DNA of 38,250 nt from an uncultured Erysipelotrichales bacterium. Its GTDB lineage: Bacteria; Bacillota_I; Bacilli_A; Erysipelotrichales; Coprobacillaceae. How positions within the stretch are numbered: the stretch's first letter is position 1; each line of letters starts with the position of its first letter. Below the pieces are notes generated by a model. It was not told the origin of the DNA. It saw nothing but the letters and a program-made list of their open reading frames with translations, and ran no database searches. The DNA is taken from the NCBI GenBank assembly GCA_964369175.1, contig CAYJEM010000013.1, positions 1-38,250 on the forward strand, read 5' to 3'. The translations under genes and the position numbers were made by a program. This document shows positions 1 through 38,250 of this stretch, piece after piece.

Positions 1-53
1 TCACTTGCCTTTCACGCAAGCATTCACGGGTTCGAACCCCGTACGAGTCACCA
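1..53 (+). tRNA. 3' portion of tRNA-Glu (anticodon UUC), truncated by the window start; ends with CCA at 51-53
   Basis: Anticodon stem cttgc/gcaag around loop cTTTCac (anticodon TTC). T-arm acggg-TTCGAAC-cccgt. Acceptor 3' strand acgagtc, discriminator a, then CCA. Confidence 0.65.
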
Positions 54-120
54 TATGATAAATTACTTCTTACATTTGTATGAAGTTTTTTTATATTCAA
101 AAAGCCTACAATCGTAGGCC

Positions 121-1041
121 TTAAGGTAGTGGTTTATCTTCAGCAGTATATATTTCATACCATTCATCACGTGATAGGGTAATGCCAATAGCACTAACTG
201 TATCAAGCATATTTTTAATTGAAGTTGTCCCTGCGACTGGTTGAATATTTGCCGGGTGACGTAAAATCCAAGCTGTTACAATAGCTACTTTAGATACATT
301 GTATTTTTTTCCTAGTCTATCTAGTACTTCATTTAGTTGAGGGTATTTAGGATTATCGATAAATGTGTCACTTGATAAATCGCTGCGGATTGTCGACCAA
401 GCTTGAATTGTCACATCGTGTAAACGACAATAATCCAATGTGCCTGCATCATAGTTTATTGCAGTTGGAACTTTCATGTTTGAGAAAATTCCCATATCAA
501 TCATTCCAGCATGTGCTGGACCAAATTGCAATTGGTTGATAACGATCGGTTGTTTGCAATATTTTTTTAATAATTCAATTTGATAGGGGTTTTGATTTGA
601 TACACCAAAGTATCTTACCTTTTTAGTACGGTATAATTCATCAAATGCTGCAGCTACAGCTTCTGGTTCCATTAATGCATCAGGTCTATGCAATAGTAGA
701 ACGTCAAGATAATCAGTTTGTAACCTTTTTAAAGAGCCCTCAACACTCTCTAAAATATACTCTTTTGAAAAATCGAATCTTTTTCCTGGAACAATAGCAC
801 ATTTTGTTTGAATAATAATATTCTTACGTAAATTTGGATTTCTAGCTAGCACCTCTCCAAATAATTCTTCTGATTTTCCTGCTCCATAAATGTCAGCGTG
901 ATCAAAAAAATTAATTCCAGCCTTTACACTCTCTAAAACTAATTCTTCAACTTCTTCAACACTTTTACTAGCAATGCGCATACATCCTAGTATGATTTTT
1001 GATGCCTTTAAGTCAGTTTGTGGTAAATTGTAATATTCCAT
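121..1041 (-). CDS. Aldo/keto reductase family oxidoreductase
   Basis: 306 aa ORF with AKR-type motifs (GINFFDHADIYGAGKSEELFG, LDVLLLHRPD). RBS aggagga sits 8 nt upstream on the minus strand. A hairpin plus T-run terminator lies just downstream at 103-120. Confidence 0.85.
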   Translation of the reverse strand: MEYYNLPQTDLKASKIILGCMRIASKSVEEVEELVLESVKAGINFFDHADIYGAGKSEELFGEVLARNPNLRKNIIIQTKCAIVPGKRFDFSKEYILESVEGSLKRLQTDYLDVLLLHRPDALMEPEAVAAAFDELYRTKKVRYFGVSNQNPYQIELLKKYCKQPIVINQLQFGPAHAGMIDMGIFSNMKVPTAINYDAGTLDYCRLHDVTIQAWSTIRSDLSSDTFIDNPKYPQLNEVLDRLGKKYNVSKVAIVTAWILRHPANIQPVAGTTSIKNMLDTVSAIGITLSRDEWYEIYTAEDKPLP

Positions 1042-1115
1042 TATATATGTCCTCCTAAATAATTATATCATATTTTTTTTTGATTTGTTATAATTGTTGT
1101 AAAAGGAGGGTACAA

Positions 1116-1316
1116 ATGTTAGCGACGATTTTTGAACTATTACTTTATATGATGTGTGTTGCCCTAGCAATGTATGGGTTGATGGCGTTTAATTATGACG
1201 GTGTACTTAAAAAGGGCCGTACAAAAGAGTTTTATGTATTTTATTTACTTGCATCACTATCTCTAGGATACTTAGCTGCACAGTTTATACTAACTTTTAT
1301 AACAATTCGATTATAG
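1116..1316 (+). CDS. Small hydrophobic hypothetical protein (2 predicted TM helices)
   Basis: Start ATG at 1116 is preceded by aaaggaggg, so the track ORF starting at 1080 is probably over-extended. No recognisable domain. Confidence 0.35.
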   Translation: MLATIFELLLYMMCVALAMYGLMAFNYDGVLKKGRTKEFYVFYLLASLSLGYLAAQFILTFITIRL

Positions 1317-1359
1317 TCTAAATTTATTTTTCTAGCGTATACTTTATTGAGGTGTATAA

Positions 1360-2283
1360 ATGAAAATAATTAAGATTAAAATTGGAATTGTTTTTTTTCT
1401 GTTTTCGCTTTGTTCAACAGGTTTAATACTACATGGTTCAAGCAAACCGATAGAAAAGCCAACACAGATATTAAGTAACGATGAGACACTACCTCAAGAG
1501 CAGCTAGTATATGTTGAAGTGACAACGAGTCTAGGGGTAGAGCAAGTAGAGCTGAGTACATACTTGCTTGGGGTTGTTGCTGGTGAAATGCCGGTTTCTT
1601 TTGAATTGGAAGCGCTTAAGGCACAAGTTGTAGCTAGTAGAACCTTTGTTTTTTCAAGGGATTTAAAGGTTGATAATACGACGAATTCGCAAGTGTATCT
1701 ATCTAAAGAAGAACGCGCTAGTAAATGGCTTGATGAAACAGAAAGTAATGAAAGTAAAATAATTGAGGCCATTGAACAAACGGATGGTGAAGTGTTGATG
1801 TATGATGGCGAGTATATTTCGGCATTGTTTTTTTCGAGTAGTAATGGGCATACAGAAAACAATGAGGATTATTTTGTTAGTAGTGCTGTTCCTTATTTAC
1901 GTAGTGTTGAAAGTCCATGGGATCAAATGGTGAATGAAAATTTTGAACGAACAAAAACTTTTACAACGCAACAACTTGCTGAGGCATTTTCAATAGCTGA
2001 TGTGAATTTTACAATTGTATCACACAAAAGTAGTGGCCGAGTGGATGTTGTTTACATTAATGATAAAGAATACAGTGGTCGTCAAGTGCGTGAAATCCTT
2101 AACCTTGCATCGAATGATTTTACAATCGATAAAACTGATGAGGGTTATGTGTTTACAACTAAGGGAAGTGGTCATGGAGTTGGAATGTCACAATATGGTG
2201 CACAAGGGATGGCATTAGAGGGTAAAAGTTATGAAGAAATATTAAATCACTATTATACCAATATAGAAATAGTAAAAAAATAG
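1360..2283 (+). CDS. spoIID: Stage II sporulation protein D (SpoIID, lytic transglycosylase for engulfment)
   Basis: N-terminal signal/TM segment and SpoIID-type motifs (VVASRTF, GSGHGVGMSQYGAQGMA). RBS gaggtg. It sits upstream of mbl, as is common in Firmicutes. Confidence 0.85.
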   Translation: MKIIKIKIGIVFFLFSLCSTGLILHGSSKPIEKPTQILSNDETLPQEQLVYVEVTTSLGVEQVELSTYLLGVVAGEMPVSFELEALKAQVVASRTFVFSRDLKVDNTTNSQVYLSKEERASKWLDETESNESKIIEAIEQTDGEVLMYDGEYISALFFSSSNGHTENNEDYFVSSAVPYLRSVESPWDQMVNENFERTKTFTTQQLAEAFSIADVNFTIVSHKSSGRVDVVYINDKEYSGRQVREILNLASNDFTIDKTDEGYVFTTKGSGHGVGMSQYGAQGMALEGKSYEEILNHYYTNIEIVKK

Positions 2284-2285
2284 TA

Positions 2286-2325
2286 TATTTCATTTATTGT
2301 TGGAAACACTCTAACTAAGAGGTGA
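2286..2325 (+). promoter_or_regulatory. Candidate sigma-F/G type forespore promoter upstream of the SpoIIQ-like gene
   Basis: GTATA, a 14-nt spacer, then GGAAACACTC, compared with the sigF consensus GYATA-N15-GGnnAnAnTA. Confidence 0.3.
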
Positions 2326-2329
2326 ATAT

Positions 2330-2965
2330 ATGAAAAAAATTATTTTAAGGAAAAAGCAAATACTGATTTTAACAAGCGCTATAGTTGTGTTTATCTTTGG
2401 GGTTGTAACAATGCAATTTCTTATAAATGTCTTTGAACCCTTGCCTGAAATACCAGTTGTAAATGTTGATATACCTAGTGAACCTGAAGTTGCCCCAACA
2501 GAGGAAGTAGAAATTGAAGTACTACAATCACCGGTAAGTGAAGAGTGTAAAATAGTACGTTATTTTTATGATGTCAACCAGGAAGATCAAAAGTTAGAAC
2601 AAGCATTGATATTATTTGAAAATGTATATCGCCCAAATATGGGGATCGACTATAGCTTTGATGGTACTGTGTTTGATGTTTATGCAAGTACTAGTGGCGA
2701 GGTAGTAAAAAAGAGTCAAGATCCATTACTGGGATGGATAGTAACAATTAGTACTAGCGAAGGTATTAAAACAACTTATCAAGCATTAGGTGAAGTTACC
2801 GTTGAACAAGGAGCAACAGTTAAACAAGGTGATAAAATTGGCAGTAGTGGTGAAAATATTTATGAAGCTGATTTGAAAAATCACTTACATTTTATTGTTG
2901 AAAAAGATGACCAAGTTATAAATCCTGAGACTGCTATTGGAAAAAAACTAAATGAAATTAACTAA
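2330..2965 (+). CDS. Membrane-anchored degenerate LytM/M23-domain protein, SpoIIQ-like
   Basis: N-terminal TM helix followed by a C-terminal M23 fold. The HLHF (HxH) motif is kept but the first HxxxD zinc motif is degenerate (GIDYSFDG). The position between spoIID and mbl matches clostridial spoIIQ. Confidence 0.6.
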   Translation: MKKIILRKKQILILTSAIVVFIFGVVTMQFLINVFEPLPEIPVVNVDIPSEPEVAPTEEVEIEVLQSPVSEECKIVRYFYDVNQEDQKLEQALILFENVYRPNMGIDYSFDGTVFDVYASTSGEVVKKSQDPLLGWIVTISTSEGIKTTYQALGEVTVEQGATVKQGDKIGSSGENIYEADLKNHLHFIVEKDDQVINPETAIGKKLNEIN

Positions 2966-2968
2966 AGA

Positions 2969-2990
2969 GGGATAACCCTCTTTTTAAAGT
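2969..2990 (+). terminator. Rho-independent terminator after the SpoIIQ-like gene
   Basis: Hairpin agaggg-ataa-ccctct followed by TTTTT. Confidence 0.6.
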
Positions 2991-3009
2991 TTATAAATAG
3001 CGTTTTTAC

Positions 3010-3045
3010 TTCTTGTAAACCATGCAAATTGTGGTACAATATAGA
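3010..3045 (+). promoter_or_regulatory. Sigma-A type promoter for mbl/mreB
   Basis: TTGTAA, a 16-nt spacer, then an extended -10 TGgTACAAT. Confidence 0.4.
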
Positions 3046-3065
3046 AGATATAATTAGGAGGTACG

Positions 3066-4058
3066 ATGATGGCGTTATCAAAAGAAATAGGTATCGATTT
3101 AGGTACTGCAAATATTTTAATATATAGTAAAGGTGATGGGATAGTTGTTAATGAACCATCAGTTGTAGCAATAGATGATGAAACAAAAAGACCACTAGCA
3201 GTGGGAATGGAAGCAAAAGAGATGCTTGGAAAAACACCAGGTAGAGTATGTGCGGTAAGACCATTAAAAGATGGTGTAATTGCTGATTTTAGAATAACAG
3301 AAATTCTAATTACTCATTTTATCAATAAATTAAATTTAAAAGGAATCTTTTCAAGACCAGTTATTTTAATTTGTTGTCCATCTAATATTACATCAATTGA
3401 AAAAAGTGCAATTAAAGATGTAGCTGAAAGATGCGGAGCTAAAAAAGTGTATATTGAAGAAGAACCAAAAGTAGCAGCTATTGGTGCTGGTTTAGATATT
3501 TCTAAACCAACAGGAAATATGGTTATTGATATTGGTGGTGGAACTACTGACGTTGCAGTATTATCACTAGGTGACATTGTTACTAGTGGTTCATTAAAAT
3601 TAGCAGGAGATGTAATGGATGAAGAATTAATTAAATTCATCAAAGATAAGTACAAATTACTTATTGGTGATCGTACTGCTGAACAAATTAAAATTAATAT
3701 TGGATCAGCAATTAAAGGATATTTAGATGCTGAAATGGAAGTGCGTGGACGTGACTTAGTTACTGGATTACCACATACAATTACACTGACATCTGATGAA
3801 ACAGAGCTTGCGCTACGTGAAACATGTCAAACAATTGTTCGCGAAGCAAAACGTGTGTTAGAACAAACACCACCTGAATTAGCAGCGGATATTGTTGGTA
3901 GAGGAGTATTTTTAACTGGTGGTGGAGCACTGCTTGCTGGTTTAGATAAACTATTAGAAACAGAATTAAATGTACCTGTCTTTATTGCTGAAGACCCACT
4001 TAACTGTGTTGCTATCGGTACAGGAATTATGTTAGAAAACTTACATTATTTAAAATAA
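3066..4058 (+). CDS. mbl: Rod-shape determining actin homolog MreB/Mbl
   Basis: 330 aa. N-terminus IGIDLGTANILIY and DIGGGTTDVAVLSLG are actin-fold phosphate motifs. RBS aggagg. Confidence 0.9.
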   Translation: MMALSKEIGIDLGTANILIYSKGDGIVVNEPSVVAIDDETKRPLAVGMEAKEMLGKTPGRVCAVRPLKDGVIADFRITEILITHFINKLNLKGIFSRPVILICCPSNITSIEKSAIKDVAERCGAKKVYIEEEPKVAAIGAGLDISKPTGNMVIDIGGGTTDVAVLSLGDIVTSGSLKLAGDVMDEELIKFIKDKYKLLIGDRTAEQIKINIGSAIKGYLDAEMEVRGRDLVTGLPHTITLTSDETELALRETCQTIVREAKRVLEQTPPELAADIVGRGVFLTGGGALLAGLDKLLETELNVPVFIAEDPLNCVAIGTGIMLENLHYLK

Positions 4059-4104
4059 CAAAGAAGGGAGAAATCCCTTTTTGTACTACATAAGGAGGAA
4101 ATAT

Positions 4105-4890
4105 ATGAAAAAATCTATTTTTTTTGATATTGATGGAACATTGGTAGGTCACAAATTTGGTATGGATGACATACCAAAAGAAGTAATTATAGAGTTAGAA
4201 CGTTTAAGGGAATTAGATTATACTTTGTTTCTAGCTACTGGAAGACCTTTGGTATTAGTGCCAGATGAGCTTAAGAAATATGATTTTGATGGTATGATTT
4301 TATGTAATGGAGCACATGTACTATTGGGTGATAAAGATATCTATTTAGAAACAGTAGATAAAGATGATTTGTCATCAGCTATTCAATTTCTAGATGAGAA
4401 TAATAGTCAATATGTCTATCATACAGCTGATAAAATATATTTAAAAGATGGATATAAAGAAATCTATGACTTCTATAGTAGGTTAGGCATGAAAGATAGT
4501 GATGTAATAAGTGAATATAAAAATGATGAGGTTTTTGAAAAGACTTTAAAAGTTGAAATTCTTTTTGATAAAGATAAGTATCAAAATGTCATTGATAAAA
4601 TTAGTAAGGATTTCCAAATTGATACTTTTGGGGCATTTGATAGTTTAGAATTTTATAGTAAAAGTACATCAAAAGCTCGTGGTATTCAAAGAGTTTTAGA
4701 ACACTTGCATATTGATGTTGAAAATAGTTATGCATATGGTGATGGAACGAATGATATTGAAATGATTAAATTTGTTGGTCATGGGGTTGCGATGGGTAAT
4801 GCAGCAAAAGAACTAAAAGAGGTTGCTGATGAAGTGTGTGGACATGTGGCTAACAATGGTTTAGCATTAGCACTTCAAAAATTAAAATAG
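4105..4890 (+). CDS. Cof-type HAD-IIB family hydrolase (sugar-phosphatase-like)
   Basis: FFDIDGTL motif I and a C-terminal GDGTND motif. Start chosen at the ATG 6 nt after aaggagg. Confidence 0.8.
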   Translation: MKKSIFFDIDGTLVGHKFGMDDIPKEVIIELERLRELDYTLFLATGRPLVLVPDELKKYDFDGMILCNGAHVLLGDKDIYLETVDKDDLSSAIQFLDENNSQYVYHTADKIYLKDGYKEIYDFYSRLGMKDSDVISEYKNDEVFEKTLKVEILFDKDKYQNVIDKISKDFQIDTFGAFDSLEFYSKSTSKARGIQRVLEHLHIDVENSYAYGDGTNDIEMIKFVGHGVAMGNAAKELKEVADEVCGHVANNGLALALQKLK

Positions 4891-4900
4891 AGTGGAAACG

Positions 4901-4924
4901 CTCTTTTTTTGTCAATCTTGTTAT
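4901..4924 (+). terminator. Rho-independent terminator
   Basis: Stem agagtg/cgctct around a GAAA tetraloop, then a T7 run. Confidence 0.55.
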
Positions 4925-4968
4925 TTTTTTAAAACCATATTATAATAGATAAGACAGGGGGAAAGAAT

Positions 4969-6630
4969 ATGTCGATGCAAATATTATTATCATTTTTATT
5001 AGCGATGGTTGTTTCTGCAATGCTTATCCCAGTTGTGATGAAAGTGGGTAGCTCGCTTGACGTAGTTGCCAAGATGAATAAACGTACAGTTCATAAGCAT
5101 GAAATTGTTCGTATTGGTGGACTTGCGGTATATATAGCGTTTTTACTTGGAGTAGTACTTTTCTTGCAAACAGATTCACAAATCAACTCAATTTTATTAG
5201 CAGGTTTTTTAATCTTTATAGTTGGTTTACTAGATGATATTTATGATCTTCCAGCAAAAGTTAAGCTTATAGGAGAATTTGCTGCTAGTATGATTGTTAT
5301 CTTTTACGGAGATATTCAATTGCAGGGATTTTCAAATATTATGCCTTTTTTACCAGAAATAATTACAACAATATGGATAGTGGGTATTACGAATTCTATT
5401 AATTTAATTGATGGTCTTGATGGTCTATCTGGTGGTATTTCAGTTATTGTACTAGTTACCGTATCAATTACTTCATTGCTTAGTGGTAGGGTTGATATTG
5501 CTTCATTATCATTATTGTTAGCAGGAGCTGTTACAGGTTTTTTATTCTTTAATTTTCATCCTGCAAAAATATTTTTAGGTGATTGTGGGGCCTTGTTTGT
5601 AGGATTTATGATTGCTGTTATATCATTGCTAGGTTTTGGATATAGTGTGTCAGCATTTTTTACATTAGGAGCACCAATTATTGCATTGATGGTACCTATT
5701 ACAGATACAATTTTAGCAATAATTCGTAGAAAACTAAAAAACAAGAAATTTAGTGATGCTGATCGTCATCATTTACATCATCGACTTATGTTTAAAGCAA
5801 AATTAGGACATACTAGAAGTGTAATTGTACTTTATGCAGTTACCATTCTATTTTCAATAACATCATTTTTATATTTGTATGATGTTGTTTTAGGAACAGT
5901 AATGTTTATCGTCCTTTTTCTTATCTTCGAGCTATTTGTTGAGTATACAAATATGATCAGCCGTAACTTTAAACCGTTACTTACAATAGCAAATATTTTC
6001 ATACAGAGTAAACGATTACCAACAATAAGTGCCGTTGAAAACTATCGAAATAGTCATATTGGAAAAAAACATCCAATTAGAAAGGTTGTGGGTATTGTAT
6101 TCTCTATTGCTGCAATGGTGGCAATAATGTACTATGCTTTTATGCAATCTATGCCAAAAGAGACACCAGTGATTGATATTCCATATACAGAAGTGACACC
6201 GTCATCAGTATTAATGAATATGACATATACAAATTTGGAAACTGCAGTTCAAGCACAAAATAGTGACCAAGTTGCTCAGTTAGTGGCAGCATATTTTTTA
6301 CAACAATACCTATCACCACAATATAGTCATGACGTAGTGGAGGGTCTAGAGTATGTCTTACCAGAAATTCGCGAAGATTTTGAGAAAATATCAAATGAAC
6401 AAATGACATTACTTTTAGATACATATCCTAATCTAGAAGTAACTAGCTATGAAATTATTTCTTTTTCACCATCGAAATTACAACTTGATGGGTTTGTTGA
6501 TAATCGCTATTATTCAGTTCTAATAGATTATAAGTTTAGTGAAGAAGTTGAAGAGTTACAAGAGTATGCAACAGTTACAGTGATGGAAAATCAAGGGGTA
6601 TTTTACGTGGTTGGAATTGAAAATAACTAG
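4969..6630 (+). CDS. MraY/WecA/TagO-family UDP-HexNAc:undecaprenyl-phosphate HexNAc-1-P transferase with an added ~190 aa C-terminal extracytoplasmic domain
   Basis: Polytopic N-terminal ~360 aa carrying the NSINLIDGLDGL motif of the GT4 MraY/WecA family. The C-terminal ~190 aa have no recognisable motif. Confidence 0.8.
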   Translation: MSMQILLSFLLAMVVSAMLIPVVMKVGSSLDVVAKMNKRTVHKHEIVRIGGLAVYIAFLLGVVLFLQTDSQINSILLAGFLIFIVGLLDDIYDLPAKVKLIGEFAASMIVIFYGDIQLQGFSNIMPFLPEIITTIWIVGITNSINLIDGLDGLSGGISVIVLVTVSITSLLSGRVDIASLSLLLAGAVTGFLFFNFHPAKIFLGDCGALFVGFMIAVISLLGFGYSVSAFFTLGAPIIALMVPITDTILAIIRRKLKNKKFSDADRHHLHHRLMFKAKLGHTRSVIVLYAVTILFSITSFLYLYDVVLGTVMFIVLFLIFELFVEYTNMISRNFKPLLTIANIFIQSKRLPTISAVENYRNSHIGKKHPIRKVVGIVFSIAAMVAIMYYAFMQSMPKETPVIDIPYTEVTPSSVLMNMTYTNLETAVQAQNSDQVAQLVAAYFLQQYLSPQYSHDVVEGLEYVLPEIREDFEKISNEQMTLLLDTYPNLEVTSYEIISFSPSKLQLDGFVDNRYYSVLIDYKFSEEVEELQEYATVTVMENQGVFYVVGIENN

Positions 6631-6705
6631 TATTGTATTTCATATTATTTTATGTTATCATGGGTAGGAGTGTTTACGTATAAAAAAGGTTAGGAGGACT
6701 GACAG

Positions 6706-6936
6706 ATGTTACAAACAATATTAAATGTCGTATTTATAATTATTGCTATCGCACTTATTATTTTATGCCTATTACAAAGTGGAAAATCAGATGGTGTTGT
6801 TAATGCCTTATCTGGTCAAAGTTCAAACTTATTTGCACAATCAAAAGAACGTGGTTCAGAGCTATTTATTACAAGACTTACAACTGGTCTTGCAATTGCT
6901 TTCTTTGTTGTTGCACTTATGTTACGTATGGGTTAA
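6706..6936 (+). CDS. secG: Preprotein translocase subunit SecG
   Basis: 76 aa, two TM segments, LLQSGKSDG... QSSNLF motif. RBS aggagg. Confidence 0.8.
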   Translation: MLQTILNVVFIIIAIALIILCLLQSGKSDGVVNALSGQSSNLFAQSKERGSELFITRLTTGLAIAFFVVALMLRMG

Positions 6937-6981
6937 AACTAATAGGACGAAAGTCCTATTTTTTGTTTTAAGGAGGAAAAA

Positions 6982-9243
6982 ATGAAACAAACAATATTAA
7001 ATATTTTAGCGAATGATGACTTCTTGAAACGTACACCATCATCACTGGCAAAGGAATTAGGATATCAAACAAAAGAAGAATTTACATCATTTATGAAAGT
7101 ATTAAATCAGCTAGAAGAAGAGCTAGTAGTGATTCGTAATGATAAAGATGAGTATTATTTACCTACCCAAAAGAATATGGTTATAGGAATATTATCAATT
7201 AACAAAAAAGGGTTTGGATTTGTACGATTAGAAGATGAAAATTTAGAAGATATTTTTATATCAAAAGAATCTTTGAAAGGCGCATTTGATAAAGACACAG
7301 TATTAGCACAAATTGAAGAGCAACAAAAAGGAAATCGTAAAGAGGGAAAAATCCTTCGAGTAATCAAAAGAGGAAAAACAAGAATTGTTGGTGAGCTAAG
7401 ACAAGGAAATCGCGATTGTTATGTAGAGAGTACGGTTTTAGGATTAGATAAAAGAATATACATTGATAAAGGGCATTTGCACGGTGCAACAGTAGGACAT
7501 GTTGTTGCTGTTGAAATAAAAGTATACAAACCATTAGTAAAAGGAACAGTTGTTGACATTATTGGACATAAAAGTGATCCAGGTGTGGATATATTATCCG
7601 TAGTTAGTGATCATGGTGTAGATATTGCTTTCCCAAAAGAAGTTTATAAACAAATCGATTATATTCAAGATGAAGTATTAGAAGCAGATTTAGTAGGTAG
7701 ACTAGATTTACGTAAAGAAGTTATTGTAACGATAGACGGAGATGATGCTAAAGATTTAGATGATGCCATATCACTGACAATCAATGAAAATGGAAACTAT
7801 TATTTAGGAGTGCATATTGCTGATGTAAGTCACTATGTTAGTGAAGATTCACCGTTGGATAAAGAGGCAGTTGAAAGAGGAACGTCAATTTACTTAGTTG
7901 ACAGAGTGATTCCGATGTTACCTCACAAATTATCAAATGGAATTTGTTCATTAAATCCTCATGTTGACCGTTTAACAATGTCGTGTTTTATGGAGATTGA
8001 CAAAACTGGTGAAGTTATTGATTATAAAATAGATCAAAGTGTTATTCACTCAACTGAGAGAATGACATATAATAATGTAAATAAAATACTTGCTGGTGAC
8101 AAAGAAATGACAAAGCAGTATCAACATGTACAAGATTTATTCTTTTTAATGCAAGAACTTGCATCTATATTACAAAATAAAAGAGAGCAACGTGGTGCTA
8201 TCGACTTTGATGTAAAAGAAGCTAAAGTGTTGGTAAATAAAAAAGGAAAACCGACAGATGTTGTTTTAAGAGAACGAGGAATAAGTGATCGTATTATAGA
8301 ATCATTTATGTTACAAGCAAATGAAACGGTAGCAAAACATTTTTGCTTATTTGATAAACCATTTATTTATCGTGTTCATGAGCATCCAAAATTATCAAAA
8401 TTACAACAATTTACTGGTATTGCCAAAACAATGGGTTATGAAATCGAAGGTTCATTAGAAGATATCGAACCGATGCAATTACGTAAGCTTATTGAATCAA
8501 GTCGTGATAAAGAAGAACATGATGTTATTACAACACTGTTATTACGCTGCATGCAAAAAGCGGCATATGATGAAAACTGCTTGGGCCACTATGGTTTAGC
8601 TGATGAGTATTATACACATTTTACTTCACCAATTCGTCGTTATCCTGATTTACTTGTACATCGATTAATACGTACATATTTGGTACAAAATAAGCTTGAT
8701 AATGAGACGTTAAATCACTTTAATGAAGTAGTACCAATTCTTGCTAAAAAGTCTTCTGAAAGAGAAAGACTTGCAATAACTATTGAACGTGAAGTCGAAG
8801 ATATGAAAAAAGCTGAGTTTATGGAACAATATATCAATAAAGAATTTGATGGTATTATTAGTTCAGTTACTAGTTTTGGATTTTTTGTGGAATTAGAAAA
8901 TACAATTGAAGGTTTAGTCCATGTACTAGATTTATCTGATGATTTCTATTTCTATGATGAAAAGAAACTACAATTTATTGGTCAACGTACTGGTAAACAT
9001 TTTGGGCTTTCTGATAAAGTGCGTGTTCGCGTTAGTGGTGCTAGTAAAAAGGAACGTAATATTGATTTTGTAATTGTTGGTATGAAACCAAATAAAAGCC
9101 GTAGAAAAGTAGTAATTAAAACAGATAAGAAAGCAAATAATAGTTACCGTAATAAAAAAAATAAACATCAAAGAAATAATGATGGAAAAAGACAAGATAG
9201 AAGAAGTATAATTAAAAAAGGAAAACATTCTAGGAGGAAGTAA
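6982..9243 (+). CDS. rnr: Ribonuclease R (RNB family 3'-5' exoribonuclease)
   Basis: 753 aa with cold-shock/OB domain, RNB catalytic core, S1 domain and a lysine/arginine-rich C-terminal tail. The secG-rnr-smpB-ssrA order is the conserved one. Confidence 0.9.
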
Positions 9244-9245
9244 CA

Positions 9246-9692
9246 ATGAAAATTATTTCAAATAATAAAAAAGCATACCACGATTATTTTATTGAAGATA
9301 CTGTTGAAGCAGGAATTGTTTTACAAGGAACAGAAATAAAATCAGTTAGAAATGGAAATGTTAATTTGAAAGATAGTTTCATTAGAATAAAGAATGAAGA
9401 AGCATATTTAGAAAACATGCATATTTCACCTTATGAACAAGGGAATCGTTTCAATCATGACCCGTTGCGCAATCGTAAACTATTATTACATAAAAAAGAA
9501 ATCTTAAAGCTTCAACAAAGAGCAAAAGAAGATGGACTAGCAATTATACCAACAAAACTATATTTTGGTAATGGTAGTAAAGTGAAAGTGGAAGTAGCAC
9601 TTGCTAAAGGAAAAAAACTATACGATAAACGTCAAGATTTGAAAGAAAAAGACGCAAAAAGAGAAATTGAAAAAGCTATGAAAAATTACTAA
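9246..9692 (+). CDS. smpB: SsrA-binding protein SmpB
   Basis: 148 aa, sequence typical of SmpB. It lies immediately upstream of the tmRNA. Confidence 0.9.
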
Positions 9693-9734
9693 TTTATAGT
9701 ATAATTATGTATAGTCTAGTAAGACTATACACAT

Positions 9735-10081
9735 GGGGATGTCTTGGATTCGACAGGGGCAAGTCTGACCTTAGCTGCAGTCGTAGTCGTACGTTAAACG
9801 AAACAAAAAATAACTGGAAACAGAACAAACTATTCTTTCGCATAGTCGACATAGACTTGAAAGTGCCACTACTTATCGTGCCTATAAATAAGTAACTGGT
9901 ATTATACTCATAGGATAAGGGTTATTATTTCTTAGCTAATAATCTCGAAAAACTAATAAGATCGCTAGGTGTAAAATTGCTTATTGATTGTAGCCTAGTT
10001 AAATCTATTCAATAAGATAAACTGTAGACGCTTTGGAGGGACTGTTTTTGGACAGGGGTTCGATTCCCCTCATCTCCACCA
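9735..10081 (+). ncRNA. ssrA: tmRNA (SsrA); predicted tag reading frame GGA AAC AGA ACA AAC TAT TCT TTC GCA TAG at 9816-9845 gives (A)GNRTNYSFA
   Basis: 5' end GGGGAUGUCUUGGAUUCGACAGGGG. 3' end GGACAGGGGUUCGAUUCCCCUCAUCUCCACCA (T-arm plus acceptor plus CCA). The AAUAACUGG(A/C) box before the resume codon matches B. subtilis ssrA. It is located right after smpB. Confidence 0.85.
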
Positions 10082-10145
10082 AAAATTAAATAATTTACAT
10101 TATGATAAACTTATCACGGGAGTATCTCAGTGATTAACCGATACT

Positions 10146-10175
10146 GACTACGTAGTACATACGTAGTTTTTTATT
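10146..10175 (+). terminator. Rho-independent terminator downstream of ssrA
   Basis: Stem ctacgt/acgtag with a 7-nt loop, followed by TTTTTT. Confidence 0.6.
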
Positions 10176-10272
10176 TTCTTCCTATATAAAAACCCCAAAA
10201 AAGGAGACCATGAAATTATGTCATATATCTGCTTTTGAGGGGTTATATTTGTTTGTATGTAATTAATTTGTA

Positions 10273-11721
10273 CTAATCACGGTCATTAGCGATGCTTACT
10301 TTACGAATTCTTCCTTTAACAGGTTTTGTTTGTAAAGCTTTTAATACTAATTTTCCTTTACCGTTTAATATCTCTACAAAAGTAGAAATATCTTGTATTT
10401 CGATAATACCAATATCATCACCTGTCATGCCATCAATATTACAAAGTGTTCCAACAATATCAACTGCTCTCATCTTTGTTTTCTTTCCAGCATTAAGGTG
10501 TAGTTTGATTATATCTTTACTCACTTTTACCGTTTTACTTTCTTTGTATTCAAGTGGTGTATTCATTTTTTCTTTAAATGATAGCATTGCATCATTTACT
10601 TCATCAATGCTTGGTGCTTGAAAGTAATCAACATTATATTCTAGTTTAGCTTCAATTGCATCTACATATTTGTTTTGGTTTTTTTCAACTAATGTAAAAG
10701 CCATTCCTTCATTACCAATTCTACCACTACGTCCAATACGGTGAATATACGTATCACTTTTATAAGGAACATCATAGTTTATTACTAGTGAAATATTATC
10801 AATATCTAAACCACGACTAGCGACATCACTAGCAATTAAGTATCTAAATTTTCCTTTTTTATAATCTTTAATTACTTTAGTACGGTCTTCTTGTTCCATG
10901 CCACCATGTAATCTATTACATGAATATTTATTTCGTCTTAAGACAGCATATACATTATCAACTTCTTCTTTAGTGTTTGCAAAAATGATACATGTATCCG
11001 GGTTTGTAACTGTTGTTAAGTTAACTAATGTTTCTATTTTTTCTTCACTTGCCACTTTATAAAATGATTGCTTAATATGTTTTGTTGGAGTAACACCATC
11101 TTCAATTTCAATATGTACTGGATTATTCATGTATTGGTTTGAAATATTTTTTATTGTCTCTGGCATTGTTGCTGATAATAGTACTGTTGTACGATTACTT
11201 GGCAAGTAATCAATAATTGTTTCAACTTGGTCAATAAATCCCATAGCTAACATTTCATCTGCTTCATCAATAACTAAATAGTCGATATTTGAAACATCAA
11301 AAGTGTCACGTTGGATATGATCTAAAACTCTTCCTGGAGTACCTACTGTTATATGTGTTTTTTGTTTTAATGCTTTTGCTTGGTGTTGGAATGGAGATTT
11401 ACCAAATAATGCAGCAACTTTTAGTCTTTTAAATCGACCAATATTAAATGCTTCTTCTTGTACTTGCATTGCTAGTTCGCGTGTAGGTGTTAGTACTAAT
11501 ACTTGAGGCAATAATTGATCCCAATCAACAGCTTGGCAAAGTGGGATTAAAAATGATGCTGTTTTACCACTACCAGTCTTTGATTTTACTATGATATCTT
11601 TATTATCTAATAAGTAAGGTATAACCTTTGATTGTACACTTGTTGGTGATGTGTAATGTAATAACTCTAATGCTTTTTCTATTTGTTTATCTAGTTTGTA
11701 TTGTTTGAAATTTGTATTCAT
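10273..11721 (-). CDS. DEAD-box ATP-dependent RNA helicase with C-terminal DbpA/YxiN-type RNA-binding domain
   Basis: 482 aa with a Q-motif, a Walker A (TGSGKT) and DEAD (VIDEADEM), SAT and HRIGRSGR motifs, plus a C-terminal ~75 aa DbpA-like RBD. RBS gaaagaagga. Confidence 0.9.
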   Translation of the reverse strand: MNTNFKQYKLDKQIEKALELLHYTSPTSVQSKVIPYLLDNKDIIVKSKTGSGKTASFLIPLCQAVDWDQLLPQVLVLTPTRELAMQVQEEAFNIGRFKRLKVAALFGKSPFQHQAKALKQKTHITVGTPGRVLDHIQRDTFDVSNIDYLVIDEADEMLAMGFIDQVETIIDYLPSNRTTVLLSATMPETIKNISNQYMNNPVHIEIEDGVTPTKHIKQSFYKVASEEKIETLVNLTTVTNPDTCIIFANTKEEVDNVYAVLRRNKYSCNRLHGGMEQEDRTKVIKDYKKGKFRYLIASDVASRGLDIDNISLVINYDVPYKSDTYIHRIGRSGRIGNEGMAFTLVEKNQNKYVDAIEAKLEYNVDYFQAPSIDEVNDAMLSFKEKMNTPLEYKESKTVKVSKDIIKLHLNAGKKTKMRAVDIVGTLCNIDGMTGDDIGIIEIQDISTFVEILNGKGKLVLKALQTKPVKGRIRKVSIANDRD

Positions 11722-11787
11722 TTTATCCTTCTTTCTATAACGTTATCATCCTAGCACATATTATCTACAAATACTATAGCTATTGCT

Positions 11788-12069
11788 CTAGGATGTAAAA
11801 TATATACTGAAATGATGAAAAATCGTGGACATGAATGGAAAAATCGAGAGTAAAGACTCGCTGTTATGAGCTTTGCAATGTATTTTTATATCGACCTCTT
11901 TGATAAAACTAATAAGAACCTTCTTGTTTTCTTGTGGTAGTTTAAAAATATTATTTGTATCAATGATATATATAGCTGATTTTAAATCATTGTTTTTTAT
12001 ATCCATAAATATACAATCAGTCATTTGTACTTCGCCTTTGTATTTATTATGGACTACTATATTTAGCAT
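11788..12069 (-). CDS. Possible small hypothetical protein in an AT-rich spacer (start uncertain; alternative ATG at 12024)
   Basis: 93-codon ORF with protein-like charge composition. No clear SD and no recognisable motif. The overlapping +strand ORF 11873-12217 looks like antisense junk. Confidence 0.2.
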   Translation of the reverse strand: MLNIVVHNKYKGEVQMTDCIFMDIKNNDLKSAIYIIDTNNIFKLPQENKKVLISFIKEVDIKIHCKAHNSESLLSIFPFMSTIFHHFSIYFTS

Positions 12070-12139
12070 GCATAATTATAAATTAAATTATAGTAATTCC
12101 AATGTATTTATACCCATGTATATAGTTGAATTATGCATA

Positions 12140-12169
12140 TATTATTATATAGAGCTCTATATAATAATA
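12140..12169. promoter_or_regulatory. 30-bp perfect palindrome tattattatatagag|ctctatataataata, ending 16 nt upstream of the amidase start codon; candidate operator
   Basis: Exact reverse-complement symmetry read directly from the sequence. It is not followed by a T-run on either strand, so it is unlikely to be a terminator. Confidence 0.5.
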
Positions 12170-12185
12170 AGAAAGGAAGTAGAAA

Positions 12186-13139
12186 ATGGATTTAAATCAG
12201 TTGTATCTAACAAATAACGAATGTTATCAAGTTGGAGCAAAGATGAAACCAATAGGCGTTATGTGGCATTCAACAGGAGCAAATAACCCAACATTAAAAA
12301 GATATGTTGGACCAGATGATGGAAAATTAGGTAATAATCGATATGGTAATCACTGGAATCAATTTCGTCCTGATGGTCGACAAGTATGTGTGCATGGATT
12401 TATTGGAAGGCTGGAAAATGGAAATATTGCAACATATCAAACTTTACCATTTGATATGAAAGGATGGCATGCTGGGGGATCTGCTAATAATAATTATGTT
12501 GGATTTGAAATATGTGAAGATGGATTAGATGATATTTATTATTTTAATGCAGTATATCAAGAAGCTGTTGAATTTAGTGCTTTTATATGCAAGCAACAAG
12601 GGCTAGATCCACTCGCTGGAAATACAATTATCTGTCATAGTGATGGATATAAATTAGGAATTGCATCAAATCATAGTGATGTATATCATTGGTTTAATCG
12701 ATATGGAAAAACCATGGATAATGTACGTTTAGATATAAAAAATGCAATGAATCCAAAACCACCATTCCAAGTACGTGGACATATTCAAAATGAGGGCTGG
12801 CAGTCATGGCAAACAAGCATGGTTGGTACTATTGGAAAATCACTTAGATTAGAAGCATTACAATTTGATACCGAGCTATCACTAGGTAGAATCTTATTAC
12901 ATTTACAAGATGTTGGCTGGGTTGATTATACAGATATTAATAAGGATACGATTATCGGAAGTGTGAATCAAAGTAGAAGAATCGAGTGTATTGAAATAAC
13001 TTGTCCAAATATGGAGTATCGTGTTCATCAAGAAGGTATTGGTTGGACATCATGGACAAAAGCAGATGGTATCTCATCACTTGGAAGTGTAGGACAAGGG
13101 TTACGTTTAGAAGCAATCGAATTTCGATTTACAGACTAG
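12186..13139 (+). CDS. N-acetylmuramoyl-L-alanine amidase (Amidase_2/CwlA-like) with two C-terminal ChW cell-wall-binding repeats
   Basis: GVMWHSTGANN, GWHAGG...YVGFEICEDG and ICHSDG resemble CwlA zinc-amidase motifs. The two ~50 aa repeats (VRGHIQNEGWQSWQT...GKSLRLEALQF and YRVHQEGIGWTSWT...GQGLRLEAIEF) fit the ChW consensus. Confidence 0.8.
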   Translation: MDLNQLYLTNNECYQVGAKMKPIGVMWHSTGANNPTLKRYVGPDDGKLGNNRYGNHWNQFRPDGRQVCVHGFIGRLENGNIATYQTLPFDMKGWHAGGSANNNYVGFEICEDGLDDIYYFNAVYQEAVEFSAFICKQQGLDPLAGNTIICHSDGYKLGIASNHSDVYHWFNRYGKTMDNVRLDIKNAMNPKPPFQVRGHIQNEGWQSWQTSMVGTIGKSLRLEALQFDTELSLGRILLHLQDVGWVDYTDINKDTIIGSVNQSRRIECIEITCPNMEYRVHQEGIGWTSWTKADGISSLGSVGQGLRLEAIEFRFTD

Positions 13140-13141
13140 AA

Positions 13142-13166
13142 AAGGTGTAACCCTTTTCTTTTTATG
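13142..13166 (+). terminator. Rho-independent terminator after the amidase gene
   Basis: Stem gaaaagg/ccttttc with loop tgtaac, followed by TTTTTAT. Confidence 0.6.
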
Positions 13167-13207
13167 TTATACTTAGAGAAGTGATGGAATCATAGGAGGA
13201 TTAAGTA

Positions 13208-13909
13208 ATGGCAGTAATGTATCCAATTATAAAGAAATATATAGTTGATGAAATAAAAAACGGTAATTATACAGAAGAATCAATGCTTCCTGCAGAACGT
13301 GAATTTACAGACAGATTTCAAGTATCAAGGATGACAGTTCGTCGTGCTTTTGATGAGCTTATTCAAGATGGAATACTTATAAGAAAAAGTGGAACAGGTG
13401 TGTTTGTAGCACCGCAAAAGCAAACCAAATCATATGACAAACTTTCATTTAAAAATGATACTGAATTAATTGAAAAATATGGAAAGATAACTACAAAAGT
13501 AATTTCCTTAAAACTTGTAACAAACCATCAATTAGTTAATAAGTATTTAGAATTAGAAAATGATGAAGAAGTATATCAACTAAAAAGAGTTCAATATGGA
13601 GGGAATATCCCATTAGTGTATGAGAATATATTTTTACCAAAGAAGTACTTTAAAAATATTTTTAAAGTTGACTGTACTCAATCCATGCAAGAAATTATTA
13701 AAGAAACATTATTAGAAAAGAAACCACAACACAATATAATAGAAGTTGAAGCATCTAGTGTTTCAAGGTTGCTAGGAGCAACCCTTCAACTACCACAAGG
13801 AGCTATTATCATGAAACTAACAAATATTGTTATGAGTGAAGGTAAAGCAATTTATTTTGGGGTTGATAGCATTGATGGTAATAGATTTAAATATATATCA
13901 AAGAACTAA
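13208..13909 (+). CDS. GntR/HutC-subfamily transcriptional regulator (winged HTH plus UTRA effector domain)
   Basis: The N-terminus (LPAEREFTDRFQVSRMTVRRAFDELIQDGIL) is a GntR HTH. The C-terminal ~150 aa are UTRA-like. RBS aggagga. Confidence 0.85.
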   Translation: MAVMYPIIKKYIVDEIKNGNYTEESMLPAEREFTDRFQVSRMTVRRAFDELIQDGILIRKSGTGVFVAPQKQTKSYDKLSFKNDTELIEKYGKITTKVISLKLVTNHQLVNKYLELENDEEVYQLKRVQYGGNIPLVYENIFLPKKYFKNIFKVDCTQSMQEIIKETLLEKKPQHNIIEVEASSVSRLLGATLQLPQGAIIMKLTNIVMSEGKAIYFGVDSIDGNRFKYISKN

Positions 13910-13912
13910 CAG

Positions 13913-13962
13913 CATTGTCTATACAATGTTGTTTTTATTATTGCATCATTGTCTAGACAATG
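13913..13962. promoter_or_regulatory. Two dre-like palindromes (CATTGTCTATACAATG, and a perfect 16-mer CATTGTCTAGACAATG) 34 bp apart, 30-80 bp upstream of the methyltransferase operon
   Basis: The GT-N-TA-N-AC core matches HutC/NagR/DasR-type operators (ATTGGTCTAGACCA). They lie between the GntR gene and the first methyltransferase gene. Confidence 0.55.
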
Positions 13963-13992
13963 TTACAATAATGTTGTTGATAGGAGGATATT

Positions 13993-15354
13993 ATGAATAA
14001 AAAAGATATATTGTTGAAGTTATTAAATAAGGAAAAAGTTGAAATAATTCCATGGGTTCCTTTTGTTGGAGTACATGGAGGATTGTTAATAGACGCAGAC
14101 GCAACAATGGTATTACAAGATGAAGAAAAGTTGTATCAATCAATTATTAAAGCAAATCAATTATATAAACCATATGGTCAACCAGTAATCTTTGATTTAC
14201 AAGTAGAAGCAGAGATTTTAGGATGTGATTTGCGTTGGGCAAAAGATTCTCCACCTTCAGTTGTAAGTCATCCATTAAGTGGCAGTGAAGATATCGTTAT
14301 TCCTTGTATATGTACATTACCAAAAAAGACGGATGGTCGTTTACCAATGATTTTACGTGTCATGGAAAGAGTAAAAAAAGATATTGGTGAGACTACCGCA
14401 TTATATGGTCTGATTTGTGGTCCGTTTACCTTAGCTGCGCATTTACGTGGTAATGATATTTTTATGGATATGTATGATGATGAAGAACAAGTTATTGCTT
14501 TTTTAGATTATTGCGCTGAAGTTGCAAAGCTTATGGCTACTTATTACATAGAAGCAGGAATGGATGTAATTGCAGTTGTTGATCCACTTATTTCACAAAT
14601 TTCTTTGGATCATTTTGAATATTTTATGGAAAAACCTTTTACTGAACTATTTATGCATATTACAAACCAAAACAGGAAATCATCATTCTTTGTATGCGGG
14701 GATGCTACTCGAAATATTGAAGGAATGTGCAAAACAAAACCAGACTCAATATCTGTAGATGAAAATGTAAATATTATTAAAGCAAAAAAAGTTACGGATA
14801 AATATAATATTGTAATTGGAGGGAATATTCCGCTAACAACAACAATGTTACATGGTAGTCAGCATGATAATATGAAATATGTTGTGGATTTACTTGATAA
14901 CATGGAAAACCGAGATAAATTCGTATTATCACCTGGATGTGATATGCCTTATGCAACACCAATAAACAATGTTATTGGTGTAAGTCAAGCAGTTCTGGAG
15001 TTAGATAAAACAAGAAAAATGTTAACTGATTATATAAGTGTAAATGATGAAATAGATATAGAATTTCCTAATTATCAATCACTAGAAAAACCGTTGATTG
15101 AAGTATTTACTCTAGATTCTGCAACTTGTGCAGCATGTACATATATGATGGCAGCAGCTATGAACGCTAAAGCGATATTTGGTGATGAGATAGATGTTGT
15201 CGAATATAAATATACATTAAAAGAAAATATTGCTAGGGTAAAGAAAATGGGGGTTACAAATTTACCATCAATTTATATAAATGGCAAAATTGCGTTTAAA
15301 TCCATTGTACCCTCTAGTGGAGAATTGAATAATAAAATTAAAGAAGTTATATAA
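13993..15354 (+). CDS. MtaA/CmuA-family (UroD superfamily) methylcobamide:acceptor methyltransferase fused to a C-terminal thioredoxin_3-like CxxC domain
   Basis: Residues 1-345 align motif-by-motif with MtaA (VEAEILGC...PSVVSHPL, GPFTLAAHLRGNDIFM, EAGMDVIAVVDP, LSPGCDMPY). The HxC zinc motif reads FVCGD. The last ~100 aa (IEVFTLDSATCAACTYM...NLPSIYINGKI...SSGEL) resemble small redox-active disulfide protein 2. Confidence 0.8.
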   Translation: MNKKDILLKLLNKEKVEIIPWVPFVGVHGGLLIDADATMVLQDEEKLYQSIIKANQLYKPYGQPVIFDLQVEAEILGCDLRWAKDSPPSVVSHPLSGSEDIVIPCICTLPKKTDGRLPMILRVMERVKKDIGETTALYGLICGPFTLAAHLRGNDIFMDMYDDEEQVIAFLDYCAEVAKLMATYYIEAGMDVIAVVDPLISQISLDHFEYFMEKPFTELFMHITNQNRKSSFFVCGDATRNIEGMCKTKPDSISVDENVNIIKAKKVTDKYNIVIGGNIPLTTTMLHGSQHDNMKYVVDLLDNMENRDKFVLSPGCDMPYATPINNVIGVSQAVLELDKTRKMLTDYISVNDEIDIEFPNYQSLEKPLIEVFTLDSATCAACTYMMAAAMNAKAIFGDEIDVVEYKYTLKENIARVKKMGVTNLPSIYINGKIAFKSIVPSSGELNNKIKEVI

Positions 15355-15364
15355 GGAGAATAAC

Positions 15365-15994
15365 ATGGAAAAATTAGAAGAAATAAGTGATCTATTACAA
15401 CGAGGACGTGCTAAGCAAATAAATGCTGTAATTCAAGAAGCATTAGATGAAGGTGTTGAAGCAGATACAATATTAAAGGACGCCTTGCTTGCAGGAATGT
15501 CAATCGTTGGTGAAAAATTCCGTAATGATGAAGTATTTGTACCAGAGGTACTAGTTGCAGCAAGGGCGATGAACCGAGGTGTTGAGTATTTAAAAGACTA
15601 TTTATCAGGTGATGGAAATCAAAGCGTTGGTAAAGTAGTAATTGGTACCGTCAAAGGAGATTTACATGATATTGGTAAAAATCTTGTAAAAATCATGTTA
15701 GAAGGAAAAGGAATTGAAGTCATCGACTTAGGTACCGACGTAGAGGCAAAAACTTTTGTCGAAAAAGCAATTGAAAATGATGTCGATATTATTTGTTGTA
15801 GTGCCTTACTTACAACTACAATGCCAGAAATGAAAAAAGTAGTTGAATTAGTTAAAGAAAATAATCTAGATGTAAAAGTTATGATTGGCGGAGCACCAGT
15901 AAATCAAGAGTTTTGTGATGAAATACAAGCTGATTATTATACAGATGATGCGGCAAGTGCAGCAAATGTTGCTAGTGAAATATTAGGAGGGTAG
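15365..15994 (+). CDS. Corrinoid (B12)-binding protein, MtaC/MtbC/MttC-like
   Basis: The N-terminal helical cap is followed by a Rossmann B12-binding domain with a DxHxxG motif (GDLHDIGKN) and a GG motif further downstream. Confidence 0.85.
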   Translation: MEKLEEISDLLQRGRAKQINAVIQEALDEGVEADTILKDALLAGMSIVGEKFRNDEVFVPEVLVAARAMNRGVEYLKDYLSGDGNQSVGKVVIGTVKGDLHDIGKNLVKIMLEGKGIEVIDLGTDVEAKTFVEKAIENDVDIICCSALLTTTMPEMKKVVELVKENNLDVKVMIGGAPVNQEFCDEIQADYYTDDAASAANVASEILGG

Positions 15995-15997
15995 ACA

Positions 15998-17095
15998 ATG
16001 TTAACAGACGCAAAGAAACAACAGTTGGTTATAGATAGTGAAAAATGGTGGGAACATACTTTAGAAAGACCGCTTATGCAAGTAACCCTAAGCAAAGATG
16101 TATATGGAGAGGATTCATATGGATTATCACGTGGTAGGCTGCTAGAGATATTGTACGACCCAACAGTAGCTCCAAGAGACGTTGCTAAGCTATATCGTAA
16201 AGATTTAGAAAACAAAGAATATTATGGTGATGCATTTCCAGTTTTCTATATGCGTTCTACTGGAATACTTGGAGCAATGCTTGGCCAAGGATTTAATATT
16301 GACATGGAACATGGTACTGTCTGGTTTGAAGAATTAGAGGGGAAAGAGTTAGAAGATATTCATCCGGTACTAGATTCAAATAATTGGTTGTATGTACGTG
16401 GAAAAGAATTGATAGAAGCATTTGAAAATGAATTTAAAGATGAAATTGGAATTGGTATACCTAATCTTGGTGGAATGATGGATATTGTTGAATCTATGCG
16501 TGGAGCAAATAATTCTTTAATGGATTTATATGATGATCCAGAAGAAGTAATACGCTTAAATGATGATATTTACGCTGCTTATAAAAAAGCATATGATGAA
16601 TACATAAAAAACATAAATAATGATAAAATTTTGGGATATAGTGGATGGATTACATTGCTATCTCAAAAACCATACTTTATTTCACAATGTGATTTTTGTT
16701 GTATGATAGGTCCAGCACAATTTGATGAATTTGTATATGATACATTAGAAAAAGAAGCAAATCTAATTGAACGCTCATTTTATCATTTAGATGGTCCAGG
16801 TGCTGTGAAACATTTAGATCGTATTATTGAAGCAGGATTCGATGGAATTCAATGGATAAACGGTGCTGGCTCTAAACCATTAGATGATCCAAGGTGGGAT
16901 GATATTTATAAAAAAGTACATAAAGCTGGAAAACTGCTACAAGTGTATATTTATAACCAGAATGAATTAAAATATATAGATCATATTGTAAACCTACTTG
17001 GTACAACAAAAGGATTAGCATTTATTTGCGTTGGTAAAAAAGAAGAAAAAATTGCGTACCTTGAATATTTAGAAAAATATAATGTACCACTATGA
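15998..17095 (+). CDS. Divergent UroD-superfamily methyltransferase, candidate substrate:corrinoid methyltransferase (MT I)
   Basis: 365 aa with weak but recognisable UroD/MtaA-like blocks (GGMMDIVESMRGANNSLMDLYDDPEEV, FYHLDGPG, EAGFDGIQW). Its stop overlaps the next start (ATGA). Confidence 0.55.
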   Translation: MLTDAKKQQLVIDSEKWWEHTLERPLMQVTLSKDVYGEDSYGLSRGRLLEILYDPTVAPRDVAKLYRKDLENKEYYGDAFPVFYMRSTGILGAMLGQGFNIDMEHGTVWFEELEGKELEDIHPVLDSNNWLYVRGKELIEAFENEFKDEIGIGIPNLGGMMDIVESMRGANNSLMDLYDDPEEVIRLNDDIYAAYKKAYDEYIKNINNDKILGYSGWITLLSQKPYFISQCDFCCMIGPAQFDEFVYDTLEKEANLIERSFYHLDGPGAVKHLDRIIEAGFDGIQWINGAGSKPLDDPRWDDIYKKVHKAGKLLQVYIYNQNELKYIDHIVNLLGTTKGLAFICVGKKEEKIAYLEYLEKYNVPL

Positions 17096-17970
17096 TAGAT
17101 GTACACGTTATTACAGGATTTTTAGGTGCTGGTAAAACCACAATTATTAAGTCATTGTTAAAGCAAATGAAAGATAAGAAAGTAAATCTAATAATTAACG
17201 AATTTGGAAAAGAAAGTATTGATGATATATTACTAGAAAAACAAGCTAATTACTTAGAAAGCATTCATAATGGTTCAGTATTTTGTGCTTGTAAATTAGA
17301 AGACTTACGTCGCGCAATGGATGTAAGTCTAAAAAGAAATCCTGATATGATTATTATTGAAACTTCAGGTTTGACAAATCCAGAAAGTGTATATCATCTC
17401 TTAAATAAACATAATTATCCTCGGGTAAATAATTGCTATGTGACAACGATTGTAGATGGTAAGAATTTTCATAAAGTATTTAAGAATGTTCTTGCAGTTG
17501 AAAAGCAATTGGAGGTAGCTGACAATGTAATTATTAATAAATGGGATAATCAATACACAATTATAGATGAAATTAGTGAAGTGAACCCAAATGCAAAAAT
17601 CATACATACAACAAATGGTATTGAAAATGTGGTGTTACCTATATCAAAAGTAAAAAATATAATACATTCACAGGTAGGTGTTAAAGATTTAACAAATAGT
17701 AAGTATCTACTACAAATAGATCAAAAAGTAAAAATGAGCGAACTGATATCTTTTGTCGAATCGATATCAAAACGATGTATGCGAATTAAAGGAATTATAT
17801 CAATAGAGAATAAAAATTATCTAGTTGAAGCAGTGATGGAAGAATACTCGATTAAGGAAATAGATGCTAAATCTACAGGATTAGTTATTTTAGGGAAAAA
17901 TACATTATTATCTAAAAAGCAAGTACAACATATCATATTAAATCAAAAAATAGATATCTGTATTGTATAG
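17092..17970 (+). CDS. COG0523/CobW-like G3E-family P-loop GTPase (putative metallochaperone)
   Basis: Walker A VITGFLGAGKTT, a metal-binding CxC variant (VFCACK), and switch regions ETSG and NKWD. Confidence 0.75.
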   Translation: MIDVHVITGFLGAGKTTIIKSLLKQMKDKKVNLIINEFGKESIDDILLEKQANYLESIHNGSVFCACKLEDLRRAMDVSLKRNPDMIIIETSGLTNPESVYHLLNKHNYPRVNNCYVTTIVDGKNFHKVFKNVLAVEKQLEVADNVIINKWDNQYTIIDEISEVNPNAKIIHTTNGIENVVLPISKVKNIIHSQVGVKDLTNSKYLLQIDQKVKMSELISFVESISKRCMRIKGIISIENKNYLVEAVMEEYSIKEIDAKSTGLVILGKNTLLSKKQVQHIILNQKIDICIV

Positions 17971-17981
17971 GAAGGAAATAT

Positions 17982-19403
17982 ATGAAAACATATCTAGATG
18001 TTATTCAAGAACAAGGTACATTTTTACAGGCAACTTGCAATGGAAACAAAACATGTGGACAATGCAAAATAATTATGGAAAAAGTAGTACCGATATATGA
18101 TCAAGAGAAAAGGTTTTTAAGTGATAAAGATATATCTAATAATATACGACTAGCATGTTTTCATGAATATGATAGCAATGTTACGTATCAACTTTTAAAA
18201 ACAAAGTTTGATATTCTAGATAGTCTTAAAGAGGAAAAAAGTAATAATAAAGAACATCATAATCATAAAACTTTGATTATAGATATTGGAACAACTACGA
18301 TTGTAATGAAGTGGGTAGCACTGAATTCAGGAAAAGTTTTAAAAACAAAGTCTTTTAGAAATCCTCAGATTACATACGGTAGTGATGTGGTTTCAAGAAT
18401 TCGTTATAGTATTAATAAGCCATTTGTGTTGCATGATATACTAATTGATAAAATCACGTGTCATCTCGAGGGTGAAACAGATTTTTCTACGATGGTAGTA
18501 TGTGGTAATACAGTGATGCTTAATTTGTTTTTAAATCAAGATATTACCACGTTAGGTGTTGTACCATTTATAATCCCAATTAAGGATATGCAAATAATTA
18601 CATCGCCATCTATTTTTAAGAATGTTAATAGAGAATTTACAGTCATTACCTTCCCGCATATTGATAGCTATGTTGGTGGTGATATTGTTGCCGGTATATA
18701 TGCAACAAATATTGATATGGAAAAGAATAATTGTATGTTAATTGATTTAGGTACAAATGGAGAAATAGTTGTTGGAAATAATAAGACTATCTATACAACA
18801 TCTACTGCAGCCGGCCCAGCTTTTGAGGGTGTTGGCATAAACTGTGGGTGTCCAAGTATTCAAGGTGCAGTAACTAAAGTTTCATATCAAAATGGTAAGG
18901 TGTACTACACAACGATTGGGAACCTTCCACCAATAGGAATATGTGGCAGTGGGCTCGTTAGTATAATAGCGATGGCTAAAAATAATGGGATAATTGATGA
19001 ATTAGGACGTTTTACTAGTAATCAAAAAGAGTTGTTTATAAGTAAAGATGTGTATATTAATCAGTGTGATATTCAAAAATTCATTCTAGCAAAGGCAGCA
19101 ATTCAAGCAGGGATAATGGTACTTTTAGAAAAAGTTGAAAGTGTTGAAAAAATATACATTGCAGGTGGATTGGGAACAAATATTGATATACAAGATTTAA
19201 TTGACTTAAAGATAATACCTAGTAAATATGTTGATTGTGTTGAAAGTGTTGGTAATAGTGCACTTCAAGGTATATATAGTTATTCCTTGAAACAAGACAA
19301 AGGTAGAATCGAAAATATTGTAAAGTTGTCTAAGAGTATTAACTTAGCTACTTTAGATAATTTTGATGATTATCTAATTGAAGGGTTATATATTGATGAT
19401 TAA
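17982..19403 (+). CDS. RACE/RACo-type ATP-dependent reductive activator of corrinoid proteins (N-terminal [2Fe-2S] ferredoxin-like domain plus ASKHA ATPase)
   Basis: The N-terminus has a Cys cluster (CNGNKTCGQCKI...C). The downstream domain has actin-like ATPase phosphate motifs (IDIGTTT, IDLGTNGE, AGGLGTN). Confidence 0.7.
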   Translation: MKTYLDVIQEQGTFLQATCNGNKTCGQCKIIMEKVVPIYDQEKRFLSDKDISNNIRLACFHEYDSNVTYQLLKTKFDILDSLKEEKSNNKEHHNHKTLIIDIGTTTIVMKWVALNSGKVLKTKSFRNPQITYGSDVVSRIRYSINKPFVLHDILIDKITCHLEGETDFSTMVVCGNTVMLNLFLNQDITTLGVVPFIIPIKDMQIITSPSIFKNVNREFTVITFPHIDSYVGGDIVAGIYATNIDMEKNNCMLIDLGTNGEIVVGNNKTIYTTSTAAGPAFEGVGINCGCPSIQGAVTKVSYQNGKVYYTTIGNLPPIGICGSGLVSIIAMAKNNGIIDELGRFTSNQKELFISKDVYINQCDIQKFILAKAAIQAGIMVLLEKVESVEKIYIAGGLGTNIDIQDLIDLKIIPSKYVDCVESVGNSALQGIYSYSLKQDKGRIENIVKLSKSINLATLDNFDDYLIEGLYIDD

Positions 19404-20031
19404 AGTAATATCGTGTGGTGTATTCAAACCGTATATTGAACATTTAGAAATAGATAAATCAATATATCAATTCGTATATCTAGACATACATCAACACAAT
19501 CAACCTAAGCAACTATCAAAAGAATTACAAAGAGAAATTAATAAACCAACTAATGCATCTAACATTATTCTTTTGTATGGGCTATGTGGGGGAGCGCTGC
19601 TTTCAATTACAACGAATAGCATACCTATAACAATTGTCCAAGTCCATGATTGTATGGCTATTCTACTTGGAAGTAAGAAAAAGTATTTTGAGTTAACAAA
19701 AACAAATAAGTCAATTCAATGGACAAGTTATAGCTTAAGACAAAGTAATTACATAAATAATAGTATTGATGAATGGTCAAATCAATATGATGAAGAAACT
19801 GTTGAATATTTAAAAGAGATGTTACTTTTTGAAAATCCTATCTATATCTACTTAGATATAGATAAAGAGAGTAATGTATTACAAGAGTATAGTAAAGTCA
19901 TTGTCGGAAGTAATCAATTTCTAAAAGATATATTATTATTACAAGCAAAAGACATTATTACATTATATCCACGTCATAAGCTAAAACAATCTCTTGATAA
20001 TAAAGTAGTAATTAGCCTACCAATAGAGTAA
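19396..20031 (+). CDS. Hypothetical protein, possibly DUF1638-like (a family often linked to corrinoid methyltransferase operons)
   Basis: Its start overlaps the RACE stop (ATGATTAA), suggesting translational coupling. An alternative TTG start lies at 19378. The family assignment is from memory and is low confidence. Confidence 0.5.
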   Translation: MIKVISCGVFKPYIEHLEIDKSIYQFVYLDIHQHNQPKQLSKELQREINKPTNASNIILLYGLCGGALLSITTNSIPITIVQVHDCMAILLGSKKKYFELTKTNKSIQWTSYSLRQSNYINNSIDEWSNQYDEETVEYLKEMLLFENPIYIYLDIDKESNVLQEYSKVIVGSNQFLKDILLLQAKDIITLYPRHKLKQSLDNKVVISLPIE

Positions 20032-20066
20032 AATCTATTTGTAGGCTTGTTATATATATGACATAA

Positions 20067-20288
20067 ATGAGCAACATGAAACATGAAAAAATGGAGAATA
20101 ATATTATATGTTTTGTAGGTTTATTGATAATGGGTGTAGTATCGTTTGGGATGTATGCAAGTGATTATTATCATGTTAATGATGAAGCTAAGGTACTTAT
20201 TGAAAATGTGAGACCATTAAACAATGATATTTTTATTGATAATAACAGTGATGTCGACATTATTTTTTTCCTGGAGGAAAAGTTATAA
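20067..20288 (+). CDS. Small hypothetical membrane protein
   Basis: 73 aa with one TM helix. No strong RBS. Confidence 0.3.
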   Translation: MSNMKHEKMENNIICFVGLLIMGVVSFGMYASDYYHVNDEAKVLIENVRPLNNDIFIDNNSDVDIIFFLEEKL

Positions 20289-20614
20289 AAAGAGGCATAC
20301 TTGCCGATGTTAACTAATTTAAGTAAGCATGGCGCAAATGTATATATCCTACAGATGCCCTTTAATCTCGTAATTTTTGATCAAAATGATACAAGTAGAA
20401 TTATTTAACAGCATTCAAACATTATTAAGAGGGGATTACGGTTAATATGGAAATTGTGGGATTCAAGATGATGAAGGGAATGCTTCGATTACAAGCATTG
20501 AACAACGAAGTAAGATAACTGAATATCTTGTTGGTTTTATTGAATTAAAATAATTCTATATTTATAAAAAATATGATACTATATAGTATATATATATAAT
20601 AAGGAGAGATAATT

Positions 20615-21298
20615 ATGGCAAACATTTTAAAAAGATTCTCTGACATTATGTCAGCAAATATTAACGCATTACTAGATAAGGCTGAAGACCCGGAAAAAAT
20701 GATTGATGAATATATGAGAGATATTCAAGATGATTTACGTAAAGTAAAAGCAGAAACAGCTGCAGTAATGGCACACGAAAAGCAAGCAATGAGAAAGCTT
20801 AATGAAAATAAACAAGACGTTGAAAAATATCAAAAATATGCTGAAAAAGCATTAATTGCAGGTAATGAAAATGATGCAAAAGCTTTTCTTGCAAAAAAAC
20901 AAGAATTAACAAATAACCAAGCAGGATTACAACAAATTTATGATGCAGCTATGGCTAATGCAAAGCGCATGAAAGATATGCACGATAAATTAGAAAAAGA
21001 TATGTTGAGTTTAAATGAACGAAAACAACAAATTAAAGCAAAAATGTCAGTAGCTAAGGCACAAGAAAAAATAAATAAAATGACTTCAAATACAACAAGT
21101 GGTGCAGATTCTATGGCAGCATTTAATCGCATGGAAGAAAAAGCAAATCGCTTATTAGATGAAGCAGATGCAATGGCAGAACTAAATACAAAAGAAGATT
21201 CAGTTGAAGATTTAACTGCAAAATATGATACTCCAGAAACAAGTGACCCAGCAGTAGACGATGAACTAGCAGCAATGAAAGCAAAGTTAGGATTATAA
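20615..21298 (+). CDS. pspA: PspA/IM30 family protein (phage-shock protein A / LiaH-like)
   Basis: 227 aa coiled-coil. The N-terminus MANILKRFSDIMSANINALLDKAEDPEKMIDEYMRD is typical of PspA. RBS aaggaga. Confidence 0.85.
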   Translation: MANILKRFSDIMSANINALLDKAEDPEKMIDEYMRDIQDDLRKVKAETAAVMAHEKQAMRKLNENKQDVEKYQKYAEKALIAGNENDAKAFLAKKQELTNNQAGLQQIYDAAMANAKRMKDMHDKLEKDMLSLNERKQQIKAKMSVAKAQEKINKMTSNTTSGADSMAAFNRMEEKANRLLDEADAMAELNTKEDSVEDLTAKYDTPETSDPAVDDELAAMKAKLGL

Positions 21299-21299
21299 A

Positions 21300-22355
21300 A
21301 TGACAACCGCATATAAATGTGAAAACTGTGGTGACACAATGTTATTTGATCCTAAAAGTGGAACTTTAAAATGTCCTGCTTGTGATAGCGAAATAACAAT
21401 TGAACATGATGCAAGTAAAGTTGTTGAACATACATTAACATTAGATGCAAAGCGATCAATTAAAGCAACTGAAAAAGAAACCCATACAATGGAATGTACA
21501 GGGTGTGGGGCCAAAATAGAAGTTGATGGTAATTCTACGGCAACTGAATGTCCGTATTGTGGTTCTAAGTTCGTACTTGCTAAAAAACAAGAAGATGCTC
21601 TAATTCCTGATGGATTAGTATCATTTAAAATTGATAGAAATGATGCTAAAAGATTGTTTGGTGAATGGATAAGTAATCGTTTTTGGGCACCTGGTGAATT
21701 AAAAGGGCTGCACCAAAAAGGAAAGATATTAGGTATTTATTTACCGTATTGGACATTTGATGCTGATGCATATACAAAGTATACTGCTAAAGGTGGAATA
21801 AATCGCACGGAAACATACGAAGATGATGAAGGGAATACACATACAAGTACAAAAACTGACTGGTATCCTACAAGGGGTCAAGTATCTAAGTTTATTGATG
21901 ATGAACTGGTGCCGGCAACTGCCGATGTAAGTGCCAATATCTTATCAAAACTTGATACTTTCGATACAACATCGGTAGTATCGTATGCTCCAGAATATTT
22001 GTCTGGTTATAATGCACAGTGTTATTCGATAAATTTAGATGATGCACATGTAGTTGCTAGAGGTAAAATGGATGAACAATTACGCCAATTAGTACGACAA
22101 GATGTACTGCGTAAATATGATGAAGTTGCAGATATTCGTATTGCTCCAGTCTATAGTGATGAAACATATAAGCATATTATGTTACCAATCTACAGTGCTG
22201 CATACCACTATAAGGACAAGGTGTACAATTTACTTATTAATGGACAAACTGGAGAAATTGAAGGTGAATATCCATTAAGTATTATTAAGATTGCAATTGC
22301 AGTTATATTAGCTATTATTTTATGTGCAGTTGCGTATTTTGTTTTTTACAAATAG
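21300..22355 (+). CDS. PspA-associated zinc-ribbon protein with C-terminal TM anchor (B. subtilis YdjG-like)
   Basis: Four CxxC pairs form two zinc ribbons (CENCGD...CPACD and CTGCGA...CPYCGS). There is a C-terminal hydrophobic helix. The start is coupled 1 nt after the pspA stop. Confidence 0.7.
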   Translation: MTTAYKCENCGDTMLFDPKSGTLKCPACDSEITIEHDASKVVEHTLTLDAKRSIKATEKETHTMECTGCGAKIEVDGNSTATECPYCGSKFVLAKKQEDALIPDGLVSFKIDRNDAKRLFGEWISNRFWAPGELKGLHQKGKILGIYLPYWTFDADAYTKYTAKGGINRTETYEDDEGNTHTSTKTDWYPTRGQVSKFIDDELVPATADVSANILSKLDTFDTTSVVSYAPEYLSGYNAQCYSINLDDAHVVARGKMDEQLRQLVRQDVLRKYDEVADIRIAPVYSDETYKHIMLPIYSAAYHYKDKVYNLLINGQTGEIEGEYPLSIIKIAIAVILAIILCAVAYFVFYK

Positions 22356-22370
22356 GATGGAGGTTATAGA

Positions 22371-23345
22371 ATGGGATTATTTTCAAATCAATTAGCTAAT
22401 GTAATTGAATGGAATGAGTTTTACGATGAAATGCTTTTTTGGAAGTGGAGCAATAAAGAAATAAAAAAGGGTAGTAAATTAATTATTCGTCCTGGACAAG
22501 ACGCAATATTTCTATACAATGGAGTTGTTGAAGGCGTTTTTGAAGATGAAGGAAGTTATGAGGTAGATACTCAAATTATTCCTTTTTTATCAACACTAAA
22601 AGGATTTAAATTTGGATTTAATAGTGGGTTACGTGCTGAAGTACTATTTATAAATACAAAAGAAGTATTAGTTAAATGGGGAACAAAGAGTCCAGTTTTA
22701 ATCCCAACACCAACACTACCTGGGGGAATGCCAATTCGTGCATTTGGAACATTCTCTTGTAAGATAGCAGATCATGATGTTTTAATTGAAAAAATTGCTG
22801 GTGTTAAACAACAATACACTGTAAATGATGTAAAGGATCGTATAGTATCTGTTTTAGATCAATTACTTATGAAGTGGATAGCAAAAGAAGGTAAGGATAT
22901 GTTTAACTTACAAATTAATGCTTCAGAAATAGCCAAAGGAATTCAAGAAGACTTAGACTACGAATTACTGTCAATAGGTATCTCGATTACTTCATTTGCT
23001 ATTTCGAACTTTAATTATCCTGAAAATATTCAAAAAATGGCTGAAGAAGTAGCAGCTCAAAGTATGATTGGGGATGTTAATCGTTATCAACAGGTAAATA
23101 TGGCCAATGCAGTTGGTAATGGATCAGGTGCTGGTGAAATGGCAGGACAAATGGCAGGAATGGCTATGGGTATGGCAATGGGGCAACAAATGGTCAACCA
23201 AATGAGTAATCAACAACAACCAATGCAACAACAACCAATGCAACAAGCAGATGTGCCTCAAGGCGTCTTAAAGTTTTGCCCAGAGTGTGGAACTAAAGCC
23301 ACTGGAAGTAAGTTTTGTGGAAATTGTGGATTTAAGCTAATGTAA
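22371..23345 (+). CDS. SPFH/band-7-like protein of the YdjI family (COG4260) with a Q/M-rich linker and C-terminal zinc ribbon
   Basis: The N-terminus (MGLFSNQLANVIEWNEF...IIRPGQDAIFLYNG) matches YdjI. A low-complexity segment MAGQMAGMAMGMAMGQQMVNQ...QQQPMQQQPMQQ precedes CPECG...CGNCG. Confidence 0.8.
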   Translation: MGLFSNQLANVIEWNEFYDEMLFWKWSNKEIKKGSKLIIRPGQDAIFLYNGVVEGVFEDEGSYEVDTQIIPFLSTLKGFKFGFNSGLRAEVLFINTKEVLVKWGTKSPVLIPTPTLPGGMPIRAFGTFSCKIADHDVLIEKIAGVKQQYTVNDVKDRIVSVLDQLLMKWIAKEGKDMFNLQINASEIAKGIQEDLDYELLSIGISITSFAISNFNYPENIQKMAEEVAAQSMIGDVNRYQQVNMANAVGNGSGAGEMAGQMAGMAMGMAMGQQMVNQMSNQQQPMQQQPMQQADVPQGVLKFCPECGTKATGSKFCGNCGFKLM

Positions 23346-23550
23346 TACATCATAGAAGATTATGCAAAGTGCATTCTCTTCTTTTTTTTATTATGTACTT
23401 TATCATATTTATCAGTTGTATAATAAAATAAATATATAAAAACATAGTGATGAAAGCAAAAAAATGAATATCCTACTAAAAAATAGGATATATGTATATT
23501 TTAATATTTAAGTGTGATAATATATATGTATGTATTTTTGGAGGTACAAT

Positions 23551-23988
23551 ATGAATATGTTAGATTTATCAATTATAATATTTGTTATTATAGAGTTTGC
23601 AAATGTATGTATATTATATTTTTTTCCAGATTCTAGAAGAGGTAATGGTGTGGCTGCTTTTCAGTTTTGGGAAGATTCAAAAAAAAATGAAGACGATCAT
23701 CTATTTGCACAATATATGACCAATTGGGTAGCGGGAACAAAACTAATATTTATTTGTTTACTACTTGTTATTTGTATTTTTGGAAGTGAACTTTTAAAGA
23801 TGTTTGCAGTGGGGGCAATGATTTTATCAATTGCTACATATTTTTTTAGATTACATCCAATCATTAGAAAATTAGATCAACATAACCAAATTATACCTAA
23901 AGGATATTCGAATACTTTAAAAAAAATGATTACTTTCTTTGTGGCAATGTTTGCAGGAACACTTATTTATTATATTATTCTACTATAA
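23551..23988 (+). CDS. Hypothetical integral membrane protein (4 TM)
   Basis: Start chosen at the ATG after ggaggt; the track ORF begins 21 nt earlier. No recognisable motif. Confidence 0.45.
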   Translation: MNMLDLSIIIFVIIEFANVCILYFFPDSRRGNGVAAFQFWEDSKKNEDDHLFAQYMTNWVAGTKLIFICLLLVICIFGSELLKMFAVGAMILSIATYFFRLHPIIRKLDQHNQIIPKGYSNTLKKMITFFVAMFAGTLIYYIILL

Positions 23989-24010
23989 AAGCTAGGGTTA
24001 CCTAGCTTTT
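23989..24010. terminator. Bidirectional rho-independent terminator shared by convergent genes
   Basis: Perfect 9-bp stem aaagctagg/cctagcttt around loop gtta, flanked by A/T runs on both strands. Confidence 0.6.
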
Positions 24011-24013
24011 ATC

Positions 24014-25099
24014 TTACCATTGCTTATATAATTCAATAATTTGTGATTCATTTATGTTAAAAATATTATTAGTAATATTTTTTGTTTTAAAGGCTTTAGA
24101 GGCATATTGCATAATTTCAGTATCAGATAAACTAATTGCTTCAAAAAATTGTTTAGTGATGCTTGTGTACTCATCAAGAGATGTAATAACCATAGCATTT
24201 AAAATATCATTGACAATCTCCATGTGAGTGCTGCTTGCTAGTTGCAAGTACGCAGGCATTAGTATTGCATTTGCATAGCCGTGATCAATGCCTTTATAAT
24301 ATGTTAAATTATATCCCATTGCATGTACTACAGTTGTTCCGGTTTGGCTAATAACCATTCCAGCAAGCGATGAAGCATATAGTAAGCGATTATGAGTAGT
24401 GTTTGAAAGTGAATTTGTTTGTATGTTTTTAATTTCTTCAAAAATGATTTTTATACTCTCTAGTGCAAGTCTATTACTTAAGTCATTTGCTTTACATGAA
24501 AACATTCCTTCAATAGCATGGCTTAGTGCATCAAATACAGTATTAATATACACTTGTTTAGGTAAAGCGCGCATATATTTTCCATCAAGCATTGCAAGTT
24601 TTGGGAAGATATACTTAGTAGCAATTGATAGCTTTGTTTCTAAAATATCATTAGTAATAATAGCATATGGCGTTACTTCTGAACCAGTACCAGCAGTTGT
24701 AGGAATACAAATAATAGGTAGGACATCACTACTGTAATTACCATCAAACAATGTATCAATAGATTTTGCTTGCATGGCTTGCAAGGCAATTGCTTTGCAA
24801 GCATCCATCGGCGAACCACCACCTATGCCAATTACAAAATCAACATGGTGTTCCCTTGCAATAATTGCACCGTTATTGATTGTGTTAATTGATGGGTTTG
24901 GTTCAATTTTATCATATGTAATATAATTAATATTCTCTTTTTTCAATGCTTCAACAATATCATCATAAGCACCATTTTTATATGCAGAAGAATTCCCGCA
25001 TACAATCATAGCTTTCTTACCGTAAGTTGATAGTAGGTGGCTATTATTAATAATGCAGTTATCCTCTTGAATTATTTCTGTAGGCATAAAGTATTTCAT
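24014..25099 (-). CDS. Iron-containing (group III) alcohol dehydrogenase family protein
   Basis: The GGGSPMDACKAIA glycine-rich NAD motif and metal-binding His/Asp blocks are present. RBS aaggag. Confidence 0.85.
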   Translation of the reverse strand: MKYFMPTEIIQEDNCIINNSHLLSTYGKKAMIVCGNSSAYKNGAYDDIVEALKKENINYITYDKIEPNPSINTINNGAIIAREHHVDFVIGIGGGSPMDACKAIALQAMQAKSIDTLFDGNYSSDVLPIICIPTTAGTGSEVTPYAIITNDILETKLSIATKYIFPKLAMLDGKYMRALPKQVYINTVFDALSHAIEGMFSCKANDLSNRLALESIKIIFEEIKNIQTNSLSNTTHNRLLYASSLAGMVISQTGTTVVHAMGYNLTYYKGIDHGYANAILMPAYLQLASSTHMEIVNDILNAMVITSLDEYTSITKQFFEAISLSDTEIMQYASKAFKTKNITNNIFNINESQIIELYKQW

Positions 25100-25224
25100 G
25101 ATTATTCTCCTTATATTTAGGGATTATAGCATATAAAAGTAATAGATACAAAATTTATATTGTACGCATTGATTTGTAATGATATAGTTATAACGAATAA
25201 TTAGAAGCATATGGAGGTAGGATA

Positions 25225-26430
25225 ATGCAAGATAGAAAATATCCATCAGTAACAATATCTGATGAGGGTAGAAAATTTTTAGATAATGGGCAAATGTGGA
25301 TGTATCGAAATAATGTTGTAAACTTAGATGAAACAATAGAAAACGGTGCTGTTGTTGATATTGTATCAACAAATGGAGACTATTTGGGGACTGGTTTTTT
25401 ATCAACTGTTAGCCATATAACGGTGCGTATCATGTCTAAAAATAAAGATGATATTTTTGATAGAAAGTTTTTTAAAGATAGAATTCAATTTGCATATGCA
25501 TATCGTAAAACACTAGAAGCGGATAATATTGATAATTGTCGTATTATTTTTGGTGAAGCTGATATGCTGCCTGGACTAGTTGTAGATCGTTATAATGATA
25601 TTCTTGTAAGTCAAATTAGCACATATGGCTTAGAACAGAGAAAAGATATGATCTATGAAGTATTATTAGAAGTGTTTCACGATGATATGCAGGATGTTAA
25701 GGGTATTTATGAGCGAAATGATGTTAAAATCAGAGCTAAAGAAGGTCTTGCATTAGAAAAGGGATACTGGAAAAATGCTAATTTGCCTACAACTACAATC
25801 ATTAATGAAAATGGTATTAAATTACATGTGGATGTCGAAAATGGGCAGAAAACAGGATATTTTCTAGATCAAAAAGCCAACCGAGTATTACTTAGAAATA
25901 TGTCTAAAGGAAAAAAAGTATTAGATTGTTTTAGTCACACTGGTGGTTTTGCGTTAAATGCAGCATATGGAAATGCTCGTGCAGTCCATGCTGTTGATGT
26001 TTCACAAACAGCGTTAGATCAAGGGTACCGTAATGCTAAGCTAAATAATATTCAAAAAAGAATGTCTTTTATTAAAGATGATGTATTTGCATATTTAGAT
26101 AAATGTAAGCATGGACAATATGATATTATTGTATTAGATCCACCGGCATTCACAAAATCCCGTAGAACGATTCAAAATGCATATAATGGCTATAAAAACA
26201 TTAATACGAAAGCCATGAAACTTCTTGAAAGAGGTGGATATCTAATAACGTGTAGTTGCTCTAGATATATGGAAACAGATAATTTTGAAGCAATGCTTAG
26301 AGAATCTGCAAAAGAGGCGGGGGTTACATTAAAACAAGTATCAATAACGCAACAAAATCAAGATCATCCAATTTTATGGACAATGGAAGAAACATCATAT
26401 TTAAAATTTTATATTTTTCAAATAGTATAA
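25225..26430 (+). CDS. rlmI: Class I SAM-dependent rRNA methyltransferase with N-terminal PUA domain (RlmI/YwbD-like, 23S rRNA m5C)
   Basis: 401 aa with PUA-like N-terminus, DCFSHTGGFAL (motif I) and LDPPAF (motif IV, DPPxF). Confidence 0.75.
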   Translation: MQDRKYPSVTISDEGRKFLDNGQMWMYRNNVVNLDETIENGAVVDIVSTNGDYLGTGFLSTVSHITVRIMSKNKDDIFDRKFFKDRIQFAYAYRKTLEADNIDNCRIIFGEADMLPGLVVDRYNDILVSQISTYGLEQRKDMIYEVLLEVFHDDMQDVKGIYERNDVKIRAKEGLALEKGYWKNANLPTTTIINENGIKLHVDVENGQKTGYFLDQKANRVLLRNMSKGKKVLDCFSHTGGFALNAAYGNARAVHAVDVSQTALDQGYRNAKLNNIQKRMSFIKDDVFAYLDKCKHGQYDIIVLDPPAFTKSRRTIQNAYNGYKNINTKAMKLLERGGYLITCSCSRYMETDNFEAMLRESAKEAGVTLKQVSITQQNQDHPILWTMEETSYLKFYIFQIV

Positions 26431-26452
26431 AAATAACACTTCGTATGAAGTG

Positions 26453-26830
26453 TTACTTTTTTTCTAATATGATTTGTGTACCATTAATATCAATAATTAG
26501 TTGGTGTTCATTAGTAGTAAATAATTGAGCTGTACCATCAACGACTACTTCGATTCCTGTATCAACAGTTTTCCATGTACCCTCTACCTCTTGGCTTGTT
26601 CCGGTAGTGTCAATAACTTTTGCGCTACCATCTTCATTTAAAATCAGATCAATACCTGGGATACTTGATGTATCAAGTCCGGCACTTTGGGCTAGTTCAC
26701 GGTAACTTTGTCCTTGCGATACAAAGTCAACAGTTTTCCACTCTCCAGTATATTCTGTAGAAGTTGAAGTACATGCTGTTGCAACAAAGATAATCATTGC
26801 TACTGCCATTATTTTAATAAGTTTTTTCAT
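26453..26830 (-). CDS. Small secreted lipoprotein (paralog of the next gene)
   Basis: Start chosen at MKKLIKIMAV after aaggag. Lipobox VATAC. Shares the YxGxW and EGTWxxxDTG motifs with its neighbour. Confidence 0.65.
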   Translation of the reverse strand: MKKLIKIMAVAMIIFVATACTSTSTEYTGEWKTVDFVSQGQSYRELAQSAGLDTSSIPGIDLILNEDGSAKVIDTTGTSQEVEGTWKTVDTGIEVVVDGTAQLFTTNEHQLIIDINGTQIILEKK

Positions 26831-26885
26831 AGCTATCTCCTTCTTTAGTATAATACCATATATTAAATTCATTATTCAATACAAA

Positions 26886-26913
26886 AAAACTGACTGTACG
26901 GACAATCAGTTTT
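26886..26913 (-). terminator. Rho-independent terminator for the upstream lipoprotein gene (minus strand)
   Basis: Hairpin aactgattgtccgtacagtcagtt followed by TTTTTTT on the minus strand. Confidence 0.55.
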
Positions 26914-26920
26914 CGTAGAA

Positions 26921-27292
26921 TTATTGTTTTTTAAGTTCTACAGTGTAAGTCTCAACTGTGAAAGTTAAAGTACCATCTTTATGTTCCATTGTAATTGTTC
27001 CAGAAGCATCTTTAATTTCTAATCCAGTATCAGTTGGAGCCCAAGTTCCTTCTCCACCAGTACTTAAGCTTGAAGTGAAGACAACTTTACCATCTTCTTG
27101 GAAGTCAAATACGAATGCGTCAGCTGGAATTTCAACTCCTGCATCTTTAGCGTTTACACCATCTGCGATAAAGTTAGCTGTATCCCATTTCCCTACATAC
27201 ATGTCTTTAGCTTCTTGGCTAATTGAGCTACCACATCCAGCTAATGTGAAAGTGATAAATAGTGCGATTGCACATTGTAATAATTTTTTCAT
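26921..27292 (-). CDS. Small secreted lipoprotein (paralog of 26453-26830)
   Basis: Signal peptide with lipobox LAGC. YVGKWDTANF and GGEGTWAPTDTGLEI motifs parallel its neighbour. Confidence 0.65.
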   Translation of the reverse strand: MKKLLQCAIALFITFTLAGCGSSISQEAKDMYVGKWDTANFIADGVNAKDAGVEIPADAFVFDFQEDGKVVFTSSLSTGGEGTWAPTDTGLEIKDASGTITMEHKDGTLTFTVETYTVELKKQ

Positions 27293-27501
27293 TTTTTATA
27301 TTTCCCTTCTATCTAATATGTATTTACTATAGCATAAATTAATATAATTTGTATACTTTTGTCATAAAAAACATGAATAATAGCATAAAACACATAGTAG
27401 ATGTGTATAAATAAAAACATTATTAGATTGTTAGAATAGATATATTTGATATGGTAAAATTATTAAAAGAACTATTGTTATTATTATAAGAGGAATCAAT
27501 T

Positions 27502-27822
27502 ATGAAAGCATATAAAAAAATGGTTCCCTTGTTACTAAGTAATGTATTTATATTTTATATTGTGCCAAGTTTTTTGGGGCACGATAAAGTATCAGGAACT
27601 ACAATATTAATATTATTCTCTGGTTTTGTATTTATATCTTCAGTATACTATGGTACAAATAATCAAGTTCGATTATCCTACGCTCTGATAATAGGGATTA
27701 TATCATTGCCAGCAGTATTCTATTATTATCCAGAGTTCGCATTAACTTTCTCAATTATTTGTTGTTTAGTTGCGTATATTGGCAGTGTACTAGGAAGGGT
27801 GTTTACGTTTGTTGGAATATAG
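27502..27822 (+). CDS. Hypothetical small membrane protein (3 TM)
   Basis: 106 aa, RBS aagagga. No motif recognised. Confidence 0.4.
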   Translation: MKAYKKMVPLLLSNVFIFYIVPSFLGHDKVSGTTILILFSGFVFISSVYYGTNNQVRLSYALIIGIISLPAVFYYYPEFALTFSIICCLVAYIGSVLGRVFTFVGI

Positions 27823-27923
27823 AAAGGAAAATAATAATAACAATAGTTTAAAGATTACAATGTAGTCTTTTTATTTTTGCGTGAATAGTATATTATAAAT
27901 AGTGGAAATAGAAGGAGAACACA

Positions 27924-29003
27924 ATGTTATTTGAAAAAACTAGAATAGGAAATATCGAAGTAAATAACCGTTTTGTACGTAGTGCAACATGGGAAAACAT
28001 GGCTGATGAAAAAGGAAATTTAAATGAATCATTATATATAGTATATGAAGAACTTGCAAAAAATCATGTGGGATTAATAATCACAGGATATGCTAACATC
28101 GTCGAAGAAGAAAAACCTAATCCAGGAATGATGGGAATCTATAATGATACCTTTATAGAGCAATATCAAGAACTAACTAACAGAGTTCATAAATATGATT
28201 GCAAAGTAATTATGCAACTTGCTTATGGAGGTACAAAAACAACATATAACGTTGGAGAAAGAGTAATCTTTGCACCAAGTACAGTTGCTGAAGCATCTAC
28301 TGGAGTTGTTGGAAAAGAGATGACAAAAGAAGATATTCAATATATTGTTAATGCATTTGGTGATAGTGCTAAGCGTGCTAAAGAAGCAAATTTTGATGGT
28401 ATTGAAATTCATGGTGCTCATACATATTTAATAAACCAGTTTTTAAGTCCGTATTACAACAAAAGAACTGATGAATATGGTGGTTGCTTAAGAAATCGCA
28501 TAAGATTTTTAGAAGAAATATATGCAAATTGTCGCCAAAAAGTTGGTGATGACTTTACAATTATGGTAAAACTTACATGTATCGATTTTCTAGATGGTGG
28601 GTTAGAATTAGAAGAAACAATTGAAATATGTAAATATATGGAAACATTGGGTGTTGATGCAATTGAACTTACAGGAAATGTACATGGAAAAGCAAATACA
28701 ATGATTGGAAAAGAATTTAATGGCTATGTAATCCAAAAAGAAGGATTTTTTATTGAATTTGTTAAAGCACTAAAGAAACATATTTCATTACCTATAATTG
28801 CAGTTGGTGGATTTCGAAGTCTAGAAGCAGTAGATATATATCACGATGAAGGTGTTGATTTTTTTGCATTATCGAGACCATTGCTAGCGCAACCAAATCT
28901 TATTTCCTTGTGGGAAAATAATGAGTCTATTAAAGCTAAGTGTATTAGTTGTTCAAAGTGTAGAACAAGTACTGGTAATTATTGTACAGTATTTAAAGGA
29001 TAA
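27924..29003 (+). CDS. Old-yellow-enzyme family NADH:flavin oxidoreductase with a C-terminal CxxCxxC-x7-C motif
   Basis: TIM-barrel OYE motifs (NRFVRSATWE, HGAHTYLINQFLSP) are present. The protein ends with KCISCSKCRTSTGNYC. Confidence 0.8.
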   Translation: MLFEKTRIGNIEVNNRFVRSATWENMADEKGNLNESLYIVYEELAKNHVGLIITGYANIVEEEKPNPGMMGIYNDTFIEQYQELTNRVHKYDCKVIMQLAYGGTKTTYNVGERVIFAPSTVAEASTGVVGKEMTKEDIQYIVNAFGDSAKRAKEANFDGIEIHGAHTYLINQFLSPYYNKRTDEYGGCLRNRIRFLEEIYANCRQKVGDDFTIMVKLTCIDFLDGGLELEETIEICKYMETLGVDAIELTGNVHGKANTMIGKEFNGYVIQKEGFFIEFVKALKKHISLPIIAVGGFRSLEAVDIYHDEGVDFFALSRPLLAQPNLISLWENNESIKAKCISCSKCRTSTGNYCTVFKG

Positions 29004-29005
29004 GC

Positions 29006-29035
29006 AATTTATTATTGCTTATTTTTTATTATTTT
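29006..29035 (+). terminator. Rho-independent terminator
   Basis: Stem aagcaat/attgctt around loop ttatt, followed by a T-rich run. Confidence 0.55.
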
Positions 29036-29093
29036 TTATTATTTTATAGAAAGTAATAAAAAACATGATATACTGTGACAAGGGGGTGTTTCT

Positions 29094-29858
29094 ATGTTTG
29101 CAAAAGAAAGACAAGAAAAAATAGTATCCTTGGTAAATGAAAAAGGATCTATTAAAGTAAAAGAATTAGCAGTACAATTTGAAGTAACCGAAGACAGTAT
29201 CCGTAAAGATTTAACAATTCTCGAAAGAAAAGGATTATTACAAAAAACATATGGTGGAGCCATAAAGGTTAGAACCATTACCCATAACTTTGGAGTTGAC
29301 ACTAGAAGATTATTAAATTCAGATGAAAAGAAAGAAATTGCTAGAAAAGCATTCTCATTAATTGAGGAGGGAGATACTATCTTTCTAGATGTATCAACTA
29401 TTGCTATTGAAATAGCGAACTTAATTGTTGAACATAAAAGCCGTATTACAGTAATGAGTAATATGTTAGATGTATTAAATGTACTTATAAAGTCAAATAC
29501 AATAGATGTATTATTTATTGGTGGGAGTTTAAATCGTACACGTGATGCCTTTATCGGAACTCATGCAATACAACAAATTGAGAAGTTTCAATTTGATAAG
29601 GCATTTTTAGGATGTGTTGGTGTCGATGTGGATGAAGATAAAGTATATACCTATAAGATAGATGATGGATACACAAAAGAAGCAATCTTAAAAGCAACAA
29701 AAAATCCATATTTAGTATTAGAACGTGATAAATTTTTACATGATGGTACATACTGTTATTGTACATTACAAGATTGTAAAGGGGTTATTACAAGTTCAAA
29801 AGTGGATTTAGAAATTGTACATAAAATTCATGAATTGGAAGTTAATATTATAAAGTAA
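29094..29858 (+). CDS. DeoR-family transcriptional regulator (N-terminal HTH, C-terminal sugar-phosphate-binding DeoR_C domain)
   Basis: N-terminal HTH (KERQEKIVSLVNEKGSIKVKELAVQFEVTEDSIRKDL) and a C-terminal ~160 aa DeoR_C-like domain. Confidence 0.85.
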   Translation: MFAKERQEKIVSLVNEKGSIKVKELAVQFEVTEDSIRKDLTILERKGLLQKTYGGAIKVRTITHNFGVDTRRLLNSDEKKEIARKAFSLIEEGDTIFLDVSTIAIEIANLIVEHKSRITVMSNMLDVLNVLIKSNTIDVLFIGGSLNRTRDAFIGTHAIQQIEKFQFDKAFLGCVGVDVDEDKVYTYKIDDGYTKEAILKATKNPYLVLERDKFLHDGTYCYCTLQDCKGVITSSKVDLEIVHKIHELEVNIIK

Positions 29859-29945
29859 TAAAAAGTAATAAAAAACAATAAAAATATATTGACTATTCCA
29901 TGCAATAATATATACTAGTATTGTAAAGTAATAACAAACAATAAC
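29851..29945. promoter_or_regulatory. Promoter region of the glycyl-radical-enzyme operon: TTGACT, 17 nt, ATACTA, flanked by AAAGTAATAA-type direct repeats
   Basis: Tandem aaagtaataa, aaagtaataa and aaaacaataa lie upstream. aaagtaataa and caaacaataa lie downstream of the -10. The same motif occurs at 29051-29064 in the deoR promoter. Confidence 0.45.
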
Positions 29946-29958
29946 TGGAGGAATAAAC

Positions 29959-32304
29959 ATGGATGTCGTAAAAACAGATAGAATAGATTATTTACAAAAA
30001 AATGCTATGAACACAGAACGTTATGTATCGATTGAACAGGCAAAATTAATCACAGAATCATATAAAAAGCATGAAGATAAACCAAGAATCATTCAAAGAG
30101 CACATTCTCTTGCTAATGCACTAGAAAATTTAGAAATTGCAATTGATGAAAAAGAATTAGTTGTAGGTAATCGTACAGTAGGAATTCGTCATGGAGTTGT
30201 ATTTCCAGAAAGTGGATGTAACTGGGTATATAAAGAGGCAGATACTATGTTTACTCGTCCACAAGATAAATTTATTTTTAGAGATGAAGATATTGAATAT
30301 TTTAAAAATGAAATTTATCCATACTGGCAAGATAAGTCAATGGAAAATCTGATTCGTGAAAGATATGGTAAAGAAATTGATTTAATTACTCCAGTTGCAA
30401 AGATAAACCAAAAGGATCATGCACAAGGGCACATTTGTCCTGATTGTACAAGCTGGTTATTAACAAATCCAACTGCTTTAAAAGAAGAGGCTAAGGCATT
30501 ACTTGAAAAAGAAACAGTACAATCTAAACGTGAATTTTATGAGTCACAAATTATTGTAATGGAAGCAGTGGCTGTGTTCTACAACCGCTATGGGGATTTG
30601 GCAGATAAAATGATTAAAGAATTAGGTGTTGATGAAAATCACTCGTTATATACAATTCGTAATAATTGTTATCATCTAGCAAATAATGCACCAGAAAACT
30701 TCCATCAGGCAGTTCAAGCATTATGGTTTTTATTTACAATCCTACACATGGAATCGAATGCTTCAAGCTTTTCTCCAGGAAGAATGGATAAGTACTTATA
30801 TCCTTTCTATAAAAAAGATATTGATGCAGGAAAAACGAATCAAGAATTATTTGATATATTGTCATGTTTATGGATTAAGTTTAATGAAATTGTATATTTA
30901 CGTAATAGCCATAGTGCTAAATTTTTTGCAGGGTTTCCAATTGGTTTCAATATCGCATTAGGTGGTGTTGATGAAAATAATCAACCATTTGAAAATGAAT
31001 TATCGTTTATGTGTTTACAGGCACAAGAGAATTTAGGGTTACCACAACCAAATTTATCAGTACGTGTTCATGAAAACACATCAAAAGAATTATTAGAAAA
31101 GGCAGTTACAGTTGTTTCTAAAGGAAGCGGGATGCCACAATTCTTTAATGATAAAAGTGTTATTAATGCATTAATTGACTTAGGTATTGACAAAGAAGAT
31201 GCCCGTGACTATGCAATTGTTGGGTGTGTTGAAATTACTACTCAAGGAAATAACTTAGGGTGGTCAGATGCAGCAATGTTCAATCTAAATAAAGCGTTAG
31301 AGTTAACATTAAATAATGGTAAATGTTTACTTACTGGAAATCAAATTGGTTTGGATTTAGGGAACTTAACTACTTTTGAAACTTTTGAAGACTTGGAAGA
31401 AGCATTTAAAAAACAAATTAAATATTTCATTGATGAAATGATGAAAGCATGTACAGTTGTAGAAATTGCTCATCAAGAATGTATACCAACACCATTTTTA
31501 TCAAGTGTAATCCAAGGGTGCATTGAAAAAGGTATGGATGTTACTGCAGGTGGGGCTAAATACAATTTATCAGGTATTCAAATGATTCAAATTGCAAACT
31601 TAGCAGATAGTTTAGCTGTAGCTAAAGAACTAATCTATGATACAAATAAAATATCCAAAGAAGAGATGATGAGTGCCCTTCAAGATAATTATGAAGGACA
31701 TGATCTTACAAAAGCAATTATTGAAAATGTTGCAAAAAGATATGGAAATGATATTGAATGGGTAGATAACTTAGGTGCTAAATATGCACGTTTCTTTAAA
31801 GAGGAAGTAAGCAAATATACAAACTACCGTGGTGGAAAAATTCATACTGGTATGTATACTGTATCAGCCCATGTACCTATGGGAGAAAATGTTGGAGCGG
31901 CATTAGATGGTCGCCTAGCTAAAGAACCACTTGCTGATGGAGGAATGTCACCTGTATACGGTCGTGATGTAAAAGGACCAACAGCGGTATTAAAATCGGT
32001 TAGTCGTCTAGGTAATGATTTGACAACAAATGGTGGATTATTGAATTTAAAATTCTTACCTTCATTCTTTAATGAAGAGGGAATTAAAAAATTTGCATTA
32101 TTCTTAAGAGCATTTGTAGACTTAGAAATTCCACATATTCAATTTAACGTTGTACAACCACAAGATTTAAAAGCAGCTAAAGAATCACCAGAAAAGTATA
32201 AAAACTTAACAATACGCGTTGCTGGGTATACTGCATATTTTGTAGAATTAGATGGTAAATTACAAGATGAAATCATTAACCGTACAAGCTATGAACAAAT
32301 CTAG
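29959..32304 (+). CDS. Glycyl radical enzyme, eliminase/dehydratase class (PFL superfamily; YbiW-like)
   Basis: 781 aa. C-terminal glycyl-radical motif RVAGYTAYF. Active-site loop AIVGCVEITTQG has a single thiyl Cys plus Glu, as in GCVE-type dehydratases/lyases, not the CC of PFL. Confidence 0.88.
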   Translation: MDVVKTDRIDYLQKNAMNTERYVSIEQAKLITESYKKHEDKPRIIQRAHSLANALENLEIAIDEKELVVGNRTVGIRHGVVFPESGCNWVYKEADTMFTRPQDKFIFRDEDIEYFKNEIYPYWQDKSMENLIRERYGKEIDLITPVAKINQKDHAQGHICPDCTSWLLTNPTALKEEAKALLEKETVQSKREFYESQIIVMEAVAVFYNRYGDLADKMIKELGVDENHSLYTIRNNCYHLANNAPENFHQAVQALWFLFTILHMESNASSFSPGRMDKYLYPFYKKDIDAGKTNQELFDILSCLWIKFNEIVYLRNSHSAKFFAGFPIGFNIALGGVDENNQPFENELSFMCLQAQENLGLPQPNLSVRVHENTSKELLEKAVTVVSKGSGMPQFFNDKSVINALIDLGIDKEDARDYAIVGCVEITTQGNNLGWSDAAMFNLNKALELTLNNGKCLLTGNQIGLDLGNLTTFETFEDLEEAFKKQIKYFIDEMMKACTVVEIAHQECIPTPFLSSVIQGCIEKGMDVTAGGAKYNLSGIQMIQIANLADSLAVAKELIYDTNKISKEEMMSALQDNYEGHDLTKAIIENVAKRYGNDIEWVDNLGAKYARFFKEEVSKYTNYRGGKIHTGMYTVSAHVPMGENVGAALDGRLAKEPLADGGMSPVYGRDVKGPTAVLKSVSRLGNDLTTNGGLLNLKFLPSFFNEEGIKKFALFLRAFVDLEIPHIQFNVVQPQDLKAAKESPEKYKNLTIRVAGYTAYFVELDGKLQDEIINRTSYEQI

Positions 32305-33193
32305 TATTGGAACAGTCTTTGATATTAAGAAATTTGCTGTTCATGATGGTGTAGGAATTCGCACAACTGTATTTTTAAAGGGATGTAACTTAAAGTGTGT
32401 ATGGTGCCATAACCCTGAAGGGTTATCATCAACTCGCAATGTTACTATTAAAAATTCATGTATTCACTGTAATCGATGTAAATCAGTGGATGATGATAAT
32501 GTTGTTTATGTTGAAAATGGAAAGCGTTATATAATGAATAATACTGAGATAGATTATCAAAAGTATATCGATATATGTCCTATTGAGGCAATTAGTTATG
32601 ATTCAAAATATTATCAAGTTGAAGAATTAGTACAAGAGATTTTAGATGATTGTGTATTTTTAAAATATGGTGGAGTAACATTTTCTGGTGGGGAACCGCT
32701 ATTGCATTATGATTTTTTACTGGCGTGTGTTAAAAGATTAAAACAGGAAAATATCCATATTGCTATTGAAAGTGCTATGGTAATTGACCCCATAAAAGTG
32801 AAATCACTAATTCCATATATCGATGAATGGTTTTGTGACTTAAAAATATTTAATGATAACGATCATAAAAAATATACTGGTGTTTCAAATAAGTTGGTAC
32901 TAAAGAATATTGAACAACTACTAGAAAATGATGTAAATATTACAATTCGAACACCATTAATACCAACACTTAGTGCAACGAAAAAAAATATTAAAGAAAT
33001 TGCAACATATTTATACACGATAAATAAAGATGTTAAATTAGAATTATTAAACTATAACCCACTAGCACTTAGTAAGTATCAAAGTTTAAAGATGAAGTAT
33101 TACTTTGATGAAAATCCAAGTATGTTTAGTGAAGAACAAATGAAAGAGTTTAGAAATATCGCAGCAAACTGTGGTATTAATAATATAAAATAA
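32252..33193 (+). CDS. Glycyl-radical enzyme activating protein (radical SAM, with two auxiliary ferredoxin-like clusters); start may be 32292
   Basis: CNLKCVWCHNPE radical-SAM CX3CX2C motif. Extra Cys clusters CIHCNRCKSV and CPIEAI. Overlaps the GRE 3' end. Confidence 0.85.
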   Translation: MVNYKMKSLTVQAMNKSSIGTVFDIKKFAVHDGVGIRTTVFLKGCNLKCVWCHNPEGLSSTRNVTIKNSCIHCNRCKSVDDDNVVYVENGKRYIMNNTEIDYQKYIDICPIEAISYDSKYYQVEELVQEILDDCVFLKYGGVTFSGGEPLLHYDFLLACVKRLKQENIHIAIESAMVIDPIKVKSLIPYIDEWFCDLKIFNDNDHKKYTGVSNKLVLKNIEQLLENDVNITIRTPLIPTLSATKKNIKEIATYLYTINKDVKLELLNYNPLALSKYQSLKMKYYFDENPSMFSEEQMKEFRNIAANCGINNIK

Positions 33194-33204
33194 AGGAGAT
33201 AATT

Positions 33205-33882
33205 ATGAAATTTATTATTGATGATGCAAATGTAGAAGTTATTAAAGAAATCTGGGATTTATATCCATGTGATGGAGTAACAACAAATCCATCAATTCTT
33301 GCTAAAGCTGGAAAACCACCTTATGAAGTATTAAAAGAAATTAGAGCAATTATTGGTAGTGAAGCAGAATTACACGTACAAGTAACTGCTAATACTTATG
33401 AGGGGATGTTGGATGATGCACATCGTATTATTAAAGAGTTAGGAAGTAACACATATGTAAAAGTGCCAACTACACCTTTAGGGTTAAAAGTTATGAAACA
33501 ACTTCATAAAGAGGGGATTTATATCACAGCAACAGCAATCTATACAGCAATGCAAGGATACTTAGCTGCAAAAGCGGGTGCTAGTTATGCTGCTCCTTAC
33601 GTAAATCGTATTGATAATTTAGGAGCAAATGGTGTAGAAACTGCTAAAACAATTGATGATATCTTTAAAACAAATAATTTACCATGTGAAGTATTAGCAG
33701 CTTCATTTAAAAATTCACAACAAGTATTAGAGCTTACAGCTTATGGTATTGGTGCAAGTACTATTGGAACTGATGTTATTTTAGGATTAATTAAACATGA
33801 TTGTGTAGGGTTAGCTGTAGAAGTGTTCGAAAAAGATTTTGAAGGTCTTTGTGGTACAGGAAAAACAATGGCAAATATCTAA
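33205..33882 (+). CDS. Fructose-6-phosphate aldolase / transaldolase-like (TalC/FsaA subfamily)
   Basis: 225 aa. N-terminus MKFIIDDANVEVIKEI...DGVTTNPSIL. The Schiff-base lysine context (VKVPTT) and short length are typical of the FSA/TalC subfamily. Confidence 0.85.
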   Translation: MKFIIDDANVEVIKEIWDLYPCDGVTTNPSILAKAGKPPYEVLKEIRAIIGSEAELHVQVTANTYEGMLDDAHRIIKELGSNTYVKVPTTPLGLKVMKQLHKEGIYITATAIYTAMQGYLAAKAGASYAAPYVNRIDNLGANGVETAKTIDDIFKTNNLPCEVLAASFKNSQQVLELTAYGIGASTIGTDVILGLIKHDCVGLAVEVFEKDFEGLCGTGKTMANI

Positions 33883-33888
33883 ATTAAA

Positions 33889-33916
33889 CTTGCTTTATGC
33901 GAGTTTTTTTATTAAT
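33889..33916 (+). terminator. Rho-independent terminator after the aldolase gene
   Basis: Stem aacttgc/gcgagtt (one G-U pair) with loop tttat, then T7. Confidence 0.5.
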
Positions 33917-34014
33917 GCAATTATTTTTTATTTTTTTATATTTTATAGAAAAAAATGTATCTTTTACTTGATTTTTTAAGTATAATATGCATGAGAGGAA
34001 GAAAGGAGTAGCGT

Positions 34015-34464
34015 ATGAAAATTACAACAAAAGGCAGATATGCATTGCGTCTAATGGTTCATTTAGCACAAAATTCTTCTAGAGATAGAATATCTTTAAA
34101 AGACATAGCAGTAGGTGAAGATATTTCTATGAAATATTTAGAACAAATTGTACCGTATCTAGCAAAAGAAAATTTGGTTCACTCAACAAGAGGGGCTAGA
34201 GGAGGATACAGTCTTACTAAATCTCCAGAGGAATATAGCGTAGGTGAAATTATAGAAGCAGTAGAAGGAAAAGTGTGTTTAGTAGATTGTACTCATGGAA
34301 ATGAGAACTGTAGTCGATATGATGAATGTCATACGTCGGCATTGTGGTCAGGATTATCTAATGAAATCCGCAATTATTTAAATGATTTTCCTTTATCTAA
34401 CTTATTAGTACAAGAAGAAGAGGATATTAAGTGCAAGATGGGGGAAGCACCACATATTTTGTAG
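34015..34464 (+). CDS. Rrf2-family transcriptional regulator (CymR/IscR-like)
   Basis: N-terminus MKITTKGRYALRLMVHLA is the Rrf2 HTH signature. It sits upstream of cysK, as cymR does in Bacillales. Confidence 0.8.
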   Translation: MKITTKGRYALRLMVHLAQNSSRDRISLKDIAVGEDISMKYLEQIVPYLAKENLVHSTRGARGGYSLTKSPEEYSVGEIIEAVEGKVCLVDCTHGNENCSRYDECHTSALWSGLSNEIRNYLNDFPLSNLLVQEEEDIKCKMGEAPHIL

Positions 34465-34550
34465 ATTTGAATACTAACAAATAAAAAAGAGCTAGTTGGA
34501 TGACTAGTTCTTTTTTCATATGGTATACTACGGTTAATGGAGGAAATAAT

Positions 34551-35474
34551 ATGATACATGATACAATTTTAACAACAATTGGGAATACACCAATAATTAA
34601 AGCAAATGGCTTTGAGAAAATAAACAAGATAAAGGCTTCTATATATGTAAAAGTAGAATCATTTAATCCTGGGGGATCAATGAAAGATCGCATCGCTATG
34701 CAAATGATAAAACAGGCGATAGATAATCATCAAATAACATCAGATACAACAATTATTGAACCAACAAGTGGAAATACTGGAATCGGTTTAGCCTCAGTAT
34801 GTGCTAGTTTAGGCTATAAGTTAATTATAACTATGCCTGAGACAATGAGTATTGAAAGACAAAAGTTAGTTAGTGCATATGGAGCAAAGATTGTTTTAAC
34901 AGAGGGTAGTAAAGGTATGAAGGGGGCAATTGAGAAAGCGAAGCAATTGCATGAAGAAATTACAAATAGTTTTATACCAAGTCAATTTGAAAATCCAGAA
35001 AATCCACATGTGCATTATCTTACAACGGGGCCTGAGATATATAATCAAATGGATAAAAATATAGATGTACTAGTGGCAGGTGTTGGAACTGGAGGAAGTA
35101 TTAGTGGAATTGGAAAATATTTAAAGCAACAAGATGAAAGAATAGAAGTTGTTGCAGTAGAACCTAAGGGCTCACCAGTACTTTCAGGAGGTAATCCGGG
35201 GCCACATAAAATACAAGGAATCGGTGCTGGATTTATTCCAGATACTTTAAATGTAAGTATTTTTGATAAGGTTATTCAAGTAGATGTCGAAGATGCCTAC
35301 GTAGCAGCTAACCAACTTGCAAAAAATGACGGCATTTTAGTAGGTATTTCTAGTGGTGCAGTATTACATGCAATTAAAGAATTAACAAAAGATAGTCACT
35401 ATGATGGTAAAAGAATTGTAGCAATTATGCCTGATGGTGGGGACCGTTATTTATCAACTCCTCTATATCAATAA
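34551..35474 (+). CDS. cysK: Cysteine synthase A (O-acetylserine sulfhydrylase, PLP-dependent)
   Basis: Start chosen at MIHDTIL after ggagg. PLP-lysine context (SFNPGGSMKDR), TSGNTGIGLA, GTGGS(I)SG. Confidence 0.85.
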   Translation: MIHDTILTTIGNTPIIKANGFEKINKIKASIYVKVESFNPGGSMKDRIAMQMIKQAIDNHQITSDTTIIEPTSGNTGIGLASVCASLGYKLIITMPETMSIERQKLVSAYGAKIVLTEGSKGMKGAIEKAKQLHEEITNSFIPSQFENPENPHVHYLTTGPEIYNQMDKNIDVLVAGVGTGGSISGIGKYLKQQDERIEVVAVEPKGSPVLSGGNPGPHKIQGIGAGFIPDTLNVSIFDKVIQVDVEDAYVAANQLAKNDGILVGISSGAVLHAIKELTKDSHYDGKRIVAIMPDGGDRYLSTPLYQ

Positions 35475-35510
35475 AATATATAATATGTTATTATAAGGAG
35501 AGGTGATTTT

Positions 35511-36641
35511 ATGAAATTAGATAGAAAAAATATAGAGAAGATTTTAGGTATTATCACATTTACAATTGTTTTATATACATGTTTACAAAATTTTGATATT
35601 GTACTATCGGCATTTTCATATATTTGGGGAATTACTTTTCCATTTATTTTAGGAGGTGCAATTGCTTTTGTTATTAATATACCAATGTCATTCTTTGAAA
35701 AATTTGTAACTAAGGTAGTAAAACATGCAACAACAGCCAGAGCAATATCATTAATATTAGCACTAGCAAGTTTTGTAGCAGTGTTATGGATTGTTATGTT
35801 CTTGTTAATACCTGAATTAGTACGTACTGGAATTGCAATTTCTAAGAGTGTTGAAGAATTTATACCAGTTGCTATTGAGTGGAGTGAACAAATTGCATCT
35901 GATCCATTAATTGGTCCATATGTAGCAAACATTAATATTGATTGGGAATCAGTACTTGGGTCGATAACATCATTTATTCAAACAAGTGGTACAAAATGGT
36001 TATCTTCATCATTAACATTTGCTGGTTCGGTGTTTTCAGGAATTGTTAGCACTGTTATTGGAATTGTCTTTTCATTTTATGTGCTTGTTCAAAAAGAGAC
36101 ATTATCATCACATGCAAATAAAATACTACATGCATTATTTCATAGTAAATTTATAAATCCAATTATTGAGGTACTGACTTTAAGTAATAAAACATTCCGT
36201 CGATTTATAACAGGACAGTGTTTAGAAGCACTAATACTAGGTTCGTTATTTGTAGTAACAATGACAATTCTAGGATTACCATATGCTCTATTGATTGGAG
36301 TTATTATTTCGGTAACAGCATTAGTACCAATCGTAGGTGCATTTCTAGGATGTTTTATAGGTATTTTACTACTAATTATTAATGATCCAACACAAGCATT
36401 AATATTTGTTGTATTATTCTTGATTTTACAACAAGTAGAAGGTAATTTGATTTATCCTCATGTAGTTGGAAGTTCAGTGGGCTTACCTTCAATATGGGTA
36501 CTAGTTGCCATTACAATTGGTGGTACTTTATTTGGTATTACAGGAATGTTGATATTTATTCCACTTGTCTCAGTTTTCTATGTATTATTTAGAAAGTTTA
36601 TATATGGAAGATTGAAAGAAAAGAACATAACGTTAGATTAG
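35511..36641 (+). CDS. AI-2E family transporter (PerM/YdiK-like permease)
   Basis: 376 aa, about 8 TM helices, sequence typical of the AI-2E family. RBS aaggagagg. Confidence 0.75.
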   Translation: MKLDRKNIEKILGIITFTIVLYTCLQNFDIVLSAFSYIWGITFPFILGGAIAFVINIPMSFFEKFVTKVVKHATTARAISLILALASFVAVLWIVMFLLIPELVRTGIAISKSVEEFIPVAIEWSEQIASDPLIGPYVANINIDWESVLGSITSFIQTSGTKWLSSSLTFAGSVFSGIVSTVIGIVFSFYVLVQKETLSSHANKILHALFHSKFINPIIEVLTLSNKTFRRFITGQCLEALILGSLFVVTMTILGLPYALLIGVIISVTALVPIVGAFLGCFIGILLLIINDPTQALIFVVLFLILQQVEGNLIYPHVVGSSVGLPSIWVLVAITIGGTLFGITGMLIFIPLVSVFYVLFRKFIYGRLKEKNITLD

Positions 36642-36668
36642 ATGCAACTTGATTGCATCTTTTTATAG
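36641..36668 (+). terminator. Rho-independent terminator
   Basis: Stem gatgcaa/ttgcatc with loop cttga, followed by TTTTTAT. Confidence 0.55.
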
Positions 36669-36683
36669 GAGGAAATTAGAATT

Positions 36684-37703
36684 ATGAAAGAATATATTTT
36701 AGAAACGGCAAAGAAGATATTAACAATTGATAGTCCAACTGGATATTGCCAAGATGTCATTAATTATGTTGAAAATGAAGTACATGAACTTGGATTTGAA
36801 ACTTATAAAAATAATAAAGGGAACTTACTTGTAAATGTTAAAGGTAAGTCAACAAAAACAATTGGTATATGTGGCCATGTCGATACTTTAGGATTAATGG
36901 TTACAAATATTAAGGCAGATGGAACATTGTCTTTTACAAATGTTGGAGGACCGATTGTGCCGACATTAGATGGAGAATATTGCCGTATTATTACTCGTGA
37001 TAAAAAAGTGTATACTGGAACGATTTTGAGTAACTCGCCTTCAGCCCATGTATATGATGATGCTAGTAATCTAGCTAGAGAGTGTAAAAATATGCATATT
37101 CGTATTGATGAAGTAGTAAAATCAAAAGAAGATGTTGAAGCACTAGGTATAGGAAATGGTGACTATATCGCAATCGAAACCAAAACAACAATTACTGATA
37201 GTGGATTTATTAAATCGCGTTTTTTAGATGACAAATTATCAGTAGCAATATTTTTAGGAATCTTAAAAGAATTTAAAGAAAAAAATATTACCCCAACAGA
37301 TAACATCATCTTTATTATTTCAACATATGAAGAAGTCGGTCATGGAAGTAGTCATGTTCCAACACAAATTGAAGAATTAATTGCAGTTGATATGGGTTGC
37401 ATTGGTAAAGATCTTGCATGTACTGAATATGATGTAAGTATTTGTGCCAAAGATAGTAGTGGACCATATGATTATCAAATGGTTTCATCATTTATCGACC
37501 TTGCTAAAGAAAATAAGTTACAATTTGCAGTTGATGTTTATCCATATTATGGTAGTGATGTAAGTGCCGCACTGCGTGCTGGAAATGATGTAAAAGGTGC
37601 ATTAATTGGTCCTGGAGTACATGCTAGTCATGGAATGGAAAGAAGTCACATTCAAGCTGTTGAAAATACTGTCTCATTAATACTAGCTTATGTAACAAAG
37701 TAA
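36684..37703 (+). CDS. M42 family metallopeptidase (glutamyl aminopeptidase / endoglucanase-like, YsdC/FrvX family)
   Basis: 339 aa, GHVDTLG metal-binding motif and the usual M42 domain layout. RBS aggagg. Confidence 0.8.
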   Translation: MKEYILETAKKILTIDSPTGYCQDVINYVENEVHELGFETYKNNKGNLLVNVKGKSTKTIGICGHVDTLGLMVTNIKADGTLSFTNVGGPIVPTLDGEYCRIITRDKKVYTGTILSNSPSAHVYDDASNLARECKNMHIRIDEVVKSKEDVEALGIGNGDYIAIETKTTITDSGFIKSRFLDDKLSVAIFLGILKEFKEKNITPTDNIIFIISTYEEVGHGSSHVPTQIEELIAVDMGCIGKDLACTEYDVSICAKDSSGPYDYQMVSSFIDLAKENKLQFAVDVYPYYGSDVSAALRAGNDVKGALIGPGVHASHGMERSHIQAVENTVSLILAYVTK

Positions 37704-37718
37704 GTTACGGAGTTACCT

Positions 37719-38168
37719 ATGAATGAAAACCAAATGAAGGATGCATATCTAAAAATAAATCCAAGTGCTAGTAACTTTGATGCTTTTGCATTTGGTGGAA
37801 CCACACAAGATATGCCAAACCAATTAGCAAATTTAGTTTTAAACGGTGTTAAAACTGCTACCAGTAGTTTGCATTGTATTTATGAAGTCGAAAAAGAACC
37901 ACTTCCAACAACAAATAATTATAGTATTATACTTGATAGTAATGATAATGCAGTGTGTATTATTAAGACAACAAAGGTATATACAACCCCTTTTAATCAA
38001 GTAACAAGTAACCATGCTTTTAAAGAAGGTGAAGGGAACCGTAGCCTTGATTATTGGAAGCTTGTCCATCAAGAATTTTTTGAAAATGAAATATCAACAA
38101 TGAATCTTACATTTACTGAAGATATGCTTGTTGTATGTGAAGAATTTGAAGTTGTATATCCAATATAA
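37719..38168 (+). CDS. ASCH-domain protein (YqfB-like)
   Basis: 149 aa, all-beta PUA-like pattern. Assignment is by overall resemblance only. Confidence 0.5.
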   Translation: MNENQMKDAYLKINPSASNFDAFAFGGTTQDMPNQLANLVLNGVKTATSSLHCIYEVEKEPLPTTNNYSIILDSNDNAVCIIKTTKVYTTPFNQVTSNHAFKEGEGNRSLDYWKLVHQEFFENEISTMNLTFTEDMLVVCEEFEVVYPI

Positions 38169-38170
38169 AA

Positions 38171-38210
38171 AGGCAGGTATCAAAAAGATACTTGCCTTTT
38201 CTTTTTTCAA
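38171..38210 (+). terminator. Rho-independent terminator
   Basis: Stem ggcaggtatc/gatacttgcc around loop aaaaa, followed by a T-run. Confidence 0.55.
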
Positions 38211-38250
38211 ATTTCAACCGCACCACTTTATATATAATTTGATTCTACAA

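Follow-up and report, generated by a model that had tools for sequence, protein, structure and literature searches.

A mosaic, repressor-controlled operon for vitamin B12-dependent methyl transfer in a gut Erysipelotrichales bacterium

Which methyl donor and which acceptor are served by a corrinoid gene cluster lacking a recognisable folate methyltransferase is the question raised by positions 13208-20031 of the 38,250-nucleotide stretch of Erysipelotrichales DNA analysed here (the window). Seven co-oriented ORFs are called at the coordinates given in an earlier sequence-only reading (Table 1). They are tightly packed: the orphan and cobW genes overlap by 4 nt, the RACo and DUF1638 genes by 8 nt if ATG 19396 is taken as the start of the latter, which is more likely than the TTG at 19378 of the mechanical ORF, and the remaining gaps in the operon measure 3-11 nt. 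Pfam returned GntR/UTRA, URO-D/Thioredoxin_3, B12-binding, cobW, RACo and DUF1638 domains, which confirms the gene inventory proposed before. The same seven-gene order occurs in GCA_964372125.1 (locus L008), and its core set (HutC/GntR regulator, corrinoid protein followed by the orphan, URO-D, and RACo beside DUF1638) is shared by ten related Erysipelotrichales loci, nine of them in addition to L008. The arrangement is therefore not due to chance, and 13208-20031 holds a genuine operon of seven genes, under repressor control, for vitamin B12-dependent methyl transfer in a gut Firmicute. The "atypical composition" ascribed to it concerns gene content only, since its base composition is the same as that of the flanks. 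As had been claimed, neither an MtrH/pterin-binding gene nor a Wood-Ljungdahl gene was found among the 38 window ORFs scanned with Pfam, which outside the cluster were those of at least 100 aa; six of the 38, including the orphan, have no Pfam match. The cassette contains no transporter, and its flanking genes give no substrate hint.

Table 1. Genes and operators of the operon, in window coordinates
Feature	Coordinates	Strand	Evidence and remarks
HutC-subfamily GntR regulator, winged HTH and UTRA effector domain	13208..13909	+	Pfam GntR E 9e-17, UTRA E 9e-18
Operator 1, imperfect palindrome CATTGTCTATACAATG, core TGTCTATACA	13913..13928	.	Direct sequence reading
Operator 2, perfect 16-bp palindrome CATTGTCTAGACAATG	13947..13962	.	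~30 nt upstream of first structural gene
URO-D-thioredoxin fusion (URO-D-Trx)	13993..15354	+	Pfam URO-D E 2e-44, Thioredoxin_3 E 7.7e-6 (above gathering score)
Corrinoid (B12-binding) methyl-carrier protein (CP)	15365..15994	+	Pfam B12-binding_2 and B12-binding; D99-x-H101-x-x-G104
Orphan, 365-aa UroD-superfamily protein without family model	15998..17095	+	Proposed substrate:corrinoid methyltransferase (MT I)
cobW/COG0523-like G3E GTPase	17092..17970	+	Pfam cobW E 3e-32; Walker A GFLGAGKTT
RACo/RACE-type ATP-dependent reductive activase of CP	17982..19403	+	Pfam RACo_C_ter E 1e-55, Raco_middle E 1e-34, Fer2 E 2e-4
DUF1638 protein, fixed RACo partner	19396..20031	+	Pfam DUF1638 E 2e-21

Control by the GntR protein, also suggested earlier, is backed by conserved HutC-type operators. 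The regulator scores under all NCBIfam equivalog cut-offs, and its orthologues (42-69% identity) go with the cassette in L004 and L008-L013. Directly upstream of the first structural gene, TGTCTAGACA is found in L004 and L008-L014, that is, in nearly all of the ten related loci, against a background of 13 matches in 1.92 Mb of other loci. Operator 1, which a terminator scan picked up as a hairpin, fits the HutC-type GT-N-TA-N-AC pattern. It is tempting to propose that the regulator sits on the two TGTCTA(G/T)ACA palindromes before the operon and would be released by an effector.

Two modules are combined in the cassette, making it a mosaic. The URO-D position of the other Erysipelotrichales cassettes is held by a canonical His-x-Cys...Cys MtaA-like protein, which in the window and L008 has been displaced by URO-D-Trx and the cobW-like gene; this pair is 59-66% identical to a Lachnospiraceae module, while CP, RACo, DUF1638 and GntR of the same two loci stay nearest to the Erysipelotrichales type. 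Such a non-orthologous swap argues for equivalent roles of the two URO-D proteins. The fusion joins a URO-D-fold methyltransferase-like domain (aa 3-334) to a thioredoxin-like one (aa ~369-451, with C379-A-A-C382), its best PDB sequence matches being MtaA (4ay7, E 1.7e-19) and thioredoxin (1nho, E 3.7e-4), and is part of a large family, chiefly of Lachnospiraceae and highly conserved, with >120 clusters at 64-79% identity and with FFVCG, C316, CAAC, H93 and H150 among its invariants. The cobW-like gene follows in nearly every locus examined, and the pair is the constant element of 80 metagenome loci, usually with CP and RACo and with extra URO-D paralogues that differ between loci; several genomes carry it with no CP or RACo nearby. 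The methyl-accepting half had been read as MtaA-type, an assignment that fails the defining tests: the fusion scores 123-125 bits versus NCBIfam cut-offs of 235-400, and it has an invariant Phe, in FFVCG, where the His-x-Cys...Cys triad has its zinc-binding His. The partner GTPase carries a variant metal motif, FCAC where CxCC is expected, within a "GS+FCxC" motif shared by 49 partner sequences. Such metallochaperones had been thought undescribed for these systems, a claim that does not stand: COG0523 proteins next to zinc-dependent corrinoid methyltransferases are on record, and Haas et al. (2009, PMC2770081) used co-localisation with corrinoid methyltransferases to define subfamily 13, in Methanosarcina and M. 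maripaludis (mtaABC) as well as in C. botulinum and D. hafniense.

The division of labour between the two UroD-fold proteins may be approached through gene order. In Methanosarcina, mtaB-mtaC, mttB-mttC and like pairs are adjacent, and the shared MtaA and MtbA are encoded apart; by analogy, the orphan would be MT I and the URO-D protein the methyl-corrinoid:acceptor transferase (MT II). CP (192 bits against NCBIfam TIGR02370, cut-off 215) lies immediately upstream of the orphan in 10/10 Erysipelotrichales loci, an order that is fixed despite the shifting positions of URO-D, RACo-DUF1638 and GntR, and three URO-D genes, CP and RACo accompany a homologue of the orphan in a Chloroflexota locus (L076); together these observations suggest that the orphan works with CP. 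The canonical MtaA-like protein of the sister cassettes, its non-orthologous replacement and the constant association of URO-D-Trx with cobW point to the URO-D position as the acceptor side. Gene content, folds, motifs, conserved operators and mosaic origin come directly out of the analyses; we infer the side of each methyltransferase, the direction of transfer, donor and acceptor, as well as what the GTPase and the thioredoxin-like domain do. The orphan would load CP, at Co(I), with a methyl group taken off a heteroatom of the donor, most probably an O-methyl compound and perhaps a sugar, cyclitol or glycoside product that is methylated, and URO-D-Trx would transfer it onward from methyl-Co(III), its acceptor being a small nucleophile, most likely a thiol (e.g. 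sulfide or homocysteine) rather than tetrahydrofolate; the cobW-like GTPase may metallate or mature URO-D-Trx, whose metal site is without a His ligand. A non-folate, probably thiol acceptor had been anticipated, and we judge this a reasonable reading. We give even chances to the scheme as a whole, a repressor-controlled three-component methyl-transfer operon without canonical folate methyltransferase operating by these steps. Speaking against it are the missing His ligand of URO-D-Trx and its scores under the NCBIfam MtaA/MtbA cut-offs, the genomes in which the pair has neither CP nor RACo close by, and a cassette without transporter or substrate hint. The methanol:CoM methyltransferase system of Methanosarcina (MtaB-MtaC and MtaA, with COG0523 subfamily 13 and RamM as neighbours; Haas 2009, PMC2770081) is built along the same lines: the substrate methyltransferase lies beside CP, thiol methylation falls to a distinct zinc enzyme of the UroD fold, and there is a reductive activase, with a COG0523 GTPase encoded close by. 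In contrast, the window encodes no MtaB homologue, its UroD-fold proteins fall below those cut-offs, its GTPase has CxC instead of CxCC, a HutC-type repressor regulates it and CoM cannot be assumed as acceptor in a Firmicute.

The orphan itself invites a different interpretation. Its H263-x-D265 aligns exactly with the H-x-C metal motif, yet a clade-specific C231-x-x-C234 makes the metal ligands ambiguous. It belongs to a large family without model, found mostly in sugar operons: at ~70 loci outside Erysipelotrichales no corrinoid protein occurs within 10 kb, so the family as a whole may not need a corrinoid, and neighbours of the homologues include GH1/PTS, GH3, ROK kinases, sugar ABC transporters, GFO/IDH/MocA and AP_endonuc_2, the commonest elsewhere being URO-D. 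Neither this family nor the two-module mosaic had been noticed in the sequence-only reading. Read as a metal-dependent enzyme of carbohydrate processing, which makes the substrate ready or uses up the product and leaves both half-reactions to an MtsA-like URO-D-Trx, the orphan would suit these surroundings, as well as the invariant Asp, His, Trp and Tyr that look like a sugar-binding site and the orphan-free operation of the URO-D-Trx/CP/RACo module in Lachnospiraceae. We nevertheless regard this reading as improbable, given that methyl transfer and uroporphyrinogen decarboxylation are the reactions known for the UroD superfamily, that the strict adjacency to CP with few-nucleotide gaps would need another explanation, and that the motif alignment and the URO-D neighbourhood favour a methyltransferase.

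With the orphan as MT I, the operon comes close to the three-component systems by which bacteria O-demethylate aromatic compounds (OdmABD/VdmB of Acetobacterium, Mtv of Moorella, Dhaf_4610-4612). Like these, it would rely on an ether-cleaving MT I of the UroD superfamily, to which OdmB and VdmB belong, on a corrinoid protein and on an activating enzyme that depends on ATP; the orphan is likened to OdmB and VdmB at the level of the superfamily. Those systems differ in using a pterin-binding MT II to deliver methyl-H4folate to the Wood-Ljungdahl/C1 pool. An ordinary demethylase of this kind, its methyl group ending on tetrahydrofolate through a pterin-binding MT II elsewhere or through one UroD-fold protein that is an undiscovered folate methyltransferase, seems unlikely here. 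H4folate is the acceptor of most characterised bacterial corrinoid demethylases, Kountz & Balskus (2023, bioRxiv, PMC10418091) leave the possibility open for Mlps, and JGI names a distant orphan homologue (P0120) "5-methyltetrahydrofolate--homocysteine methyltransferase"; moreover, the view of the genome spans 38 kb, and a folate methyltransferase could be encoded outside it. Weighing against this are the failure to detect a pterin-binding gene in the window or among the called genes of 11 cassette loci, the implication in Kountz & Balskus that no UroD-fold folate methyltransferase is known, and the canonical His-Cys-Cys site of the sister cassettes, which suggests a soft nucleophile. The same authors associate this ligand set with S/Se-methyltransferases, and Parasporobacterium is known to move the methyl of methoxy groups onto sulfide (Lomans 2001, as cited in PMC7374477).

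A folate-free thiol design had been presented as a departure, whereas bacterial clusters with a proposed action on thiols/selenols are already published. According to Kountz & Balskus, type 1 mlp clusters encode MtaA-like members of the UroD superfamily alongside a monomeric corrinoid protein and an activase of the bacterial Ram/RACE kind, without H4folate methylase, in anaerobic Firmicutes including gut species, and a thiol/selenol partner is proposed; all this they have in common with the operon. They are defined, however, by at least Mlp2 and Mlp3, both recognisable IPR000257 proteins with His-Cys-Cys, whereas the operon has a single recognisable URO-D protein with Phe-Cys-Cys and a second UroD-fold protein of a family without model, with His-x-Asp. 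A word search of the main text of PMC10418091 returned no thioredoxin fusion, cobW GTPase or DUF1638, and the sections consulted do not mention GntR control. Salvage of methyl-sulfur or methyl-selenium in the manner of these clusters would reverse the roles, URO-D-Trx demethylating a methyl-thiol or methyl-selenol onto CP and the orphan handing the methyl group to another acceptor. We doubt it. In its favour, URO-D-Trx combines a Cys-rich site with a CxxC domain (C235, C316, C379 and C382 invariant, C78 present in 59/60), weak NCBIfam similarities lead to seleno-thioredoxin-like families and a CobW-related selenoprotein, and in many Lachnospiraceae loci the fusion is the sole methyltransferase beside CP and RACo, like MtsA/MtsB; S/Se-methyl metabolism is what Kountz & Balskus propose for clusters of MtaA-like proteins, CP and RACE, and ClMlp2 methylates selenide in vitro. 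Against it, the CP-orphan adjacency is the pattern of a substrate methyltransferase, selenium/sulfur-metabolism genes are absent from the window cluster, the scanned flanks of five related cassettes and the commonest neighbours of the URO-D-Trx module, and the cassette, with its single IPR000257/PF01208-type protein, lacks the type 1 Mlp triad, which is reported as invariant except in several Mlps1. Very improbable, in our opinion, is the handling of arsenic, antimony, selenium or tellurium, with a metalloid bound by the Cys-rich URO-D-Trx and methylated or demethylated as CP gives or takes the methyl group. The thioredoxin-like domain matches the MTH895/ArsE family, DUF2284, in some selenoproteins fused to arsenite methyltransferase, recurs as a Lachnospiraceae neighbour, and a MIP channel or an LMW phosphatase/ArsC-like gene adjoins the pair in one locus each; the 25 commonest neighbour families in a census of 135 proteins include no ArsR, ArsB, ACR3 or ArsA, and the window contains no metalloid pointer.

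Whatever the substrates, CP would be kept active by RACo and DUF1638, predicted to reduce Co(II), the oxidised form, back to Co(I) with ATP and low-potential electrons. RACo comprises a 2Fe-2S domain (Cys19/25/28/59), a middle and an ASKHA domain, and reaches 288 bits against NCBIfam AcsV, under the cut-off of 800. Its pairing with DUF1638 is kept in L004-L005 and L008-L014, all Erysipelotrichales cassettes with enough sequence (a count that leaves out L015, a short, cut contig), and also in human-gut L150-type loci. DUF1638 and RamA-like proteins have been tied to B12 reactivation by genetics in split methionine synthase (Price et al. 2018, PMC5764234), where a RamA/RACo-like activase and DUF1638 are found together and a free-standing B12-binding protein stays active only with both; that system differs in moving methyl from methyl-folate to homocysteine through MtrH-like and pterin-binding pieces, without UroD-fold proteins.

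The gene-neighbourhood comparison that had been called for thus recovered the order in L008 and the core in nine more loci, and MtaA-like, folate-free clusters turned out to be published; what the sequence-only reading observed is confirmed, and its interpretation is only partly supported. The general design and two features held to be new are already in the literature. Nonetheless, the operon unites an uncharacterised methyltransferase-like family with a widespread, undescribed pair of enzyme and GTPase.

The operon of the window is genuine and conserved, and represents a variation on a type of system that is already known. ORF calling and Pfam searches confirmed the seven-gene module proposed in the sequence-only reading, i.e. 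seven co-oriented genes encoding a GntR-type regulator, a URO-D protein fused to a thioredoxin-like domain (URO-D-Trx), a corrinoid protein (CP), a 365-aa protein without family model (the orphan), a cobW-like GTPase, a reductive activase (RACo) and a DUF1638 protein. Apart from an 83-bp spacer after gntR and two overlaps, one of 4 nt between the orphan and cobW genes and one of 8 nt between the RACo and DUF1638 genes provided that ATG 19396 is the true start, the intergenic gaps are of 3-11 nt, and the base composition of the cassette is that of its flanks. The RACo protein carries Cys19, Cys25, Cys28 and Cys59 and the 2Fe-2S ferredoxin, middle and ASKHA ATPase domain architecture of RACE/RamA, scoring under the NCBIfam cut-offs for AcsV and RamA. 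Neither pterin-binding, MtrH nor Wood-Ljungdahl genes were detectable among the window ORFs scanned against Pfam, as had been claimed, and the related cassette loci likewise yielded no methyl-corrinoid:acceptor transferase (MT II) of the pterin-binding/MtrH type.

Features of the window, with their coordinates and the matches on which they rest
Feature	Coordinates	Match or remark
Partial tRNA	1-50	Rfam
GT4 and RNase R genes	4081-9243	adjoining
smpB	9246-9692	
tmRNA gene, full length	9735-10081	Rfam RF00023, 147 bits; directly after smpB
Amidase_2 + ChW-repeat protein	12186-13139	endolysin- or autolysin-like; directly upstream of the cassette
Terminator-like hairpin	13138-13159	after the Amidase_2 + ChW-repeat gene
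GntR regulator	13208-13909	Pfam GntR + UTRA
Operator 1	13913-13928	CATTGTCTATACAATG
Operator 2	13947-13962	CATTGTCTAGACAATG; perfect palindrome
URO-D-Trx	13993-15354	Pfam URO-D (E 2e-44) + Thioredoxin_3 (E 7.7e-6, CAAC motif)
Corrinoid protein	15365-15994	Pfam B12-binding_2 + B12-binding
Orphan	15998-17095	no Pfam match at E <= 0.01
cobW-like GTPase	17092-17970	Pfam cobW (E 3e-32; Walker A GFLGAGKTT)
RACo	17982-19403	Pfam Fer2 + Raco_middle + RACo_C_ter
DUF1638 protein	19378-20031	Pfam DUF1638
351-aa ORF	21300-22355	no Pfam match; directly after pspA, with a common stop/start region
Separate catabolic cluster	29094-33882	DeoR regulator, PFL-like glycyl radical enzyme (781 aa), radical-SAM activase, transaldolase/fructose-6-phosphate aldolase

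The cassette is surrounded by housekeeping genes (SpoIID, MreB, a GT4 transferase, RNase R, SmpB with tmRNA, a DEAD helicase and the amidase-ChW protein), and downstream of it lie PspA, a Band-7 protein, Fe-ADH, OYE and the DeoR-controlled glycyl-radical enzyme cluster. The 351-aa ORF is followed by the SPFH/Band-7 protein and may be part of an envelope-stress module. In two other Erysipelotrichales loci (L012 and L013) the cassette is flanked by Amidase_3 genes; amidase genes beside the cassette may mark a variable region. The flanks of the cassette differ across Erysipelotrichales and hold neither a glycosidase nor a transporter dedicated to a substrate, the transport-type neighbours amounting to one lone ABC ATPase and one MatE efflux protein. 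DUF4430 proteins adjoin the cassette in several genomes (L004 12451-15596, L014 5175-5828, L089 7238-7651), being preceded in L004 by a 677-aa protein whose faint matches are prenyltransferase/squalene-cyclase-like. This domain pair presumably resembles transcobalamin-like B12 binders, and would fit B12 scavenging.

Between gntR and the structural genes lie two palindromes, whose core TGTCTAGACA also shortly precedes the first structural gene of L004 and of L008-L014, against a background of 13 occurrences in 1.92 Mb of unrelated loci. A GntR HTH, a UTRA domain and a GT-N-TA-N-AC palindromic operator are the hallmarks of the HutC subfamily, and all three are present here. The conservation of these HutC-type palindromes before the operon therefore supports its predicted control by GntR, as the sequence-only reading had it. 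A 'terminator' predicted after gntR turned out to be operator 1 itself, and a promoter scan was uninformative (46 promoter-like sites vs 52 expected). Rfam searches of the window revealed neither a cobalamin riboswitch nor any other regulatory RNA, the tmRNA and the partial tRNA being the only matches.

URO-D-Trx contains the TIM barrel of the URO-D family (PF01208) and its match among PDB sequences is the methanogen enzyme MtaA (4ay7, E 1.7e-19). Nonetheless, an MtaA-type identity could not be upheld: the protein remains below the cut-offs of TIGR01463, NF040654 and NF041608 (125 vs 235, 123 vs 400 and 118 vs 600 bits, respectively), and in place of the His-x-Cys...Cys zinc triad of MtaA it shows FFVCG...PGC. 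This FFVCG motif is invariant in 60 out of 60 unique sequences, so that Phe always occupies the position of the zinc His; the invariants of the family (F232-F233-V234-C235-G236, C316, C379-A-A-C382, H93 and H150) include the CxxC motif of the thioredoxin-like domain. To our knowledge, coenzyme M is not expected in the lineage of the window. More than 120 clusters at 64-79% identity make up the family, mainly from Lachnospiraceae (Muricomes, Anaerobium, Sporanaerobium). In 3 genomes and 80 metagenome loci a cobW-like gene follows URO-D-Trx nearly wherever enough downstream sequence is available, CP and RACo are usually nearby and the orphan occurs in none; its neighbourhood repeatedly holds genes for a PocR-AraC regulator, a BioB/HydE-like radical SAM protein and DUF2284. 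The partner GTPase has the P-loop GTPase cobW domain of COG0523, with NGSVFCACK instead of the CxCC metal-binding motif described for all COG0523 members (Haas 2009, PMC2770081), and 'GS+FCxC' is kept in 49 partner sequences. As regards gene neighbourhood, it resembles COG0523 subfamily 13 in its association with corrinoid methyltransferase genes. An arsenic or metalloid function of URO-D-Trx was also considered, since its thioredoxin-like domain matches the ArsE family, DUF2284 is a recurrent neighbour, and MIP and LMWPc each occur beside it once; the census of neighbouring genes gave this reading no support and we regard metalloid handling as very improbable.

In the Lachnospiraceae module (L089 7988-14130, L091, L095-L142) the BioB/HydE-like radical SAM, URO-D-Trx, variant cobW, DUF2284, CP and RACo genes come together, with the PocR-AraC regulator divergent, and the Muricomes copy has cobalamin genes around it (CbiJ, CobA/BtuR, CbiM, DUF4430). 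A distant branch from human gut metagenomes (L150-L166, 50% identity) encodes, in this order, URO-D-Trx, cobW, CP, DUF1638 and RACo, with a 462-aa MtaA-like URO-D bearing an N-terminal extension ~1.5 kb downstream. The sister cassettes of Erysipelotrichales (variant A) encode instead a 331-aa URO-D with a canonical His-Cys-Cys site (YHNCG...SSGC). Comparison of the individual proteins places CP, RACo, DUF1638 and GntR nearest to Erysipelotrichales and the URO-D domain nearest to the Lachnospiraceae module, thus pointing to a mosaic: as judged from these identities, the window and L008 (GCA_964372125.1, with the same seven-gene order) hold an Erysipelotrichales cassette in which the URO-D-Trx and cobW pair has displaced the His-Cys-Cys URO-D. 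The cassette occupies differing chromosomal sites: in L004 (69% orphan identity) it separates the gene of the GT4 glycosyltransferase from that of RNase R, in the window these two genes adjoin and the cassette follows ~4 kb further downstream, and in L008 it is found between an Opp transporter and ClpB. It has therefore changed its place in the chromosome.

Identity of the window proteins to their counterparts in related loci
Protein	Variant-A cassettes (L004, L009-L014)	Lachnospiraceae module	L008
Corrinoid protein	66-76%	51-61%	92%
RACo	44-51%	28-36%	71%
DUF1638	35-51%	27% or no match	59%
GntR	42-48%	no match	69%
URO-D domain	22-25%	52-66%	81%

Searches of Pfam, NCBIfam and PDB sequences (phmmer) with the orphan gave no match, and BLASTP against the neighbouring URO-D retrieves a 33-residue patch and nothing more. 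The orphan nevertheless belongs to a real and conserved family, which spans at least 599 species of the genome collection and, when clustered at 50% identity, comprises 2418 clusters for E <= 1e-3, 794 of them at E <= 1e-30. Neither URO-D nor any other informative Pfam domain is present in the 156 close cluster representatives; among the 120 homologues listed none has PF01208 and 119 lack any precomputed Pfam domain, the single exception (P0111) having Peripla_BP domains only. The orphan has the UroD/MtaA-type (beta/alpha)8 fold, which the PF01208 sequence model does not recognise. Profile-profile alignment with 24 URO-D proteins (probability 97%, E 6.5e-11) set the invariant motif Y-H263-L-D265-G exactly on the H-x-C-G zinc motif. 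Thus, where a second, divergent UroD-superfamily methyltransferase had been announced, the fold stands, and the methyltransferase function is what we infer. The family invariants are D78, D162, D232, H263, D265 and H272, with Cys invariant at no position. After strand 5 the corrinoid-linked clade has Q-C-D-F-C-C-M, homologues of distant phyla Q-C-D-F-C-Y-M and one Lachnospiraceae clade Q-N-D-F-S-A-M, so that the ligand set is not cleanly 'oxygen-type'; our view of His-x-Asp as a clean 'O-type' site was toned down given the clade-specific C231-x-x-C234.

Orphans in corrinoid cassettes are those of Erysipelotrichales (Thomasclavelia, Coprobacillaceae and Ca. Stoquefichus MAGs), relatives at 54-85% identity; the CP gene always lies immediately upstream of them, and the places of URO-D, of gntR and of RACo paired with DUF1638 vary. 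A single further corrinoid locus, from Chloroflexota (L076), unites the orphan with three URO-D genes, CP and RACo. Some 70 other orphan loci (Lachnospiraceae, Christensenellaceae, PVC phyla, Planctomycetota, Chloroflexota) have no CP within 10 kb, their neighbours being PTS and GH1; AP_endonuc_2, ROK and GFO/IDH/MocA; sugar ABC transporters with ROK; or GH3 or CUT1-type ABC transporters. The commonest neighbour outside Erysipelotrichales (9 of 127 immediate neighbours, ~22 loci within 10 kb) is a distinct URO-D subfamily with H-x-C/D-G and a C-terminal His replacing the second zinc Cys (L002 15733-16737, L006 15643-16749, L033, L042, L085 and others), found in sugar operons (ABC transporter, rhaM, AraC) with no CP nearby. 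These glycosidase, PTS and sugar-transport genes suggest carbohydrate-related substrates for the family. That the orphan is itself a sugar enzyme and not a methyltransferase, as such neighbourhoods would allow and its constant place behind the CP gene in Erysipelotrichales would not lead one to expect, seems to us quite improbable.

The type 1 mlp clusters of Kountz & Balskus (2023, PMC10418091), which unite MtaA-like proteins, CP and RACE without H4folate methylase and are proposed to act in S/Se-methyl metabolism, are the closest published description of the operon. CP and Ram/RACE are common to both, with no H4folate methylase detected. As there described, however, type 1 clusters have at least Mlp2 and Mlp3 (IPR000257 sub-clusters) with His-Cys-Cys sites, whereas the window encodes one PF01208-recognisable protein and shows Phe-Cys-Cys in URO-D-Trx and His-x-Asp in the orphan. 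Candidates for the parts of bacterial three-component O-demethylases (a UroD-superfamily substrate:corrinoid methyltransferase (MT I), CP and an ATP-dependent activase) are present, and their pterin-binding/MtrH-type MT II is missing from the ORFs scanned. Corrinoid methyltransferases with COG0523 proteins at their side were on record by 2009 (Haas, PMC2770081), as was DUF1638 with RamA-like proteins by 2018 (Price, PMC5764234), so two novelty claims of the sequence-only reading fall, among them that of a metallochaperone GTPase beside corrinoid systems. Searches of the literature retrieved no description of the orphan family, the URO-D-Trx and variant-cobW pair, the mosaic cassette or the HutC operator, and nothing specific on a characterised orthologous operon, corrinoid-dependent sugar or pinitol demethylation, or Erysipelotrichaceae corrinoid methyltransferases.

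In characterised systems the gene of the substrate-specific methyltransferase adjoins that of its CP, the MtaA/MtbA-type enzyme being separable and shared; by this analogy the orphan would most likely be MT I and the URO-D position MT II. The reverse assignment, i.e. salvage of S/Se-methyl compounds, would suit the metabolism proposed for type 1 mlp clusters and runs against this gene order; we judge it unlikely. For the preferred direction, a thiol-type acceptor is favoured by the His-Cys-Cys site of the sister cassettes, read with Kountz & Balskus (2023), by the failure to detect a folate methyltransferase and by the sulfide-dependent demethylation physiology known for Parasporobacterium (Lomans 2001, as cited in PMC7374477). 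The first two of these observations also speak against folate as acceptor, which would call for an enzyme encoded elsewhere or yet undiscovered, and to which we give a similarly low likelihood. RACo and DUF1638 would most likely reactivate Co(II) (context in Price 2018, PMC5764234), and the cobW-like GTPase would most likely act in the maturation of the URO-D-Trx metal site, which is altered (context in Haas 2009, PMC2770081). To the full model, with the orphan as MT I and URO-D-Trx as MT II towards a thiol, and with donor, acceptor, direction and CxxC role all putative, we assign an even chance.

It is tempting to speculate further that the orphan family represents an unrecognised class of anaerobic O-demethylases, acting on substrates that could be methylated carbohydrates, cyclitols or glycoside-derived aglycones, as spokes that would sit in sugar operons and feed a shared hub of CP, URO-D-Trx, variant COG0523 GTPase and RACo delivering methyl groups to thiol and not folate; the window would then be a rare case of hub and spoke in one HutC-controlled operon. 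This joint claim is tentative and rather doubtful as a whole; if true, it would describe an oxygen-free counterpart of the P450 sugar demethylases. For annotation, our findings caution that MtaA-like, corrinoid and RACE genes identify neither donor nor acceptor. They also provide as handles a large UroD-fold family without Pfam or NCBIfam model, a highly conserved pair of URO-D-thioredoxin and variant COG0523 for which the searchable literature yielded no description, and, for the search of an inducer, a defined HutC operator. If the proposed mechanism holds, non-acetogenic gut Firmicutes could move the methyl groups of dietary compounds onto thiols, yielding products that could be methanethiol, methionine or similar, and bypassing folate and the Wood-Ljungdahl pathway.

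Follow-up and report, generated by a model that had tools for sequence, protein, structure and literature searches.

Methylcobamide:coenzyme M methyltransferases of Methanosarcina, MtaA and MtbA (PDB 4ay7), are URO-D-type TIM barrels with a His-x-Cys...Cys zinc ligand set. Bacterial MtaA homologs are described as the MtaA-like proteins Mlp1-3 of type 1 mlp gene clusters (Kountz and Balskus preprint, PMC10418091). These clusters encode a corrinoid protein and a RACE/RACo activase but no folate methyltransferase, and they are defined by at least an Mlp2 and an Mlp3 with more than 25% identity to a coenzyme M methyltransferase and a His-Cys-Cys site. S/Se methyl transfer has been proposed for them, and His-Cys-Cys sites mark S/Se-methyltransferases in this superfamily (PMC10418091). 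G3E GTPases of COG0523 subfamily 13, which are presumed to deliver metal, co-localise with the Zn-dependent mtaA and mtaB (Haas et al. 2009, PMC2770081). For bacterial trimethylamine and dimethylamine systems the second methyltransferase is explicitly stated to be unknown (PMC8318568).

Here we analysed a 38,250 nt stretch of contig CAYJEM010000013.1 (GCA_964369175.1) from an uncultured Erysipelotrichales bacterium, referred to as the window. It contains a gene for an MtaA-like barrel fused to a small thioredoxin-like CxxC domain. The family is present in at least several hundred species, including the human gut genera Blautia, Eisenbergiella, Faecalicatena and Mediterraneibacter, and has no functional annotation. 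We found no description of the fusion in the searchable literature.

Architecture and conservation of the fused gene

The fused gene is a single open reading frame with an AGGAGG ribosome-binding site 7 nt upstream of the ATG (Table 1). The initial annotation had read it as an MtaA-family methyltransferase joined to a thioredoxin_3-like CxxC domain and with the His of the zinc motif replaced by Phe. Both the domain parse and the altered motif are borne out by our analysis. Nevertheless, the protein is not a member of MtaA proper. Although the barrel is closely superposable on MtaA, it scored only 125 bits against a cut-off of 235 (TIGR01463), 123 against 400 (MtaA_Meth) and 118 against 600 (MtbA), and the His ligand is missing. 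The replacement of His by Phe is also not specific to the fusion, since the closest unfused relatives carry it too. More distant relatives (under about 32% identity) nearly all show LHICG, and so do two closer relatives, P0130 and P0134.

The C-terminal domain was likened in the initial annotation to the small redox-active disulfide protein 2, but it scores higher against redox_disulf_1 (MJ0307 family, 30 bits) than against redox_disulf_2 (23 bits). A profile built from 12 sequences of this domain hit the small archaeal thioredoxins 1nho (5.8e-9), 1fo5 (6.4e-6) and 1ilo/MTH895 (1.8e-4). In these alignments CAAC falls on CPYC/CPHC and Pro425 on the structurally conserved Pro. The domain has the minimal fold and length of the MJ0307/Mt0807/MTH895-type thioredoxins (Thioredoxin_3), with the CxxC and the Pro loop in the same positions, but it is fused to an enzyme rather than free-standing and has CAAC, CAPC or CPAC instead of CPYC or CPHC.

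Table 1. Features of the fused gene and its neighbours in the window
Feature	Position	Strand	Basis
GntR/UTRA (HutC-type) regulator	13208..13909	+	Pfam GntR and UTRA; same position in locus L001, which carries an ortholog of the fused gene
Two palindromes, ATTGTCTATACAAT (13914-13927) and ATTGTCTAGACAAT (13948-13961), between the GntR gene and the fused gene; likely GntR/HutC operators	13914..13961	.
Fused gene (453 aa plus stop): MtaA-like URO-D barrel joined to a thioredoxin-like CxxC domain	13993..15354	+	ORF; Pfam URO-D and Thioredoxin_3; AF2 pLDDT 91.9, pTM 0.89
URO-D/MtaA-like TIM-barrel domain (aa 3-334)	13999..14994	+
F233-V-C235, position of the H-x-C zinc-ligand motif, His replaced by Phe and Cys kept	14689..14697	+	Pairwise alignment to 4ay7; F233, C235 and G236 invariant in 64 fused sequences and in 7 unfused relatives; codons checked
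D256-E257, invariant carboxylates aligning with VEE of MtaA; possible additional metal ligand (inferred)	14758..14763	+	Invariant columns; alignment to 4ay7
C316 (in PGCDMP), second barrel Cys ligand, retained	14938..14940	+	Alignment to 4ay7; fused sequences and unfused relatives; codons checked
Thioredoxin-like domain (aa 366-453), predicted beta-alpha-beta-alpha-beta-beta-alpha topology over aa 368-452	15088..15351	+	Pfam PF13192, 26.3 bits; TIGR00411, 30 bits; profile versus 1nho; DSSP of the AF2 model
C379-A-A-C382 (CxxC) at the N-terminus of helix 1; invariant across the family as CAAC, CAPC, CPAC or CSAC	15127..15138	+	Family alignments; codons checked
P425, invariant Pro aligned with the conserved (cis-)Pro loop of thioredoxins	15265..15267	+	Family alignments; profile alignment
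Corrinoid (B12-binding) protein with the DxHxxG motif (DLHDIG)	15365..15994	+	Pfam B12-binding_2 and B12-binding; TIGR02370, 192 bits
365-aa protein with a predicted URO-D/MtaA-type barrel; H263-x-D265 and H272 invariant, no conserved Cys; probable substrate-specific first methyltransferase of this operon (inferred)	15998..17095	+	No Pfam or NCBIfam hit; AF2 pLDDT 94; Foldseek 4ay8, E=1.8e-8
CobW/COG0523-like GTPase with Walker A GAGKT; metal motif C65-A-C67-K (17284-17292), not CxCC	17092..17970	+	Pfam cobW, 3e-32
RACo-type reductive activator of corrinoid proteins (2Fe-2S ferredoxin, RACo middle and ASKHA domains)	17982..19403	+	Pfam
DUF1638 protein; this family co-occurs with RamA-like activases	19378..20031	+	Pfam; PMC5764234

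We considered whether the fusion could be the product of a frameshift or of an assembly error. The fusion was intact in about 158 of 160 loci examined, across Bacillota, Spirochaetota and Bacteroidota. It is one open reading frame in all 80 species-representative loci kept and in 77 of 80 metagenome loci, with F-x-C-G, PGCD and CxxC conserved. Of the other three metagenome loci, one (L102) has an in-frame TGA within the SQIS motif, one (L106) has a garbled 3' end, and one (L088) carries the unfused relative P0129, which sits on a 2.4-kb contig and is followed by a homocysteine-methyltransferase-like gene. The fusion is therefore not an artefact. Selenocysteine variants were looked for at the Cys positions among the interrupted reading frames, and none were found. 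A divergent fused paralog, P0161, has lost all four Cys together.

Gene neighbourhood

In the window the gene for the corrinoid protein starts 10 nt downstream of the fused gene, and RACo and DUF1638 are encoded in the same tight operon. Over the 160 loci, many of which lie on short contigs, we counted a CobW-like GTPase in 130, a corrinoid protein in 72, RACo in 47 and any MT1-like gene in 45. The operon does not conform to a type 1 mlp gene cluster, as it contains only one MtaA-like gene, which lacks the His. The second barrel protein has no detectable sequence similarity to MtaA (hhalign probability 10%) and no Cys ligands, and only the predicted fold identified it. No thioredoxin fusion or CobW partner is mentioned for the mlp clusters.

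The GTPase partner is likewise unusual. COG0523 proteins are all stated to carry CxCC (PMC2770081), but about 85% of the partners found here have CxC followed by R, K, I or L, and only about 15% have CxCC. Moreover, the pairing is near-obligatory and is with one specific fused enzyme.

The methyltransferase neighbours vary: pyrrolysine-type MttB and MtbB, non-Pyl MttB, URO-D-type enzymes, or the 365-aa barrel of the window. Three loci (L093, L117 and L118) carry MttB with an in-frame TAG (Pfam MTTB, 336 bits), and L093 also carries MtbB with an in-frame TAG (Dimeth_Pyl, 585 bits); these genes sit directly beside the fused gene and a corrinoid protein. In a further locus (L173) the order is TRAP transporter, corrinoid protein, MTTB and fused gene. 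No pterin-binding-like family was recognised among the 24 commonest neighbour families, only some of which were scanned against Pfam while the rest were judged by eye.

In Bacteroidota the context is different. Here the neighbours are the homocysteine, B12-binding and reactivation modules of the cobalamin-dependent methionine synthase MetH, and three genomes have a split MetH-like cluster of corrinoid protein, fused gene, PF02574, CobW and PF02965. The pterin-binding module is absent and the fused protein stands in its place.

Possible role of the fused enzyme

From these observations we suggest that the protein is a corrinoid-dependent methyltransferase of the MtaA/MtbA type which acts as the common second (MT2-type) methyltransferase of a widespread bacterial methyl-transfer system and may handle the second step of methyl-group use from methylamines, betaines and methoxy compounds. 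In this reading a substrate-specific first methyltransferase, in the window the 365-aa protein, would methylate the Co(I) corrinoid protein encoded next door. The fused enzyme would then move the methyl group from CH3-Co(III) to an acceptor, reversibly, whereas RACo and DUF1638 would return oxidised Co(II) to Co(I). The acceptor would be activated at a cysteine-rich metal site (Cys235, Cys316, perhaps Glu257) that has lost the usual His ligand. The CxxC domain and the almost always adjacent GTPase would form a module that assembles, completes or maintains this site, the CxxC taking or sharing the metal handed over by the CxC motif of the GTPase. Given the all-thiolate chemistry, the acceptor would most likely be a soft S or Se nucleophile (a thiol, sulfide or selenide), and the family would then link methylamine and methoxy catabolism to volatile sulfur or selenium production. 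The known link of COG0523 subfamily 13 to mtaA and mtaB and the joint loss of the four Cys in P0161 are in line with such a metal-site module, and the lowest-confidence blocks of the AF2 model are those holding the barrel F-x-C motif and the CxxC, plus the linker between the domains. As no metal, acceptor or activity has been measured and the distance of the CxxC from Cys235 and Cys316 is not known, this reading is tentative and we put its probability at roughly 45%. About half of the loci show no first methyltransferase within reach, though many contigs are short. In addition, bacteria of these groups are not known to make coenzyme M, so no obvious thiol acceptor is at hand.

We considered two alternatives for the CxxC domain. 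First, with the same methyltransferase role, the domain could be a redox device rather than a ligand donor: it could re-reduce a disulfide formed between the two barrel cysteines after oxidation and metal loss, as happens in other Zn-thiolate methyltransferases, with the GTPase re-inserting the metal, or it could act as a redox switch. The thioredoxin active-site architecture is fully kept and the closest relatives are genuine small archaeal thioredoxins. The F-x-C...C site of the unfused relatives shows that the barrel site can exist without a fused CxxC, which suits an accessory rather than an integral role. Oxidised, zinc-free forms of related enzymes are also among the PDB hits, namely 1xr2 (oxidised MetE) and 5dml (oxidised MmuM). 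On the other hand, no thioredoxin reductase or other reductant is encoded in the conserved neighbourhood, and the residues between the Cys are small (A, P, S) rather than the usual GP, PY or PH. We regard this alternative as less likely than the reading above. Second, a cysteine of the CxxC could itself be the methyl acceptor, as the initial annotation had proposed besides a zinc-site substitute and a redox switch. This would give a stoichiometric, Ada-like self-methylation, for example as a sensor or to discharge a dead-end methyl-corrinoid, and the four invariant thiolates may resemble the Cys4 zinc site of Ada. However, a suicide acceptor does not fit an operon built for catalytic turnover, with an ATP-dependent activase, a corrinoid protein and substrate-specific methyltransferases, and no demethylating partner is apparent. 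This possibility is very unlikely. Among the three options of the initial annotation the present data do not decide.

The Bacteroidota context fits a methyl-donor-side role or a tetrahydrofolate substrate at least as well as our reading. The enzyme could be a methyl-tetrahydrofolate:corrinoid methyltransferase, that is, a non-orthologous replacement of the pterin-binding module (MtgA, MeTr or the MetH folate domain). One reversible activity would explain every context, both the clusters with MttB, MtbB or URO-D-type MT1 in which no pterin-binding gene was recognised and the missing module of the split MetH-like cluster. MetE, in the same superfamily, binds methyl-folate, and Kountz and Balskus raise the same possibility for MtaA-like proteins. 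Methyl-folate activation, however, needs no thiolate metal site, and this reading leaves the four invariant Cys and the dedicated metallochaperone-like GTPase unexplained; folate use also appears not to have been shown for any URO-D-family corrinoid methyltransferase. We consider it unlikely.

Alternatively, the enzyme could be a first-step (MT1-type) demethylase of a methyl thioether or methyl selenide, like MtsA, MtpA or the Mlp2 proteins, loading the corrinoid protein from compounds such as methanethiol, DMS or methylselenol. MtaA-like Mlp proteins are proposed to act in this way, many loci show no other methyltransferase, and the homocysteine methyltransferase found in Bacteroidota and next to P0129 is an acceptor-side enzyme. 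Yet the gene sits beside bona fide MT1 enzymes (Pyl-MttB, MtbB, MTTB) with a single corrinoid protein, and in those clusters a second MT1 would leave the system without an outlet. This role is doubtful, although it partly merges with our main reading because thiol methyl transfer is reversible.

A more speculative possibility, improbable but compatible with the data, is that the two barrel cysteines and the CxxC form one inter-domain all-cysteine metal (or metalloid-binding) centre, loaded by a dedicated CxC-type G3E GTPase, and that the enzyme moves methyl groups between cobalamin and an acceptor that is neither tetrahydrofolate nor coenzyme M, for example sulfide, methanethiol or selenide. 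It would then be both the missing second methyltransferase of bacterial pyrrolysine-dependent methylamine systems and the unknown enzyme behind sulfide-dependent methyl disposal (methanethiol and DMS formation) by anaerobes. An arsenic or mercury link was considered, as DUF2284 is fused to arsenite methyltransferases in the literature and an ArsC-like phosphatase and an aquaporin each appear next to the gene in one locus; these are single cases and do not recur among the frequent neighbours, so the link is kept only in this connection. Homologs of the 365-aa protein occur in Parasporobacterium MAGs, but there they lie in sugar or inositol-type clusters without a corrinoid protein and give no support to a link with sulfide methylation.

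With respect to regulation, no cobalamin riboswitch was found upstream in the window or in four related loci, and the only one found, in locus L002, lies before cbiMNQ. For the palindromes upstream of the fused gene, 4 matches were found against 0.31 expected by chance, and the same ATTGTCTAGACAAT lies upstream of the ortholog in L001.

The fused gene and its operon

The fused gene encodes 453 aa behind a strong AGGAGG ribosome-binding site and opens a tight six-gene operon with gaps of -26 to +11 nt between the genes. A GntR/HutC regulator lies upstream, and the 83-nt gap between the regulator gene and the operon contains two near-identical 14-bp palindromes, ATTGTCTA[T/G]ACAAT. There are 4 matches against 0.31 expected by chance, and one copy is conserved upstream of the ortholog in a related genome (locus L001). 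The palindromes look like the operators of the regulator, and the terminator-like hairpin called at 13908-13933 is one of them. The closest relative (79% identity, same seven genes) comes from an uncultured Erysipelotrichales genome.

Positions of the features discussed in the text (L and a number denote loci from related genomes or metagenomes)
Locus	Position	Feature
window	1-50	3' tRNA fragment, cut by the window start
window	6982-9692	RNase R and SmpB-sized ORFs
window	9735-10081	complete tmRNA gene (147 bits)
window	12186-13139	N-acetylmuramoyl-L-alanine amidase with three ChW (clostridial hydrophobic W) repeats
window	13208-13909	GntR/HutC regulator
window	13914-13927	palindrome, likely operator
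window	13948-13961	palindrome, likely operator
window	13993-15354 (+)	fused gene
window	15365-15994	corrinoid protein with a DxHxxG motif
window	15998-17095	365-aa protein with no family hit
window	17092-17970	CobW-like GTPase
window	17284-17292	metal motif of the CobW-like GTPase
window	17982-19403	RACo-type reductive activase
window	19378-20031	DUF1638 protein
window	20615-23345	PspA/IM30 gene, zinc-ribbon protein, SPFH/Band-7 protein with a C-terminal zinc ribbon
L001	7958-7971	palindrome upstream of the ortholog
L002	8988-9971 and 12338-12874	BioB/HydE-like radical SAM protein (327 aa) and DUF2284 'metal-binding' protein
L006	9137-14195	conserved Bacteroidota cluster
L171	6159-11201	conserved Bacteroidota cluster
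L172	6152-11234	conserved Bacteroidota cluster
L093	8122-9597 and 9599-11002	trimethylamine and dimethylamine methyltransferase genes with in-frame TAG
L117	4177-5652	trimethylamine methyltransferase gene with in-frame TAG
L118	3457-4944 (- strand)	trimethylamine methyltransferase gene with in-frame TAG

Using Pfam we found URO-D over aa 3-334 (2e-44) and Thioredoxin_3 over aa 376-449 (26.3 bits, cut-off 24.8). A phmmer search against the PDB identified M. mazei MtaA (4ay7, 1.7e-19); in this alignment Phe233 is placed on the His of LHICG, Cys235 on its Cys, and SPGCDMP on APGCGIA. Residues 368-452 are predicted to have a beta-alpha-beta-alpha-beta-beta-alpha topology with the CxxC at the start of helix 1. 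A profile of this domain hits the small archaeal thioredoxins 1nho (5.8e-9), 1fo5 (6.4e-6), and 1ilo (1.8e-4), with the CxxC and Pro425 in register. So everything described in the initial annotation, an MtaA-like methyltransferase with an altered zinc motif and a fused thioredoxin-like CxxC domain, is there.

Occurrence of the fusion and the altered zinc motif

The fusion is real and widespread. The 120 best hits in a collection of 5.8 billion proteins are 445-458 aa long, and all but one are 453-458 aa. A profile of distant members found 539-aa forms in Prolixibacteraceae and other Bacteroidota, and 458-aa forms in Sphaerochaetaceae; the Bacteroidota forms carry a second thioredoxin_3 domain that lacks the CxxC. 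A scan of one genome per species yielded at least 592 relatives, and all of the best 80 are fused. They include Lachnospiraceae, Oscillospiraceae, Erysipelotrichales, Treponema and other Spirochaetales, Coriobacteriales, Halanaerobiales, and Tissierellales. A metagenome scan gave 79 fused loci out of 80. In an alignment of 64 sequences spanning 37-79% identity, the invariant residues include F233, C235, G236, D256, E257, P314-G-C316-D, D375, S376, C379, A380, C382, Y384, M385, and P425. The names attached to these proteins by the sources are only 'uroporphyrinogen decarboxylase family protein' or 'thioredoxin family protein'.

Phe in place of His is not tied to the fusion, since the closest unfused relatives (32-43% identity) are also F-x-C...C. 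The canonical LHICG appears in two closer relatives (P0130 at 43% and P0134 at 41% identity) and in nearly all relatives below about 32% identity. One divergent fused paralog found in the representative search (P0161, 455 aa, 27% identity) keeps both domains but has lost the two barrel Cys and both CxxC Cys together (LLATTGN, TGRDIP, ELGSVENQ). This suggests that the four cysteines work together, but it is a single case, and P0161 may be a non-catalytic derivative. His-Cys-Cys has been described as marking the S/Se-methyltransferases of this superfamily, and carboxylate or non-ligand substitutions as marking O-demethylases (PMC10418091). An enzyme that keeps both Cys, drops the His, and gains a CxxC fits neither pattern.

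Gene neighbourhoods and the possible role of the fused protein

We next examined which genes accompany the fused gene in 160 loci, many of which are on short contigs.

Neighbours of the fused gene
Neighbour	Loci (of 160)
CobW-like GTPase	130
Corrinoid protein	72
PocR-AraC regulator	55
RACo	47
URO-D-type paralogs with HxD or HxC	26
DUF2284	25
BioB-like radical SAM protein	22
PadR	15
MttB	11
MtbB	5

In the species-representative set the GTPase is directly downstream in at least 60 of the 76 loci that have room for it. About 85% of these GTPases have CxC followed by R, K, I, or L, and only about 15% have CxCC, the motif that Haas et al. (PMC2770081) describe as universal in COG0523. The same paper had already noted a COG0523 subfamily next to the Zn-dependent mtaA and mtaB genes. 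The BioB/HydE-like radical SAM protein and the DUF2284 protein recur in the same clusters, and DUF5714 and a Cys-rich PadR regulator recur less often. DUF2284 is reported fused to arsenite methyltransferases (PMC13188914).

In the loci L093, L117, and L118 the MttB gene has a single in-frame TAG at codon 324 or 325, inside NVGGT*GDSK, which is the known pyrrolysine position. In L093 an MtbB gene also has an in-frame TAG, at codon 352. Pfam gives MTTB 336 bits and Dimeth_Pyl 585 bits. These are pyrrolysine-type methylamine methyltransferases lying directly beside the fused gene and a corrinoid protein, in contigs that look bacterial given their PocR-AraC regulator and CobW. This is the position held by MtbA in methanogens. 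In a Sphaerochaetaceae contig the order is TRAP transporter, corrinoid protein, MTTB, fused gene. None of the 24 most frequent neighbour families looked like a pterin-binding methyltransferase, although only some of them were scanned against Pfam and the rest were judged by eye.

The constant unit is the fused enzyme plus the GTPase, whereas the corrinoid protein and the activase are frequent and the other methyltransferase is variable. In known systems the variable enzyme is the substrate-specific first methyltransferase, and the constant one delivers the methyl group to the cellular acceptor. We therefore tentatively read the fused protein as the shared second methyltransferase, a bacterial counterpart of MtbA/MtaA. 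The invariant thiolates and the metallochaperone-like partner argue for a metal-thiolate site and a soft acceptor (a thiol, sulfide, or selenide). On this view the CxxC domain and the GTPase assemble, complete, or maintain that site; the CxxC, which may or may not touch the barrel site, could be either a ligand donor or a redox-active dithiol.

A different context was found in three Bacteroidota genomes. Here the conserved cluster consists of an AraC gene followed by genes for a corrinoid protein, the fused protein (539 aa), a homocysteine S-methyltransferase (PF02574), CobW, and the MetH reactivation domain (PF02965). The cluster is preceded by a TonB-dependent receptor and followed by a 2-hydroxyacid dehydrogenase. 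It looks like a split methionine synthase without a pterin module, with the fused protein where the folate module would be. The acceptor could instead be tetrahydrofolate. Such a reading would explain all the contexts with one reversible activity, but it leaves the cysteines and the GTPase unexplained. The Bacteroidota context also allows a donor-side role with methyl thioethers.

The protein would work like MtaA/MtbA, but it does not reach the curated score cut-offs for this family and lacks the His ligand. It is related in concept to the MtaA-like proteins of type 1 mlp clusters, but it does not meet their definition, and the paper describing them (PMC10418091) mentions neither a thioredoxin fusion nor CobW. 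We found no description of the fusion in the literature searched. The family is of interest because it is large, unannotated, and common in gut anaerobes and has an unusual active-site make-up.

The 365-aa protein and other genes of the window

The 365-aa protein encoded in the operon has no Pfam, NCBIfam, or PDB sequence hit. Its model (pLDDT 94) is predicted with high confidence to be a URO-D/MtaA-type barrel (Foldseek 4ay8, 1.8e-8). H263-x-D265 and H272 are invariant and there is no conserved Cys, a pattern that resembles O-demethylase-type first methyltransferases. The family is small (156 hits, all named 'hypothetical'), and outside this operon type its members sit in sugar or inositol-type clusters (AP_endonuc_2, GFO/IDH/MocA, ROK; or PTS plus GH1) without a corrinoid protein. 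We infer that the protein is the substrate-specific component of this operon.

Just downstream of the operon the PspA/IM30, zinc-ribbon, and SPFH/Band-7 genes look like a membrane-stress module, which is absent after the operon in L001, where a ClpB-like gene follows instead. The amidase gene lies directly upstream of the regulator; in L001 this place is taken by an Opp-type ABC transporter. Further upstream in the window, the tmRNA gene follows the RNase R and SmpB-sized ORFs.

What the first reader, a model, noticed from the sequence alone, without database searches (positions are those of the whole stretch)
29094..33882. DeoR-regulated glycyl-radical eliminase, activase and FSA/TalC-like aldolase operon (YbiW-YbiY-FsaA-type)
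The GRE has the single-Cys GCVE active-site loop of the dehydratase/lyase class (glycerol and propanediol dehydratase, CutC, HypD, sulfonate lyases) and the RVAGY glycyl motif. Its activase has the two auxiliary Fe-S clusters usual for that class. The gene after them is a 225-aa fructose-6-phosphate aldolase/TalC-type enzyme. The same GRE-AE-FSA trio is found in E. coli K-12 as ybiW-ybiY-fsaA. The function of the YbiW family remains uncharacterised as far as I know. The conserved linkage suggests a radical C-O or C-X cleavage on a sugar-derived polyol or phosphate, whose product or precursor is made or cleaved by the aldolase (DHA, hydroxyacetone or glycolaldehyde chemistry). The DeoR regulator points to a sugar-phosphate effector. 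A related possibility is a sulfo-transaldolase-type reaction feeding a sulfonate-cleaving GRE. No sulfoquinovose isomerase or transporter is nearby.
Basis: partly seen in the sequence, partly recalled or inferred. Interest (0 to 1): 0.8.

Follow-up and report, generated by a model that had tools for sequence, protein, structure and literature searches.

The report
PflD-like anhydro-sugar radical lyase operon
This is a real four-gene cassette (regulator, oxygen-sensitive radical enzyme, its activator, small aldolase) of a kind whose job was worked out in 2024, the anaerobic breakdown of 1,5-anhydro-sugars, so it is largely explained, although this enzyme belongs to an untested sister branch of the characterised ones.

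Summary
All four ORFs lie exactly at 29094-33882: DeoR regulator, 781-aa glycyl radical enzyme (GRE; GCVE 422-425, RVAGY 753-757), activase and 225-aa FSA-type aldolase.

The claim that the YbiW family is uncharacterised is out of date. Ma et al. (JACS 2024) showed that YbiW opens 1,5-anhydroglucitol-6-P (AG6P) and PflD opens 1,5-anhydromannitol-6-P (AM6P). Both give 1-deoxyfructose-6-P (DF6P), which FsaA/FsaB cleave to glyceraldehyde-3-P (G3P) and hydroxyacetone.

The window GRE is nearer PflD (43% identity, 653-660 bits) than YbiW (33%, 408 bits). It groups with PflD in 95.5% of bootstraps and shares PflD-specific motifs. It still fails NCBI's PflD equivalog model (780 bits against a cutoff of 1109; both characterised PflDs pass) and has a different Cys-loop flank. 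It is therefore an uncharacterised sister clade.

Relatives at 63% identity or more keep GRE-AE-FSA. Eubacterium loci add a Frw-like PTS, as at E. coli pflD. The most likely function is ring-opening of a 1,5-anhydrohexitol-6-P, probably AM6P.

The activase has four conserved extra Cys, enough for one auxiliary cluster, not two. I also found a conserved array of 10-nt repeats abutting the operon promoter, a candidate DeoR operator.

Known kind, new member. Interest is modest.

The parts
29047..29074 (+). Promoter-like site for the deoR gene (TAGAAA-16-TG-TATACT). One copy of the 10-nt repeat (GTAATAAAAA, 29053-29062) lies in its spacer.
   Evidence: Consensus scan, 9/12 with an extended TG. 15-mer hit at 29051-29065. 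The site sits downstream of a hairpin plus T-run that ends the upstream OYE gene (sequence read).
29094..29858 (+). DeoR-family transcriptional regulator, 254 aa. It has an N-terminal HTH and a C-terminal DeoRC sugar-phosphate-type sensor domain.
   Evidence: Pfam HTH_DeoR 2.5e-15 and DeoRC 1e-39. The best NCBIfam matches are AgaR, SrlR and GlpR, all below their equivalog cutoffs. A DeoR gene sits next to the GRE in 11 of the 13 other distinct FSA-subclade loci that were fetched.
29855..29884 (+). Array of three tandem 10-nt repeats (GTAATAAAAA GTAATAAAAA ACAATAAAAA) ending 4 nt before the -35 box. It is a candidate DeoR operator or a phased A-tract element.
   Evidence: Sequence read. The 15-mer AAGTAATAAMAAACA occurs 3 times in the 38-kb window, all in this locus, against 0.05 expected. 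The same array lies directly upstream of the GRE -35 in the Erysipelotrichales MAG and in seven distinct Eubacterium loci. Degenerate copies occur in Clostridium and Coprobacillaceae loci, and none in the Spirochaetia/Oscillospiraceae loci.
29889..29916 (+). Sigma-70-type promoter of the GRE-AE-FSA operon (TTGACT-16-TATACT).
   Evidence: Best match in the region, 10 of 12. TTGAC plus a -10-like box are conserved at the same place in relatives.
29928..29947 (+). Two further repeat copies (GTAATAACAA ACAATAACTG) between the -10 box and the ribosome-binding site (GGAGG 29947-29951).
   Evidence: 15-mer hit at 29926-29940. Partly conserved in L001.
29959..32304 (+). Glycyl radical enzyme, 781 aa, of the single-Cys CXE class. 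The thiyl Cys423 and Glu425 lie in GCVE (nt 31222-31233). The radical Gly756 lies in RVAGY (nt 32215-32229). It belongs to a sister clade of PflD, the 1,5-anhydromannitol-6-P C-O lyase.
   Evidence: Pfam PFL-like 4e-194 and Gly_radical 6.5e-26. TIGR01774 scores 776 bits against a cutoff of 678. NF007437 (PflD) scores 780 bits against a cutoff of 1109. The best PDB hits are PflD 8id0 and 8yjo, at 660 and 653 bits. The grouping with PflD has 95.5% bootstrap support.
32252..33193 (+). GRE-activating radical SAM enzyme. The maximal ORF is 313 aa, and the probable start is at 32267 or 32291, overlapping the GRE stop. It has CX3CX2C (C45/C49/C52) plus a reduced ferredoxin-like insert with four Cys (C70, C73, C76, C109).
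   Evidence: TIGR02494 scores 261 bits against a cutoff of 174. Alignment with relatives, PflC and YbiY. Cys positions. A 60%-clade relative's activase (L025) hits the Fer4 dicluster models, while the window's does not.
33205..33882 (+). Class I aldolase of the fructose-6-phosphate aldolase (FSA/TalC) type, 225 aa. It has Asp6, Gln59, the Schiff-base Lys86 (nt 33460-33462), Tyr132 and Arg135.
   Evidence: Pfam TAL_FSA 9.3e-51. NF009299 scores 212.6 bits against a cutoff of 214. The best PDB matches are E. coli FSA structures, at 153 bits. It is 38% identical to FsaB. Residue positions.
33886..33916 (+). Intrinsic-terminator-like hairpin plus T-run that ends the operon.
   Evidence: It is the only terminator-like site found in 28900-34100. 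The next gene (Rrf2, 34015) is a separate cysteine-metabolism unit.

Best explanation
The cassette is a DeoR-controlled 'anhydroglycolysis' module.

**Proposed mechanism (inferred by analogy, not shown here).**
1. The activase uses S-adenosylmethionine and its [4Fe-4S] cluster to place a radical on Gly756 of the GRE.
2. The radical passes to Cys423, which abstracts the C2 hydrogen of a 1,5-anhydrohexitol-6-phosphate. The substrate is most likely AM6P, the substrate of its nearest characterised relative PflD. AG6P is the alternative.
3. Glu425 deprotonates the C2-OH and the C1-O5 ring bond breaks.
4. Back-transfer of the hydrogen gives open-chain DF6P.
5. The co-transcribed FSA-type aldolase splits DF6P through its Lys86 Schiff base into G3P, which enters glycolysis, and hydroxyacetone.

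**Regulation and supply (inferred).** DeoR probably represses its own promoter and the operon promoter by binding the phased 10-nt repeats, and is released by a sugar phosphate. Uptake and phosphorylation must be encoded outside this window. Relatives use a Frw-like PTS or an FGGY kinase.

**Shown here:** gene identities, motifs, the sister relationship to PflD, and the conserved gene linkage.

**Inferred:** the substrate, the DeoR-repeat interaction and the fate of hydroxyacetone.
For: - Identities and catalytic motifs are established.
- The nearest solved structures are PflD from S. dysgalactiae with bound AM6P (8ID0, 660 bits) and E. coli PflD (8YJO, 653 bits). GD scores 558 bits and YbiW 408 bits.
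- In the NJ tree, the window clade, P0122 and PflD group together in 95.5% of 200 bootstraps, excluding GD-like and other eliminase representatives.
- Some derived features are shared with both PflDs and are rare or absent in the 12 outgroup GREs. They are NQxDxxQGH, ESNASS, Arg21, Arg72, Asp437 and the one-residue insertion in ADGGxSP. The YTVSAH motif is also shared with both PflDs.
- GRE-AE-FSA is conserved in 11 of 14 distinct loci with 63% or more GRE identity. The next outgroup, L022, also has FSA beside the GRE.
- Seven distinct Eubacterium loci (five complete, two partial) carry PMI, a PRD regulator, EIIA, EIIC, EIIB, HPr, EI, a Cof-type HAD, DeoR, GRE, AE and FSA. Their EIIC is 43% and their EIIB 62% identical to E. 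coli FrwC and FrwB. This mirrors ptsA-frwCB-pflDC-frwD plus fsaB-gldA.
- The aldolase has the FSA-type Gln59, Lys86 and Tyr132, not the transaldolase-type residues.
- The biochemistry of YbiW, PflD and FsaA/B comes from PMC13450708 section 5.7 and PMC12441222 section 5.1.
- The repeat array is conserved upstream of the promoter across orders.
Against: - The GRE fails the curated PflD equivalog model. It scores 780 bits against a cutoff of 1109, while both biochemically characterised PflDs pass at 1725 and 1229 bits.
- It is only 43% identical to either PflD, and those two are 61% identical to each other. E. coli PflD is about equally similar to glycerol dehydratase, at 42.5%.
- 45 positions fixed in the window clade carry a different residue that is fixed in both PflDs. 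Several lie in active-site loops: the Cys-loop flank is GCVE[IL]TTxGNNLGWSD against GCVExSIPGRTYGLHD, and PIGFN stands against PTGYT.
- No PTS, sugar kinase or gldA lies in the 38-kb window.
- The Spirochaetia/Oscillospiraceae half of the clade has the same active-site motifs but no FSA, PTS or DeoR nearby.
- The structural model has low confidence in exactly the substrate loops, so no pocket comparison was possible.
- No experiment exists for this clade, as far as the library searches show.
Confidence: 0.6

Rival explanations
1. The pathway logic is the same but the substrate has the opposite C2 configuration. On this reading the clade is the Firmicute AG6P lyase, or accepts both epimers. It would be the functional counterpart of YbiW rather than PflD.
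For: - Both epimers give the same product, DF6P, so FSA linkage does not discriminate between them (chemistry; PMC13450708 section 5.7).
- The clade differs from PflD at residues next to the catalytic Cys/Glu: F330/N331 against Y/T, S436 against H, and the TTxGNN loop.
- A genuine PflD orthologue already exists in Firmicutes: S. dysgalactiae 8ID0 is 61% identical to E. coli PflD. The window clade is therefore a paralogue, which often means a different specificity.
Against: - It is only 33-34% identical to YbiW.
- It lacks YbiW's NGHS motif and its RYGRGPVGG insertion.
- The linked PTS in relatives is Frw-like, as at pflD.
- A mannose-6-P isomerase gene is co-located in six of the seven distinct Eubacterium loci, which favours the manno configuration.
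Confidence: 0.15
2. The GRE acts on another sugar or polyol phosphate that also yields an FSA-cleavable 1-deoxy-ketose phosphate. One example is dehydration of open-chain mannitol-1-P or glucitol-6-P, by H abstraction at C2 and loss of the C1-OH. This would be a third specificity within the family.
For: - The chemistry is the same beta-elimination from a C2 radical (inference).
- The Eubacterium loci have an MtlR-like PRD/EIIA_2 regulator and EIIA_2-type PTS parts, which would also suit a hexitol.
- The clade fails the PflD equivalog cutoff and has its own fixed active-site loop.
- One Spirochaetia genome has two paralogues of the clade (L029 and L035).
- Some members sit next to lactonase, SDR or ABC sugar transport genes instead of FSA.
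Against: - There is no direct evidence.
- The closest characterised enzymes are ring-opening lyases.
- The PTS components are most similar to Frw.
- Hexitol phosphates already have efficient dehydrogenase routes (general knowledge).
Confidence: 0.12
3. It is a B12-independent glycerol or 1,2-propanediol dehydratase, and the aldolase is an unrelated neighbour.
For: - GD (1R8W) is the third-best sequence hit, at 558 bits, and the top Foldseek hit.
- An Fe-ADH gene lies 5 kb upstream on the other strand.
Against: - GD's substrate-binding His281 is replaced (NGHS to NASS), Tyr339 becomes Phe, and YPSSIN becomes YTVSAH.
- The tree places the clade with PflD, away from GD.
- The aldolase is co-transcribed and conserved across orders.
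- There is no dhaT-like gene in the operon.
- The Fe-ADH is separated from the operon by several unrelated ORFs (a methyltransferase, small unannotated ORFs and the OYE gene) and by a terminator.
Confidence: 0.03
4. It is a sulfonate-cleaving GRE fed by a sulfo-transaldolase.
For: None beyond the general co-occurrence of a TAL/FSA-fold protein with a GRE.
Against: - The HpfG and HpsG equivalog scores are 583 and 502 bits against cutoffs of 1000. IslA and IseG are among the weakest PDB hits.
- The aldolase matches FSA at 153 bits, against 88 bits for the sulfofructose transaldolase, and it has the FSA Tyr132.
- No sulfoquinovose genes lie in the window.
Confidence: 0.01

Closest known systems
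PflD/PflC with FsaB, GldA and the Frw PTS of E. coli, and PflD of Streptococcus dysgalactiae (AM6P C-O lyase; PDB 8YJO, 8ID0; Ma et al., JACS 2024)
   Same: - It is the best sequence match, at 653-660 bits and 43% identity.
- It is the sister clade in the tree, with 95.5% support.
- Shared motifs are CXE and RVAGY, NQxDxxQGH, ESNASS, YTVSAH, the ADGGxSP insertion, Arg21 and Arg72.
- The activase has the same reduced four-Cys insert and overlaps the GRE gene.
- It is linked to an FSA-type aldolase, and in relatives to a Frw-like PTS.
   Different: - It fails the NF007437 equivalog cutoff.
- The Cys-loop flank differs, and it has F330/N331 instead of Y/T.
- It carries an insertion of about 18 residues after the Cys loop that PflD lacks.
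- Here the GRE, activase and aldolase form one operon under a DeoR regulator. In E. coli fsaB-gldA-ptsA is a separate divergent unit.
- No PTS or gldA lies in this window.
YbiW/YbiY with FsaA of E. coli (AG6P C-O lyase; PDB 8ID7)
   Same: - Same overall pathway and product, DF6P.
- Same enzyme class.
- An FSA gene next to the GRE/activase pair.
- No PTS in the immediate locus.
   Different: - Only 33-34% identity and 408 bits.
- YbiW keeps the NGHS motif, lacks the ADGG insertion, and has its own RYGRGPVGG insertion and a different Cys loop.
- fsaA is divergently transcribed.
B12-independent glycerol dehydratase (C. butyricum, 1R8W) and 1,2-propanediol dehydratase (5I2A, 9RCO)
   Same: Same fold (TM about 0.9), the same single-Cys CXE catalytic loop, the conserved His of GVGH and the Asp of GWHD/GWSD.
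   Different: 38% identity. The substrate-contact residues differ (NGHS to NASS, Tyr339 to Phe, YPSSIN to YTVSAH). The tree branch is different. There are no dha or pdu genes, and the operon includes an aldolase instead.
Fructose-6-phosphate aldolase FsaA/FsaB (E. coli, 1L6W)
   Same: 220-225 aa. Asp6, Gln59, the Schiff-base Lys, Tyr131 and Arg134 equivalents are all present. 38% identity to FsaB.
   Different: It scores just under the NCBIfam cutoffs (212.6 bits against 214, and 192.8 against 246). Positions equivalent to the donor-pocket residues Leu107 and Gly108 differ (Thr and Ala).

Membership tests
Glycyl radical enzyme superfamily (PFL-like branch) | PFL-like barrel domain plus a C-terminal glycyl radical domain with RVxG[FWY], and a catalytic Cys loop. 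| tested here: met
   PF02901 4e-194, PF01228 6.5e-26. RVAGY at 753-757 and GCVE at 422-425.
PFL2/glycerol dehydratase subfamily (TIGR01774; the CXE 'eliminase/isomerase' class) | Score above the curated subfamily cutoff, with a single Cys followed by Glu (CXE). | tested here: met
   776.3 bits against a cutoff of 678.2. C423-V-E425.
PflD (AM6P C-O lyase) | Score above the curated equivalog cutoff of NF007437. | tested here: not met
   The window scores 779.9 bits against a cutoff of 1109. E. coli PflD scores 1724.8 and S. dysgalactiae PflD (8ID0) scores 1229, and both pass. The clade relative P0054 scores 779.9.
PflD (AM6P C-O lyase) | Groups phylogenetically with characterised PflDs and carries PflD-specific active-site signatures. 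| tested here: inconclusive
   It is sister to PflD with 95.5% bootstrap support, not nested within it. It shares NQxDxxQGH, ESNASS, YTVSAH and the ADGG insertion. It differs in the Cys-loop flank and at F330/N331. In all, 45 clade-fixed positions differ from both PflDs.
PflD (AM6P C-O lyase) | Catalyses AM6P to DF6P. | not testable with these tools
   Needs anaerobic reconstitution. The structural model is unreliable in the substrate loops (pLDDT below 50 at 318-328, 634-647 and 655-675).
YbiW (AG6P C-O lyase) | Close sequence relationship to YbiW and YbiW-type motifs. | tested here: not met
   33-34% identity and 408 bits, against 660 bits for PflD. NGHS, the RYGRGPVGG insertion and the GCIE loop of YbiW are absent.
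Anhydroglycolysis gene module (Ma et al. 2024) | The GRE plus activase is genetically linked to an FSA-type aldolase. | tested here: met
   The aldolase starts 11 nt after the activase stop, in the same operon. The linkage is kept in 11 of 14 distinct loci at 63% or more GRE identity.
Anhydroglycolysis gene module (Ma et al. 2024) | A PTS (or kinase) supplies the 6-phosphate, and GldA reduces hydroxyacetone. | tested here: not met
   There is no PTS, sugar kinase or GldA orthologue in the 38-kb window. The Fe-ADH at 24014-25099 is only 22% identical to GldA. A Frw-like PTS is present in relatives, and an FGGY kinase in L019.
Fructose-6-phosphate aldolase (FSA/TalC) as opposed to transaldolase | Schiff-base Lys, Gln (not Glu) at position 59, Tyr (not Phe) at position 131, and curated HMM cutoffs. 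| tested here: inconclusive
   Residues met: Asp6, Gln59, Lys86, Tyr132 and Arg135. HMM cutoffs narrowly missed: NF009299 scores 212.6 bits against 214, and TIGR00875 scores 192.8 against 245.95. The Pfam TAL_FSA cutoff is met.
GRE-activating enzymes | Radical SAM CX3CX2C, a score above the TIGR02494 cutoff, and a ferredoxin-like insert with eight Cys for two auxiliary clusters. | tested here: inconclusive
   CX3CX2C is present and TIGR02494 scores 261 bits against a cutoff of 174, so both are met. Only four conserved insert Cys are present (C70, C73, C76, C109), so the two-cluster feature is not met. PflC and YbiY show the same reduction. The eight-Cys norm is from PMC13450708 section 2.1.
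DeoR-family regulators | HTH_DeoR domain plus DeoRC sensor domain. | tested here: met
   PF08220 2.5e-15, PF00455 1e-39. No equivalog cutoff is reached; AgaR scores 153 bits against 260.
Sulfonate-cleaving GREs (HpsG, HpfG, IslA/IseG), CutC, HypD | Score above the respective equivalog cutoffs. | tested here: not met
   HpfG 583 against 1000, HpsG 502 against 1000, HypD 570 against 1100, CutC 537 against 1050.

The most novel reading that the evidence does not exclude
The window GRE belongs to a large, tightly conserved clade found in Erysipelotrichales, Eubacterium, Clostridium, Oscillospiraceae and Spirochaetia. Its members share the motif GCVE[IL]TTxGNNLGWSD. The clade is a paralogue of PflD and may have a third, still undefined substrate specificity. 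That substrate could be another anhydro- or deoxy-sugar phosphate, or an open-chain hexitol phosphate dehydrated to DF6P. If so, it would extend radical 'anhydroglycolysis' to a new nutrient. The phased 10-nt repeat array would be the operator of a dedicated DeoR regulator.
Probability: 0.25. Interest if true: 0.55.

Novelty: new member of a known kind. Interest (0 to 1): 0.3.

Why it matters
The operon type links a radical enzyme to glycolysis. It lets strict anaerobes, many of them gut bacteria, ferment 1,5-anhydro-sugars derived from diet and from glycogen or starch. 1,5-Anhydroglucitol is also a clinical marker and the toxic precursor in G6PC3/GSD-Ib neutropenia (PMC12441222).

The window shows that the module exists as a compact DeoR-GRE-AE-FSA operon in an Erysipelotrichales-like Firmicute. 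It also shows that a widespread sister clade of PflD, which current NCBI models leave as a generic 'glycyl radical protein', probably does this job.

Testing the clade's substrate would show how far the pathway extends in the microbiome. It would also give annotation pipelines a rule for thousands of unnamed GREs. The conserved repeat array offers a ready handle for studying the pathway's regulation.

Tried and rejected
- **Structure.** The AlphaFold model (pLDDT 81) and Foldseek against the PDB do not discriminate. All CXE-class GREs match at TM about 0.9, with GD nominally first, and the substrate loops are modelled with low confidence. No active-site comparison could be made.
- **Primary paper.** I could not read Ma et al. 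2024, either by DOI or by PubMed id. The substrate-contact residues of 8ID0 and 8ID7 are therefore unknown to me beyond Cys and Glu.
- **Literature.** Searches for further characterised members of the clade found nothing beyond the 2026 review.
- **Hydroxyacetone reductase.** The Fe-ADH 5 kb upstream is only 22% identical to GldA and is not in the operon, so I do not claim it.
- **YbiV-like phosphatase.** The Cof-type HAD in the Eubacterium loci is only 25% identical to YbiV, so the link is weak.
- **RNA elements.** The Rfam and tRNA scans found no riboswitch or RNA element in the operon.
- **Tree building.** The first tree attempt with Biopython's distance calculator timed out. I redid it with my own Kimura distances.
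- **Rejected readings.** Glycerol/propanediol dehydratase and the sulfonate lyase plus sulfo-transaldolase are both rejected (see rivals).

Full report
**1. Observation**

The window is AT-rich (about 31% G+C). It carries sporulation and clostridial wall genes (SpoIID, ChW). The closest genome in the GTDB representative set is an uncultured Erysipelotrichales MAG.

At the stated coordinates there are four co-directional ORFs:
- DeoR, 29094-29858.
- A 781-aa GRE, 29959-32304.
- A radical SAM activase, 32252-33193. It overlaps the GRE stop, and its likely start is 32267 or 32291.
- A 225-aa TAL/FSA-fold protein, 33205-33882.

The domain assignments are unambiguous, and GCVE (422-425) and RVAGY (753-757) are present. 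A good promoter match (TTGACT-16-TATACT, 29889-29916) lies between deoR and the GRE. The only terminator-like hairpin follows the aldolase at 33886-33906. So GRE-AE-FSA is one transcription unit, and deoR has its own promoter.

The upstream neighbour is an OYE-family flavoprotein ending in its own hairpin. The downstream neighbours are Rrf2 and CysK. Both are separate units.

**2. One anatomical claim is wrong**

GRE activases usually carry a ferredoxin-like insert with eight Cys for two auxiliary clusters (PMC13450708 section 2.1). The window activase has only C70, C73, C76 and C109 in the insert, besides the CX3CX2C motif. This four-Cys pattern is invariant across its relatives and in E. coli PflC and YbiY. 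By contrast, a 60%-clade relative's activase (L025) hits the Fer4 dicluster models. At most one auxiliary cluster is therefore expected.

**3. The family is no longer uncharacterised**

The paper search led to a 2026 GRE review and a 2025 review on 1,5-anhydroglucitol. Both report Ma et al., J. Am. Chem. Soc. 2024, 146:26187. In that work:
- YbiW opens AG6P and PflD opens AM6P.
- Both give DF6P.
- FsaA/FsaB cleave DF6P to G3P and hydroxyacetone.
- Uptake is by a PTS.

The PDB titles confirm the complexes: 8ID0 is PflD with AM6P from S. dysgalactiae, and 8ID7 is YbiW with AG6P. It is now established knowledge.

**4. Which paralogue?**

Against all PDB sequences, the GRE scores as follows:

| PDB chain | Enzyme | Bits |
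|---|---|---|
| 8ID0 | PflD, S. dysgalactiae | 660 |
| 8YJO | PflD, E. coli | 653 |
| 1R8W | Glycerol dehydratase | 558 |
| 5I2A | Propanediol dehydratase | 512 |
| 8ID7 | YbiW | 408 |

Identity is 43% to either PflD and 33-34% to YbiW.

E. coli K-12 has gldA-fsaB-ptsA divergent from frwC-frwB-pflD-pflC-frwD. It also has ybiV-ybiW-ybiY divergent from fsaA. The E. coli counterpart of this operon is therefore the pflD locus, not ybiW.

**5. Is it a PflD?**

No, by the curated test. NCBIfam's PflD equivalog (NF007437, cutoff 1109) scores the window GRE at 780 bits. Both characterised PflDs pass, at 1725 and 1229 bits.

A search of 1.84 billion cluster representatives shows three tiers: the window's own cluster (P0121, 938 bits), a second clade (P0122, 733 bits), and then a drop to 588 bits or less. 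E. coli PflD's representative is a fragment (P0205).

I built an NJ tree of 42 sequences with 200 bootstraps:
- The window clade ('W', 26 sequences) is recovered in 100% of replicates.
- W + P0122 + PflD is recovered in 95.5%, excluding glycerol dehydratase and ten other eliminase representatives.
- The branching order among W, P0122 and PflD is unresolved.

W shares several features with both PflDs that are rare or absent in the outgroups. They are NQxDxxQGH, ESNASS (NGHS in GD and YbiW), Arg21, Arg72, Asp437 and a one-residue insertion in ADGGxSP. The YTVSAH motif (GD has YPSSIN) is also shared with both PflDs.

W also has its own fixed features:
- GCVE[IL]TTxGNNLGWSD, where PflD has GCVExSIPGRTYGLHD.
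- PIGFN, where PflD has PTGYT.
- An insertion of about 18 residues after the Cys loop.
- In all, 45 clade-fixed positions where both PflDs share a different residue.

A genuine PflD orthologue exists in Firmicutes: S. dysgalactiae PflD is 61% identical to E. coli PflD. W is therefore a paralogous sister clade, not 'the Firmicute PflD'.

**6. Gene context in relatives**

I fetched 38 related loci and scored their neighbours by tblastn with reference proteins.

There are 14 distinct loci with 63% or more GRE identity, counting the window. They come from the window, an Erysipelotrichales MAG, Eubacterium spp. including E. segne, Clostridium spp., Coprobacillus/Coprobacillaceae and Acetivibrio ethanolgignens.
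- 11 of the 14 have FSA directly after the activase.
- The next outgroup, L022, has FSA directly after the GRE.
- Seven distinct Eubacterium loci carry the upstream block PMI, PRD/EIIA regulator, EIIA, EIIC, EIIB, HPr, EI, Cof-type HAD and DeoR. It is complete in five and partial in L013 and L017.
- The EIIC is 43% identical to FrwC and the EIIB is 62% identical to FrwB. This is the architecture of the E. coli pflD locus.
- A Coprobacillus locus has an FGGY sugar kinase instead.

Members at 53-60% identity (Spirochaetia, Oscillospiraceae) keep the same active-site motifs. They lack FSA, PTS and a nearby DeoR orthologue. One sits between SDR/lactonase genes and AraC/ABC sugar transport genes.

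**7. Mechanism proposed**

The mechanism is inferred by analogy with PflD (PMC13450708 section 5.7):
1. The activase generates the Gly756 radical.
2. The Cys423 thiyl abstracts the C2 hydrogen.
3. Glu425 deprotonates the C2-OH.
4. The C1-O5 bond breaks.
5. The alpha-keto radical is quenched to DF6P.
6. The aldolase cleaves DF6P to G3P plus hydroxyacetone. It carries Asp6, Gln59, Lys86, Tyr132 and Arg135, the FSA-type rather than transaldolase-type residues.

FSA is specific for the D-threo configuration (established knowledge of the family). A ring substrate must therefore be AM6P or AG6P. Sisterhood to PflD, the Frw-like PTS and the neighbouring PMI in six of the seven distinct Eubacterium loci all favour AM6P.

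An open-chain hexitol phosphate dehydrated at C1/C2 would give the same product, and I cannot exclude it.

The window itself has no transporter, kinase or GldA. Those functions must lie elsewhere in the genome.

**8.

A 10-nt unit RYAATAAAAA is repeated three times in phase at 29855-29884, ending 4 nt before the -35 box. It occurs twice more between the -10 box and the RBS (29928-29947), and once in the deoR promoter spacer (29053-29062).

The 15-mer AAGTAATAAMAAACA has three hits in the whole window, all in this locus, against 0.05 expected. The same array, including an identical 20-mer, sits just upstream of the GRE promoter in the Erysipelotrichales MAG and in seven distinct Eubacterium loci. 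Degenerate copies occur in Clostridium and Coprobacillaceae loci. It is absent from the Spirochaetia/Oscillospiraceae loci.

DeoR, GlpR and AgaR-type repressors bind phased direct repeats (general knowledge). I therefore read this array as the candidate DeoR operator. A phased A-tract promoter element is the alternative.

**9. Rivals rejected**

- *Glycerol/diol dehydratase.* Substrate residues are replaced, the tree branch is different, and there are no dha genes.
- *Sulfonate lyase with sulfo-transaldolase.* The GRE is far below the HpsG/HpfG cutoffs, and the aldolase is FSA-type.
- *Structure.* The model and fold search could not add resolution.

**10. Verdict**

This is a real operon of a kind explained in 2024, the 'anhydroglycolysis' module. 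Its GRE is an uncharacterised sister clade of PflD. It fails the curated PflD model, but its context indicates that it works like the PflD system. I file it as a new member of a known kind.

Interest is modest (0.3). What remains open is the clade's exact substrate, for which I give about 25% to something other than AM6P or AG6P, and the conserved repeat operator.

Noticed in passing
window 29855-29884, 29928-29947, 29053-29062; also L001 9896-9925, L007 9890-9940, L013, L015, L016, L017, L020, L021 upstream of the GRE: Phased tandem 10-nt repeats RYAATAAAAA abut the -35 box of the GRE operon. They are conserved across Erysipelotrichales and Eubacterium, degenerate in Clostridium, and absent where DeoR/FSA are absent. 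Candidate DeoR operator.
   Followed up: partly
window 32252-33193: The activase has only four conserved Cys in its ferredoxin-like insert, enough for one auxiliary cluster at most. E. coli PflC and YbiY show the same. A 60%-clade relative's activase (L025) has a full dicluster domain.
   Followed up: yes
L029 and L035 (both from OY782041.1, Spirochaetia); L023, L027, L028, L030, L037, L039: One Spirochaetia genome carries two paralogues of the window GRE clade. Several loci have a second, distant GRE plus activase (33-38% identity) within 10 kb. These loci lack FSA, PTS and DeoR.
   Followed up: no
L005 5927-9617; L029 7946-9803: A 7-bladed lactonase lies immediately upstream of the clade's GRE in two unrelated loci. 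In L005 it is accompanied by 6PGD and G6PD, and in L029 by an SDR. This may hint at a different sugar-acid or lactone-related context.
   Followed up: no
L019 60-1556: An FGGY-family sugar kinase lies upstream of DeoR-GRE-AE-FSA in a Coprobacillus MAG. This suggests kinase-based rather than PTS-based phosphorylation in some carriers.
   Followed up: no
window 13208-20031: A corrinoid-dependent methyltransferase cluster. It contains a GntR regulator, a URO-D/MtaA-like methyltransferase fused to a thioredoxin-like domain, a B12-binding protein, a 365-aa protein with no Pfam hit, CobW, a RACo-type reductive activase and DUF1638.
   Followed up: no
window 9246-10081: smpB is followed by a tmRNA gene (9735-10081, tag peptide GNRTNYSFA). 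A 5'-truncated tRNA lies at 1-50.
   Followed up: yes
window 24014-25099 (-), 27924-29003 (+), 121-1041 (-): An Fe-dependent alcohol dehydrogenase, an OYE-family flavin oxidoreductase and an aldo/keto reductase lie near the operon. The first two are syntenic in the 84% relative L001. Any of them might reduce hydroxyacetone, but none is a GldA orthologue or part of the operon.
   Followed up: partly
window 20615-23345: A membrane-stress-type cluster: PspA/IM30, a 351-aa protein with no Pfam hit, and an SPFH/Band-7 protein.
   Followed up: no
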